This document shows positions 1 through 64,000 of a DNA stretch of 64,000 bases, piece after piece. The stretch comes from Ctenodactylus gundi. Lineage: Eukaryota. Made by a program: the position numbers and the translations under genes. Under the pieces are notes generated by a model that was not told the origin of the DNA, did not search any database, and worked only from the letters and a program-made list of their open reading frames with translations. The stretch is taken from assembly GCA_048771875.1 (NCBI GenBank), contig CM109696.1:72824529-72888528 (forward strand), in the 5' to 3' direction. The number at the start of each line of letters is the position of its first letter. Position 1 is the first letter of the stretch.

Positions 1-118
1 CCCCCAACCCCAAAGGTACTGAACGTCCTAAACTTTCGGGCTGACCTTGAAAGCAACACTGGTCGGGTGGAACCTGACGCCGCGCCGGAGGCAGCTGCCA
101 GGCGCCGCGGAGCTAGAC

Positions 119-275
119 GGACTCCCGCGCTTGCTCCCGCCGCACCTCTGGCCACGCCCAGGTCGGCGCGGGTCTTGGGGGAGCGCAGACCCGGAAGCCC
201 CCGAGCGAGGCGGACTCCCGCTCGCTCCCGCCCCGGCCACGCCCATGGCCACGCCCAGGTCGGCGCCGGCCTCCG
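119..275 (+). repeat. Imperfect tandem duplication in the promoter
   Basis: The motif ggactcccgcKcKctcccgcc ... ggccacgcccaggtcggcgc occurs at 119-~210 and again at 212-~275. Together they contain three GGCCACGCCCA boxes. Confidence 0.6.
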
Positions 276-391
276 GGAAGCGCCGTGAGCTGCGGCGCCT
301 TGGCAGGCCTCAGGGTGCAGGGACGCCGCGTCTCTTGGAGCGCCTGGAGAGAGGACGGACTGCGCCGAGAGCCGGCCGGACCTTTTGGCAG
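250..391 (+). other. PARP4: PARP4 non-coding exon 1 (5' end not determinable); donor ttggcag|gtgcgt at 391/392
   Basis: A GC-rich 5'UTR-like sequence ends in a consensus donor, CAG|GTGCGTGGG. In human PARP4 the ATG sits in exon 2, and the same is true here. The transcription start site is unknown. Confidence 0.4.
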
Positions 392-764
392 GTGCGTGGG
401 CGCCGCGGGCGGCCGGCGGGCACGTAGCCATGGCCCGAAGTGGCCCACAACCTCCGTGGCCGTGGTTGTGCGGCTGACCTTTGCAGCGTTTGCTGAGATG
501 TGGCCTGCGCTCTTGGGGACGATGCAGTGTAGTCTTGGCGGCTGTGCCCGGCGGCGCTGGCGCCGAGAGGACCCTGGAGGTGGCGAACAGACTTGGTCCC
601 CAGAGAGCAAATCCCAGTACCTTGCGGTTTGTTTGCAGCGTACCAAACGGCCTACTTCTTTCCGGAAGCTAGACTATGAAAAAACTTGTATAAAAGTACA
701 GTGGTTTGGTGAATAATGAGGAAATGTAATCTGGTTTCGTTAGTAAATGGTGCAATAGGCTGCT

Positions 765-797
765 GGTTTTTGTTTTGTTTTGTTTTGTTTTGTTTTG
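765..797. repeat. (TTTTG)n microsatellite
   Basis: gttttgttttgttttgttttgttttg read directly. Confidence 0.9.
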
Positions 798-1006
798 AGA
801 CTCTGTAGTTGGGTCGGTCCTGAGCTCTTTGTGTATGACGCAGGCTGGCGAGCTCAGCAATCTTTCTGCCTTAGCCTCAGGAGTGCTGGGATTACAGGGG
901 CGCGCCACCGCGCTCAGGTACTTTTTATGTGGTGGGAGTAATTGAACCCCGGGTCTTGTGCATGCCTAAGCAACTGCTTTTTATTGAGCTACGCCCCCCC
1001 CCAGCC
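795..1006 (-). mobile_element. ID–B1 composite SINE
   Basis: The reverse complement reads gggctgg..gtagctcaat...ggttcaattactcccaccacataa ... cctgtaatcccagcactcctgaggct. Confidence 0.7.
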
Positions 1007-1527
1007 CAGAACCAGTATGCTTATGAAAGTACAAAATGCCTAGTGATACAGCCACTGGATTGAGGAAGTAGGATGTGGCTTCCCTTTGGATTCTTGGCTG
1101 CTGAATTACAATAAGAACAATACCTGAAGCAGGTGTTGTGATAAGGGAGGAAGTCATTCTGCACTTTGCAGATTGTTTCATTCATTGATTGTATCTTTCA
1201 TTCAGTAAACACTTGTTAAATCTTGTGTTCTTAGACCTGCTGTGTGCCATGGGAATGTGTGTGGAACCAAATAGTGCTGTTGCTTTTTAGGGGCAAAGGG
1301 ATTCATTCCATTAAGGAGGTGCCTTATGAATGCCACTTAAGTTAGACTGTAGAAACTGTGCCAGAGGGCTTTTCTGTAATCCTGAGCTTTGATTAATATG
1401 TGAGTTTTTGATAAGTATGCTACCGTGTTAGAAAAGAAGTGATCTGGATTCTAGGCATGTAAGCAGATTATAGACCCTAACACAGAGTTGGCTCTTAGGA
1501 CAGGATTGATAGTAAGAATGGAAAAGA

Positions 1528-1755
1528 GAAGCTGGAGGAATAGCACAGTGGTTAGAGTGCTTAAGTCCCTGAGTTCGATTCACCAGGACCACATAAAGCC
1601 GAGTGTGGTGGTGCACGTCTTTGTCCCAGCACTCAGGAGGCTGACACAGGAGGATTGCCATGAGTTCAGGGCCAGCCTGGGCTCTCTAATGAAATCAGGA
1701 CCAGCTTGGGCTACAGAGTAAGATGCTACCTCAAGGGGGAAAAAAAAAAAAAAAG
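1528..1755 (+). mobile_element. ID–B1 composite SINE with poly-A
   Basis: gctggaggaatagcacagtggttagagtgcttaag..gttcgattcaccaggaccacataaagccgagtgtggtggtgcacgtctttgtcccagcactcaggaggctga ... A15. Confidence 0.75.
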
Positions 1756-1762
1756 GAAAAAC

Positions 1763-1957
1763 GGGACTGGATGAATAGCACAGCGGCCCTAGCTCTGAGT
1801 ATGATTCTCCAGCACCACATAAACTGGGCATGGTGGCATGTGCCAATAATCCCAGCACCAGAGAAGCTGAGGCAGGAGGATTGTTGTGAGCTGAGGCCAT
1901 TCTGGGCTGCATAGTGAGTTCAGGACCAGCCTGGACTGCAGAGTGAGACCCTATCTC

Positions 1958-1986
<29 letters not shown>
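1763..1986 (+). mobile_element. ID–B1 composite SINE with long poly-A (a tRNA-like ID fragment follows at 1990-2085)
   Basis: ..atagcacagcggccctagctctgagtatgattctccagcaccacataaactgggcatggtggcatgtgcc..cagcctggactgcagagtgagaccctatctc followed by A40. Confidence 0.75.
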
Positions 1987-1988
<2 letters not shown>

Positions 1989-2571
1989 GGGAAAGAGTTG
2001 AGGGTGTAGCTCAATTCTGGTGTTCTTGCTTGTCCTCCCTGGGGCCCTGGGTTCAATTCCCAGCGCCTGAGGGAGAGGGAAACCATTGATTACAGAGAGG
2101 TATGTGAACAAAGCTGAGGGCCTGTTGGGGGAACTAGAGCATGGCAGCCAACAGAAGGAGGAGCATTCCTGAGAGTTTCTTAGGAGCTGGGACTAGAGAC
2201 AGATTGAAGGGACATGTAGATACTTTGGTGCATGGGGTTATCAGATACAAGCTCTTGTCAAATCTCCTATGCACAAATGAATTTCTAGAGAAGTCTTTGA
2301 AAGAAGAGGCTGTGCTCTATTAGAAAGCTGATAAACCAGAAGAGGCTGAGCATTAGAGGCTGAAGACAGAATCTATACACTGATAGAAATTAAGTCTCAA
2401 CTTGAGATTTTATGAAACTTGAAGGCTGCATTTCTCTACTTCTATTCTCTGGGCTGCTAAACACTGGTTAGATAGGTGTGGCTAAAATGTTTATACCGTT
2501 TTCACAACACTGTGAATATATCTAATGCCATTGAACTGATCCCTTAAGAATGGGTAAGGGGATGCTGAAAG

Positions 2572-2803
2572 AATGGGGGAATGGCATAGCACTTAAACTG
2601 CTTGCCTAGCAAGCACAAGGCCCTGAGTTCAGTTCACCACCACCACATAAATCAAGGAATGGTAGCACATACCTATAAGCCCAGCACTCAGGAGGCTGAG
2701 GCAGGATTGCTATGAGTCCAAGGCTAGTCTGGGCTACATAGTGACTTCAGGACCAGCCTGGGCTACAGAATGAGATCCTATCTCTAAATAAATAAATAAA
2801 TAA
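2572..2803 (+). mobile_element. ID–B1 composite SINE ending in (AAAT)n
   Basis: atggcatagcacttaaactgcttgcctagcaagcacaaggccctgagttcagttcaccaccaccacataa ... cctataagcccagcactcaggaggctgaggc. Confidence 0.75.
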
Positions 2804-3579
2804 TTAAGGAATACCTGCTTGGGTCCCCTCTTGGCTTCTTGGGCAAGAGCCTTTCATTTCTCTTTTGTTTTATTTAATACAATTTTGATTGCTTTTTGGA
2901 AAATATTGTTAATAAATAGGCCCAGTGATGTAGACCTATAGTCCCAACACTCTGGAATGCTGAGGCAGGACAATTGCAAGTTTGAGCCCAACCTGGGCAC
3001 TTTAACAAGACCTTGTCTCAAACAATTAAAAGGAGTTGAGAATGTAGGTCATTGTGAAAGCGCTGAGCTCAATCCTAAGTAAGAGCACACAAAAGAAGGG
3101 ATAATATAGTAACATTTTGTTAGGAATATTCTGTCACTGTTTTTTGAAATGGGGTCTCTCTGTAGTCCAAGCTGGTCATTATGGTAAACAGTGACAAGGG
3201 GTTCACCTGTCCAAACAAGGGAAAGACATGGAGCTGTGGAGGATAGAAAATGAGGCTTTAACTAACACCTGGCAGGGTGAGTGTGCTTCTTACACATGCA
3301 GAGCAGCAAGCAGAAATATGGCGGGTGGGGTTTTATTTCTAGTCCATGTCTCTGTGGTGAAATCCAAAGGTCACCCATTCAAACAAGACAGAAGGGCAAG
3401 TTGCTAAAGTTGGATTGGTTCAGGCACAAGTGGGTTGCTGTGATGAGGCATTCACCTCTCTCCTTCCTCTTTGTTTCTTATCACATGTCTGAGATAGAAT
3501 ACAAGAAAATGACACAACTTCCAGGAAGAAGAAATGGCCTTGCTGTATAATGTATGATGTTGTGCAGCATGTGAAAATG

Positions 3580-3800
3580 TGCCGCCACTCAGTGTCACCA
3601 CAGTCCTGAATTTGATGTGTAGCCCACTGGCCTCCTGCTCATGGCAGCCTTCCTGCCTCAGCTTTCCATGCCACTGGGATTCCAGGCATGCACCAGTACC
3701 CCCAACTGATTTTTACGTGATGCTGGGGAATTGCACCTAGGACCATGTGCATGCTTGGCAAGCACTTTAACCACTGAGATACATACCACCCTAGCCCTCT
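3580..3800 (-). mobile_element. B1-type SINE
   Basis: An antisense B1 signature: cctgcctcagctttccatgccactgggattccaggcatgcaccagtacc ... ggcaagcactttaaccactgag. Confidence 0.65.
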
Positions 3801-4874
3801 TATCACTATTTTATAAAAAGACTGAAAAATGTTTATACTCATTGTAAGGAAACAAGACATATCTGGCCCAAAATGTCTGTACATGCATTTGCTTCAAAAT
3901 ATATATAATAAGTGAACAATTTTGAACAATCAAGTATCTGATGACTTGGAAAAGAATGAAATAAGCAGAATGTTTATGTAGCCAATATAAAACTTTCAAG
4001 GAATATTTATTTAGTGAGATGGAAAATTCTCAATATAAGTCAAATGAGAGAAATGGACTATAAAATTAAATATAAATAGAGTGAGGTGTAACTTACTGGT
4101 GAAGTCCAAGGACTTGGACATTGCTTCCTCAATCAAGAGCCTGGAGGAATAGACGCCACCACCCATCACCTACAGTGCAAAGGGACTCAGTAGGGCCATG
4201 ACTGCAGGGCAAAGGAGGAATCTGCCTAGTATCCTTGTGGGGCATGTGTACTTCCAGTAGAGTTTAATGATGTTCTTTGAACTTAAGAAATAATTATCTG
4301 TAAAAACTCATTTTTTCATTACTATATAATATTAGTTTTCAGTTTAGAAATAAACCACAGGTGGGCCCAGTGGTACAGACCTATAATCCCAGCACTCTGG
4401 GAAACTAAGGCAAGGAGACCTTAAGTTTGAACCCGCTCTGGGCAATCAGGTGACTTAGCAAGGTTCTCTCTCAAAATCAAAACCAAAAAATGGGCTGGGG
4501 ATGTGAAGGTCCTGGGTTAAATCCCCAGTGCCACAAAAAGGATAGGAGTTCTGAGAAAGAACTTGAGCCACGTGACTAATTTTTCCTGAAATGTGTCCTG
4601 TTTTTTTACTGAGACATATTACAAGGTTTTCCTAAGGATTTTTACTTCATGGTACCAGACAGAAAAACAAAAACAAAAACAAAAAATGATTCTAAAATGA
4701 ACAAACATACTACAAGCCAAGATAGTGGACAATTTTTGTAACATGATTATATCTTTTTATAAAATGACCAGTTTTCCCCCAGTTTGCATGTAGAGTGAGT
4801 CCAAATCTGTTGTCAGTAATGTTTGCTGAAAAATGACCCCGTAAAAACTATGACTTGAAAATTTTTTCTTGCAG

Positions 4875-5007
4875 GATGATTGTTGGAATCTTTGCAAATT
4901 GCACCTTTTGTTTGAAAGTCAAGCACTTATCTCTCCAGCAGAAGAAAAAGCTGGAAACTGACATTAAAGAAAATGGCGGAAAGATTTCCTTCCTATCAAA
5001 TCCTCAG
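4875..5007 (+). CDS. PARP4: PARP4 exon 2 (first coding exon). The CDS runs 4876-5007 and encodes MIVGIFANCTFCLKVKHLSLQQKKKLETDIKENGGKISFLSNPQ.
   Basis: Acceptor ttcttgcag|G and donor CAG|gtattt. The translation matches the vault PARP N-terminus (human MVMGIFANCIFCLKVKYLPQQQKKKLQTDIKENGGKFSFSLNPQ). The exon ends in phase 0. Confidence 0.85.
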
Positions 5008-5094
5008 GTATTTCCACATCTTGTCTGATAAACATGATACATTGAAGGAACACAGGTCATGGTTATAAGAGTAAGTGTGTGTTGGGAGGGTTGG

Positions 5095-5292
5095 TTGGAG
5101 AAATAGCCCAGAGGTTAGAGCAACTTCCTTAGCGCTCAAGTGCTAGGCTGCTGGGTTCCATTCCCCAGTACCACATAAGCCGATTACAGGCTCAAGCCTG
5201 TAATCCCAGCACTCCCAGCACTCAGGAGGCTGAGGAAGGAGGATTGCCATTTGTTCCAAGCCAGGCTGGGCTCCATAGTGAGTTCAGGACGC
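5095..5292 (+). mobile_element. ID–B1 composite SINE
   Basis: aaatagcccagaggttagagcaacttccttagcgctcaagtgctaggctgctgggttccattccccagtaccacataagc ... cctgtaatcccagcactc. Confidence 0.7.
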
Positions 5293-5399
5293 ACGTAGTG
5301 GGAAGTAGGTACCCAGTGTCCTTGGCAAGCAAGTTAATTCCAGAGGCCAAAGGAAGCTGGTTAGCAACAGGGAAGCCATTTTACTCTTTCAGGAATACC

Positions 5400-5640
5400 A
5401 TTTTTTTTTTTTTTGAGACATAGTCTCAAAGAGACGTAGTCCAGGCTGGTCCTGAACTCAATATGGAGCCCTGGCTGGCCTTGGACTCTCAGCAATCCTT
5501 GTGCTGTGGTCTCCAGTGTGCTGGGGTTGCAGGCATGTGCTAGTACACCCAGCTGTTAGGTGGTATTTGGGGGATAAAACCCAAAGCCTCATGCATCCAA
5601 ACCAAGTGCTCTATAATCACTGACCTAGGCCTCAGCCTCA
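5400..5640 (-). mobile_element. ID–B1 composite SINE
   Basis: ttttttttttttgagacatagtctc..ccaggctggtcctgaactca ... gtgctggggttgcaggcatgtgc. Confidence 0.7.
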
Positions 5641-5946
5641 TGATAAATACACTTTTAACCTCTTTCCATTCCTAAGAAAATGGAACAAGTTTACAAAGTT
5701 GCACACATGAAGATATTCATGACAGATGGTTTACAATAGTGAAAATCTGTGAAAACTTCTAGAGTTGGTTAATTAATTCTGATACATCCATATCTATGCT
5801 CTTAAAAACTGTTCATTAGGGGCCTGAAAATGTGGCTCAACTTTAGAACACTTGCCTAGCATTCTCAAGGACCTGGGTTCCATATGAAGCACTGAATGCT
5901 AAAAGAAGGAAACACTACCAAAACTTGATTTTCAAAAAAAAAAAAA

Positions 5947-6148
5947 TTTTTTTTCAGACAAGGTCTTGCTCTGTTGCCCAGGCTGGTCCTGAACTCACTG
6001 TGGAGCCCAGGCTGGCCTTGGACTGATGGCAATCCTCCTATCTCAACGTGCGCTACCACACCTGGCTTATGTGGTGTTAGGTGATCCATCTCAGGTACTG
6101 AGTACTTGCTAGGCAGGTGCTTTAACCACTGAGCCTTTCCTCCAGCTC
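5947..6148 (-). mobile_element. ID–B1 composite SINE
   Basis: ttttttttcagacaaggtcttgctctgttgcccaggctggtcctgaactcactgtggagcccaggctggcc ... gcaggtgctttaaccactgagcc. Confidence 0.7.
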
Positions 6149-6541
6149 CTTAAAATGTCTGTGTTACTCGCCCCTCCCCTCGGGGACCCTTGGCTGAGAC
6201 CAGACTAGGAGAAAAACAGGCAGGGCCGCTTCAGAGGCGACTGGTCGGATTCAGGGACATTTTCCACGCCCCTTGCCTCAGGGATCCGCAGATGAGCCCG
6301 AGCTCAGTGAGAACCAGGCCAGGCCACTCCAGAGGCAGCTGGTTGCCTTTTTGGACCTTTCCCAAGCTCCTCGCCTTCGGCTATGTGACTGAGGCTGGAC
6401 TCGGTGAGAATTAGGCCTGGATATCCCCACCACCCCTAGCAGTGACTGTGTTCTCCCAGTGCTGGACAGAACCGTACCGGGGAGAAACGCATAGGGGAAT
6501 CCAGGGACAGAAAACCAGAGACAACCAAAGACAAAAGAACC

Positions 6542-7625
6542 ATGAGGAAACGTGGAAATAAATCTCCTTCAGAAAGTCTCAGAGTACCAGAAGAGCATAC
6601 CAGGAATTCTGAAAATGCAGAAACTAAAGATGAAAATGGCACAAATGATGGTAACTTCTGGGCCCAGAAATACATCAAATTAAAGCAGGAATTACAGCAA
6701 GAAATGATGCAGGAAATGAAAATCATAGATCAAGAGCGACGCCAAGACCTCGCTAAGCTAAAAGCAACCTTGGAGAAGCAAGTAGAGGAGATCAAAGAAG
6801 AAATGAACCAGAAGATAAGGAAGACCATGTAAGAAATAAGAGAAGAACACAACAGAGACATAAAAAAAAAATGCAGATATACAGAAAGTGAAAAACACAC
6901 AGGTCACAATGAGCGATGATATTGAACAATGTCAAAATAAATTATCAGACCTAGAAGACAAAATGATGGAGTGGGAAAAGAAAGACCATAAAGATCACAA
7001 AGTAAAAAAAGAAGAAAGTGAATCATTACGATGACTGATAAACGATTCAAACAGAAACAACCTGAGAATTATGGGAATTCAAGAGAAGACCGAGGAAAAA
7101 ACAATAGGATTAAAAGTCATATTCAAGGAAATTATGGAAGAAACTTTCCTAAATGTAAGAAGAGAAATGAATATCAAACTACTGCAGGCATTTTGAACAC
7201 CGAACAATATTGATCAGAAGAGAACCTCATCCCAACATAACATAAATAAAGTACTAGAAAACCAACACAAAGAGAGAATACTAAAAGTGGTAAGAGAAAA
7301 GCAGAAGGTGACCTACAACAGTAAGCCCATCAGGATAACTGCAGACTTCTCAATCCAGACTCTAAAAGCCAGGAGATCATGGAGCAATATCATTCAAACA
7401 CTAAAAGAACACAAATTTCAATGAAGACTACTATATCCAGCAAAACTGTCTTTTAAACTAGAGGGAGAAATTAAAATCCTTCATGATATAGAAAGCTTAA
7501 AGAAACTTGCAGCCACTAAGTCATCACTACAGAGAATTCTCAAAGGAAACTTGGATAACAAAAGAGAAGCCAATGACACAAGAGACCCCAGAGAAAAAGA
7601 AAAAGAGACAAAAACAGGAGGAGAA
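6542..7625 (+). pseudogene. L1 ORF1 remnant (frameshifted)
   Basis: The ORF 6542..6832 shows ORF1p coiled-coil features. Downstream, in other frames, the segments ...RLINDSNRNNLRIMGIQEKTEEK... and ...YKDKPIRITADFSIQTLKARRSWSNIIQTLKEHKFQ appear. Confidence 0.7.
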
Positions 7626-7672
7626 TGAGCTGAGAAAAAAGTAAAGCCAGTAAACAACAGGGAAAAACTACA

Positions 7673-10600
7673 ATGATGGCAGGACACACCAGACATACTT
7701 CAATAAGTACCCTAATCATGAGCAGCCTCAACTCAGCTATCAAAAGACATAGACTAGCTGACTGGATGAAAAAACAGAAACCCACAATTTGCTGCCTACA
7801 AGAGACACACTTCACCCACAAGGAAACTCATAGACTGAAAATAAAAGGTTGAAATTCAATATTTCAAACAACAGGTCTCAGAAAATAAGCAGGGGTACCT
7901 ATAGTAACCTCAGACTCATCAGATTTCAAAAGAAAACAGGCAAAGACAGACAAAGATGGCCATTACATACTGGTTAAAGGAACACTAGAATAGAAGAAAT
8001 CACAATTATCAATACATATGCCCCCAACTCTGGAGCACCGAATTATGTAAACCAAAAATTACTGGATTTGAAAGGACACATAGGCCCCAAAACAATTTTA
8101 GTAGGGGACTTTAATACTCCACTAGCACAAATAGATAGATCTACCAAACAAAAAATCCACAAAGATATACAACTGCTGAAAGATACTATAGAAAACTTGG
8201 ACATAACAGACATTTACAGTCTTCCACCCAACATCAACTGACTACACATTCTTCTCAGCAGCACATGGAACATTTTCTAAAATAGACCATGCCCTAGGAC
8301 ATAAGTCATGCTTAAACAAGTACAAAGGGATAGAAATAGTTAACTGCATACTCAGACCACAGTGGAGTAAGACTAGAACTTAACAGCAGCAGAAACAGAA
8401 GAAAATACACAAACACATGGAAACTTAATAACTTACTACTGACCAAACAATGGATCACGGAAGAAATCAGAGAGGAAATGAAAAACTTCATGGAGTAAAA
8501 TGACGATGGAAGTACATCATATCAAATCTGTGGGACACAGTGAAAGCAGTCCCTAGAGGAAAATTCATAGCCATAATTGCACACATCAAAAGAACAGAAC
8601 AGTCACAAATAAATTCACTCATGATGCACCTCAAGGACCCACAAAAACAAGTACATGTTTATCCAAAAGACAGTAGAAGAGAAGAAATTATTATAAAGAT
8701 CAGATCTGAAATAAATGAGATTGAAATTAAAAAGACAGTAAAAAAGATCAATGAGTCAAAGAGCTGGTTCGTCGAAAAAATTAATAAAATTGACATAACT
8801 CTTGTCAACCTCATCAAGAAAAGGAAAGAAAAGGCACAGATTAGCACACTTAGAAACAAAAAGGGTGAAGTTACAACAGACTCTGCAGAAATCCAGAATA
8901 TTGTAAGAAATTACTTTGAACACCTATATTCTAACAAATTTGAGAACTGGGACGGAATGGACGACTTTCTAGGTACATATAAAATACAAAAATTAAAGGA
9001 GGAAGATATAAAAATCTTGAACAACCCCATCACGCGCACAGAAATTGAAGCAGTAATATAAGCTCTACCTACAAACAAAAGTCCAGGCCCAGATGGATTC
9101 ACAGCAGAATTTTTCAGTACTTTAGGGAAGAACTTATTCCAATCCTCCTCAAACCATTTCATAAAGTAGAAAGTGAAGGAATACTACCAAACTCATTTCA
9201 CGAGGCTGGCATCACACTAGTCCCAAAACCAGACAAAAACTTAGGAAGGAAAATTATAGACCAATATCCTTAATGAATATAGATGCACCATATCAACAAA
9301 AGCGAAAACAAAAACCACATGATCATCTCTGTAGATGCAGAAAAAGCCTTTGACAAAATCCAGCACCCTTACGTGATAAAAACACTGAGAAAAATAGGTA
9401 CAGAAGGGCCCTATCTAAAACTCATAGAAGCCATATATGCTAAGCCTATGGCAAATATCATAGTAAATGGAGAAAAGTTGAAATTGTTCCCTCTCAAATC
9501 AGGAACAACATAAGGATGCCTACTCTCCCCACTTCTATTCAACATGGTTCTTGAAACTGGCCATACCAATCAGACAAGAAAATGAAATAAAGGGAATCTG
9601 CATTGGAAAGGAGGAGGTCAGACTCTCCTTATTGGCAGATGATAAGATTATCTCCTTGGAAGACCCTAAAAGCTCCACTATGAAACTCCTAGAAATAATA
9701 AAAAAAATTTAGCCAAGTCAGAGGCTACAAAATTAATACTAAAAAATCATTAGCTTTTCTCTATACTAATAATGAACTTATTGAGCAAGAACTCAGAAAA
9801 AGAATTTCATTCTCAATAGCTCAGCAAAAAATTAAATACCTAGGTGTATACCTAACCAAGGAAGTGAAAGACCTATATAAAGAAAACTACATTACATTGA
9901 AAAAAGAAATTATAGGAGACACTAGAAAATGGAAAGGTATTCCTTGCTCTTGGATAGGCAAAATATAGTCAAAATGACTATACTACCGAAGCTGATATAT
10001 AGATTCAATGCAATTCCTATCAAAATACCTACAAGTTTCTTCAAAGAACTTGAAACAACAATCCTTAAATTCATATGGAACCAAAAGAGACCAAGAATAG
10101 CCAAAGCAATCCTGAGTAACAAGACCAAGGCAGGAGGCTTTACAATACCAGACATCAGGCTGTGCTATAAAGTAATAATTCTAAAAACAATTTGGTACTG
10201 GCAAAAAAACAGACAAATAGACCAGTGGAACAGAATTGAAGATGCAGAGACAAACTCAAATACCCTCAACTACTCAATCTTAGACAATTGAGCCAAATGC
10301 ACACAATGGAAAAAGGACAGCCTGTTCAACAAATGGTGCTGGGACAACTGGACATCCACATGTAGAAGAATGAATTTATCCACACACCTGCCACCATGCG
10401 CCAAAATCAAATCAAAGTGGATCGAAGACCTAGACATTAAAAATGAAACACTAAACATTCTAGAAGACAAATTAGGCAAATTTCTAAAAGACATAGGGGT
10501 AGGCAAAGACTTTCTTGACAAGACACCAAGAGCAAAAGAAATTATCCCCATTATCAACAAATGGGATCTTGTCAAATTAAAAAGTTTCTGCACAGCCAAG

Positions 10601-11176
10601 GAAACTATTAACATTGTAAAAAGAGAACCAACAAAGTGGGAAAAAATATTTACCACCAACATCTCAGATAAGAAGCTTATAAATAGAATATACAAGGAGC
10701 TGAAGAAAAGTAAGCCTACCAAAATAAAGGATCCTATTGAAAAGTGGACGAATGAATTGAAGAGGCAGTTCACTCATGAAGAAATGCAAAAGGCCAATAG
10801 ATATATGAAAAGATGTTCAACATCTCTAGCCATAAGAGAAATGCAAATCAAAACAACACTAAGATACCATCTCACCCCAGTGAGAATGGCCTATATCAAC
10901 AAGTCAAGTAGTAATCAATGCTGGTGTGGCTGCGGGGAGAAAGGAATCATCCTGCACTGTTGTTCAGAATGTAAATTTGAACAACCCCTTTGGATAGCAG
11001 TATGGAGAGCTCTCAAAAGACTAGAAATAAATGTCCCCTTCGATCCGGCAACACCCCTCCTGGGAATATATACAGAAGAGGTCAAAACAACACACAACAG
11101 AGATATTTGTATACCCATGTTCATAGCAGCACAGCTAAAAATAGCTAAAATATGGAAGTCACCAAAATACCCATGA
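7673..11176 (+). pseudogene. L1 ORF2 remnant (endonuclease plus reverse transcriptase; multiple frameshifts)
   Basis: ORF fragments 8540..9061, 9283..9513, 9929..10291 and 10370..11176 all carry canonical L1 ORF2 motifs, for example FDKIQHP and the C-terminal cysteine-rich [19 protein letters not shown]. Confidence 0.8.
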
Positions 11177-11597
11177 ACTGACCAGTGGATACACTAATTG
11201 TGATATTTATACACAACGGAATACTATGCATCAATAAAGCCCAACAATGTGCAGGCTTTTACAGGCAAATGGTAGAAACTTGAGAACATCATGCTTAGTG
11301 AAGTGAGTCTGAAGCATAATGTGAAATATCCAATGGTCTCTCTTATATGAGAGTCCCAGAGCACAACTCCTATGGAAATTAAAATGAAAAGCAAATTGAA
11401 ACAAGGGAGTTGGGTAGGGAGGAGGGAGGGAGGGGAGGGGAAGGGGAAGGACAGAAGAAGAGTGGGAAAACCCTTGTCACCTTGACAAGATACATATGTG
11501 CATAAAAGGCTCAACTCCATTGTAAACCTTAAATTTTGCACATATACATACCAATAAAATAGGGAAAAATGTCCGTGTTACTAAAAATTATATTATT

Positions 11598-11815
11598 GGG
11601 CTAGAGGAATAGCACAGTGGTTAAAGCACTTTCTAAGTGCAAGGCCCTCGGTTCAATTCCCTAGCACCACAAAAGCTGGGCGTGGTGGTACACACCTGTA
11701 ATCCCAGTACTTGGAAGGCTAAGGCAGAAGGCTAGCCATGAATTCAAGGCTAGCCTGCACTATATAGTGAGTTCAGGACAGTTCAGGACAGTTCAGGACC
11801 CTGGTTCAAAACGTA
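11598..11815 (+). mobile_element. ID–B1 composite SINE, followed by (TA)n
   Basis: gggctagaggaatagcacagtggttaaagcactttctaagtgcaaggccctcggttcaattccctagcaccacaaaagctgggcgtggtggtacacacctgtaatcccag. Confidence 0.75.
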
Positions 11816-11953
11816 TATATATATTTACAAATGTTTTATTAAATATGAGGAAAAAATGTAAACTTCTTAAGACTTTCTAAGGGTAAATATTACATATACA
11901 CAAATGATTTAAATTTGTTCTTAACTACACATAATTGACTCTTTTTTCCTTAG

Positions 11954-12155
11954 TGCACACACGTAATCTCAGACAATGCTGATTCTCTGAGTCAGTATCA
12001 ACTGAACTGTTTCCAAAAGAAGCACATCCTTATTGCAAACCCAAATTTTATATGGGAATCTGTCAAAGAAAGAAGACTCTTAGATGTGAAGAAGTATGAT
12101 CTTAACGAATCACTGGATGTCCCACCACTTCCTGATCAGAAAGCAAGCAGTTCTG
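11954..12155 (+). CDS. PARP4: PARP4 exon 3, encoding CTHVISDNADSLSQYQLNCFQKKHILIANPNFIWESVKERRLLDVKKYDLNESLDVPPLPDQKASSS
   Basis: Acceptor ttttttccttag|TGC and donor TCTG|gtaagt. The exon is 202 nt and ends in phase 1. It matches human CTHIILDNADVLSQYQLNSIQKNHVHIANPDFIWKSIREKRLLDVKNYDPYKPLDITPPPDQKASSS. Confidence 0.85.
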
Positions 12156-12645
12156 GTAAGTGTTTCATAGAGAATCCTGCTGTAATAGATATTTGGGTTT
12201 GTTGAAAATATTATAGAGAAAGAATTATCCAGAAATGCTACAAAAGATTAATCTTATTACATCTGCAAATGGGTAACAAAATAGTGAAGAAAGAAAGACT
12301 AGCTTAGCAATAGAAATCAATTTCGCAGTTAACCAGTCTAGTATGATGCAGATTCATACTGAATATACAAATGCTGATAATCTGAGATAATTTGATGTTT
12401 TAATTTTAAGTCGTAGAGGGAAAACCTTTTTGTTAAAAAGGACCTTAATGACAGGGAATTTTTTGTTATTTATGACATTTGGGTTTGGCTTTTTAATCAA
12501 GATCTTGTTACATTGACCGGGCTGGATAGCCTTGGACTCAAATGATTTATTTGCTTCTGCCTCCCATATGCTGGGGTGATAGTCCACCATTCTCAACTAA
12601 TTGGGAATTTTGTGACCAGCATTTTCCTAAAGAAGTACATTCCTT

Positions 12646-12890
12646 GGGGCTGGAGGAATGGCTCAGCTCTAGCAAGCGCTATGCAAGTGCTAAGTATCAA
12701 AGTTCAATTCCCCGGCACCCCATAAACTGGGCATGGGCCTGGTGGCACAGCCTGTAATTCCAGCAATCAGGAGGCTGATGCAGGCAGATTGTCCTGAGTC
12801 CAAGACCAAACTGCTCTACATAGTGAGTTCAGAACCAGCATGTGTGGGCTACAAAGTGAGAGAGACCCTGTCTCAAAAAAAAAAGTACAT
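12646..12890 (+). mobile_element. ID–B1 composite SINE
   Basis: ggggctggaggaatggctcagctctagcaagcgctatgcaagtgctaagtatcaaagttcaattccccggcaccccataaactgggcatgg ... gaccctgtctcaaaaaaaaaa. Confidence 0.75.
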
Positions 12891-12945
12891 TCCAAAAGTT
12901 GCTCTCCCCAAAAGAAACATCTCATTTGTTATAATCCCACATTTT

Positions 12946-13140
12946 AGGGCTGGAGGAATGGCATAGCAGTTAGGGCACTTGCCTAGCAAGCACAAGTGCC
13001 TGAGTTCAGTTCCCCAGCACCACATAAAGCTGGGTATGGTGGTGCAGGCCTGTAATCCCAGTATCCAGGTAGATTGCTATAAATCCAAGGCTAGCCTGGC
13101 TACAGAGCAAGACCCTGTCTCAAAAAAAAAAAAAAAAAAA
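12946..13140 (+). mobile_element. ID–B1 composite SINE (truncated B1 part) with poly-A
   Basis: gggctggaggaatggcatagcagttagggcacttgcctagcaagcacaagtgcctgagttcagttccccagcaccacataaagctgggtatggtggtgcaggcctgtaatcccag. Confidence 0.75.
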
Positions 13141-14440
13141 TCCAGATTTTATATTGGAATCCTACCCAGAAAAAAAAAGCCTTTGGACATACAGAAATAG
13201 GTATCTCCTGAGTTACATCCAAAAATCAAGTAGTCATGCCAAGTACAGTAGTGGCATGTGCCTATTAGAGGCTAAGGCAGGAGGATTGCTATGAGTTCAA
13301 AGCTGGCCTGAACTACCAGAGTGAGACCCTGCCTCAAAAAAAGCAGTTCTGAGAAACACTAAATTAAACACATAATATATATTAATATTAGATGTCATGG
13401 TAAATATTTTGATAGGATGAAGCTTCTCTAGATAGGCAGTGGTCCAAAAATGCTGCTAGAGTCATCAGACTTTCTCCAGAAGATGATAGTTAAAGCACAA
13501 GCATAGTAGGAGATCCTTTTACATTGAAACCATATTGTTGGATAGCCAGAACAAACTGTTCACATTTAGTGTTACTACAAATACACTGATGATCTTTGAA
13601 ATCTTACTAGCATAAGTAAAACTGGGGTTTAATCTCCGGTACCACAAAAAAAAAAAAAAAAAGTTAAACCAGACCCAGTGGTGCAGGCCCATAATCGCAG
13701 CTCACTGGTAGGTTCAGGCAAGAGGATCACACATTCAAAGTCAGCTTGATAATTTAATGACTTAGTGAGATCTTCTCTCAGAATCACAAATAAAATAGGC
13801 TGGGAATATTAGCTCAGTGTGAAAGGCCTGGGCTCCATCTCCAGTACCACAGAAACGGTTATTATATACTACAATTCTATATATAATGTTAAGATTCCTC
13901 TATGAGAAATATAAGGAGCAAAAACTCAACATAAAGCCTGTGAATTTTCTTTCCATCTCAACTCCAATATCTCCAGTCCCTTCACTTGTGAGATTACAGC
14001 ACTTGGAAATCATTCTTGTCTTGGAGTACATTGCAGATGTGTTTTCTTAATTATACTGACCATATTGATCTTTAGGAGAGAAAAGTGCCTTTTGAAAATT
14101 CTGCACTCTAGATACTGAGGCAGGAGCCAACCAGGGCTGCATGGTGAGACACTGTTTAAAGACAATTACATGGCTAAGAGTGAGTTTCCAGTAATGCCCA
14201 TTAGATATTACATTACGTGCATTACATTCTCAGTATCTTATTGCACCTTCCTCTTTTTCCACTCGTACTGTTCTGAAGTTGTCAGTAACTACACTTCATT
14301 TAAAAACAGCTTAAAAAAATAGTTGCATAGTAAATATGGTTCATATTTGAGAATCTTGTTAATTCTAGCAGTTAGATTAATGGCCAATTATAATAAAACT
14401 TCGAATTTTAAACAGATGTTTTTGTTTGCTTTGATTTCAG

Positions 14441-14504
14441 AATTGAAAGCAGAGGTTCTACCCCTGGACAGCACCATACAGGAGGAAACCGTGGAACTAA
14501 CTAA
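14441..14504 (+). CDS. PARP4: PARP4 exon 4, encoding (E)LKAEVLPLDSTIQEETVELT(K)
   Basis: Acceptor tttgatttcag|AATTG. Reading phase 1 from exon 3 gives GAA. The donor ACTAA|gtaacc is weak but present, leaving phase 2. The exon aligns to human EVKTEGLCPDSATEEEDTVELTE. Confidence 0.7.
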
Positions 14505-15232
14505 GTAACCTAAGTATTTTGTAACCTCATACACAATATGAAAATGCTATCTGAACATTTTTATAGTAGCTTATTTTCCTTACCTGTTTGTACTGAAGAC
14601 TTTTAATACTGTAGCTGTAGTGATCATTGTATTTGTTTTCTCATTGTTATTTACGATTGGATATATATATCTTTATTTTATTTTTGACAGGATCTTACAC
14701 TGTAGCACAGATTGGTTCTGAATTTACTGTGTAGATCAGGCTGGCCTGAACTTGCAAAGGGTTGCAGTATTACAAGTGTCCTCAATAAGATTAGGGAAGC
14801 TTTTATTTTGTTTTGTTTTGTATTATTTGTTTGTTTTCCTTTGTTTCACACAGAGTCTTCCTTTAATGCAGGCTGGTTCTGAATTCACTGTGTAGCCCAG
14901 GCTGGGTTTAAACTCACGGCAATCCTTCTACCTCAGCCTCACCGGAGTGCTGGGATTAAGGCACAGATCACCATGCCTGGTTTTACAGTTGAATCCAAGG
15001 CCTTGTGCTTGTCTAGCAAGTGCTTTAATCCCTGAGCTGTGCCTAGCCCCTTGACAAGCCTTAAGAATAAAGATAGTTCTTACTCCACCTAATACTTTCT
15101 TTTATAAACTTATTTATTTTTTATTTACATATCGCCTCCCTTGCCCCTTTCCACTGTCTTGCCCCCACCTTTCCTTTCCACAAAGTCCATCTTATTTTCT
15201 ACAGTCTCTCATTTTTTTTTCTTTTCTTTTCC

Positions 15233-15465
15233 TTTTTTTTTTTTTTTTTTTTTTTGAGACAGGGTCTTACTATCCTGGTCCTGAACTCACCTTGGAGTCC
15301 AGGCTAGCCTTGGACTCCTGGCAATCCTCCTGCCTCAGCCTTCCTCGTGCTGGGTTACAGGCACGTGCCACCACGCCCAGCTTTATGTGGTGCTGGAGAG
15401 TCGAACCCAGGGCTTCACACTTGCAAAGGCAAGCGCTTTAACCACTGTGCCATTCCTCCAGCCCC
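15233..15465 (-). mobile_element. ID–B1 composite SINE with poly-T head
   Basis: T23 then gagacagggtcttac..ccaggctagccttggactcctggcaatcctcctgcctcagcc ... aggcaagcgctttaaccactgtgccattcctccagcccc. Confidence 0.75.
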
Positions 15466-16339
15466 TACCTGATTATTTTTAAAAATGCAGTAGCCACTTT
15501 TCCCAAGTGAATTATGTGTACTTTTTGTTGTTTTGTTGTTTTGTATTCTGGTGCTGGAAATTAAACATGGGGCCTTTTCACTGAGCGACATCCCCTGCCC
15601 AATGTGTCTAAAGCTCTGTGCGTTCTTAAAAATGCAGTGTTAATTAGGCACCACGTATGGTTGTATTATATGTGTTAATAGTAGCATTAAAGGAGAACAA
15701 AATTCTAAATAAAATGTTTAGCTGAAAAGAAGTTGGACTCCTTTATTTTAAAAAGGAGTTAAGGGAGATGTAGTGTCACACATCTGTAATAGCAGCACTG
15801 GGGAGGCTGAGGCAGAGGGTCACAGTTCAAGCCTAGCATGGGCAATGTTAAGACCTCTCTCAAAATTTAAAAATAAATAAATAAAAATCACTGGGGATAT
15901 AGCTCCATGTAGAGCATTTGACTAGGATGTATGAGACCTGAGTTCAGTCCTTAGTACGGAAGGAAAAAAAGTGTCAGAGCCCTAGGCAAAAGCAATAGCC
16001 TAACTCTAGAGTCCGTCGTAGTGATTATTCTGTGTCTGCTTTTTTGTGGTACTTATGTATTCCAGTACAGAGATGCAGACATGGGCACAGCGCTTGAGAA
16101 TGATGCAGAGAGACATGGAAATACTTATTTGACTATTATATGTAATATACATGTATTGATTTATCACACTGTACCCCTTAAATATGTACAATGAAAAATA
16201 TTAATAGTAATTTTTCTTGAAGCAGGATCTCCCTAGGTCACTAACTTGTCCAGGTTGGCTTGAAACTCATGGATTTCCTGCCTCAGTTTTCTAAGTGCTG
16301 GGAATTATAGGTGTGTTCTCCATGCCTGCCCTAAAATTT

Positions 16340-16622
16340 TCTTTTCCCCCATTTTTATTAATATATATGCATATATATGTATATATATTCAGTACATAAT
16401 AGTTACATTGAGCTTGATTATTTTGTGCACATATGTTGCTTCAATATTACAATCCCTTCCCCTCACCCTTTTTGACTCTCCTGCTCCCTCCCCATCCCCC
16501 GTAACTTCCTCTATGGTTCCAATTTAGTTCTATAGAATGTCTCATATTAGAGAAACCATGTGATATTTAACCTTCTGCAGTTGACTCCCTTTAGTAAGTA
16601 TAATTTATTTTCAAAACTATGC
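16340..16622 (-). mobile_element. 5'-truncated L1 3' end (antisense)
   Basis: tttttattaatatatatgcatat...acataatagttacattgagc...gagaaaccatgtgatatttaaccttctg. The reverse complement of the 3'UTR of the full L1 at 11200-11597 is homologous. The same unit recurs at 17575, 18745, 49790 and 63430. Confidence 0.65.
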
Positions 16623-16625
16623 AGA

Positions 16626-16873
16626 GGGGCTGGAGGGATGGCTCAGCGGTTAAAGCGCTTGAGCAAGTGCTAAGTACCCGAGTTCGATACCCCAGCACCA
16701 CATAAGCTGGGCCTGGTGGTGCACGCCTGTAATCCCAGCACTCGGGAGGCTGAGACAGGAGGATTGCCGTGAGTCCAAGGCCAGCCTGGGCTCTGAAGTG
16801 AATTCAGGACCAGCCTGGACCACAGAGTGAGACCCTGTCTCAAAAAGAAAAAAAAAAAAAAAAAAAAAAAAAA
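16626..16873 (+). mobile_element. ID–B1 composite SINE with poly-A
   Basis: gggctggagggatggctcagcggttaaagcgcttgagcaagtgctaagtacccgagttcgataccccagcaccacataagctgggcctggtggtgcacgcctgtaatcccagcactcgggaggctgag. Confidence 0.8.
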
Positions 16874-16912
16874 ACTGTGCAAAGGAGGAATCCAGATCCA
16901 GCTCATTTCTCA

Positions 16913-17146
16913 TGTTTTGTTTTGTTTTTGAAACAAGGTCTCATTCTGTAGCCCAGGCTTCTTGAACTCACTATGTAGCCCAGGCTAGCCTTGGATTCAT
17001 GGCAATCCTCCTGCTTCACCTCCTGAATGTTTTGATTACAGGCGTGTGCCATCACACCAGCTTTATGTGGTGCTGGGGAATTGAACTCAGGGCCTTGTGC
17101 TTGCTAGGCAAGCACTTTCACCGCTGTGCCATTCCTCCAGCCCCTC
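16913..17146 (-). mobile_element. ID–B1 composite SINE
   Basis: An antisense copy ending ..gcaagcactttcaccgctgtgccattcctccagcccc. Confidence 0.75.
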
Positions 17147-17289
17147 TTGTGATTTTGTAACCATTTCAAGAAAACCTGAAGAGGCATTAGGATATAAAAT
17201 GTATTTCAGTAGGAATTAGACCTATTATAGAAATTTCGTTTAGCCTAAAAATTCATTTTGATGTAAAAGTTTAATTATACAAATTTCAG

Positions 17290-17356
17290 GTTTTATATGG
17301 AGAACAGTGAAATTCTTCAAGACTTTGAAGTTGTGAAATATAACACCTTGGAAAAA
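17290..17356 (+). CDS. PARP4: PARP4 exon 5, encoding (K)FYMENSEILQDFEVVKYNTLEK
   Basis: Acceptor aaatttcag|G and donor GAAAAA|gtaaga. The exon is 67 nt and ends in phase 0. It matches human FGMQNVEIPHLPQDFEVAKYNTLEK. Confidence 0.8.
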
Positions 17357-17574
17357 GTAAGAGCCTGATTTCTATTTAGAGAAACAGATTGAATGACTTC
17401 TGAGTACTTTTTCTGTTTGATCATTTTGTCATTGTTTTGAAACATTATTTCCATTCTATATATCATATATTTTGTAGCATGAATTTCTTTACTTTGTATT
17501 GAAAATCATAAGGTTTTTAGTGGGTTTACTATAAAGTAATGAAAGCTCATAGTACAGAATTTTTCCATAGTTAT

Positions 17575-19070
17575 TGTTTTTGTTATTAAATGTTTGCAGT
17601 ACATAACAGTTACATTTCACTTGGAAAATAGGTGCATATACCCTACTGTGTTTTCATCATTTTTGCTTCTCTCTTCCATATTCTTTCCCCACATCACATT
17701 CCCATCTCCAGAGCCTACCTTTTTGCTTTTTTTTTTTCCTTTTCTCCTTTTTTTTTTTTTTTTTTTGAGTCAGGGTCTCACTCCATAGTCCAGGCTAGCC
17801 CTGAGCTCACTATGTAGACCAGGCTGACTTTGAACTCATGGCAATTCTCCACCCTCAGCCTCCTGAGTGCTGGGATTACAGGTGTGCACCACCATGCCCA
17901 CTCAGCCTACCTCTCCATTTTCTATCTTTCTTCAGTTATTTACATATTGGCCTTCTCATATAAGAGAAACAATGCAGTGTGTCTGATTATTTTATATAAA
18001 ATGATCTCAAGGTATGTCCATTTTCTTACAAATGACTCATTTATTCTCTTCTGTGGTAGAGTAGTACTCCATTTTATGTATATACCAATTTTATTTATCC
18101 ATCTGTAGATCAGTATGTCAACTACTATTGTAACTTGTGCCAGTATCACAAACAAACAAGCAATGCATCCTGTGTCACTTCAGTGTGACATCTTTAATTC
18201 TTTGGGAAAGATACCCAGAAAAGGTAGAGCTGGGTGAAATGGAATTTCTGTTCTCAGTTTTTTTCTACATACATAGTTGTTGTACAAGTTTTCAGTCCCA
18301 CCAACAGTGTGCAAGGAAAGGTTCCTTTTTTACCCCCACATCCTCTCCAGCGTTTGTTGTTTTGGGGGTTCTTGATGATAACTCTTCTTACTGAAATAAA
18401 ATGGAATCTCAGTGTTTGGGTTTGCATTTCTCTGAGGGCTAAAGATTGAACATTTTTTCGTGTATTTGTTGGCCATTTGTACATTTACTTTGAAGAAGTG
18501 CCTGTTCTAATTGCCCATTTTTCTATGTGGGTCATTAACTTTAGAGAGTCTTAATTTTTTTCAATTATTTTTGTATGTCCTAGATATCAGTCTTCTTTCC
18601 AGGAGGTAGATGGTAAACAGATATCTCTTTACTCTGTTGGCTGTTTTGTTTTCTTTTGCTGTGCAAGAGCTTTTTAATTCAATGTAATCCCATTGACTGA
18701 TTCTTGGTGTTAGCTCTTGTGCAATTGTTCTGTTCAAGAAGTCCTTGTCTGTTTTTTTTTTAATTTACATATCACCTTCATTTCCCCTTCCCACCCTAAG
18801 ACCTTCCCTTTCCCTCTCTACAAAATATCGTCTTACTTTCTGTATCTCTTACATTTTTTATGGTTTGGCTTTCTCATATTAGAGCAACGATGTGATATTT
18901 AATTTACTGGGTTTAATTCATTTCACTAAGCATAATGTTCTCAAGAAGCATCCATTTTCCTACAAACGACTCAAATTTATCATTTTTCTGGCACAGTAAT
19001 ACTCCATTTTGTATGTATATGATATCTTTATCCAGTCATCTATACTCGGTCATATTGGCTCCTTCCAGGA
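17575..19070 (-). mobile_element. Two adjacent 5'-truncated antisense L1 copies (17575-18735 reaching into the ORF2 C-terminus, and 18745-19070). A SINE is nested at ~17745-17890.
   Basis: L1 3'UTR homology is present. The reverse complement of 18150-18700 encodes L1 ORF2 C-terminal motifs (..CWRGCGGKKGTF..). The nested SINE reads ttttttgagtcagggtctcactccatagtccaggctagcc. Confidence 0.6.
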
Positions 19071-19071
19071 T

Positions 19072-19300
19072 TTTTTTGTTTGTTTGTTTGAGACAGGGCC
19101 TCACTCTGTACTCCAAGCTGGTCTTGAACTGACTGTGTAGCACAGACTGGCCTTAAACTTATGGCATGTGTAGCAATCTTCCTGTCTCAGCTTCCTGAGT
19201 GTTGGGACCACAGGCATGCACCACTGCTCCTAGCTTATACGAGGCTGGGAAGTCAATGCAGGGCCTTGAGATTTAACCTCTGAGCTATTCCTCCAGCCCT
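19072..19300 (-). mobile_element. ID–B1 composite SINE
   Basis: tttgtttgtttgagacagggcctcactctgtactccaagctggtcttgaactgactgtgtagcacagactggcc ... gagctattcctccagccc. Confidence 0.7.
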
Positions 19301-19380
19301 AGGGGAAATTAAAAAAAAAAAAATTCTCCCATTTAGTGTGATGTTGGCAATGGGTTACACATAAAAGGCTTTTATCAGTT

Positions 19381-22300
19381 TTTATATTTTTTGCTTTCAT
19401 TCTTTTATCTTTTATTCCCACTATATTTATTAATATACATATGTAATACATAGTATTTACAATGAATTTGAGTATTTTGTGCACATATGTATCATATCAA
19501 CTTTACAATCCTTTGCCATTTTTAACCCTCCCATCCCCTCCCTGTCCCTTCCCCCAACTCTGGCTATCACTTCATGTGGTTATAGAATGTCTGTGTTCTG
19601 GGTTTTCCAAGTCAGAGAAAACCTACAGTGTTTAACATATTATTCTTCTGTATCTAAATCATTTCACTTAAGTCACCACTCTAACTCAGCTTCCTGTTCC
19701 ACGAATGGGTCGCAGTAGTTAAATCTTGATGCCTCTTCTCTGAATCTAACCAATCCCTTTATTGGTATATTTGCCAGAAGTTTTTTTTTTCTATATTTTG
19801 CTATATCTTTGTTGCTATTCTTAAGCCTGGCTTTACCCATCAGTTCACATTAGAAAATAACTATAAGCATGTAGTTCAAAAGACTAGTAAATTTGGGAAA
19901 GAAGAAAAAAAAAGTTAAATTTCAAATGCCTTAGCAGAATACTAGAAGGTATATATTTGTACATTCACAGGGTTATCTTTACATCAGTCAGTTTTCTTAG
20001 GATAAATTTTCATCAGTGACCTAATAAGTGAATTGCTACAATAAAACAAAACTATACCACATTGCTACATTAAATGAACTTAAATCTATACCACATAAAT
20101 ATACTTAAAGTGACAGATATGAAGGCAAATCTAGTTATTTCAGAATTGTTTTAACTTTCATAACTTATTTACTCATGTTTCATTGATTACTAACATACTT
20201 TTTTCTCAGCTCATTCTCCTCTAGCTGTTGTCGCTTTTCGTCTGGGGTCATTGGTGTCGCTGGCCTCCCTTTCACTTTCTAAGTTTCCTTTAAATGTTCT
20301 CTGCAATACTGGCTCAGTGGCTGCAAATTCTTTCAAGCTTTCTATATCATGGAAAGTTTTAAGTTCTTCCTTTAAATTAAAAGATAATTTTGCTGGATAT
20401 AGCAGTCTTGGTTGGCATTTATGTTCTTTTAGTGCTTGGATGACATTGCTCCATGATCTCCTTGCTTTTAGAGTCTGGGTTGAGAAATCTGCAGTTATCC
20501 TGATGGGCTTATCTTTGTAGGTCACCTTTCTGTTTTTCTCTTACTGCATTTAATACTTTTTCTTTGTGTTGGGTTTCTAGAATTTTAATTATGATGTGTC
20601 GTGATGAGGATCTCTTCTGATCAAAGTTGTTTGGTGTTCTGTATGCCTGCAATAGTTCCATGTTCATTTCTTTCCTTAGATTTGGGAAATTTTCTTCAAT
20701 AATTTCATTAAACATGTCCTTTAAGCCTTTTGTTTTGTCCTCAGTCTTCTCCTCGATTCCCATAATTCTGAGGTTATTTCTCCTTGAATCATCTATCAGC
20801 CATTGTAATGATTTGCTTTCTTGTTTACTTTGTGTTCTTCATGGCCTGTATGTTGCAGCTCAGTCACTTTATTTTCTAGGTCTGACATTCTATTCTGAAG
20901 ATGTTTAATGTGGTTGCTTACTATTACCTGTGTGTTTTTCACTTCCTGAATATCTGCATTGAACTTTTCTATATCTCTGTTGTGTTCTTCTCTAATTTCT
21001 TGTATTGCCTTCATTATCTTCTGGTATATTTCTTCTATGATCTCCTCTTTTTGCTTCTCAAGGCTTGCCTTTTGCTTATCTGTGTGTTGGTGTAGCACTT
21101 GCGCTGTCTGTTTTATTTCCTGCTTTTATTCCTGCTTTAATTCAATGAATATCTGGGCTCAGAACTTACCATCATTTTTGCCCTTTTCCTCTTTGAATTC
21201 TGCAATTTCAGTATCCCTAGTACCATCTCCTGTGGTGTCAGATCTTTTTGTAGGAGATTTGTTACCACATTTCCCCATAGTTCTGCTATCTCTGGCTGTC
21301 TCTGGTGTGCAGGAAAGAAGGGTTTGACGAAAGCCCAGTCCTGGATGCCTCTGGAATCCTCTGGCCCAAGGGACAGACAGGGCCATGGAATTCCTGGTCC
21401 TAGATGCCTCTGCAATCCTCTGGGGCTCAGGATCGACAGGGTGATGTAATTGCCTGGAAGCCTCTGGCTCACGGGATGGATAGGCAATGGACTTCCCAGT
21501 CCTAGATTGCCTGTGGCGTGCAGGGCAGCGGTGAACTGGAAGCCTCTGGCGTGTGCCAGAGGAACAAGGCGATGGTCCCCCTTTTGAGGTGTCTTGTTCT
21601 CCCCGGTCCACTCAGCAAAGCTCTCCTTCTGTCCTGGCTTCCCTCCCCCAGAGCGGGGCTCTCCACCCTTGGAGCAGAGGTGCCCCTGAGCCATTCAGGG
21701 GATCAGCAGCCTTCTTTTCCCTCTTTTCTCCTCTCTCTGCCGCTTGTGGCATTTTCTTCCTAGGCACTATTTTAGGGTGACCCCAAAGCCCTGATGTGTT
21801 CTTCTGAGCTTTCTTTTACTCTAAAGGGTTCAGTCTTGGGCTTTTTTCCCACCTTCTTTTTAAAAATGGCTCCTGCTTACATCATTGCCTGTGATGGTTG
21901 CTGAGCCCTGTTTCTGATTTGGGATCCTGGGGCCTTTTGTAGGGGGAGTGCACGCAGTGTTTGTAGTACACACTACCCGTGGGTTGGTGTTTCAGAAGCC
22001 AGGGCCACTGGCTGCCGACAATTCCCATTTCTCTGTATCAGGCTGATGTTCTGGCTCCGGACTTTCCTCCGTCTGGTCTGTGAATGCTGGCAGCTCAGGG
22101 CCGGGCTGAGTTGGCTGCTATTTTCCTCCTCTTCAGATGTGACTTCAGGATATTTGATCCGCCCATAGCCTCCTGTCCATTGTTGGGGTGTTCCATCCAC
22201 TCCCAGCCCCGTCAGATGTCTCAGGCCCACACAAGGCTTCCTCCATCCACAGCTGCCTGCAGCTCCAGCTATTTGCAGCTGGTTGCAGCGGCTTCCTGGG

Positions 22301-22507
22301 CTGCTTGGATTTTTTTTTTTCTCTGCTTGCGATGTTCCTTCGGAATTTCTGACTTTCCCCTGGCCTCCTGTCATTTGTTGGAGATGCTTCTCTCTTTCCG
22401 AGCTACACTGACCACACTTTTTCTAACTAAATTCTCAACTTTTTAAGTGGGTCCATGAGGAGACATTGTGCAATGCTGTTACTCAGCCGCCATCTTGACC
22501 GGAAGTC
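19381..22507 (-). mobile_element. ORF1-only L1-derived retroelement (HAL1-like), copy 1. On the element strand it runs 5'UTR 22507..21269 with a ~55-60-bp tandem monomer array, then ORF1 from ~21268 to 20211 (frameshifted into four pieces), then a ~0.8 kb 3' region at 20210..19381. It has no ORF2.
   Basis: The - strand ORF pieces (MGKCGNKSPTKRSDTTGDG..., ..NNFDQKRSSSRHIIIKILETQHKEKVLNAVREKQK.., MTYKDKPIRITADFSTQTLKARRSWSNVIQALKEHKCQPRLLYPAKLSF..) are L1 ORF1p. The ORF1 stop is followed directly by a ~460-bp unique segment and then ~330 bp homologous to the L1 3'UTR. The 5' terminus reads ..gactcggtcaagatggcggctgagtaac (reverse complement). It is flanked by a 15-bp TSD: ggcttttatcagttt at 19366-19380 and ggcttgtatcagttt at 22508-22522. 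Confidence 0.7.
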
Positions 22508-22522
22508 GGCTTGTATCAGTTT

Positions 22523-23250
22523 GAGGTAAATCCCATCTGTACCGATTTTTATTAGAGTGTTTAATCACAAATGTTGGATTTTGCCAAAGACCTTCTTTGT
22601 GTCTCTGGAGATGATCTGTGATTTCTGGCCTGCCTTCTCTGTATTTGATGACTTACATTTTGTCATGATGTAGTATCTTAATGTTTTCTTGAATCATTGA
22701 TAACCTTAAGGATTTTTGCACCTGTATTCATTAAGGAAATTGGTCTATAGTTGTTTGTTATTATTGTTAAGTATTTGTCTGGTAATTTATTAAACAGGAT
22801 GTCTTTGTAATTGCCATAATGCACTTGCTGGAACTTTGTGTAGAACATGATCTGGCCTGCTTAAAATGTTGAGAAAACCTTAGAGCTGCTTCTCAAATGC
22901 TGGCTTGTCTGGGTAAGGAGTCACTTTATGAGTGAAACCCCTTATTTATTCCATTTGCTGCTTCCATACCATTGGCCTTCCCTCAGCACCAGCATTTCCT
23001 GATCATTGTTTATGCCACGCTGTTGGCCCTCTGTAGTTACATTATGTTAGCAGAGACAGAGCTGCTCGGGGAGCCAGGATTAGTGCCCAGATGCCTCTTT
23101 TTCCTCTCTGCTTTGTCTTTACTCTGCAGTTTTTCTGTGATTTCCAACTTCCCTGTTGCCTTTTCTTCATTCCTGGAACTCTTCGTTTTCCCTTCAGTGA
23201 GTTATTCAAATAGTTTTTGCAATGTTTTCACCTTTTTGGCCTATGAAGAG
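22523..23250 (-). mobile_element. Old antisense L1 ORF2 fragment, the target of copy 1's insertion
   Basis: The reverse complement of ..aaggatttttgcacctgtattcattaaggaaattggtctatagtt encodes NYRPISLMNTGAKIL, an L1 reverse-transcriptase motif. Confidence 0.55.
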
Positions 23251-23612
23251 ACAACCACTGCAGGGTCCCACTCAATTGCCTTCTTACTCAACCACTTTCA
23301 CACTACAAATACAAAACATTAATATCGCCTTAAAAATATGTCTCCCTCTCATTAATAGTGTCGTATATATGAAAATGCTACATTTGACACCAAGTGTTTG
23401 TATCATGTTGAATTGCTCCCCCTTCTGAATTTTAGTGAAAACAAAAAACTTTCCCTTTACGGAGGCCCACAAATGAAAGTAAGCACTTGCTTTCAAAATG
23501 GTCCTCATTTGTGTTTTTTAGATACTTACCTTTTTTTATTTATTTAACTTTTCTTGTGTGGTGCTGAGGATGGAAGCCAGAGCCTTCACACTGTGCTACA
23601 TCCCTAGCCTGG

Positions 23613-23877
23613 TTTTTTTTTTTGTTTTTGGTTTTTTGGGTTTTTTGTTTTGTTTTGTTTTGTTTAAGACAAGGTCTTACCTCTGTAGCCCAGCCTGTTC
23701 CTGAACTCACTAAGGAGCCCAGGCTAGCCTAAGACACAGCAGTTCTCCTGCCTCAGCCTCTGAGTGCTGGGGTTACAGGCTTGTGCCACCATGCCTGGCT
23801 TTATGTGGTGTTAGGGAATCAACTCAAGGCCTTGCTTTTGCAAGGCAAGCACTTGAACCGCTGTGCCATTCCTCCAA
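23613..23877 (-). mobile_element. ID–B1 composite SINE
   Basis: A T-rich head then ..gacaaggtcttacctctgtagcccagcc..cctgcctcagcctctgagtgctggggttacaggcttgtgccaccatgcctggc ... gcaagcacttgaaccgctgtgccattcctcc. Confidence 0.75.
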
Positions 23878-24185
23878 TTCCTTTTGATTTTGATTTTGAG
23901 ACAACGTCTCACTAGATATTTTAATTTTCTCTGTAGTAAAAGAAAAAGAAAAAGAAAAAGAAAACTGACATAGTAAACACATATAGAAATAATGGAAGGA
24001 AAATATCAAAATATTAATAACGATTATCTCTGTAGTAGGATTTTTGGGGTTTTGCTATTTACTTTGCAATATTTTTCTGTTTTCTAAATGGGTCTCTATA
24101 TGAACATGGATTACTTTGGAATTATTAGAGTTCAGTGTGTGAGTATTCTCTACAGTACAGCTTCTGGAAGTGCCCTGTTTTCCAG

Positions 24186-24290
24186 GCGGGAGCAGACGGT
24201 CGCCAGGAGGTGGTGGTGGTTGAGCTGCAGTGCTCCCAAGGCTGTCCTTTTCTGATATCTGCACATTTTTCTGTGGGTGACAGCTTACAG
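24186..24290 (+). CDS. PARP4: PARP4 exon 6, encoding AGADGRQEVVVVELQCSQGCPFLISAHFSVGDSLQ
   Basis: Acceptor ctgttttccag|G and donor TTACAG|gtaatg. The exon is 105 nt and ends in phase 0. It matches human VGMEGGQEAVVVELQCSRDSRDCPFLISSHFLLDDGMETRRQ. Confidence 0.8.
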
Positions 24291-24473
24291 GTAATGCCCT
24301 TCATATTGGTACCTGTGTGTCTCTTCATCCTTGTTCCTAATTTGTTTTATTAAAACCAGACAAGGAACTAGCCAACCTCCTAATCTGATCCTTATTACCT
24401 GTGGTCTTAGTCAGCTGAGGCTGGTGTCATGAATACTTGAGTAGTGGGTGGTTGGGTAGTTTAAACAACAGAC

Positions 24474-24690
24474 TTTTTTTTTTTTTTGAGACAGGTTCTT
24501 TCCCTCAAACCCCTGCTGAACTCACTATGTAGCCTTGGACTTAAGGCAATCCTCCTGGATGCCTTAGCCTTCCTACTGCTAGGATTACAGGCATGTGCTA
24601 GCATACGCAGCTTATATGGTGCTGGAAAATTGAACTCAGGGCCTTGTGCTTGCTAGGCTAACACTTTAACCGCTATGCCGTTCCTCCAGC
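24474..24690 (-). mobile_element. ID–B1 composite SINE
   Basis: Poly-T then gagacaggttctttccctcaaacccctgctgaactcactatgtagcc ... gctaacactttaaccgctatgccgttcctccagc. Confidence 0.7.
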
Positions 24691-25625
24691 ACGTCAACAA
24701 CAGATTTTTATGTCTCAAAGTGTTAAAGCTGGAAGTTTATTATCTAGCTGTAGCAAGGTTGTTTTTATCTGAGTCCTCTGTCTTCAGCTTACAGACAGCA
24801 CCTTCTTGCTGTATCCTCACATGCCCTTTCCTCTTTGGATATCTGTGTCTGAGGCCATGACTGACCTCTTTGACTTTGTCACTGTGAAGTAATGAGCACT
24901 GTTCTAAAGTCAGACAATTACAAAGCAAAAATAAATTCAAAATTAAGGCCTAAGGGCCAAAAAGAAAACCAAGTGACACCCACTGGGATATCTTCTCAAC
25001 TAGATATTCAGATTTGTAACCTTACTGTGGGCTGGAGACAGGGCAGCCATCAGGAAACACAGTCACTTCTTGGTGGGAGTCATTTTTACCCAAGTCCTTT
25101 CTTCATAAAACAGTTTTGACATGAATCTTCCAAAATTATGTTAAATTCTATTGTTAACTTTCTATCATCAACATAATACCTGAGGTGATTAACTTATCAA
25201 AAGAAAAAATTAGCTACTGTGGTAGCACATGCCTATAATCCTGGCACTCAGAAGGACGAGGCAGGAAGATGACAAGTTTCAGGCCAGCTTGGAATGCAGT
25301 AAAACCCTGTTTCAAGACACATACATGCTCAAACAGAAGGTTTAGTTTGGTTCATAGTTGTGGAGGTCCTAGGCCTTGATGGGTTGGCTCTGTGTGCACA
25401 TCAGAGCAGGAGTGGTAGCAGAATATGACAGTTCGCTTCATGGCTAGAGCAAAGGAAGAAAGGGAGAACAGGAGACCATAACTATCTTCAGGGGTGGTCC
25501 CCCATAACCAACTGTGGGATTCCACTTGGCCCTGCTTCTTGGATTTGGCCACCTCTAGTAGTACCACCCTGGCAGGCAAGCCTCTGATCCACAGGCCTTT
25601 GGGAACATTCGAGATTCAAACTTTA

Positions 25626-25864
25626 GGGCTGGAGAAATAGCACAGGGGTTAAAGCACTCGTCTTGCAAATGCAAGGCACTGAGTTTGATTCCGCAGCACC
25701 ACATGAAGCTGAACGTGGTGGCACAAGCCTGTTATCCCAGCACTCGGAAGGCCGAGGCAGGCAGATTGTCCTGAGTCTAAGACCAGCCTGGGCTACACCA
25801 GTGAGTTCAGGACCAGCTTGGGCTACAGAGAGAGACTCTGTCTCAAAAGAAAAAGAAAAAAAAA
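25626..25864 (+). mobile_element. ID–B1 composite SINE
   Basis: gggctggagaaatagcacaggggttaaagcactcgtcttgcaaatgcaaggcactgagtttgattccgcagcaccacatgaagctgaacgtggtggcacaagcctgttatcccagcactcggaagg. Confidence 0.75.
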
Positions 25865-27154
25865 TCCAAACTTTATCATCTGTGTTCTTAAATGAAGTGA
25901 CTTGAACCCAGAATCTTCATATTGGGCTATATCCTAACCAATTTTATTTATTTATTTATTTATTATTTATTTTGAGACAGAGTCTTCTTCAAGGCTGGCC
26001 CTGAGCTCACTCTGTGGCCCAGGCTGGCCTCAAATCCACAGCAGTACCTCTGTCTCAGCCTCCCAAGTGGTAAGATTACAATTGAAACAAGGCCTCACCC
26101 ATTCACCAAGTTTCCCAGGTTTGCCTTGAATTTATGATCCTCCTGCCTTAGTCTCCCAGTTTGGAAGGATTAAAGGTACACACCGCTTCTCATTTTGCAA
26201 GTTTCAGAGGTATCTCCAGCTACCAGCCTGGGGAGAGGGCAGCTTATTACTGTCATTGGTAACATGGCTGCCTCCAGGGCTGCTCAGCCCAGAAGTAGGC
26301 TTGGCCAACACCCACGAAGACACCAGAACTCCCAGCTGTGGCAAGATTTTCTGCTTTCCTAGCAATTAGTGTTAAGATAACTTTAGAAGCTAGAATCTCC
26401 ATAAAGAGCAGAAAATGCAATGTTCGTGGCAAGTTTGCATCGAGTGAGGAATCTGTGCCTTTAGCATTGTTTTCATAAGCCAGATTCAGTGGTGTGCACC
26501 TGTCATTCCAGCTGTGCCTATAACTCTAGCTACTCCAGAGGCTGAGGCCACAGAAACGCAAATTCCAGGCCAGCTTTGGCAGCTTAGCAAGGTGCTGTCT
26601 CAAAATGAAAACTAAGGATTAAGAATGTAGTACAGTGGCAGAGTACAACTGCGATCAGTCCCCAACAGGAGCTGGAGGACAGTGTTTGTACAGCCCAACT
26701 GCTTTTTCCCCTTTTTCTTACTGGAAACGATCATTTCACTTTGACTGTGTCCCTGTCTGTAACAATACCTCCTTTGGGAAGGGATATTTTTTCCCAAAAA
26801 GCTGTAAAGTCAAATTTAAAACTTAAGTAAAATTGTATATAAAGTAAGGTCTGTTGTAGTCTCTAAATGCGTGGGTGACTGTCCCAGGAATTAAATTGAT
26901 CCTTTCTGTCTGCAGTTTTTTCCTACCTTTAGGTTGATCCTTTCTGTCCGCAGTTTTTTCTTACCTTTAGGTTTGATCTTTTATGTGAAAAACAGAAGAT
27001 TTAGGTAAGTCATCAAGAAAACTAGTTTAAAAACTAGTTTTTAAACTCCTTCATGGCAGGTTCTGATGCTTTATGTTCAGTACACTGTAGGTATTCAATA
27101 AAGATGAATGTGTTAATAAATGACGGCACCTTTGCTATATTCTGTAATTCTCAG

Positions 27155-27304
27155 ACCAGTAAACAGCTCACTGTAAAGAAAACCTCTGCAGATGCAAGTG
27201 AATATTACGAAAATTATATTGAAGAGCTGAAGAAACAAGGATTTCTGCTCAGCGAACATTTTACACCCCAAGCAAGCCAACTAGCATCTGAAAAACTGAA
27301 AGCA
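27155..27304 (+). CDS. PARP4: PARP4 exon 7, encoding TSKQLTVKKTSADASEYYENYIEELKKQGFLLSEHFTPQASQLASEKLKA
   Basis: Acceptor ttctcag|ACC and donor AAAGCA|gtaaga. The exon is 150 nt and ends in phase 0. It matches human FAIKKTSEDASEYFENYIEELKKQGFLLREHFTPEATQLASEQLQA. Confidence 0.85.
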
Positions 27305-27436
27305 GTAAGATTGGTTGATACATGTTTTTCTTCTAATGTTAAAGATCAAATATTGGCCTTCAGTCATGCTAAGCACGTGTTCTACCACTGGTCTATATCC
27401 CCAACCCAACTGAATATTTGTAATAGAAATATTTTC

Positions 27437-27453
27437 CTTTTTTTTTGTTTTTG

Positions 27454-27484
<31 letters not shown>

Positions 27485-27675
27485 TAGGAGACAGGGTCTT
27501 GCTCTGTAGCCCAGGCTGGCCTTGGACCCATGGCAGTCCTCCTTTGTCAGCCTCCCGAGTGCTGGGATTATAGATATGCACCACCGCTCCTGGCTTTATG
27601 TGGTCCTGGGGAATTGGACTCAGGGCTTTGCACTGACAAAACATGTACTTTAACCATTCTGCCATTCCTCCAGCC
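27437..27675 (-). mobile_element. ID–B1 composite SINE preceded by (GTTTT)n
   Basis: ..ggagacagggtcttgctctgtagcccaggctggccttggacccatggcagtcc..tatgcaccaccgctcctggc ... gtactttaaccattctgccattcctccagcc. Confidence 0.75.
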
Positions 27676-28538
27676 TTAGAAACATTTTCTTTGTTACAAA
27701 TAAACTGATAGGAGGGAAGATGAAGAGCTAAGAATAAAGGAAAGATAAACTCACAGAAAGGTATAAATGCTGAGTATAGACTTGAGTTCCAGGAAAGCTA
27801 GGAGATTGATTCCTTACTTCAACAATGAATTTTCATAGGTTTCAGAAGACTTCACTATAATCTGAAGCTGTGAGCCAAGAGTCCTAACTCTGACTGTGCG
27901 CGTTTAATGCCACTGAAAGGCCTGACACTTACTGGGTGAAGGAAAAAATAAAATGGAAAATTAATTGGGAAGAAGAGATATGGAAGTGGGGATAGAACCC
28001 AAGAAGAGGAGATGGAGGCAGAGGAGAGCGAGCCCAGCAAAGGGAAGAGGCCTGAAGGGTTATAAGCTACCTCATGCCTTAGCCAATTCTGTGTTGCTTT
28101 CACAAGACAGTTAAGACTCAGTACTTGATAGATAAAGAAGTTTATTTGGCTTAAGATTTCCATGGCTGGGAAATGCAAATACCGTGACACCAGCATCTCA
28201 GCTAGAATAGGTGTGTTTGGGGAAGAGGTTGGCTGCAGTAGCATGACATGAAATCAACACTCCTTCCCTGAGAAAAGAGCTGGTCGCTAACAAGGTGGCA
28301 GCCTGAGACCTAATCACCTCCAATCACTGCTCTCCATGCCCCACCTCTCAAGTTCTTTGCCTGTACACCACCATGCCGGGGACCAGGTTCCTGGTGTGGA
28401 ACCCAGAGGGGACACACTGTAGCTGTCTCCTTTGCCTGAGGATGACTCTCCTGGGCTATGATTCAGATTTCTTCTCACACCCCTGTCCTTTGGCCCATGT
28501 TGGTCTTAAGTGCAGTCACTTATAATGACTCTTTGCAG

Positions 28539-28676
28539 TGGCTTCTGGAAGAGACTATAGGCTCAAATTCCTTGAGCCAGGAGGTGAGCAACTTGGTGGA
28601 AATGATTTGGGCAGAAGCTCTAGGCCACCTGGAACATGTGCTTCTCAAGCCTGTGAACAAGATCAGCCTCAATGAT
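28539..28676 (+). CDS. PARP4: PARP4 exon 8, encoding WLLEETIGSNSLSQEVSNLVEMIWAEALGHLEHVLLKPVNKISLND
   Basis: Acceptor ctctttgcag|TGG and donor AATGAT|gtaagt. The exon is 138 nt. It matches human LLLEEVMNSSTLSQEVSDLVEMIWAEALGHLEHMLLKPVNRISLND. Confidence 0.85.
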
Positions 28677-29767
28677 GTAAGTCAAGCATGTTGACACAGA
28701 ATGTGAGAAACCTGCTTCCTGGTTTATTAGCTTATGTAACAGCACACATACATGCTGGTTGGACTGCTCTGAAATTCATTTGGGATTATTCTTTTACCTT
28801 GGAAAAAAGGAACACTAGAGCAGAACAAAGGCAGAAGTCAGTTTCCCAGAAAACTAGTTATCCCAGGCTGTGTTGTCAGGCTACTGAAGCTGGCTGAGTA
28901 GGAGGCCTGGTACTCTGGGCTGGGAGGTTTGTAGCCAAGGAATGTGGATAGGTTTGATCCCTGGCTAGACAGCCAGACTCTGACCTGTTTTACAGTAAGT
29001 CCTCTGCAGTCTCATCTGTCTTTCTTAGGAAAGGCAGGCACACTTCTAGCCCACTGGAAAGTGCTACTCTTGTTGATTATGTATAGTTGCAATTGAAAGC
29101 ACAAATGAAAGTAGGTATTTCCGGTAATACAATTTAGGTAATTGTTTTATCATATAAAAATAATATAAGCAATTTTCTCGTATAGATTAAATCAGTTTAT
29201 TTTAAGGAGAAAAAGGTTTCTTGGAGTAAAGCCTATAAAATACTTGTGTAATTAGGAAAGTGATCTGGTGGTTTTGTTCCTGATTTGACACCAACATTTT
29301 TCTACATTTCTTATATGAAAAGCGAATTTCCCAGTTGTAGTAGCTTTCTCCACTTTGTATATATTTGTATATAGACTGTGGTGTTTTCCTCTAGTTAAGT
29401 TGAGGCCAGATTCAGGACAGCCCTCATGGCATTGTTGTCATAGCTAAGCTATATTTCCAGTAAAGATCAGCCTTTGCTTTATGGTGGCTGAATTAGTCAG
29501 CTTTCTCTCTGTGACAGAATACCCAAAATAATCATCTTATGAAAAGAAAAGGGTTGTTTGACTCAAAATTCTGATGATTTAAATCTGTCATTGATTGCCT
29601 TGTTGCTTTGGGCCTATGGTGAGGAAAAACATCATGGCAGAGGAAAGCCACTCACCACCTATAACTGATACTTCTAGGAAGCAAAATGAAGAGGAAAGGG
29701 GCTAGGTCTCCATAGTCTCCTAGAAAGACACACCCCTCAGTGGCCCAAAGACTTCTCATTAGGCCCA

Positions 29768-29771
<4 letters not shown>

Positions 29772-29806
<35 letters not shown>

Positions 29807-29947
29807 AGACAAGGTCTCACTCTCGAGCCCAGTTTGGGCCTGAAGACAGGATGGAGCCCAGGCTGGCCTCGGACTCACAGTAATTCTCCTGTCTCAGCTT
29901 CCCAAGTGCTTGGATTACAGGCATGTGCTACCACAAGTCCAGCTTTA
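29772..29947 (-). mobile_element. B1-type SINE with T35 head
   Basis: T35 then gagacaaggtctcactctcgagcccag...ggatggagcccaggctggcctcggactcacag..gtgcttggattacaggcatgtgctacc. Confidence 0.65.
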
Positions 29948-30089
29948 GGTGCATCTCTTAAAGACTCTACTATTTCCCATTCACACCCACCTGGAACAAG
30001 CTTTAAAACAAAGGTCTTTGAGGACACTTAAGGTCTAAATAGAACCTTGGCCATCCAGTAGAAATCTGGCAGTTGTAATATATTTAACA

Positions 30090-30850
30090 ATTTTTGTTTT
30101 TGAAACGGTCTTGCTCTGCAGTCCAGGCTGTTCCTGAACTCACTATGGAGCCCAGGCTGAGCTCCAACTCACGGCAATTCACCTGTCTCAGCCTTGGAGT
30201 GCTAGGATTACAGGCATGCACTACTATGCCCAGCTTTATGTGGTGCTGGAGAATCAAACTCAGGGCCTTGAGCTTGCAAGGCAAGTGCTTTAACCATTAT
30301 AACATTCCTCTAGCCTCCTGCCTCCACCCCCCCACCCCCCCTTTTTTTGTTTTTGAGATACGGTCTCACTCTGTAGCCCAGGCTGGTCCTGAACTCACTA
30401 TGGAGCTCAGGCTAGCCTTGGACTCAAGGCAATCCTCCTGTCTTAGCCTCCCTACTTGCTGGGGTTGTATAGACATGCACCACCATTCCCAGCTTGTGTG
30501 GTGCTGGGGAATCGAACTCAGGTACTTAGAATTTGCAAGTGCTTTAACTATGGTGCTGTTCCTTTAGCCACCCCCTACCCGTTTGTTTTTTGGTTTTTGG
30601 TTTTTGGTTTTTGGTTTTTTTTTTTTTTTTTTTGAGTCAAGGTCTCTTTGTCGTTCAGGCTTGTCCTTAACTCACTATGTATCCCAGACAAGGCGTTGAA
30701 CTCACAGCAGTCTTTCTGATTCAGTCTCCCTGGTGTTCAGATTACAGGCATGTGCTACCATGCCCAGTTTATGTGGTGCTAGAGAATTAAACCCAGGGCT
30801 TATTCTTGCTAGACAAGTACTCTAATCACTGAGAGCCCTGTCACTAGCCC
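30090..30850 (-). mobile_element. Three consecutive antisense ID–B1 SINEs at ~30090-30318, ~30330-30575 and ~30583-30850. The third has a (GGTTTTT)n head.
   Basis: Each unit starts with ..tttgagaYRRggtctc..cYcaggct and ends with ..ctttaac[ct]a[tc][tg][ga]. Confidence 0.65.
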
Positions 30851-30949
30851 CAACAATTATTTTAGTTAATTTTCACATATCCCTTTCATTCTTTTCTGAT
30901 TCAATTTCAAGATTTAATGTTAATAAGCATGTATGATTTTCTATTAAAG

Positions 30950-31123
30950 GTGAGCAAGGCAGAGGGGATTCTTCTTCTAGTAAAGTCAGCACTGAAAAAT
31001 GGAGACACAGAAGAACAATTGCAAAAGATGATGACTGAATTCTACAGATTATTACCTCACAAACATCTAGCAACTGAAGATGTTAATCTGAGTCTGTTAG
31101 CCAATAAAGAGGACCTCTGCCAG
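30950..31123 (+). CDS. PARP4: PARP4 exon 9, encoding VSKAEGILLLVKSALKNGDTEEQLQKMMTEFYRLLPHKHLATEDVNLSLLANKEDLCQ
   Basis: Acceptor ctattaaag|GTG and donor TGCCAG|gtaaag. The exon is 174 nt. It matches human VSKAEGILLLVKAALKNGETAEQLQKMMTEFYRLIPHKGTMPKEVNLGLLAKKADLCQ. Confidence 0.85.
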
Positions 31124-31548
31124 GTAAAGCTCTGAAATAATTCAATTTAATGTAAGGTAGGGATCATATTTTTAAAACTATGATGAGTAAGAGTAACACT
31201 GAATCACAGAAGTTACCTCCAAAGTACTCAAAAATAAATTGTTGAGCCATTCTATAGTGTACCAGTTCTTCCATAAGTTATCTAAACCATATTCCCAAAC
31301 ATGAATTTTTTGCATAGCGATACAAAATGAAGAAGTATTTTTAAATTGCCAAAGGGTAAAAAAATAAATTTCCAAGTGGTATGATGAATTGAGATATCTT
31401 CTGCAGAGTAAACAGAAAACTCCAACTGACAAACATTGAAGGAATATTTGACCCTCCTCAGTTAAAAGGTCCTGATGTGGGATAGGCTTTAGCTCTGGCC
31501 GCTCCATGACTCAGATTGTCAGTATTATCACCGGAGTCCTACCCCCGC

Positions 31549-31550
31549 CT

Positions 31551-31616
<66 letters not shown>
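31549..31616. repeat. (TC)n microsatellite of ~34 units
   Basis: ctctctct... read directly. An antisense B1 follows at ~31617-31750. Confidence 0.9.
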
Positions 31617-31619
<3 letters not shown>

Positions 31620-32262
31620 AGTGTTTCACTCAATAGTTCAGGCTGGTCCTGAACTCACTATATGTAGCCCAAGCTGGCCTTAAATTCATGGCAACCCTCC
31701 TGTCTCAACCTCCCGAGTACTGGGATTACAGGTATGTGCCACCATGCCTAGCTCTGGATGTCTTTTTAATGTAATTTTTTTGAGATGGGAACTCACTCTG
31801 TTGCCCCAGTTTATGAGCCTCAGCCTCTTGAATAGCCCCCTGCTCAGCTAGATTTACACTCCTTTGAGTCCTATGCATGAATGGAATTGCTGTGGCTGCT
31901 CTAAAGTGGCCTTCTCTCCTGAGCTGTGGTAAGGAGCAAGCGCCTTTAGCAAAGAGGAAGGCAGTTCCACTGGCTTTTCCTGCCTTGGATGCAGCTGAAG
32001 TTGTTTGTAGGTCTTGAGTGGCTGCATCTGTATGTGGTGGAACGGGGGCAAGATTAAAGATCGTAACTTAGACTTCAGAGAAGTTTGTAGCCGTGAACTG
32101 CTCATGTAGGGAAATGATAGCTTTATTGATTGCAGAGGAGAGTGTAATTCAAGGTAAATGAAGAACCAATGAGTGAGATGAGTCCATAATGAGAAGATAC
32201 AGGGTCCTTCCAAATTTAAAATTCTGTGATTTACCCAAAGCCAGTCATCAGTATCTGTCATT

Positions 32263-32352
32263 GGGGTTGAGGTGTAGCTCAGTGACAAAGCACTCACCTA
32301 GTATGTGGGAGGTCCTGAGTTCTATCCCCAGCACTGCAAAAAGAAAAAAAAA
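32263..32352 (+). mobile_element. ID-type (tRNA-Ala/BC1-derived) SINE with A-tail. It is not a tRNA gene.
   Basis: ggggttgaggtgtagctcagtgacaaagcactcacctagtatgtgggaggtcctgagttctatccccagcactgcaaaaagaaaaaaaaaag. Confidence 0.65.
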
Positions 32353-32630
32353 AGTCTGTCATCAGTTTTGCTACTCAAGAGGCAATGTATGATACCCATC
32401 CAAACGCTTTGTTGATTTAACCAACTGAAAGTCAGAAATACTGAAAACAAACAAAACCCTAAACTGTATCTATCATCTATAATTTACATGTAGACTTTTT
32501 TCTTATTATTATCTTGCTAAACAAATACTTCCACTATATTAGGTACTGTGAGTCACCTAGAGATTGCTAAAGGTCTATGGGAGCCTATGCATAGGTTTGA
32601 TGCAAATATGATGTAACAGGGAACCGCGTT

Positions 32631-32903
32631 TTGTTTTTTTGGGTTTTTTTTTGTTTTTGTTTTTGTTTTTGTTTTTGAGACAAGGTCTTGCTCTGTAGCC
32701 CAGACTGGTCCTGAACTCACTATACTATTTTAGATCTGGCTGGCCTTGGACTCATGGCAATACTGCTGCCACAGCCTCCCTGAGTGCTGGGATTATAGAC
32801 ATGTGCCACGATGCCCGGCTTTTATGTGGTGCTGGAGGATCAAATTCAGGGCCTTGCACTTGAAAGTCAAGTGCTTTGACTGCTATGCCATTCCTTTAGC
32901 CCT
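32631..32903 (-). mobile_element. ID–B1 composite SINE
   Basis: (GTTTTT)n then gagacaaggtcttgctctgtagcccagactggtcctgaactcactat ... aagtgctttgactgctatgccattcctttagccc. Confidence 0.7.
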
Positions 32904-34228
32904 GTAATTTTTTTTTTTTTTTACCCACACTAGGGTTTGAATGTAGGCTTTTCACATGGAGGTATATCCTCAGTCTTTTTTTTTTTTTTTTTTTTCTGAG
33001 ATAGGCTCTCTTTCTGTAGTCCAGACTGGTCCAGAACTTACTATGTAGTCCAGGCTGTCCTTGAACTCATAGCAGTCCTCCTGCCTCAATCTCCTGACTA
33101 CTGAGATTACCAGTTTTATTGGTATACACCACCATACCCAGCTCCTCAATCCTTTTTTTGTTTTTTATTTTTGGATACATTCTTAGTAAGTCATTAAATT
33201 GCCCAGGCTAGGCTCAGACTTGCTACCCTCCTGCCTCCGCCTCTCAGGGACTGGAATTACAGATGTGTACCACCATCCTCAGCTTTAGGGTTTCTTTATA
33301 CAAATAAATACATAATCATGTAATCTTATTGTTCTCACTTTTCTTAAAAAAGTACTATTCCTATCTTTGCTTGTCAGCATTTTGCTCCTCTCAATGTCCC
33401 CTGTTCTTAGAGATCATACTTGTTCTAGTGTTGTTCGTGGGGATCTGCCATACTGTGCAGCTACATTCTATTGCCAGACATTGGATTGTCTCAGGATTTT
33501 TCTGCAACAACTCCTGCCATAGTAACTTATCCTGTATGTTTATCTTTTCATAATTATACAAAGGTCTCTCTGGAATAGAAATGCTTACATAAAGGATAAT
33601 TACTTATAAAATTTTGATAAATGTCTGATTCTCTCTTAAATATCAGACTATTCTCCCTGCACTACGCTGTTAAAGAATGAGAGTTTCTCATTGTAGTCTT
33701 ACAAAAAGTGTATTTGTCAAATACTTAAACTTTTGCCCATCTTTTGGATGAGAAATGGCTTCTTGCTAGGTCTCCAGGATGACCACCTTACCAAAGATTA
33801 AGACCAGTTGTTTTGCTTTCAACAGGCTGTTTGTGACCTTTTCCTCTTTATCTTACGTGTCCTCATATTTTCTCATGATTTCTAAGGGCTCTTTGTAGAT
33901 TTTGGGGCTTCTGTGATATGAATTATAAATGCTTTTCCCACTTGCCTTTTCAACTTGCTAATGGTAAACTTTATATTTCTGGTGGCAGTGGTTGACTTGT
34001 TTCATTTCTACTATATAGAGGGCTTTATTTTATTTTACTGTTTTATTTTTCATTTTATTTTGAGGCAGTCTTGCTCTGTAGTCCAGGTTGGTCCTAAGCT
34101 CACTGTGTGGCCCAGGCTGGCCTCAAACTCATAGCAGTCCTCCTGCCTCAGCCTCCCAAGCACTACCACAAGCTGGTTAAATTTTATGTGGTGCTGAGAA
34201 TCAAACCAGAGGCTTTGCATATGCTAGG

Positions 34229-34591
34229 TGTTTCAGTTAGTTTCTCATCGCTGTGACTCAATACTTGATGTGTACAAATTAGGGGAGGAAAGACCTATTT
34301 TAGCTCACAGTTTGAGAAAGTCACAGTCTACTCATGGTGGGTAGGTGGACTCACATCGTGGGTCCTGCAGCTAAAGCCAGAGCCAGTACTCTGGAGACCA
34401 GTATCCTCATGGCAACATGGCAGAACAAAGACAAATCTGGGCTGAAGGGTGGAACCATCTCATACCTCTCCAGGTCAAGCCGTAAGCATTCAACCCTACT
34501 TGTCAGGCCCCACCTACAGATAGTGCACCGTATCCATGGGAACATGAGGCTTTTGGGGGACATTCCAAATCCAAACCACGACACTAGGCTT
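34229..34591 (+). mobile_element. MaLR-like solo LTR (ORR1/MT-type), copy A
   Basis: It starts TGT.. (tgtttcagttagtttctcatcgctgtgactcaatac) and contains ..tttagctcacagtttgagaaagtcacagtc.., a typical MaLR segment. It ends ..ACA. A homologous copy lies at 48116-48601. Confidence 0.45.
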
Positions 34592-36176
34592 TAACCATTA
34601 AGCTGCATCCCTAGCCCAGATTTTCTATTTTATACGTAAAAATGTATATAAGTTTCTTATTTTTTGGCTAGAGGATTTGAGTTGTAGAAAAACCTTTCCC
34701 GCACTAAAGTCTTGAAGATGTGAGGGAGTAGAGTGGCTCGTGCTGCCCCCAGTGTCTTCTTACTCTTACATGTTAAAGGAGCCAATTCATAGACTCACGT
34801 GATTTCCCTTATCCAGGTGCTGTGATCCCCACCCCAAGCCCCAGGACTGGGTAATAGACAGGGAGGTACTCTGGTTCCTTCTTAGGAAAGGGACTCATGC
34901 CTTATCACCTATAGTAGACATTTTGATTTTTGGTTCTGTTCTGTTTCTTTATTTTGTAGTGCTGGGAATTGAACCCAAGGCCTTACACAAACTAGACAAG
35001 CAATGTGCTACTGAAGTATATCCCCAGTCCTACAATAAGTATTTTAATGTGTAGGAGTACATTTTAACACAAGAACAAGGAGTATGCATAGTAAATATAT
35101 AAACCACTACCATAGTTGCTTATTATCATATATTATTCATAATCACATTGTTATATGTTTTCATTAACAAATACCAGTTGTACAGGTGGAAGGCAACTAT
35201 GACATCTGCACACGTGTATAATGCATGGACATGTCATCACTCTTAGCTAGGCTCTCCCTACCAGCCCCCATCCCCGTCCCTAAAAGTCTTATCAACTTCT
35301 TTCTGCCCCCCTTCATGTTTCCTTTCCCCATCTCTAATCACCCCACATAAAATGGCTATCATTAAAAGAGACAAGAAATAACAGATGGATTAAGAATGTG
35401 GAGAATTGGGAACACTGACATACTTGGTATGAGTGTAGATTAATATAGTAATTATGGAAAATAGTATAGAGATTTTTCAAAAAATGAAACTAGAGCTGGG
35501 TATGGTAGTGTACTCCTTTAATGCCGGATACTCGGGAGGTTGAGATGGCAAGTTCAAAGACAGCTTGGACAATTTAGATTCTGTCCAAAAAAAAAAAAAA
35601 AACTCCTATATAATCTAATAATTACACTACTGGGTTTATGTCCAAAGGAAGTGAGCTCCTTGGGCTGGGGAAATGGCATAGCGTTTAAAATGCTTGCCCT
35701 GAAAGTTCAAGGCCCTGAGTTCAGATCCCCACAATCACATAAAGCTGGGTGTGGTGGTGCACACCTGTAACCCCAGCACTCTGAAGTCCAAGGCCAGTCT
35801 GGGCTACTCAGTGAGGTCAGGACCACCCTGGACTACAGAGTGAGACCCTGTCTTCAAAAAAAAATTTAAAAAGGAAATGAACTCTTTATAGGAAAAAGGC
35901 ATCAATATTTATCTCAGCTCTCTTCACAGTAGCCAACATGTGTTGTTATTTCTTCATATGCCTGGAAGTATAGGAGGTGTGTTTATGCTGGCATCACCAC
36001 ATGTATGAGTAGTACTTTGCCTTGAGGTATTGTGATTATGGCTTTGATGTTGCTGGGAGATGGACATTTTTAGCTACATTATGATCTTCAGGAACCACTG
36101 TCACCATTGGAGTTCACCATTGACCCAGATGTCACTGTTGTTGCACAATGCCTGACATGTAGAGAACATGTAGTGA

Positions 36177-39100
36177 CTTTTTTCCCCACTGTTTTTATTA
36201 ATATACATATGTAATACATAGTGTTTACAATGAATTTGGGTATTTCATACACATATATATCATATTAATTTTACAATCCCTTCCCATATTTGACTCTCCC
36301 ACCATCTCCCTATCCTTTCCCCCAACTCCGGCTATCACCTCATGTGTTTCTATAGAATGTCTGTGTTCTGGGTTTTCCAAGTCAGAGAGACTGTACAGTA
36401 CTTAACATATTAATCTTCTGCACCTAAATCATTTCATTTAAGTCACCACTCTACCTCAGCTTCCTATTCCTCGAATGGGTTCACAGTCGTCAAATTTTTA
36501 TGCCTCTTCTCTGAATCCAACCAATCCCTTTATTGGGATATTTACCAAAAGTTTTTTTTTCTATATTTTGTAAATCTTAGTTGCTATTCTTAAACCTGGC
36601 CTTACCCACCAGTTCACATTAGAAAATAACTACAAGCATGTAGTTCAAAAGACTAGTAAATCTGGGAAAGAAGAAAAAAAAAGTTAAATTTCAAATGCCT
36701 TAGCTGAGTACTGGAAGGTACATGTTTGTACATTCACAGGGTTATCTTTACATAATCAGTTTTCTTAGGATAAATTTTCATCAGTGACCTACTAAGTGAA
36801 TTGCTACAGTAAAACAAAGTTAAAACTATATCACATTGCTACATTAAATGAACTTAAGTCTATACCACATAATTATACTTAAAGTAACAGATATGAAGGC
36901 AAATTTAGTTATTTCAGAATTTTTTAACTTTCATAACTTATTTACTCACACTTCACTGATTACTAACATTCTTCTAGGTTTGGTTTATAATTTAATCTGT
37001 CTATCCATCCATATATCTGTGCATTTATATTCTTAAGAGATTTTATGTCAGTTCCCCATGTTGCATTATTAATTATTTTATTTTACACACTACTATTATA
37101 ATAATAATGTAAGGAGATTTCACAGATTTTATAGAAGAACTGGTACTATTTTAAAAGTATATCAATCAGATGATTTAATTCCCAGTCTATTTTTTATTAC
37201 ATTTTCTCTTTAGATGTTACCTTTCCTCCAAGCTGTTTCGGTGCTGCTTATGTTTCTGCCTCTCAAAGAGGATAACCTCACATTCAACATCAAAAAAGTG
37301 AATTGCCTCATTCAACAAGCTGAAGACTTTATCAATTTGCTACATTAAATGGACTTACATCTGTATCACATAAGTGTGCTATATAGTTAAAGCAATAGAT
37401 AAATAGCTATGCTCAGTTATTTCGGATTTTTTTGACTTTCATACAATGATTACTCATATTTCACTAATTAACATTTTGCCCTATTTGGTTTTTCCTTTTA
37501 CCTATCAATTTGTCCCTAATTTCATGCAAAGCCTTACTTTTTTTCTCAGCTCATTCTCCTCTAGCTGTTGTTGCTTTTTCTCTGGGGTCATTGGTGTTGC
37601 TGGCCTCACTATCCTTTAAGTATTCTCTGCAATACTGGCCTAGTGGCTGCAAATTCCTTTAAGCTTTCTATATCATGGAAAGTCTTAATTTTACCCCTTA
37701 AATTAAAAGATAATTTTGCTGGATATAGCAGTCTTCGTTGGCATTTATGTTCTTTTAGTGCTTGGATGACATTGCTCCATGATCTCCTGGTTTTTAGAGT
37801 CTGGGTTGAGAAGTCTGAGAGTTATCCTGATGGGTTTATCTTTGTAGGTCACCTTCTGTTTTTCTCTTACCTCTTTTAGTATTTTCTTCTTGTTTTGGGT
37901 TTCTAGTATTTTAATTATGATGTGTCATGATGAGGATCTCTTCTGATCAAAGTTGTTTGGTGTTCTATATGCCTGCAATAGTTCCATGTTCATTTCTTTC
38001 CTTAGATTTGGGAAATTATCTTCCATAATTTCATTAAATATGTCCTAAACACCTTTTGTTTTGTCCTCAGTCTTCTCCTGTACTCCCGTAATTCTAGGGT
38101 AGTTTCTCTTTGAATCATCTATTAGCCGTTGTTTTTTTGTTGTTGTTGTTTTACTTTGTTTTTCCCCCACTATTTTTATTAATATACAAAAATAATACAT
38201 ATTATTTACAATGAATTTGGGTGTTTTGTACATCTATGTATCACATCGACTTCACAATCCCTTCCCATCTTCTGCCCTCCCACACCCTCCCTGTTCCTTC
38301 CCCTGGCTCCAGCTATCACTTCATATGGTTCCAAAGAATGTCTGTGTTCCTGGTTTTCCAAGTCCGAGAAACCATACGGTAACCATACGGTGTTTAACAT
38401 ATTAATCTTCTACACCTAAGTCATTTCACTTAAGTCAGCACTCTACCCCAGCTTCCTATTCCTCGAATGGGTTCGCAGTAGTCAAATCTTGATATCTCCT
38501 CTCTGAATCCAGCCAGTCCCTTCATTGGGATATTCACCAAAAGTTTTATTTCCACATTTTCCTACATCTTTGTTGTTATTGTTAAACCTGGCCTTACCCA
38601 CAAGTTCACACTAGAAAATAATTATAAGCATGTAGTTCAAAAGGATAGTTAATTTGGGAAAGAAGAAAAAAATAATAAATAAATAAATTTCAATTGCCTT
38701 AGCTGAATGCTGGAAGGTGCATGTTTGTACATTCACAAGGTTATCTTTGCATCAGTCAATTTTCTTAGGATAAACTTTAATTAGTGACCTAATAAGTGAA
38801 TTGCTACAACAAAACAAAGTTAAAACTATATCACATTGTTACATTAAATGAACTTAAATCTGTACCACATAAATATACTTGAAGTGACAGACATGAAGGC
38901 AAATCTAGTTATTTTCGAATTTCCTAACTTTCATATCTTATTTACTCATATTTCACTGATCACTAACATACTTTGTTCTTAGCTCCTTCTCCTGTAGCTG
39001 TTGTCACTTTTCCTCTGGGGTCATTGGTGTCACTGGTCTCCCTTTCACTGTCCAAGTTTCCTTTAAGTATTTTCTGCAATACTGGCTCAGTGGCTGCAAA

Positions 39101-40909
39101 TTCCTTTAAGCTGTCTCTGTCATGAAAAGTTTTAAGTTCTCCCTTTAAATTAAAAGATAATTTCACTGGATATAGCAGTCTTGGTTGGCATTTATGTTCT
39201 TTTAGTGCTTGGATGACATTGCTCCGCAATCTCCTTGCTTTTAGAGTTTGGATTGAAAAATTTGCCATTATCCTGATGGGTTTATCTTTGTAGGTCACCT
39301 TCTGTTTTTCTCCTACTGCTTTTTGTATTTTCTCTTGCTGTTGGGTTTCTAGAATTTTGATTATGATGTGTCATGATGAGGATCTCTTCTGATCAAAGTT
39401 GTTTGGTGTTCTATATGCCTGCAATAGTTCCATGTTCATTTCTTTTCTTAGATTTGGGAAATTGTCTTCCATTGTATCATTAAACATGTCCTTTAAGCCT
39501 TTTGTTTTGTCCTCAGTCTTCTCCTGGATTCCCATAATTCTGAGGTTATTTCTCCTGGAATCATCTATCAGCCGTTGTAATGATTCGCTTTCTTTATTTA
39601 CTTTGTATTCTTCATGGCCTGTATGTTGCAGCTTAGTCACTTTATTTTCTAAGTCTGCCATGCTATTCTGAAGTTGTTTAAAGTGGTTGCTTATTATCAC
39701 CTGCATGTTTTTCATTTCCTGAATATCTGCATTCAATTTTTCTATATCTGTATTGTGTTCTCCTCTAATTTCTTCATTATCTTCTGGTATATTTCTTCTT
39801 TGGTCTCCTCTTTTAGCTTTTCAAGGCTTGCATTTTGCTTAGCTATCTGTTGGTATAGCTCTTGTGCTGTTTTATTTCTTGTTTTATTTCCTCCTTTAAT
39901 TCAATGAATTTCTGGGCCCAGAAGTTACCATCATTTTTGCCATTTTCATCTTTAGATTCTGCAATGTCTAGGGTGTCAGGTCTTTTTGATTGATTGGCTG
40001 AGTTTTTGGAGAGTTTTAATTTTTGAGACAGGGTGCTCTGTATCCCAGGCTGGCCTTGAACATGTAGCACTTATCCTGGTTCAGCCTCTCAAATACTGAG
40101 ATTACAGTCATGTGCCACCACACCCAGCTTATGTGGTGCTGGGGAATCAAACCCAGGACCTTGTGATTACTAGGCAAGCTCTCCAACCACTGAGCTACGG
40201 CCCCAGCAGTGTCAGGTCTTTTTGTAGGAGATTTGTTACCACGTTTCCCCATGGTTCTGCTATCTCTGGCTCTCTCTGGTGCACAGGAAGGAAGGGTTTG
40301 GTGAAGGTGCATTCCTAGATGCCTGTGGAATCCTCTGGCCCAAGGGACAGACAAGGCAATAGAATTTCTGGTCCTAGATGCCTCTGGAGGCCTCTGGGGC
40401 TCAGGATTCACAGGGTGATGTAATTCCCTTGAAGCCTCTGGAAGCCTCTGATTCACGGGATGGATGGGCGATGGACTTCCTGGTCCTAGATGCCTCTGGC
40501 ATGCAGGGCAGCAGTGAACTGGAAGCCTCTGAAGCACGCCAGAGGAACGGGCCAGTGATCCCCCTTTTGGGGTATCTTGTTCCCCCTGGTCCACTCAGCA
40601 AAGCTCTCCATCTCTCCTGGCTTCCCTCCCCCAGGGCAGGGCTCTCCACCCTCTGAGGTGCCCCTGAGTCGTTCAGGGGATCAGCAGACTTTTTCCCCTC
40701 TTTTCTCCTCTTTCTGCCTCATGGGTCAGTTTCTTCCTAAGCACTGTTTAAGGGTGACCCCAAAAGCCCTGATGTACTCTTCTGAGCTCCTCTCTTTCCT
40801 AGCTACGTTGAACATGCATTTTCTAATTAAATTCTTGACTTTTTAAGTGGGTCGATAACAAGACCTTGTGCAGCTCTGTTCCTCAGCTGCCATCTTGGCC
40901 GAAAGTCCA
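36177..40909 (-). mobile_element. Dimeric HAL1-like ORF1-only L1 derivative. Copy 3 is full (element strand 5'UTR 40909.., ORF1 ~40240..38963, 3' region ..38160). It is followed by an A-rich linker and then copy 2, which is 5'-truncated (partial ORF1 38131..37545, 3' region ..36177, with an internal ~420-bp insertion/partial duplication at ~36950-37370).
   Basis: The - strand ORFs 38963..39298 (MTYKDKPIRIMANFSIQTLKARRLRSNVIQALKEHKCQPRLLYPVKLSF..), 39371..39736 and 40016..40594 are ORF1p. The same 3' region seen in copies 1 and 4 is present. A single 14-bp TSD, agaacatgtagtga, occurs at 36163-36176 and 40910-40923. Confidence 0.7.
40017..40207 (-). mobile_element. ID–B1 SINE nested inside ORF1 of HAL1-like copy 3, with its own TSD
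   Basis: ttttgagacagggtgctctgtatcccaggc ... ctctccaaccactgagctacggccccagc. It is flanked by gtgtcaggtctttttg at ~39973 and ~40210. Confidence 0.65.
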
Positions 40910-41029
40910 AGAACATGTAGTGATTTTTAAAGCAAAATTGAAGTCTAATGACTTGGGATCCCCTTTAGTCAGTATCCCTCCTCACTGTAGGATTGTGAAC
41001 TGATTAAACTTGTCCAAACCTCTCCCTTC

Positions 41030-41240
41030 GGGGCTGGAGGAATGGCTCAACAAACAGTTAAGGCCCTGAGTTCCATTCCCTAGCACCACATATACCCAGG
41101 CATTGTGCCTCATGCCTATAAACCCAGCACTTGGGAAGCTGAGGCAAGAAAATTGCCTTGAGTTGAAGGCCAGCATGAGCTACATAGTTAGTTCAGGACC
41201 AGCCTTGGCTATAGGGCAAGACCCTATCTCATAAAAAAGT
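41030..41240 (+). mobile_element. ID–B1 composite SINE
   Basis: ggggctggaggaatggctcaacaaacagttaaggccctgagttccattccctagcaccacatatacccaggcattgtgcctcatgcctataaacccagcacttgggaagctgaggc. Confidence 0.7.
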
Positions 41241-43235
41241 GAAAATATAAGCTTCTTCCTTCAAAACTTATTTCAGTGTTTTAGGGAAGATTTCATGAAT
41301 AATATATCTGAAAACAGCCTATTAACAATGATATGTACTAACAGAATGCTTTTTAAATTTGCTTATTTATCTTAATTCTTTTCACACAGGGTCTTGCTGT
41401 GTAATCTAGGCTGTTCCTGAACTCATTATGTAGCCCAGGCTGTCCTCAAACTCATAGTAATCCTGCCTCAGCCTCTGAGTGCTGATATTACAGGTGTGTG
41501 CCACCACACCCAACTTTTGTGGTTCTGGGAAATTAACTCAGGGCCTTGAACTTTTTAGGCAAGTGCTGTAACCGCAGTACTATTCATTCAACTGATTTTT
41601 TTTTTTTTACAGTGCTAAGAAGTTAGCCCAGGACCTCACATAGGCCAGGCAAGCACTCTACACTGCATACTTACTATTATTATCATACATTGCACTATCT
41701 GTGAGGTAGTTTCATTAATTTTATTTTTATTTATGTTTTCATTTATTTATTTTTCCAGTAACAGGAATTGAACATTGTACTTTGGCATTGAGCTGTATCC
41801 CAGTCCTTTCATTTTTTCATCTTGAGACAGTCTTGCTAAGTCACTGTGTTGCCAAGGCTGGGCTTGAATTTGAAATTCTTCCCCCTCAGTTTGCCAGAGT
41901 ACTGGGATTACAGGCATGTGCCATTATGCCCATCTTATTCATTTATTTTTGAGACAGAACCTGTACATATTGCTCCAGCTGGCCTCAAATAGCTAGACTC
42001 AAGCAGTCCTTCTGCCAGAGCCTGCTGAGTAGCTAGGACTATAGGCACATGTCACTATGCCTAGCTTTTATTAACTTTAATATACCACTAACAAATAACT
42101 GATCAAAAGCTTTGGGGAAGCTAGGCATGGTAGATGTCATGGTTTGTCGTGATGTCTCCCAAAAGCCTTATGTTCCTGTGTAGGTACTATGTACTGTTGG
42201 GAGGTGGGGCATGGCTAGAAGGGGAAGATGCTTGGTGCTTGACCTGGAAGGGCATGTGCTGTGTTGGTTCTACCCTTCCTCTCAGACTAGTCTCAGTTCA
42301 GACATGTTGCCCCGAGGATCTCTGTCTCTTGGAGTACTAGCTCTGGCTCTGACTGTAGCTGTGGCTCCACAATGTCATTCCACCATTTTCCAGCCACCTA
42401 CCTGGGAATGCAGTAAGACCACCTGAAACTGTATGCTAAAATAAATCTTTCCTCCCTGAAGTTGTGGATGTCGGGTATTGAGTCACAGTAACGAAAAAGT
42501 AACTAAGAAAATTGAGCACGTTGAACTCCTGTAATACCAGCACTTTGGAAGGCTAGGCAAGAGGATTGCAATTTTTTAGCCCAGTGTGTACAGTTCAGCA
42601 ACTTAGGTAGACCATATTTCAAAATACAAATATCAGGTAACTGGGACTGGTGGCATGAGTCTGTAATCCCAGCACTCTGGAAGGCTAAAATTGGGGAGAT
42701 AGCAAGTTTGAGTCCAGCCTGGGCAACTTAGCAACTTAGTGACACCCTGTCCCAAAATCAAAACTAAATAATGGTCTGGAATGTAAGCTGGTGTGAAGAT
42801 TTCAATTGGATCTCTAGTACCAAAATAAATAGAATAGGGCTGGAAGATTAAGTCAGCAGTGAAAGCACCTACCTAGCAAGCTCAAGACCCTGTGTTTCAT
42901 TTTCCAGCACCACATAAATTTGGAGTGGTGGTACATGCCTATAATCCCAGTACTTGGGAGGCTGAGGCAGGAGGATTGCCATTAGTTCAAGGTCAGCCTG
43001 GTTCCCATAATGAGTTCAGGATCACCCCAGACAAAAACCCTGTGTGGAGGATATAGCTCAGTATGAAGGTCCTGCATTCAGTTTCTAGTATAACCCCCCA
43101 CCCCCCAAGAGAATGATATCAAAAAACTCTGAATAGGAAAAAGCTTGATTTTTCTATCTTTTTGAGGAAATGTTTATGTAATATAAGTTTTGATATGTAG
43201 TAGTTCTAACACCTGTGTATCATTTCTACATACAG

Positions 43236-43396
43236 CTAATAAGAGATATGGTTAATGTCCGTGAAACTCATTTGTACAAGCCCAACCCACCACCTCTTGC
43301 CAAATACCGAGCTTTGAGATGCAAAATTGAGCATGTTGAACAGAATACTGAAGAATTTTCCAGGATTAGCAAAGAGATATTGCAAAATAATCAGAG
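43236..43396 (+). CDS. PARP4: PARP4 exon 10, encoding LIRDMVNVRETHLYKPNPPPLAKYRALRCKIEHVEQNTEEFSRISKEILQNNQ(R/S)
   Basis: Acceptor ctacatacag|CTA and donor CAGAG|gtaagc. The exon is 161 nt and ends in phase 2. It matches human LIRDMVNVCETNLSKPNPPSLAKYRALRCKIEHVEQNTEEFLRVRKEVLQNHHS. Confidence 0.85.
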
Positions 43397-43837
43397 GTAA
43401 GCATAAAAGCATTATCTTGGATCTTTGAAATTCTGTGAAGGAGCTAATGAGGACAATTACCTAGACAATATTAATACTTAGTAACAAGGTAGCTATGGTG
43501 TGGTGGTGAATTACTTGGGTTTATAGTAGGGCCCACAGTCGTGTTCTGTACTTGCAGGTCCTCTCTACTATTAAACACTGGTAGCGAGGTTGCCAAGTCT
43601 GGTTGAAGATTAGATTTTAAAATTTGAGAGGCTAAAGACACAGCTTAGAGTGCTTGCTTATCATCTAAAGGTGCTAGTTCAATCCTCAGCCCTGTCAAAA
43701 AGAAAAAAAATCAAAAGATTTTTGAGTCTATTTTAAAGGGTGTTATAGAGGAAAATCTCCTTAAATTAAGATTTAAACATGGGAGTATGAGTGTGCTAGC
43801 TTCTCGCATGACTCTTTTGTGGCATTGAAAAGCTAGG

Positions 43838-44400
43838 AAAAGGACTAGGGTATAGATCAGCAGTTAAAGCACTTATTGAGCAAGCACAAACAAGGTCCTG
43901 GTTCCATTCCCTAGTTCCCACATATGCTGACATAGTGGTGCATGCATGTAATCCCTGTACTCAGGAGGATGAAGAAATAGCTTAGTTGTTAAAGTGCCTG
44001 CCTAGCAAGCTGAAGACCTTGGGTTTGATTCCCCAGTAATTACCACATAAGCCTGGCATGGTAGTAGGATTTCCATTAATTTGAGGTCAGGTTGGGCTCC
44101 ATAGTAAGATCAGGACTAGCCTGGGCTACAGCGCGAGACACTGTCTCTTCTCTGTTTTTTTTTTTTTTTTTTTGGGGGGGGGGTTTGTTTGTTTGGTTTT
44201 GCTTGAGATAGGATCTCACTCTACAGCCCAGGCTAGTCCTGAACTCACTATGTAGACCAGGCTAGCCTTGGACTCACGGCAGTCCTCCTGCCTCAGGGCT
44301 GGGATTACAGGCGTGGGCAACCACACCTGGCTTTTAGGTGGTGCTTGGGAATTGAACTCAGGGCCAAGCACTCTAACCACTGTCCCATTCCTCCAGCCCT
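43838..44400. mobile_element. SINE cluster: two + strand ID–B1 copies at 43838-43975 and 43976-44148, and one - strand copy at ~44150-44400 with a T/G-rich head
   Basis: The sequence carries ..agcagttaaagcacttattgagcaagcacaaacaaggtcctggttccattccc.., ..gcttagttgttaaagtgcctgcctagcaagctgaagaccttgggtttgattcccc.. and, antisense, ..gagataggatctcactctacagcccaggctagtcc. Confidence 0.6.
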
Positions 44401-44766
44401 GATCCTGTCTCAAACAAAATAAATTTGGAATTTATTTTATTATTATTTATATTATTACATATTATTTAATCTGTATTACTGTTTGTGAACTGGTTGTATA
44501 TTGTTAGTAGCCTCAGTTGGCTGTAGTGGAAGGATTTGCACAATGGAAATGAGCAAATCCAGATGGGAGGGTAGTTGTTTTGAGAGATGATTTTCCAGTA
44601 CCTGCTAGAACCACACCCCCATGTTCCTCCCCTATAAACTAATTCAGACTGTTTTAAAATTTTATTCCTTTTGTCATTCATCCTCAAAATCCATTTCTGA
44701 TTCCTCTATGCACTACTAATATGGCTGTGGGGTCTTTTGTTGGTTTGGTTTGGTTTGATTTTTTTT

Positions 44767-45235
44767 AGCATCAAAGATTTGTGTTTTATTGTCACAATAC
44801 TGCTCAGGCTTTGACGGTGTTTTTGCGCAGAGGGTATAACTGTTCCGTTCACTGCTGCTTGTTGGTCTTCAGCTTCTCCTTGTGCTTATTAAGCCAGTGG
44901 CGCATGGCTCTAGTCTTTTTGGGCCTCAGGTTCAGTGGCTTATACTTTTTGCTCTTGTAAAATTTCCTGAAGTTTCTTTCTGAGTCTGGTTAATAACAGT
45001 GAGAACACTAGCAATATATTTGCAGACAACTTGGATCTTGGAAAGCTTGGGCTCCACCTGCCTGTTATTCTGGCAACCCTCAGCTGAGAAAGCCCCCCCA
45101 CCTTCTGGTCGTGCATCTATTTTAGCAGCTCCTGCTTCTTGCTGCAGAAGGCCCCAGTGTTAATCTTGGCCGAATCTACACAAGTGGCTGTCACTGCTGC
45201 CTGCTCAAAAGGAAGGGCTGCAGTTTTTTTAAATA
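44767..45235 (-). pseudogene. RPL35: Processed pseudogene of ribosomal protein L35 (RPL35), carrying a frameshift and a premature stop
   Basis: The reverse complement is intronless. It reads ..[59 protein letters not shown]. In a shifted frame it reads [44 protein letters not shown]. Compare RPL35 ..[63 protein letters not shown]. An AATAAA signal and an A-tract sit at the 3' end, seen as ttttttttagc at 44756 on the + strand. Confidence 0.7.
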
Positions 45236-47137
45236 GGATGTGTTAGTGTTTGACTTTTGATCTTGGTGTCTAATTAAGAGCCCGTCGACAGTGAAGGTGG
45301 AATCAGGAGAGAAGTTAAATGGCTTTCTCCAGAGGGAAAAGGGGGAGAAGAGCGGTGTAAGCCCTGGGGAGGGTGAGCTGCAGCTTAGCCATTTAATGCC
45401 ACCCAGGCAAGCTCTTGGTGGCTCATCTCCCTCTCATCTAAGCAGTAAAGTGTTTCTGCACTAGACATGCTCTTCTCTCAGGGAAAGATTTTGCTGCTCA
45501 AAATATTAGAATTACCTCACTTCATGAAAATAATTCCTTCACAAAAATTTTTCCTGATGTAAGATTAGTCTGTGGTGGTCAGTCTGACTGTTAGCTGGCG
45601 GACTTGAGAGCCCATTAGGGGATTAGTAAAGCATGATCTTTGTGTGTCTGTGTGGGTTGTGGGTGTGGCCTACGGGAGTGTGTCTTGTCCTTAGCCCTTT
45701 CATCTCTGGGTTCTTACCCTCTACTTGGCTTCTTAGCTCTGCTGCACCATGTCCTTCCACCACAGTGGTTCCTGCCTTGAAGGCAGCTAAAGATGGACTG
45801 AAACCTCTGAAAGCCAGGGCCAAATAATCCACTTCCTTCTTTAAGTTGTGTGTGCCAGGCATTTTGTGCTGGCAACATGAAAGCTAACCAATATGATGTC
45901 CTCTGCCAAAAAAAAAAAAAAAAACAATGTAGAAAATATGCATGTATTTTAACTATGAAGAAAGTTAAAACTCACCCAAAATCCCATGCAGAGATAATGT
46001 AATGATGGTTAACATCTGGTGTAGAACATACCCCAGATAGAATTGCTCTTGCTTAACCTCACTGTAGGAGCCAGCCAGTTCTCTGAAATGAATGTCCTGG
46101 TTGGTGACTATATTGGTTTCTGCATTATAAATATCCCTCTGTAGTAAGTGTCAAGGCATCAGAGGGACACCTCTGAGTGTGTGGTTGTATCGTATGCAAT
46201 GTGCATAGCCCATTGGCATGGCTAAGGTGGCAGCACCCATCTTCTTCCCAAATCTTCCCATTTTAGTTGGCCGCCTGGAATGACCCATGCTCTGTCCACT
46301 CTGCATCCAAGTGGCTTTCCTCAGGGACCTTCCTTTCATCCACGCCACAGCTGCCTTTGGTCTGCTGCCACATACTGCCTGCTGTAAACCCTTTCCTCTC
46401 CTTCCCATTTACCCATTTTTCTTTAACAACAAGATATATGTTAAAATACATGTATTATTCCATGCTCCAGTAAGTGTCATCTCTGAGGAGTGGTCTTCTT
46501 GACTACTCTTTCTCTGAACCTGGTTAGTTTCCTTTGTACCACATAAAACAAGATATTTTATAATTTTGTGTCATTATAATATAAGATCCAGGGATCATGC
46601 TCTCCCACTGCCAATGCCTAGGAAAGTATTGAACCAAACTATTTGTGGAATGGATGGGTGAATAGATGACCTCAATCTGTTTACACATATAAGTGAGTGA
46701 AATGGTATATATACTTGATTACATACTCTGTATTATATACATGACAGAATTTGAGATAACATCATGCACAAAGTTTTGTGATGTTTTAGGTTTCTGTAGG
46801 GATGTTTTTCCTACTGCTGCCTAGCCCTGTTGCTGGTAGTTAATGAAATTTTCCACAAGACCGTATCTTTTCTTTTTCTGATCATCATCAGTAATGGCTC
46901 AATAAAGCCTTTTATTTCAAAGAAAAGGTATTTTACTGTAATTTTTACATCCTACCTTTATTTTCTGTGAATGTGACTTTTTAAATAGCTACATGGTATT
47001 GCCAGAATGTATTGTGTTAGAACTCATTATGTGAACAGTGGATATTTGAGTTGCATTGAGGTTGCTTCAGTGAATAGTGATTTGTTTGGTTTGCTTCCAA
47101 TTATGTATTCTCAAGGTCTTTCTTCTAATTCTTACAG

Positions 47138-47275
47138 TAAAACTCCAGTAGACATCTTGCAGATATTTAGAGTTGGCAGAGTGAATGAAGCCACTGAGTT
47201 TTTGAGCAGACTTGGCAACGTGAGACCATTATTGCATGGATCTTCTGTACGAAATATTGTAGGAATCTTGTCTCG
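47138..47275 (+). CDS. PARP4: PARP4 exon 11, encoding (S)KTPVDILQIFRVGRVNEATEFLSRLGNVRPLLHGSSVRNIVGILS(R) and carrying the catalytic H-G-S motif
   Basis: Acceptor ttcttacag|T and donor TCTCG|gtaagg. The exon is 138 nt. It matches human SKSPVDVLQIFRVGRVNETTEFLSKLGNVRPLLHGSPVQNIVGILCR. Confidence 0.85.
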
Positions 47276-47479
47276 GTAAGGGGATGCTATCTTTATCTTT
47301 CAAAATTTCCAGCCTCACAGAAGTGAGGTGTTTACTTTCTTTACTCCTCTCTTAACTATGTAAGTCATTGATTCCTAGCACCACAGAAACAAACAACACA
47401 CTATATAGGTCTTCTCAGTTAAAAGCAACCAATTTAGTTTGTTCCAGAGAAAATTATTCTCTTCATAATGAAGTATGTT

Positions 47480-47700
47480 ATTTATTTATTCATTTTGAGA
47501 CAAGGACTTGCTCTATAATCCAGACTGGTCCTGAACTCACTATGAAGTTCAAGCTGGCCTTGGACTCAGGGCAATCCTTCCTCAGCCTCCCAAGTGCTGG
47601 GATTACAGGTGTGCACCACCACACCCAGCTTATGTCATGGTAAGGAATTAAACTCAGGGTCTTCAGCTTGCCAGGGAAGCATCCTATGAGAGTGCTACAG
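47480..47700 (-). mobile_element. ID–B1 composite SINE
   Basis: ttttgagacaaggacttgctctataatccagactggtcctgaactcactatgaagttcaagctggcc ... ggtgtgcaccaccacacccagc. Confidence 0.7.
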
Positions 47701-48115
47701 AGAGATCTGGATTGCTCCTTGAAGACATGGAGAAAAGGGGCTCTAGGTTTCATTACTCTGCTATGTAGATCTAATCTTAGGATACTCTGGTACTTAAAGG
47801 GAAAGGTCTAGACTAGAAATTAGTGTGTAGATACTGTGAGTTGTATTTATCCAAAGCATAACTTTAATTTTCTGTTTGCTTTGGATGACCATATATTAAA
47901 GCTAAAATTAAAGTCAAAGGGCTTGTAGGAATTATGAGCACATTTAGGTTCTAATTAAGTATTTATGAGGAAAGGAGGTTTTTAGGGGTTTTTTTGTGGG
48001 GGGAAGGGGGAGAAGACGTGTTCTTGCTCTTTAGTTCCTGCTAGTTCTGAACTCACTAGCCCAGGCTGGCCTTGTACTCCCAGCTGTCCTCCTGCCTCAG
48101 TCTCTTGAGCGCCGG

Positions 48116-48601
48116 TGTCTTAGTTACTTTTTCGTTGCTGTGACTCAATACCCAACACCCACAAATTTAGGAAAGGAAAGGTTTATTTTAGCTCACAGTT
48201 TCAGAAGTCACAGTCCATTCAGGGGTGGCCAGCAGCAATCGAAGTACGTGGCAGAGACAGAGGTGGAGGCAGCTTCTCAGGACATCACAAACAGGAAGGC
48301 AACTTGAGAGATGTTGAGACCAGTCCTAGTCCCAGTCCTCCTCTAGTCCTCCAAGGAAGGCAGGATGCAGCTTATATATCCTTCCAAGTCTCCACCCAGT
48401 GACTAGCCTCTCTTGCATCCACACTGTTAATCCCAACTTGCATGTCTTTAATCCTAACTTACACACCTTTAATCCTAACTTAACTGTAATCCACTCCTCC
48501 AGACTAGACCCCAGTCCACCAACATCACATGGTTCCATAGACAATCCATAACATTAAAATACATGAGACTTTTAGGGGACACTCCAGAGCCTAACCACAA
48601 C
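48116..48601 (+). mobile_element. MaLR-like solo LTR (ORR1/MT-type), copy B
   Basis: tgtcttagttactttttcgttgctgtgactcaatacccaacacccacaaatttaggaaaggaaaggtttattttagctcacagtttcagaagtcacagtcc ... aaccacaaca. It is homologous to 34229-34591. Confidence 0.45.
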
Positions 48602-49496
48602 AGCTTTGATTACAGGTGTGCACCACCATGCCCGGGCTTTATGTGGTGCTGGGAAATTGAACTCAGGGCCTTGAACTTGCTAGGCAAGCACTTAACCACT
48701 TAGCTGTTTCTTCAGCTCCACCCAAGAAGAAACTTAAAGGCTTAAATATGGCTCAGTGGTAGAGGACTTGCCTTGAATACATGAAATTCTGGGTTCGATT
48801 TCTAGCATTGCAAAACAAGCCAAAAACTAAGTTAAAAAGAAGCATACAAGCTGGGTATGGTGGCATATACCTGTAATCCTAGTACTCTGGGAGGATCACA
48901 TGTTGAAGTCCAGCCTGGGCGTTTTAGCAATTTAGTGAGAACCTGTCCTAAAATAAAAAGGACTGAGGATATAGTCAGTGCAAAGACTATGAGTTCACTC
49001 CCCAATTCTTAAAGAAGAAAAGGAAAGAAAATGAGAGAAAAAAGGAGACTTTTCTATGCAGGACCAAAACCCAAAAGCTATTTTATAAAACTAATTCAAG
49101 TCAAGCATGGCAGCACATGCCACTAATCCCACCATCCTGGAGGCTGAGGTTGAAGGATCATGAGTTCAGGGCCAGCCTGGACTACATAGGGAGTACAAAA
49201 GCAGCCTTGGCTATATGGCGAGATCTTGTTCTCAAAAACAAAACAAGAAAACAAAAATAGATATTTGTATAATCAAAAACACAAAATCTCCCATCACCTG
49301 CCTTGGGAAGAATAAACAGTTTCACTTTGACTGTGAAGAGTCTTCTGAATGCTAGAAGTCCATAAGGTCTTGAGTGAGGGCAGGTGCAGTCGGCATTGTG
49401 TTTATGCTGGGACCTTACTTGAATGAGGAAGGAGCTAGGGACAGCAGTGCAGCTTGGGTAGACAGTAATAAAAAAACAGTAATAGCTGATAACGTT

Positions 49497-49501
49497 TTAT
49501 T

Positions 49502-49544
<43 letters not shown>

Positions 49545-49552
49545 TTTTGAGG
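49497..49552. repeat. (TTTA)n microsatellite, followed by an antisense ID–B1 SINE at 49545-49780
   Basis: tttatttatttattta.. read directly. Then ttgaggcaaggtctcactctgtagctcaggctggtcc ... gacaagctctttaacctctaatccattcctccagcccc. Confidence 0.8.
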
Positions 49553-49789
49553 CAAGGTCTCACTCTGTAGCTCAGGCTGGTCCTGAACTCACTGTGGAGT
49601 CCAGGCTGGCCTTGGACTCAAGGCAATCCTTCTGTCTCAGCCTCCTGAATACTGGGATTACAGGAGTACACCAAAACACCCAGCTTATGTGGTGCTGGGG
49701 AATCGAACTCGGGTACTTAGCATTTGATTTAGCAGTTGCTAGACAAGCTCTTTAACCTCTAATCCATTCCTCCAGCCCCTTATTTAATT

Positions 49790-50300
49790 TTTAAAACATA
49801 TTTATTTTCTCTATTCTTCTTAGTATATATGTGATATACAGTGATTCAGTTGAGTTGAGAACTTGTGCAGATACATATTGGGTCAATTTCACAATCCCTT
49901 CGCTTCCCCCATTTTTGTCCTCCCCTACCCCATCCCCCTCTAACTCCCAACAATTTCATCCACTCGACTCCATTATTTATTTGTATTCTGGGTTTCTTAC
50001 GTTAGAGAAACCATGTGATATTTAACCTTCTGAATCTCATTTCACAAAGCATGATGGTCTTAAGTTGTGTCTATTGACCTACAAATGCCTTGAATCTGTC
50101 GGTCTTTATGGTGGAGTAGTACTCCACTGTGTGCATGTCACACATTTTTTTGTAGCTGTTAGTCTATTGCTGAATGTTTCAGCATCTTCCACAATTTAGC
50201 TGTGCTGCTGTAAACACCTGAATCTCTGTTATATGTTGCTTTTAACTCTTTAGGAAAGATATCCAGAAGAGGTATCCATGGATCAAATGGAATATTTATT
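49790..50300 (-). mobile_element. 5'-truncated antisense L1 3' end. An antisense ID–B1 SINE follows at ~50315-50524.
   Basis: ..ttagagaaaccatgtgatatttaaccttctgaatctcatttcacaaagcatgatggtcttaagttgtgtc.., as in the other L1 3' fragments. Confidence 0.6.
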
Positions 50301-51072
50301 TTGACCTTTTATTCTTTTGAGATAGCATTCACTCTGTAGCCCAGGCTGGTCCTAAACTCACTGTGTAGCATAGGCTGGTCTCAAACTCACAGCAATCCTC
50401 CTGCCTCAGCCTCCCAAGTGTTGGGATTACAGGTATTGGCCACCATGCCTGGTTTATGTGTTGCTGGAGAATTGAATTGCACTTGTTAGACAAGCGCTTT
50501 ACCACTGTGTCATTCCTCCAGCCCATATTTTTGGCTTTTTGAGGAATCTCCATACTGCTTTTCATAGTGGTTGTAAGCTGATGATATTTTAATGGCAGGC
50601 AGAGCTCTGCTCATGCTCAAGCCTTGGTATCCTCAGGGAATTTCTTCTCAGACAACCTCATATATGAAAATGTTTAGATGCACACAAGTCTTATGTAAAA
50701 TGTTGTAGTATTTGCATAGAACTTGTATAATTGTTTCTATATTCATCAAATTATCGCTAGATGACTTAATGCAATGTGAATACCATGTGAATAGCTGTTA
50801 TGCCATATTGTTTAGGAAATGGTAACTGGAAAAAAAAGTCTGGTCTGGAAAAAAAAAAGTCTGGTTTGTACATGTTCAGTGGAGATAAACTTATTTTTTC
50901 AACAATTTTCAGCTCATGTTTGATTGAATCCACAGATAGGGAACCCACATATCCACGGGGCCAATTGTCCCTTGATGTGCATTTTTAATTAATACCTGTC
51001 GGCTGCAATTATGAGGCTATAATAAAAGATTCCTTTTTATGGCAAATCATTATAATACTTTTCCTTTTTCAG

Positions 51073-51168
51073 GGGTTTGCTTTTACCCAAAGTAGTTGAG
51101 GACCGTGGCATCCACAGAACAGACATTGGAAATCTTGGCAGTGGGATCTACTTCAGTGACTCCCTCAG
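51073..51168 (+). CDS. PARP4: PARP4 exon 12, encoding (R)GLLLPKVVEDRGIHRTDIGNLGSGIYFSDSL(S)
   Basis: Acceptor ttcctttttcag|G and donor CTCAG|gttggt. The exon is 96 nt. It matches human GLLLPKVVEDRGVQRTDVGNLGSGIYFSDSLS. Confidence 0.85.
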
Positions 51169-51415
51169 GTTGGTGTGGTCCATCTACTAAGGATTTGCTG
51201 TGTACTTCCTTTGATCTTTCCTTGGTGAGGGAGTTTCTCACCCATGAGAGAGAGCATTGAAAGAAACCAGTGTACTAGAGAAGGATGTCTTTCATGGCAA
51301 CTGTCTAGAGAAATCATGTTTCAGATCATCTTGGTGAGTTGAATCTGTTAAGAGCTTTTACATATATGTTCTCTGAATCCTTAGAACAGTACCCTGAAAT
51401 AAGTCCTCTTTTACC

Positions 51416-51600
51416 ACTGTATCACAGGATACTGGGGGCCTTCCCTCTGGGTACTCACCCACTGTACCACAGATGGAGACAAAGGACACTGGAGGCCTTC
51501 TCTCAGGGTGCTCACCCACTGTACCACGGATGGGGACACTGGACTCTGGGGCCCTTCCCTGTGGGTGCTCACCCACAGCAAGATGCAGGGGACTTTGGCC
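51416..51600. repeat. 57-bp minisatellite, ~3.5 copies, in intron 12
   Basis: The units are 51416-51460 (45 bp), 51461-51517 and 51518-51574 (57 bp each), and a partial unit at 51575-51600. Each is actgtaccacRgatggRgaca..ggRctctggRgccttccctNtgggtRctcaccc. Confidence 0.8.
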
Positions 51601-51710
51601 TTTGCAGTCTCTGTGGAAAGCCAGCAGCCCCCAGCTACACTTAGAGGTCTCTCCTTATCATTTCCTAAGCATTTATGTCATAAATTCCTACATCCAAATA
51701 CTACAAAGTA

Positions 51711-51931
51711 AGGGGCTGGAGGAATGGCTCAGCAATTAAAACTTATCTAGCAAGCACTAAGTACCCTAGTTCATTCCCCAGCACCATGTAAGCTGGGTGT
51801 GGTGGTGCCTGCTTATAATCCCAGCACTCTGAAGGCTGAGGCAGGAGGATTACTGTGAGTCCAGGGCCAGCCTGGGCTCCATAGTGAGTTCAGGACCAGC
51901 CTGAGCTACAGAGTGAGACCCTGTCTCCAAA

Positions 51932-51971
<40 letters not shown>

Positions 51972-52030
51972 GAAAGAGAGAGAGAGAGAGAGAAAATATA
52001 TGTATGTATGTATGTGTGTATGTATATTAT
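51711..52030 (+). mobile_element. ID–B1 composite SINE (51711-51932) ending in compound (AAAG)n, (AG)n and (TATG)n microsatellites (51933-52030)
   Basis: ggggctggaggaatggctcagcaattaaaacttatctagcaagcactaagtaccctagttcattccccagcaccatgtaagctgggtgtggtggtgcc.. then aaagaaagaaag..agagagag..tatgtatgtatg. Confidence 0.75.
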
Positions 52031-52427
52031 AAAGTAAGATATGTAGACGTTGGCATATTTTTTGTGAGCATTCAGTTAATTTTAACAAGGTTGAAGTCCT
52101 CAGTGACTGAAGCATGGCTTCAGTGAAAAACTTGTAGAAGTCCTGAAAACATAATAAATATGTGTGTTCTTTTCCTTCTTAAAAACTAAAGTCAGAGTCG
52201 AGCCAATTGTGGTGGATTGTGAACTAGTTGGGAAACAGAAGAGATGGGTTACCTCTTTGTCAAGGTGGTGGCGAGAAGAGAGGAGGTACTTAGAGAGGGC
52301 CACCCAAGGTCATGACCAGTGGGATGGAGGCATTGTGTGTGAATTACAGGGTCAGGAAGGTGCTCATAGGAGAGGGCTTTATAGCAGAAATACTGAAAAT
52401 CTTTTTTTTTTTAATTGCAAGTCTTTG

Positions 52428-52650
52428 GACTAGAGGAATAGCACAGCAGTTAGAACACTAGCAAGTGCAAGGCCCTGAGTTCAGCTCTCCAGGACTACGT
52501 ATGCTGGGCATGGTGGTGCAGACCTGTAATTCCAGTACTTGGGAGACTGAGGCAGAATTGCTGTGAGTTTGAGGTCAACCAGGGCTTCATAGTGAGTTCA
52601 AGACCAGCCTGGATAACAGAAGGAGACCCTGCCTCAAAACAAACAAACAA
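52428..52650 (+). mobile_element. ID–B1 composite SINE. A (TA)n microsatellite lies at 52724-52769.
   Basis: ggactagaggaatagcacagcagttagaacactagcaagtgcaaggccctgagttcagctctccaggactacgtatgctgggcatggtggtgcagacctgtaattccag. Confidence 0.7.
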
Positions 52651-52719
52651 ACCTGCAAGTCTTAGGGGTGGAACAAAGAAGGGTCCTCCTGATAACTCTT
52701 TGACATTTTGGTCTTGATC

Positions 52720-52771
<52 letters not shown>

Positions 52772-53455
52772 TGATAGATTCCAAAATTGTTGCCCTCCTC
52801 AAAGCATACACTGTGTTCCTAACAGGAATATGGCTTTTTTTTTTTTCTTTCTTTCTTTTGTGACAGGGTCTCTGTATGTAGTTCAGGCTGATCCTGAACT
52901 CACTGTGCTGCCCACACTGGCCTCAAACACATGTCAAACCTCCTGCCTCCGCCTCTTGAGTGCAGGTTTACAGGAGTGCACCACCATACTGGACTTAGAA
53001 AATGACTTTATTAAAGCAGCCAGTTTCTGAACAAAAGAAAATAGTCCCTAATTTGGGCATCATTAGAAGTTGTTATATCTCCATTTGATTTCATAAGATG
53101 TGTGAGATTGTAATATCTGTCTTTTCTTTTTGCCAGCTCTTACTCACTTGGTATTTAATGTCCTTTCTGAGCTTTCGTGAAAAGAATCCAATGTAATTTT
53201 TTGTAATAAACAGTGCAGGGTTTTTTCTTATTATTAACCAATCTGGTAGCATGTAGGTATTTTAGTAAATGACTAAAATTAGGATTTAGTTCTCCTCAGG
53301 ATTAAAGTGCTTTGAGCACTGCCTGGCACAACTAAGGACAATATAAATATTTGTTTTATTAATTTTTTGCAATACTGAAAATTGAACCCAGGTCCTTTGC
53401 ATTTTTGGATCCAGGCCCTGTTCTTTTTGTTTTTCTTTATTTTAGGGAGGGATCT

Positions 53456-53700
53456 CAGGCTAGAGGAATGGCACAGCAGTAAAAGCTCCTACCTAGCAAG
53501 CCCAGGGCCCTGAGTTTGATTCTCCAGCACCACATAAGCCAGTTATGGTTGTGCCTACATGTAATCCCAGCACTTGGGAGGCTAAAGCAAGAGGATTGCT
53601 GTGAACCCAAGGCTAGCCTGGGCTCCATAGTGAGTTCAGAAGCAGCCTGGGCTTACAGAGCAAGACCTTATCTCAAAAAAAAAAAAAAAAAAAAAAAAAA
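53456..53700 (+). mobile_element. ID–B1 composite SINE with A25 tail
   Basis: ggctagaggaatggcacagcagtaaaagctcctacctagcaagcccagggccctgagtttgattctccagcaccacataagccagttatggttgtgcctacatgtaatcccagcacttgggagg. Confidence 0.75.
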
Positions 53701-54470
53701 AGGAGTTGCCCAGGCCAGCTTGCACTTGCAGTCCTCCTGCCTCAGCCTTGAAGTTAGAACACTAGCAAGTGCAAGGCCCTGAGTTCAGCTCTCCTGTATG
53801 GAATTACAGGCCTGTATCACCATACCTGGCTTTATATTAAAAATTTTAAAGAGGGCTGAAGATGTGGCTCAGTGGTAGAATACTTACCTACATATGTGAG
53901 GCCCTGGGTTATCACCCCAGCACCATTGGTTAATTAACTTTAAAAGTAACTGATCAAATACATAATAAAATTCTAACTTGAATCTTTTTAGATATTTTAA
54001 TAGCAGTGCTACTTGGAATGGTTTGCCAGGAAAGTCTTTTCAGCACTACCGTATCCTTATCTGAAATACATAGGACCGAAAGTGTTTTAAATCTTCTACT
54101 TTTTCTGATCTGGGGATATTTACATTTACATAATGAGATATTTTGGGGTTAGGACCCAAAGTCTATAACATGTAAATACATATAAAATATATAAATTTAT
54201 AAAATATGTAAATATAAAATTCATTTGGGTTTCCTATATACCTTCCACACATAGCTTAAAAGTGATGTTACACACTTCTAGTGCATTTGTGTCCTACTGC
54301 AGCCCATTACATGTCATAAGGAATGGGATTTTTTGTGCATGTGCCCTACTAGTGCTCAAAAAGTTTAGTAATATTTCAGAGTTTGGATTCAGATTCCCAT
54401 TTGTGCAATAAAGTGCTGTCGACGTACACTTGTAAGTTATAAATATGTGTTTATTTCCTTTCTTACTCAG

Positions 54471-54654
54471 TACAAGCATTAAGTACTCACACCCAGGAGA
54501 GACAGATGGCTCTAGATTCCTGATTGTCTGTGATGTAGCCCTTGGAAAGTGTATGGACTTATTCAAGAAAGACTTTTCCTTGACTGAAGCACCACCAGGC
54601 TATGATAGTGTGCATGGAGTTTCGGAAACAGTCTCAGATTCTATGGACTTTGAG
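54471..54654 (+). CDS. PARP4: PARP4 exon 13, encoding (S)TSIKYSHPGETDGSRFLIVCDVALGKCMDLFKKDFSLTEAPPGYDSVHGVSETVSDSMDFE
   Basis: Acceptor tcttactcag|T and donor TTTGAG|gtatct. The exon is 184 nt. It matches human STSIKYSHPGETDGTRLLLICDVALGKCMDLHEKDFSLTEAPPGYDSVHGVSQTASVTTDFE. Confidence 0.85.
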
Positions 54655-54705
54655 GTATCTTTATACTCTTTTTTTTTCTTTTCTTTTCTTTCTTTATTTC
54701 TTTTT

Positions 54706-54931
54706 TTGGTGGGGGGCGGGGGGCGGGGAGGACAGGATCTCATTCTGTAGTCCAGGCTGGTTCTGAACTCGTTATGTTGCCCAGGCTGGCCTCAGACACA
54801 CAGCAGTCCTCCTGCCTTAGCCTCCAGAATGCTATGGTTACAGGCTTGCGCCACCACATCCAGTTTATGTAGTGCTGGGCCTTGAGCTTGCTGGTGAAAC
54901 GCTTTAACCACTGAGCTATTCCTCCAGTCCC
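54706..54931 (-). mobile_element. ID–B1 composite SINE
   Basis: ..ggacaggatctcattctgtagtccaggctggttctgaactcgttatgttgcccaggctggcc ... gaaacgctttaaccactgagctattcctccagtccc. Confidence 0.7.
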
Positions 54932-55350
54932 TGGGGGATTTTTATATCAAGAAACATAAAAGTGCTGAGCATCATGGCGCTTGCTTGTCATGTTAGTACT
55001 TAAGAGGCTGAGGGAGGAGAGTTGCTATGAGTTCTAGGTCAGCCTGGGCTACATAGTGAATTCAGGAACAGCCTAGACTACAGAGCAAGGCCCTATCTCA
55101 AAAACAGAAAAGAGAAGGAAAAGAAACAGAATGTGCTGGGAGTATAGCTTGGTGGTATAGCACCTGCCTAGAATGGGTAAGGCCTTGGGCTCAATCCCCA
55201 GCACCATTAACAAATGAAGAAGTAATGAAAGAGGCAAAGAGAGACTGGAATGCCTAAAAACAGCCATAGGTTTTTCCTATTTTTATTAAATGTGTTTTTA
55301 TTTATTTATTGTATATGAATTACTTGAGTTAGTATTCTCTAAATCATCAA

Positions 55351-55568
55351 GGGGTTGGGGTTGTAGCTCAGCAGTTTAAAAACTTGGGTAGCAAACATAA
55401 GACTCTGGATTGATTCCCTAGCACCACATAAGCTGGGTATGGTGGCACATACCTGTAATTCCAGCACTGTAGAGGCTGAGGCAGGAGGATTGCCATGAGC
55501 TCAACGCCAGCCTAGGCTACCTTCTAAGTTCAGGACCGGCTTAGACTACAAAGTGAGACCCTATCTTA
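55351..55568 (+). mobile_element. ID–B1 composite SINE
   Basis: ggggttggggttgtagctcagcagtttaaaaacttgggtagcaaacataagactctggattgattccctagcaccacataagctgggtatggtggcacatacctgtaattccagcactgtagaggctgaggc. Confidence 0.7.
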
Positions 55569-55658
55569 AAAAAAAGGTGAAATTCTGCTTTTGTGAGAAT
55601 ATCTTCTAAAGATCTGTTGCTGCTTTTTTTTAACCATCTAATAATTTATTTGTTCTAG

Positions 55659-55815
55659 GATGATGAATTTGTTGTATATAAAACCAATCAGGTTAAAATG
55701 AAATATATTATTAAATTTTGCATACCTGGAGACCAAATAAAGGACTTTCATCGTTATGATAATACTGAACTAGAGGAATACAGACCTGAGTTCTCAAATA
55801 TTTTAGAGGTTGAAG
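55659..55815 (+). CDS. PARP4: PARP4 exon 14, encoding DDEFVVYKTNQVKMKYIIKFCIPGDQIKDFHRYDNTELEEYRPEFSNILEVE(D) and carrying the catalytic Glu in DDEFVVY
   Basis: Acceptor tgttctag|GAT and donor GTTGAAG|gtaaaa. The exon is 157 nt and ends in phase 1. It matches human DDEFVVYKTNQVKMKYIIKFSMPGDQIKDFHPSDHTELEEYRPEFSNFSKVED. No further PARP4 exon was recognised between 55816 and 64000. Confidence 0.85.
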
Positions 55816-56175
55816 GTAAAACAATTTCCTGAAATTCTGTTTTGTGTGATAATATTTACAGAACTAAAACATTACATTTTCAGTGGAATTTTCAAGTATA
55901 TTCATGTTTTATAACATTACCTATGACATCATACATAAATATTTCATTTTCATTTATATTTTGACAACATTAAAGCGAGGATGCAAGAGAGGGGAAATGG
56001 CAGCAGAATGATGCTCTGACGGGGACATGCCTGTATCAAGCCTCTTCTCACAGGGGCGGCCAGTATGAAAATGCACTGTGTGTTTCTGTTTTCTCAAACT
56101 ATAATGAAATGTCTGAGGCTGAGGATATTACTCAAAAAATGTATTTAGCTCACAGTTTTAGAAGTTAAAGGACAG

Positions 56176-56400
56176 GGCTGCAGGAATAGGAGTAGCAGTT
56201 AAAACTGTTAACTAGCCTAGCAAGCTCAAGGCTCTGGATTCAATTGCCCAGCACTACACTAACTGGGCACAGTAATGCACACCTGTAATCCCAGCAGTTG
56301 GCAGACTGTGGCAGGATTTCCAGAAGTTCCAAGGTCAGCTTTGACTCCATAGGGAGTTTGAGACTAGCCTAGACAACAGAGCAAGACCCTGTCTCAAAAA
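56176..56400 (+). mobile_element. ID–B1 composite SINE
   Basis: gggctgcaggaataggagtagcagttaaaactgttaactagcctagcaagctcaaggctctggattcaattgcccagcactacactaactgggcacagtaatgcacacctgtaatcccagc. Confidence 0.65.
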
Positions 56401-57439
56401 ATGTATTTTTTTTAAAAAAAAGAAGAACATTAACAGTGGCATTAGCTTGACTCTGATAAGGACTTCATAGTGCGTGGAGTCACAGCAGAAACAGTGCAAG
56501 ACAGAGGCCAGAAGTGGGCAAGGGCCAGGAAGGGCCTTCCAGTAGACCGTGTCTCTTAAAGGCCTATGGACCCTAACATCACTGTATTGGGACTTAAGCT
56601 TCCAGGACATGAATCTTTAGGGACAAACCACATCCAAGCCATACCACCTGTGTGACCACTTTAAAGTATTGGAGTATAGGAAGTGTAATGGAAGTAAATA
56701 GGCAGAAAGCACCACATTAGAATCAGAAAGGTTGGGCTCAACGCTGACCACTCGGTAGGCTGTGGCAACTTGGGCAAATCACATAAATGAGTCTGTGTTC
56801 TAACTGCTGTCAGCTTGGAATGTCAGCAATATCAGTAGAATTAACTATTGCCCTAGGATCAAATGAGAGAAGTAAAAATAAGCCATAGCTTGTGATTACC
56901 CATTTATGTGTTAGTATCAGTGTAAGTCTTTGAAAGGATCACTTCTCAGAAAAAGAGGAGCCCCAGCTTACTTAATAAATCTGTGAAAGCATGTTAACAG
57001 CTTAATGACATATGGTGATAATCTCTGCTACAAAGAAGATTGAGGCAGGAAGATCACTTGAGTTGAATTCAAGACCAGCCTAGGAAACAAAGCAAGACCC
57101 TATCTCCAAATAAAAGGGGGAAAAATCATGTTAATGCTTTTGGTTGGGATTATATTACTTTTTATTAATTAATTTTTTTGCTATACTGGAGATCAACCTT
57201 GGGCCTGGCTTGCTAGATAAGTGCTCTATCCCTAAGCTGCTTCTTTAGTTCCAAATCACTTTTTAATCAGGAAATATAGTGGTTAGACATGGTGGTGTCC
57301 CCTGAGAATAGAGACAAGTTGACTTCTTCCCTTCCTATTTAAATTACTTTGTTTCTATATGTGATATATTATGCTCTTGATTTGCATATATTGAAACATT
57401 CTTGTAATCCCAGGATAAAGCCAACTCAATTGTGATATA

Positions 57440-58054
57440 TAATCTTTTAATGATTTACTGCATTCTGTTTGTAAGTATCTTTTTAAAGATGTTTACATCT
57501 ATGAGCATTAAGAAAACTGGGCCTATTGTTTTCTTTATTGTTGAGTCTTTGTTTGTTTGTGGTGATAGGTTATGCTTGCCTTTGAGGAACAGTCTAAGCA
57601 TTGTATTTTCCCTTTAGATTTCCTGGAAGCATTTGACAAGTGTTCTGATAATCAGCAGTGACTCTCTTAGGACCTGAGCTTCTCTTAATTGGTATTTTTA
57701 AAAATTACTGCCCCATTTTATTGCTGGTTGTTGGTTTATTCAGGATTTTCACATCTTCTTGATTCAGTTTTGGTACATATGTGGCTAGAAATTTATTTTC
57801 AGTTTATTACAACAGAAGTGTCCAGAGTAGTTCCTTTGGCTCTCAACACTGTTCGTTGATTTCACCTATTTTGTTTCTAATTGCATTGGCAGGGACTTTT
57901 GTTTCCTTCTTTTGGTAAGTTTAGCTATAATGTTATTTGTTCTTGATCTTGTTAATCTTTTCAAAGAATTAGCTTCACTATCTGTTGATATTTTGTATTG
58001 TTTCCTTTTGGTCTTGTCTCATTTCTGTTGGCAGTCCTTTTAATGTCTTCCCTT

Positions 58055-58085
<31 letters not shown>

Positions 58086-58654
58086 GAGATGGTCTCTGTG
58101 TGTAGCCCCAGGCTAGTCCTGATCTCACTATGTAGCCCAGGCTGGCCTTTGGCTTCTGGCAATCTTCCTGCTTCAGTCTCCCAAGTGCTGGGATCACAGG
58201 TGTGTGCCACCATGTCCAGCTTTCTGTGGTGCCGAGGAATCAGCTCAAGAGGGCCCTGTGCTTGCATGGCAAGCACTTTAACCTCTGTACTGGCCCTGTC
58301 TCCCCTTTCTTTAGTTTAGGGTTTATATTTTTCTTGTTTTTCTAGCACCTTGAGCTGAGTCATTATGTTGTTTATTTAGGATTGCTATATTCTTTTTGTT
58401 TCTTTTTTGTTTGTTCTAGTGTAGAAATTTACTATTCCTAAGAGAGGCTTGCCTTCATAGCTTACTTACTGTTTCTTCCTGACAGCATCTGGTATTCTTT
58501 TAGTGCTAGATACCTGGAATTTTATCATGATGTGATGGGGAGGTTCTGTTTTGGCCATGTATATGTGGGGTTCAGTAATCCTTGTTTACCTGAATGTTCA
58601 CTTCTTTTTCTGTTTTTGAATATATTTCTGCTGCAGTTTCAGCAAGTGAGCTTT
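57440..58654 (-). mobile_element. Old antisense L1 ORF2 fragment. It continues at 61443-61800 and 62027-62190. An ID–B1 SINE at 58057-58304 and HAL1-like copy 4 are inserted into it.
   Basis: Antisense L1 ORF2-like text is present: ..tttagatttcctggaagcatttgacaagtgttctgataatcagcag.., ..ttttcaaagaattagcttcactatctgttgatattttgtattg.. and ..gtagaaatttactattcctaagagaggcttgccttcatagc. Confidence 0.5.
58057..58304 (-). mobile_element. ID–B1 composite SINE with T27 head
   Basis: T27 then gagatggtctctgtgtgtagccccaggctagtcctgatctcactatgtagcccaggctggcc ... ggcaagcactttaacctctgtac. Confidence 0.75.
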
Positions 58655-61427
58655 ATTTCCCCACAATTTTTATTAATATACAAATGTAATACATAGTATT
58701 TACAATGAATTTGGGTGTTTCGTACATCTATGTATCACATCGACTTCACAATTCCTTCCCATCTCCTACTCTCCCACCTCCTCCCTGTCCCTTCCCCCAG
58801 CTCCAGCTATCACTTCATATGGTTCCAAAGAATGTCTGTGTTCTGGGTTTTCCAAGTCCGAGAAACCATACGGTGTTTAACATATTAATCTTCCACGCCT
58901 AAATCATTTCACTCAAGTCACCACTCTACCCCAGCTTCCTATTCCTCTAATAGGTTCACAGCAGTCAAATCTTGATATCTCCTCTCTGAATCCAACTAAT
59001 CCCTTCATTGGGATATTCACCAAAAGTTTTTTTTTCCACATTTTCCTACATCTTTGTTGTTATTGTTAAACCTGGCCTTACCCACCAGTTCACACTAGAA
59101 AATAATTATAAGCATGTAGTTCAAAAGACTAGTTAGTTTGGGAAAGAAGAAAAAATAATAAATAAATAAAATTCAGTTGCCTTAGCTGAATGCTGGAAGG
59201 TGCATATTTGTACATTCACAAGGTTATCTTTACATCAATCAGTTTCCTTAGGATAAACTTTCATTAGTGACCTAATAAGTGAATTGCTACAACAAAACAA
59301 AGTTAAAACTATATCACATTGCTGCATTAAATGAACTTAAATCTATACCACATAAATATACTTAAAGCAACAGACATGTAGGCAAATCTGGTTATTTCTT
59401 AATTTCCTAACTTTTATATCTTATTTACTCATACTTCACTGATTACTAACCTACTTTTTTCTCAGCTCCTTCTCCTGTAGCTGTTGTCACTTTTCCTCTG
59501 GGGTCATTGGTGTCACTGGTCTCCCTTTCACTGTCCAAGTTTCTTTTAAGTATTTTCTGCAATACTGGCTCAGTGGCTGAAAATTCCTTTAAGCTTTCTC
59601 TGTCGTGGAAAGTTTTAAGTTCTCCCTTTAAGTTAAAAGATAATTTTGCTGGATATAGCAGTCTTGGCTGGCATCTATGTTTTTTAGTGCTTGGATGATA
59701 TTGCTCCACGATTTCCTTGCTTTTAGAGTTTGGATTGAAAAATCTGCCATTATCCTGATGGGCTTATCTTTGTAGGTCACCTTCTGTTTTTCTCTTACCG
59801 CTTTTAGTATTTTCCCTTTGTGTTGGGTTTCTAGAATTTTAATTATGATGTGTTGTGATGAGGATCTCTTCTGATCAAAGTTGTTTGGTGTTCTATATGC
59901 CTGCAAAAGTTCCATGTTCATTTCTCTTCTTAGATTTGGGAAATTTTCTTCCATTATTTCATTAAACATGTCCTTTAAGCCTTTTGTTTTGTCCTCAGTC
60001 TTCTCCTCGATTCCCATAATTCTGAGGTTATTTCTCCTGGAATCATCTATCAGCCGTTGTAATGATTCACTTTCTTTATTTACTTTGTATTCTTCATGGC
60101 CTGTATGTTGCAGCTTAGTCACTTTATTTTCTAGGTCTGCCATGCTATTCTGAAGTTGTTTAAAGTGGTTGTTTATTATTACCTGTGTGTTTTTCATTTC
60201 CTGAATATCTGCATTGAATTTTTCTATATCTCTGTTGTGTTCTTCTCTAATTTCTTGTTTTGTCTTCATTATCTTCTGGTATATTTCTTCTCTGGTCTCC
60301 TCTAGCTGCTTTTCAGGGCTTGCCTTTTGCTTATCTATGTATTGGTGTAGCTCTTCTGCTGTCTGTTTAATTTCCTGCTTTAATTCCTTTTTTAATTCAC
60401 TGAATTTCTGAACCCAGAAGTTGCCATCATTTTTGCCATATTCATCTTTATTTACCCTGACTTCATCTCCTGGGGTTTCAGGTCTTTTTGTAGGAGAATT
60501 GTGCCTGCGCTTCCCCAATTCTTCTTTGGTCTCCTCTAATTCCTTTTCAAGGCTTGCTTTATGCTTAGCTAAGTGTTCTTGTAGTTCTCGCACTGTCTGA
60601 TTTATTTCCTTCTTTGCTTCCTGGTTTAATTCCTCCTTTAATTCCTGCTTTAATTCACTGACTATCTGGGCCCAGAGATTGCCATCATTTTTGTCCTTTT
60701 CTTTGGGTTTTGCAATTTCAGCACCCCTTGCACCCTCCCCTGGGGAATCAGATCTTTTTGTGTAAGATTTGTTACCACATTTCCCCATAGTACTGCTACC
60801 TCTGACTGTCTCTGGTGCGCAGGAAAAGTGAATGGCTCCTGCTGACGTCACTGCCTGTGATGGCTGTTGAGTCTCGTTTCTGATCTGGGATCCCGGGACC
60901 TTTTCTAGGGGGAGCGCACACTGCAGTTGTAGTACACACACCCACCAGTTGATGCTTCTGAGGCTGGGTCCACCCGCAGCCAGTGATTCCCACTAGTCCG
61001 GATCCGCGCTTACCTGGTGCTGAGGTTCTGGCCTCCGAACCTTGTTTATGATCTGTGGGTGCCGGCAGCGTAGGGCCGTGCTGAGTCAGCTGCTTCTGAC
61101 CTGCCCACAGCCTCTTGTCCCGTTGTTGTGTGCTCCATCCTCTCCAGCTCCATACAGTCAGATGTTCAGGTGCCCGAGAGCTTTCCTCTGGGAGCCGTTT
61201 GCAGCCAGCTGCGGCGGCTATCTGGACCACAGCGATTTTTTTTACCCCCTCTGGTTTTGATGATCCTTCGGAGTTTCTGGCCTCCTACTGGTCACCTTTC
61301 AGTTTCTGGGGATGCACCTCTCTTTCCTAGCTATACTGAACATGCAACTATCTTCTTGACTTTTTAAGTGAGTTGATGAGGAGACTTTGTGCAGTGCTGT
61401 TACTCAACCGCCATCTTGACCGGAACC
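58655..61427 (-). mobile_element. ORF1-only L1-derived retroelement (HAL1-like), copy 4, best preserved. On the element strand it runs 5'UTR 61427..60789 (no monomer array), ORF1 from 60788 (or from 60941 if the upstream in-frame Met is counted) to 59631, then a ~0.8 kb 3' region at ..58655. It has no ORF2.
   Basis: A perfect 15-bp TSD, cagcaagtgagcttt, occurs at 58640-58654 and 61428-61442. The 5' terminus (reverse complement) reads ..gtcaagatggcggttgagtaac. The 3' region has the same two parts as in copies 1 to 3, with a short A-rich end (..aataaaaattgtggggaaat). Confidence 0.8.
59628..60941 (-). CDS. L1 ORF1p-like ORF of 437 aa within HAL1-like copy 4. It has a coiled-coil N-terminal part with an internal ~90-aa tandem duplication, a central RRM-like part, and a C-terminal frameshift.
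   Basis: The translation reads ..MGKCGNKSYTKRSDSPGEG..KNDGNLWAQIVSELKQELKEE.. and a second unit LGKRRHNSPTKRPETPGDE..KNDGNFWVQKFSELKKELKQEIKQ.. It then reads ..RLIDDSRRNNLRIMGIEEKTEDKTKGLKDMFNEIMEENFPNLRREMNMELLQAYRTPNNFDQKRSSSQHIIIKILETQHKGKILKAVREKQKVTYKDKPIRIMADFSIQTLKARKSWSNIIQALK. A 1-bp deletion near 59705 replaces the canonical EHKCQPRLLYPAKLSF.. tail. That tail is still readable in another frame as ORF 59446..59709. Confidence 0.7.
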   Translation of the reverse strand: MCVLQLQCALPLEKVPGSQIRNETQQPSQAVTSAGAIHFSCAPETVRGSSTMGKCGNKSYTKRSDSPGEGARGAEIAKPKEKDKNDGNLWAQIVSELKQELKEELNQEAKKEINQTVRELQEHLAKHKASLEKELEETKEELGKRRHNSPTKRPETPGDEVRVNKDEYGKNDGNFWVQKFSELKKELKQEIKQTAEELHQYIDKQKASPEKQLEETREEIYQKIMKTKQEIREEHNRDIEKFNADIQEMKNTQVIINNHFKQLQNSMADLENKVTKLQHTGHEEYKVNKESESLQRLIDDSRRNNLRIMGIEEKTEDKTKGLKDMFNEIMEENFPNLRREMNMELLQAYRTPNNFDQKRSSSQHIIIKILETQHKGKILKAVREKQKVTYKDKPIRIMADFSIQTLKARKSWSNIIQALKNIDASQDCYIQQNYLLT

Positions 61428-61800
61428 CAGCAAGTGAGCTTTTTAAGATTTTAGCTTAATATTCTAATTTTTCATTTACTCTTATGATTCTGAGGATTTT
61501 TGAATCATCTAGTTGTTGGATCTAGCCTCCTTGTTGACTTGCTGATTTTATATGATTCATAGCTTCATCTTTGTCTTCAGTTTTTAAGGTTCTATCCCTG
61601 TGTCAGTTACTCAGTTGCCCATAACTTTCCACTGAGGTTTTCATCACCTGGATTCCTCTTGGTGTCTTCATATTTTCTAATTGTTTGCTCATATTGGTTA
61701 CTCACATCTTGTCTTGGTTAGCTCTGCCATCATACTACTTGTGTCTTTCATCTCACTGACTGTTTAATCTGTTTAATTATATCCTCCCTAAGTTCACTAC

Positions 61801-62026
61801 TTTTTTTTGAGACAGGCCCTTGCTCTGTAATCTAGGCTGGTCCTGGACACCTTATGTAGCCCAATCTGACCTCGACCTAATGACAATGCTCTTGCCTCAG
61901 CCTCCTGTGTGCTGGGATTATAGAGTATGCCAACATACCCTGCTTATGTGGTTCTGGGGAATGAATCCAAAGTCTTGAGCTTGCTAGGCAGGTACTTTAA
62001 CCACTAAGCTATTCCTCCGTCCCCCT
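61801..62026 (-). mobile_element. ID–B1 composite SINE
   Basis: ttttttttgagacaggcccttgctctgtaatctaggctggtcctggacaccttatgtagcccaatctgacc ... ggcaggtactttaaccactaagctattcctccgtcccc. Confidence 0.7.
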
Positions 62027-63429
62027 CATTAAACATTTTAAGGAAGTGGTTTCATTCTCCTTTAACTCCTCAAGCATTTCCACCATTTGGCTTTTGAGAT
62101 TTCTCTGGTTCATTTCTCTTCTATCTCCATTTAATTAATTAGCCTTTGGTGAGTTAGGGACTTTGGGGACCATCTTGTTGGCTTGGGTTTTTTTTATTTC
62201 TTTGTTTTGTTTTTGAGACAAGGTCTTGCTCTGTAGTCCAGGCTGGTCCTGAATTCAATCTGTAGCCAGGCTGGCCTCTAACTCATGGCAGTCCTCCTGT
62301 TTTAGCCTCACAGTGCTGGGAGTATTGGGATTACAGGCTGCATGGTGTTATAGTGGTACTCAGATACTGCTTTGCAAAAAAGAGAACAATTTATCCTGTT
62401 GTATCAATTTATGCAGAACCAACCATATTCCAGTCATATTGTTTAAGGCTTGTTTTGACAGTTTTAATTTTTTTCCTTGATAACCTGGGAAATTGGTGGA
62501 TTGGTGCCCGATACCAATAGGACCGGGTATAGAGGATAACAATAGAAGTGAGGGTCAAGAATGGAGAGAAAGTAGTGTAGAGAAGAGGGAAGAAGAAATT
62601 AGAGGTAGCCACAGGACAGATATTATAACTACCAGTTGAAAATTTGTGTTTGATTCCTCCATACACAGTTTATGGTGGGGATCACCCTGTTTAGTCCATG
62701 ACAAGTACTTTTCATTTTAAAGCACTGATGGGTTTTTATTCTCTACCTTATGCAAACACCTCACATGTAAGAGATAAAGAGAAAAGGAAAAAAAGAAAAC
62801 AAAAAAGAAAGAGGAAATAACAAGGGAAGAAGGAAAGATTGTTTTCCTTTTTTAAGTTGCACACATCTTCACACTGACACTTATAGGATGAGTTTCTTCC
62901 AGGCACGCGGTTTGCTTCGGGTAACCTCTGCAGTGTTTTGCAGTTATACAATCAGGATTAGTCTGGTGTTTTTGTCTCTGTTCTTTCATTGGTGTTTAAC
63001 AGGTTCAGGTGAGTGGTTAGAGAGAGCTGGTCAGTTGTATGGTCCTCTACTGGCCTTTGTGGGAGAGAGGACTTATTTCATAGACCCTCCTGTCAGTGGA
63101 AATGCTTAAATTGCCTAAATCTGTGCTGCTGAGATTGAGCATGTGGAGTCAGTCTAGCTCTGTGATGACCCTTCTCCTAGATTCTTCATCCAGCCTATGA
63201 TTTCAGTGGGTGAGGATCCCTCTGCTTGGAATGTAGCCAAGTCCAGGAGCCAGTGGCAGTATGTTCCACAGGTTCCTAGTTTGTCTGTAATTAGTGGCCA
63301 GTGTGTTGTAAGGCAAATGAGCAAAACAGGAATAAATGCTTGCCACCCAAAGCGAGCGGTTTAAAAAAGTCTTGGGTGAGAGAAATGGCTCAGCTGTTAA
63401 ATGCTTACTTTTTTTGTTCGGTAGTGTTT

Positions 63430-63670
63430 CTTGGTTTTTATTTACATATCGCCTCCCTTTCCCCTTCCCACCCTCTCATCCCCCTCCTACTTTCCCTTTC
63501 CACAATGTTTATCTTCTATATCTTTTGCAGTTTTTATGCATTGGTCTTATATTAGAGAGACCATATGATATTTAACTTTCTGGGTCAGATTCATTTTGAT
63601 GAGCATGACGTTCTCAAGGTTCATCCATTTACTTACAAATGACCCAAATGACCCATACATTTCTGGCACA
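63430..63670 (-). mobile_element. 5'-truncated antisense L1 3' end
   Basis: tttacatatcgcctccctttccccttcccaccc...gagagaccatatgatatttaactttctgggtcagattcattttgatgagcatgacgttctcaaggttcatccatttacttacaaatgac, as in the other L1 3' fragments. Confidence 0.55.
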
Positions 63671-64000
63671 GGGCACCTGCTCACTAAACAGTGGTCAGGA
63701 AGCAGAAAGCAAAGGGGCTCGCCAGGGAGGAGATACATGCTTCCGTATCACACCTCCAGGGACCCATCCCTCCAAGCAAGCCCAGCCTTCTGAGAGCACG
63801 TGAAATCATCTGTGGATTAATCCATCCATGAGTTTAGTGTCCCATGATTCAATCACCTTACAACACATTAGATAGGTTTTTGCAGGGTATTTTAGATTTA
63901 AACCATAATATCACCTTGTTTTTCTCATGTGAAGTCACCTGCTTTTCAAAATTGACTGTTGAAAATCATAGTATGCTATTTATTTTTCCTAAAATATATG

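Follow-up and report, generated by a model that had tools for sequence, protein, structure and literature searches.

The four repeats described here most probably (at roughly 0.85 in our estimate) represent a lineage-specific HAL1-type (half-L1) family of non-autonomous retrotransposons in the PARP4 intron region of a rodent, Ctenodactylus gundi. The family is known here from four copies in one 64-kb window, i.e., the whole stretch of 64,000 nt that was analysed. All copies have the same orientation, with the sense direction on the minus strand, and lie antisense within PARP4 introns. A self-BLAST of the interval 58640-61442 within the window recovered homologous copies at 19411-22504, 36172-38132 and 38159-40904, and thereby every locus of the four copies from three insertion events reported by an earlier, sequence-only reading of this DNA. 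Copy 4 occupies 58655-61427, with a target-site duplication (TSD) on its flanks. Copy 3 (38164-40909) is likewise full-length and has the architecture of copy 4, with a SINE interrupting its ORF1, while copy 2 (36182-38132) has lost its 5' part and starts only inside ORF1, at about codon 244. Copy 1 (19382-22507) is full-length at 3.1 kb and has the longest 5'UTR (modules A+B+C); its start, previously placed at 19381, is corrected by one base. The window thus holds an L1-derived ORF1 without an ORF2, TSDs, A-rich tails, T-rich nick sites and an ORF1-only structure shared among the copies, the combination by which HAL1 elements are recognised.

Each of the three events is bounded by its own TSD. 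The TSD of copy 4 (CAGCAAGTGAGCTTT) is identical at 15 of 15 positions between 61428-61442, on the 5' side in element orientation, and 58640-58654 on the 3' side, as had been claimed, and the nick on the plus strand was probably at GAGCTTT/TTAAGA. Copy 1 is flanked by GGCTTtTATCAGTTT at 19367-19381 (3' side; GGCTTTTATCAGTTT) and GGCTTgTATCAGTTT at 22508-22522 (5' side; GGCTTGTATCAGTTT), which match at 14 of 15 positions. One TSD, AGAACATGTAGTGA[C/T]TTTT, encloses copies 2 and 3 together (36182-40909); its 3' side (AGAACATGTAGTGACTTTT, 36163-36181) and the 5' side (AGAACATGTAGTGATTTTT, 40910-40928) agree at 18 of 19 positions. The nick site of this composite, ...GTGATTTTT/AAAGC, matches what we take to be the L1 endonuclease consensus, TTTT/AA. 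The presence of a TSD around every event is therefore upheld, but not the uniform length of 14-15 bp initially given, as the composite TSD measures 19 bp. A-rich tails of 31-32 nt follow copy 1 (19382-19413, 32 nt) and copy 3 (38133-38163, in sense AAAAACAAAGTAAAACAACAACAACAAAAAA), both on the minus strand; copy 4 has essentially none, with no poly(A) kept past the AAA common to element and TSD.

We regard the flanking 15-mers as true TSDs. Chance matches are rare: among 20,000 random site pairs of the window (with a slop of +-10 nt on each side), at least 14 of 15 positions agreed in 8 and all 15 in 4. Moreover, both flanks of copy 1 align to a paralogous L1 ORF2 segment at 9360-9490 of the window, in which the 15-mer is present once. 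Copy 1 lies inside an old L1, and the L1 sequence runs on without a break once the empty site is reconstructed. The paralogous L1 therefore serves as a within-window empty-site test, which confirms, by sequence comparison, the insertion of copy 1. These observations also bear on the suggestion that a single defective L1 locus was multiplied by segmental duplication or gene conversion. The location of all three loci within 42 kb and in the same orientation would agree with such an origin, but the flanking sequences show no relation to one another, a separate TSD sits precisely at the ends of each insertion, the tails differ, and the copies diverge by 8-15% with a subfamily structure. Together with the continuity of the old L1 around copy 1, this makes duplication or conversion extremely improbable.

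The ORF1 stop codon and the sequence downstream of it are common to all four copies in the alignment. Homology to L1 stops about 7-10 nt past the ORF1 stop, just 5' of the position of the L1 ORF2 ATG. In copy 4 the post-ORF1 module (58918-59445, minus strand) comprises about 10 nt of L1 inter-ORF spacer followed by AT-rich non-coding sequence; this AT-rich, non-L1 module is about 520-535 bp long, with 32% GC in copy 4. A Pfam search of the three sense frames downstream of the ORF1 stop, a tblastx comparison of the post-ORF1 region with the resident L1 ORF2, an nhmmer search for relatives of the AT-rich module outside the family within the window and an Rfam search of the module all returned no match. 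The statement that ORF2 is lacking in every copy is borne out by the first three of these searches, and none of them revealed an ORF2p with EN and RT domains, by which an autonomous LINE-1 would be recognised.

The 3' module of copy 4 (58655-58917, minus strand) is homologous to L1 3' ends. This L1-3'UTR-like part of about 255 bp, corresponding to positions 536-790 of the nhmmer profile, matches the 3' ends of three independent L1s at 11295-11559 (plus strand, 9e-17), 16346-16586 (minus strand, 3e-19) and 49811-50045 (minus strand, 9e-14). In copy 4 it contains a G-rich polypurine tract at about 58754-58799 and, 14 nt from the 3' end, an AATAAA at 58669-58674 (minus strand). The division of the region into about 460 and 330 bp proposed from the sequence alone thus shifts to about 535 and 255 bp in the nhmmer analysis, while the lack of similarity to ORF2 and the L1-3'UTR-like character of the distal part stand.

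The junction is informative on the nature of the copies. It is possible to regard them as ordinary full-length L1s, each of which lost a large internal part once it had inserted; nothing speaks for this except the absence of ORF2 common to all copies. However, the breakpoint and the ensuing non-L1 sequence of about 520 bp are identical in all four, whereas independent deletions would vary and add no shared sequence. L1s with different deletion breakpoints are ruled out by the single breakpoint in the alignment, and deletion after insertion in general is hardly credible. Because the copies share an identical ORF1-stop/downstream junction but have different flanks and their own TSDs, we interpret them as one family rather than as separately deleted L1s, in agreement with the earlier designation as a lineage-specific, ORF1-only, non-autonomous L1 derivative.

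A more serious alternative is that the copies were remade repeatedly from full-length L1 RNA, as products of precise ORF2 deletion or of splicing (SpIRE-like), in which case the ~520-bp module would represent the proximal part of the 3'UTR of a parent L1 that is young and absent from the window. GTAA motifs, which are potential splice donors, occur at the homology break in the inter-ORF spacer, and rat RNHAL1 has been described as an L1 that lost ORF2 by deletion (PMC2241872). L1 3'UTRs are fast-evolving, only the last ~255 bp being alignable among the L1s of the window; in the resident L1, too, the initial ~118 bp of the 3'UTR gave no nhmmer match. The AT-rich module could be a fast-evolving proximal part of the 3'UTR of the parent L1 itself. 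On the other hand, the 3'UTRs of the window L1s are only about 340-400 bp long, compared with 790 bp after ORF1 in the copies. The two subfamilies (see below) share the identical junction and differ along their whole length, which fits descent from ORF1-only masters, and the dN/dS values of ORF1 point, with a modest signal, to purifying selection between copies. We consider repeated formation from full-length L1 RNA unlikely, and prefer a family propagated from ORF1-only masters.

The 5'UTR of copy 4 (60789-61427, minus strand) comprises 639 nt with 54% GC and 22 CpGs (o/e 0.47). A YY1-like box (CAAGATGGCGG) is located at 61408-61418, 10 nt from the 5' end, and all three full-length copies share the same start position and the same box. 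Murine L1 5'UTRs are built of monomers, and the present 5'UTR, which begins with the YY1-like box, is unlike them. The resident L1 at 6514-11570 is without a 5'UTR, so that the assignment of the copies' 5'UTR to the L1 type rests on position, composition and the YY1-like box. We presume that this box resembles the YY1 box that human L1 has at its 5' end. The role of the human box has been described (PMC11602158).

ORF1 of copy 4 (59446-60788, minus strand) has 447 codons with a 1-nt deletion near 59682 and no in-frame stop, and is recovered in two frames by blastx. It matches the Pfam families Transposase_22 (PF02994, 1.5e-20) and Tnp_22_dsRBD (PF17490, 7.3e-16), and is 76-78% identical at the nucleotide level to the resident L1 ORF1 at 6529-7656. 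Its first ~91 codons repeat, in frame and with divergence, the N-terminal/coiled-coil segment that comes next (60285-60443 versus 60519-60701, 70%). The other ORF1s each carry at least two frameshifts and from one to three or more stop codons: two frameshifts and at least three stops in copy 1, and in copy 3 at least two frameshifts, one stop and an ID-B1 SINE at about 39988-40212, which has its own 16-bp TSD. The description of the ORF1s as nearly intact hence applies to copy 4 with its single frameshift, but not to copies 1, 2 and 3, which are badly broken.

In the C-terminal two-thirds of ORF1, dN/dS is 0.36-0.51 in six of six pairs (P = 0.0003-0.047), calculated from four decayed copies only; the two shifted control frames range from 0.51 to 1.03, with one of them reaching down to 0.51 in two pairs. 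This pattern is suggestive of purifying selection on ORF1 during amplification, the signal being modest and drawn from four decayed copies. A dN/dS below 1, along with the intact ORF1 domains of copy 4, might also be expected of a host gene family that, like L1TD1, arose from L1 ORF1. Such an origin is scarcely conceivable, as there are several copies at dispersed positions that have TSDs, A-rich tails and L1 UTRs; every one of them is disrupted, and all are antisense in PARP4 introns.

Two subfamilies can be distinguished among the HAL1-like copies, one of copies 4 and 3 and the other of copies 2 and 1, with identities of 92% within and 87-88% between them. Diagnostic substitutions and indels separate them from one end to the other, and the post-ORF1 modules of copies 3 and 4 are 92.3% identical. 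The pairwise divergence of the copies (K2P 0.08-0.15) means that "recent" can only be understood in a relative sense. All four copies in the window are now dead. The suggested recent activity fits copy 4 alone, with its one frameshift and the CpG ratio of its 5'UTR, but not the divergence among copies or the three broken ORF1s.

The arrangement at 36177-40909 had been termed a dimer. It does contain two copies under one TSD, but these belong to different subfamilies and one of them, copy 2, is truncated. The A-rich tail of copy 3 runs straight into copy 2 at its truncated 5' end, and no TSD separates the two. Since two subfamilies are joined under one TSD, the composite most likely resulted from template switching between RNAs of the two subfamilies. 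It resembles L1 chimeric insertions (U6/L1, Alu/L1), in which the upstream partner, too, is a full-length RNA that has its own tail and is joined to a 5'-truncated downstream element in the same orientation within one TSD (bioRxiv 10.1101/2025.02.02.635956). In contrast to chimeras of the U6/L1 type, which combine a small RNA with L1, both partners here are HAL1-like RNAs.

We propose that the family originated from an L1 in which ~520 bp of AT-rich non-coding sequence either took the place of the stretch from the inter-ORF spacer to the mid-3'UTR or are a remnant of it, and that the family subsequently diversified into at least two subfamilies, with ORF1 presumably kept under purifying selection. 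Transcription by Pol II would start at the L1-type internal promoter, with the YY1-like box at nt 10-20, and the shared 3' termini show that the transcript ends about 14 nt past the AATAAA in the L1-derived 3' end. As judged from its sequence, the transcript codes for ORF1p alone, with coiled coil, RRM and CTD, and this ORF1p would presumably coat, in cis, the RNA that encodes it. As the element has neither endonuclease nor reverse transcriptase, ORF2p would be needed in trans: that of co-resident autonomous L1s would nick T-rich sites and use target-primed reverse transcription to copy the RNA. We infer this step from the TSDs of 15-19 bp, the T-rich nick sites, the A-rich tails, the one 5' truncation and the one template-switch composite. 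The insertion hallmarks hence fit the proposed L1-mediated trans-mobilisation, but its recency is only relative. ORF1mneoI, an ORF1-only L1 mRNA that has been likened to rat HAL1, retrotransposes in cultured cells with ORF2p in trans and functional ORF1p (PMC11260458); it is an artificial construct, in contrast to the present element, which is known here from sequence alone.

HAL1-type elements are already known as a concept from rat, guinea pig and marmoset, and the present find is real but fairly ordinary. The ancient HAL1, likewise non-autonomous and derived from L1, has ORF1p as its sole encoded protein (PMC5753468); its copies end in a poly(A) tail and lie between TSDs (PMC5322556). HAL1, HAL1b and HAL1M8 are older than the mammalian radiation, whereas the present copies are only 8-15% apart. 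This low divergence and the similarity of ORF1 to that of the resident rodent L1 lead us to infer an independent and much younger origin of the present family. A passage in PMC5753468, citing Bao & Jurka 2010, states that HAL1s arose independently several times in mammals. Rat RNHAL1, with about 7500 copies and concluded to be still propagating, retains the 5'UTR and ORF1 of a contemporary L1 (PMC2241872), and like the present family is a lineage-specific, ORF1-only L1 derivative of a rodent. Its 5' 2.6 kb are 98% identical to an active rat L1, whereas the C-terminal half of the present ORF1 shares no more than 58% identity with rat ORF1 proteins. Identity of the two families is ruled out by this best match of 58% over the C-terminal half. 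The guinea-pig families HAL1-1E/G/H_Cpo and HAL1-3D_Cpo and the marmoset family HAL1-1C_Cja are listed with the repeats that were active most recently in the respective genomes (PMC3183009); these Repbase families are young, independently arisen and of the same architecture class, the likeness to the present family being one of description only.

We tentatively raise the further possibility that the copies belong to an uncatalogued and possibly abundant HAL1 family of rodents outside Muridae, Cricetidae and Sciuridae, in which ORF2 was replaced by a captured non-L1 module of ~520 bp and the 5' promoter and ORF1 N-terminus were repeatedly renewed by recombination or template switching with L1/HAL1 RNAs. 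Three events in 64 kb hint at such abundance, and the mosaic 5'UTRs, the chimeric copy 4 and the heterodimer suggest the renewal of 5' parts. HAL1-type elements are natural experiments on the contribution of ORF1p to retrotransposition and on the access of non-L1 RNAs to ORF2p. The present family opens no new element class; another young rodent family, with subfamilies, a selected ORF1, swapped 5' modules and a heterodimer, would add a replicate of a recurrent evolutionary route, and could provide near-intact ORF1-only elements for trans-mobilisation assays.

In annotation, the loci should be named a non-autonomous L1 derivative rather than truncated L1s. The uniform architecture of about 2.8-3.1 kb attributed to all copies holds for the full-length ones (2.75-3.1 kb), but not for copy 2, which besides its 5' truncation has an extra ~570 bp at 36973-37539, 3' of the ORF1 stop. 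Over its first ~200 bp, this additional stretch shows 70% similarity to the beginning of the post-ORF1 module.

The four HAL1-like copies in the window carry L1 ORF1 domains and an L1-type 3' end, lack ORF2 and, in three insertion events, are flanked by target-site duplications (TSDs), which bears out their sequence-only reading as ORF1-only derivatives of L1. The element at 58640-61442 (copy 4) has its sense strand on the minus strand. Its 5'UTR (61427 down to 60789, 639 nt) is GC-rich and starts with GGTTCCGGTCAAGATGGCGGTTGAGTAACAGC. ORF1 (60788 down to 59446, 447 codons) is free of premature stops and has lost a single nucleotide near 59682, and the 790-nt 3' non-coding part, likewise on the minus strand, terminates 14 nt past AATAAA. 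Pfam matches in ORF1 are Transposase_22 (1.5e-20) and Tnp_22_dsRBD (7e-16), both of them L1 ORF1 domains, while no Pfam domain was found in any sense frame 3' of ORF1. The 15-mers on both sides of the copy are identical (CAGCAAGTGAGCTTT). Self-BLAST within the window recovers three more copies of this unit, 19382-22507 (copy 1), 38164-40909 (copy 3) and 36182-38132 (copy 2), always on the minus strand. Old minus-strand L1 ORF2 pieces (57639-58001 and 62094-62207) bracket the copy 4 region.

The flanking 15-mers had been proposed as true TSDs, and two lines of evidence confirm this. Among 20,000 random site pairs of the window, allowing a freedom of ±10 nt on each side, 8 reached at least 14/15, a level attained by all three insertion events. 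Copy 1, with a 32-nt A-rich tail and a TSD of 14/15 (19367-19381 / 22508-22522), offers an empty-site test inside the window: on either side the flank aligns, 15-mer included, with a paralogous L1 ORF2 segment at 9360-9490, where the 15-mer occurs once, and after reconstruction of the empty site the alignment to the paralogous L1 is unbroken over the junction. Old minus-strand L1 ORF2 remnants at 18174-19381 and 22508-22753 are interrupted by this copy. The HAL1-like copies with TSDs are thus a genuine observation, far beyond what chance would give. The L1 endonuclease is expected to cut sites with a T-rich primer side; the inferred nick sites of the three events are GTGATTTTT/AAAGC, CAGTTT/GAGG and GAGCTTT/TTAAG, with a T-rich primer side in all of them.

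A decayed L1 resides in the same window (6514-11570, plus strand; ORF1 6529-7656, ORF2 to 11176), lacking a 5'UTR and having at least four stops in ORF1, a fragmented ORF2 and a 3'UTR of ~394 bp. Its ORF1 and that of the HAL1-like family share 76-78% nucleotide identity, and the homology extends past the stop codon to end ~7-10 nt on, in the inter-ORF spacer, about 25 nt before the ORF2 ATG of the resident L1. A profile of the post-ORF1 region (nhmmer) picked up the 3' ends of three L1s in the window, over its last ~255 positions only (E 9e-14 to 3e-19), which comprise a G-rich polypurine tract and the poly(A) signal; positions 1-535 had no match in the window outside the HAL1-like family. The two post-ORF1 modules, previously sized at 460 and 330 bp, are thus revised to about 535 bp for the first and 255 bp for the second. 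Besides the 3' end of the resident L1, the window has minus-strand L1 3' ends at 16346-16586 and 49811-50308. The AT-rich part of the first module (~520 bp) was not found in the resident L1 on either strand at the DNA, translated or profile level, and tblastx against the resident ORF2 gave no match on either strand. Rfam searches of the element were empty both at the gathering threshold and with the cut-off relaxed to E <= 1, so the module is not a recognisable small-RNA capture. It may be a foreign sequence, or the fast-evolving proximal 3'UTR of a parent L1 outside the window. Alternatively, the copies could be ordinary L1s that suffered independent internal deletions, but a four-way alignment refutes this: the ORF1 stop codon and downstream sequence are common to all four copies, with the same junction in each. 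Copy 2 contains an extra segment of ~570 bp (36973-37539, minus strand) between the ORF1 stop and the usual post-ORF1 module. Over its first ~200 bp this segment resembles the module start at 70% identity (nhmmer E = 4e-24), and the other ~290 bp had no match; the segment may represent an older module variant or a second recombination.

Diagnostic substitutions and indels in the four-way alignment separate two subfamilies, copies 4 and 3 versus copies 2 and 1, with 92% identity of the non-coding modules inside a subfamily and 87-88% across subfamilies. The ORFs, first described as near-intact, are so in copy 4 only, with its one frameshift: copy 1 has two frameshifts and at least three stops in ORF1, the truncated copy 2 has two frameshifts and three stops, and copy 3 has at least two frameshifts, one stop and an inserted ID-B1 SINE. 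Likewise, "recent" applies to copy 4 and not to the others. Pairwise K2P distances among the copies range from 0.08 to 0.15. Copy 4 has the highest 5'UTR CpG observed/expected ratio (0.47), ahead of copy 1 (0.28) and copy 3 (0.17). The activity of the family spanned an extended period, with copy 4 as the youngest insertion, and the four window copies give no sign of present-day activity.

The 5'UTRs on the minus strand are mosaics of three modules, with A+B+C in copy 1 (21279-22507), A+B in copy 4 (60789-61427) and A+C in copy 3 (40253-40909). Module A (~120 nt), which bears a YY1-like CAAGATGGCGG box, opens all three. In copy 4, the 5'UTR and first 91 codons (60518-61427, ~910 nt) are 67-76% identical to copy 1 (21030-22507), compared with 87% for the remainder. 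This 5' block is joined in frame at family ORF1 codon 2, resulting in an apparent N-terminal/coiled-coil duplication (60285-60443 versus 60519-60701). A recent tandem duplication is rejected as its origin, because the two units are 70% identical whereas copies 4 and 3 are ~91% identical elsewhere. The pattern suggests instead that the 5' module of copy 4 was swapped in by recombination with another L1/HAL1 lineage.

Nei-Gojobori estimates for the C-terminal two-thirds of ORF1, based on the small sample of six pairs from four decayed copies, gave dN/dS of 0.36-0.51 in all six pairs (Fisher P = 0.0003-0.047), against 0.51-1.03 in the two wrong frames of the same alignment. This suggests that the divergence arose partly in source elements with a constrained ORF1p. 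Such constraint, small as the sample is, would be compatible with an ORF1-dependent life cycle. In a set of 5.8 billion proteins, the best identities were 47-53% for full-length ORF1 and 58-62% for its C-terminal half, and neither query retrieved a near-identical protein. Exact-pattern scans of metagenome contigs, viral contigs and prokaryote genomes gave no match to either a 24-mer specific for the family or a 27-mer from the L1 3' end.

In these elements ORF1 lies between a promoter-like 5'UTR and a 3' end of L1 type, the enzyme-coding part is absent, and the insertions nevertheless carry every L1 hallmark. Trans-mobilisation by the ORF2p of co-resident L1s is the best explanation: these L1s would supply ORF2p in trans, and the element's own ORF1p would be made in cis. 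An L1 5'UTR-ORF1 mRNA, ORF1mneoI, retrotransposes with ORF2p in trans and functional ORF1p, and has been described as resembling rat HAL1 (PMC11260458). The mechanism proposed for the window family agrees with this result.

Copies 3 and 2 form a heterodimer (36163-40928, minus strand) under one TSD of 18/19 (36163-36181 / 40910-40928). The 31-nt A-rich tail of the full-length copy 3 directly adjoins copy 2, which begins within ORF1. Both partners have the same orientation, belong to different subfamilies (copy 3 with copy 4, copy 2 with copy 1) and have no internal TSD between them. Sequential nested insertion is rejected because a second insertion would leave its own TSD, and copy 3, whose tail abuts the truncated copy 2, has none. 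The simplest explanation is a template switch, in which the reverse transcriptase would leave one HAL1-like RNA and continue on a second, starting at its poly(A) end, within a single TPRT event, a mechanism discussed in bioRxiv 10.1101/2025.02.02.635956.

The window family displays all testable defining features of the HAL1 type. PMC5753468, with reference to Smit 1999 and Bao & Jurka 2010, describes HAL1 as a non-autonomous L1 derivative with ORF1p as its sole product and reports several independent mammalian origins. PMC2241872 gives about 7500 copies for rat RNHAL1 and concludes that it continues to propagate. Guinea-pig HAL1-1E/G/H and HAL1-3D_Cpo as well as marmoset HAL1-1C_Cja are listed in PMC3183009 with the youngest repeats of the respective genomes. 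The window family is not RNHAL1, because none of the rat proteins retrieved is more than 58% identical to its ORF1, and it differs from the ancient mammalian HAL1, judged by the divergence between copies. As the HAL1 class is already well known, it is at most one more member.

An exon at 11950-12153 (plus strand) is coding, has splice-site-like borders and encodes a PARP4 BRCT domain, matching human PARP4 residues 45-111 in a PDB search (11jf_P, E = 4e-25) and nothing in the 5.8-billion-protein set. The window therefore covers the 5' portion of PARP4 in a rodent, with the gene on the plus strand and all HAL1-like copies antisense in its introns. Upstream of the exon, positions 1-2000 are GC-rich (53% GC versus ~40% elsewhere) and may correspond to a CpG-island promoter together with exon 1 of the gene. 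SINEs of the B1, ID and ID-B1 types are very dense, and their abundance identifies the host as a rodent. BLAST detects roughly 70 copies across the 64 kb, for example an ID-B1 SINE 3' of the resident L1 (11597-11790) and copies at 12646-12860 and 32268-32339; the last, the sole Rfam tRNA match in the window, is the head portion of an A-tailed ID-like SINE. The SINE in copy 3 (39988-40212, minus strand), after ORF1 codon ~17, is a dimeric ID-B1 element (tRNA-like head plus B1) with its own 16-bp TSD, CAAAAAGACCTGACAC, and its family was therefore active later than the insertion of copy 3.
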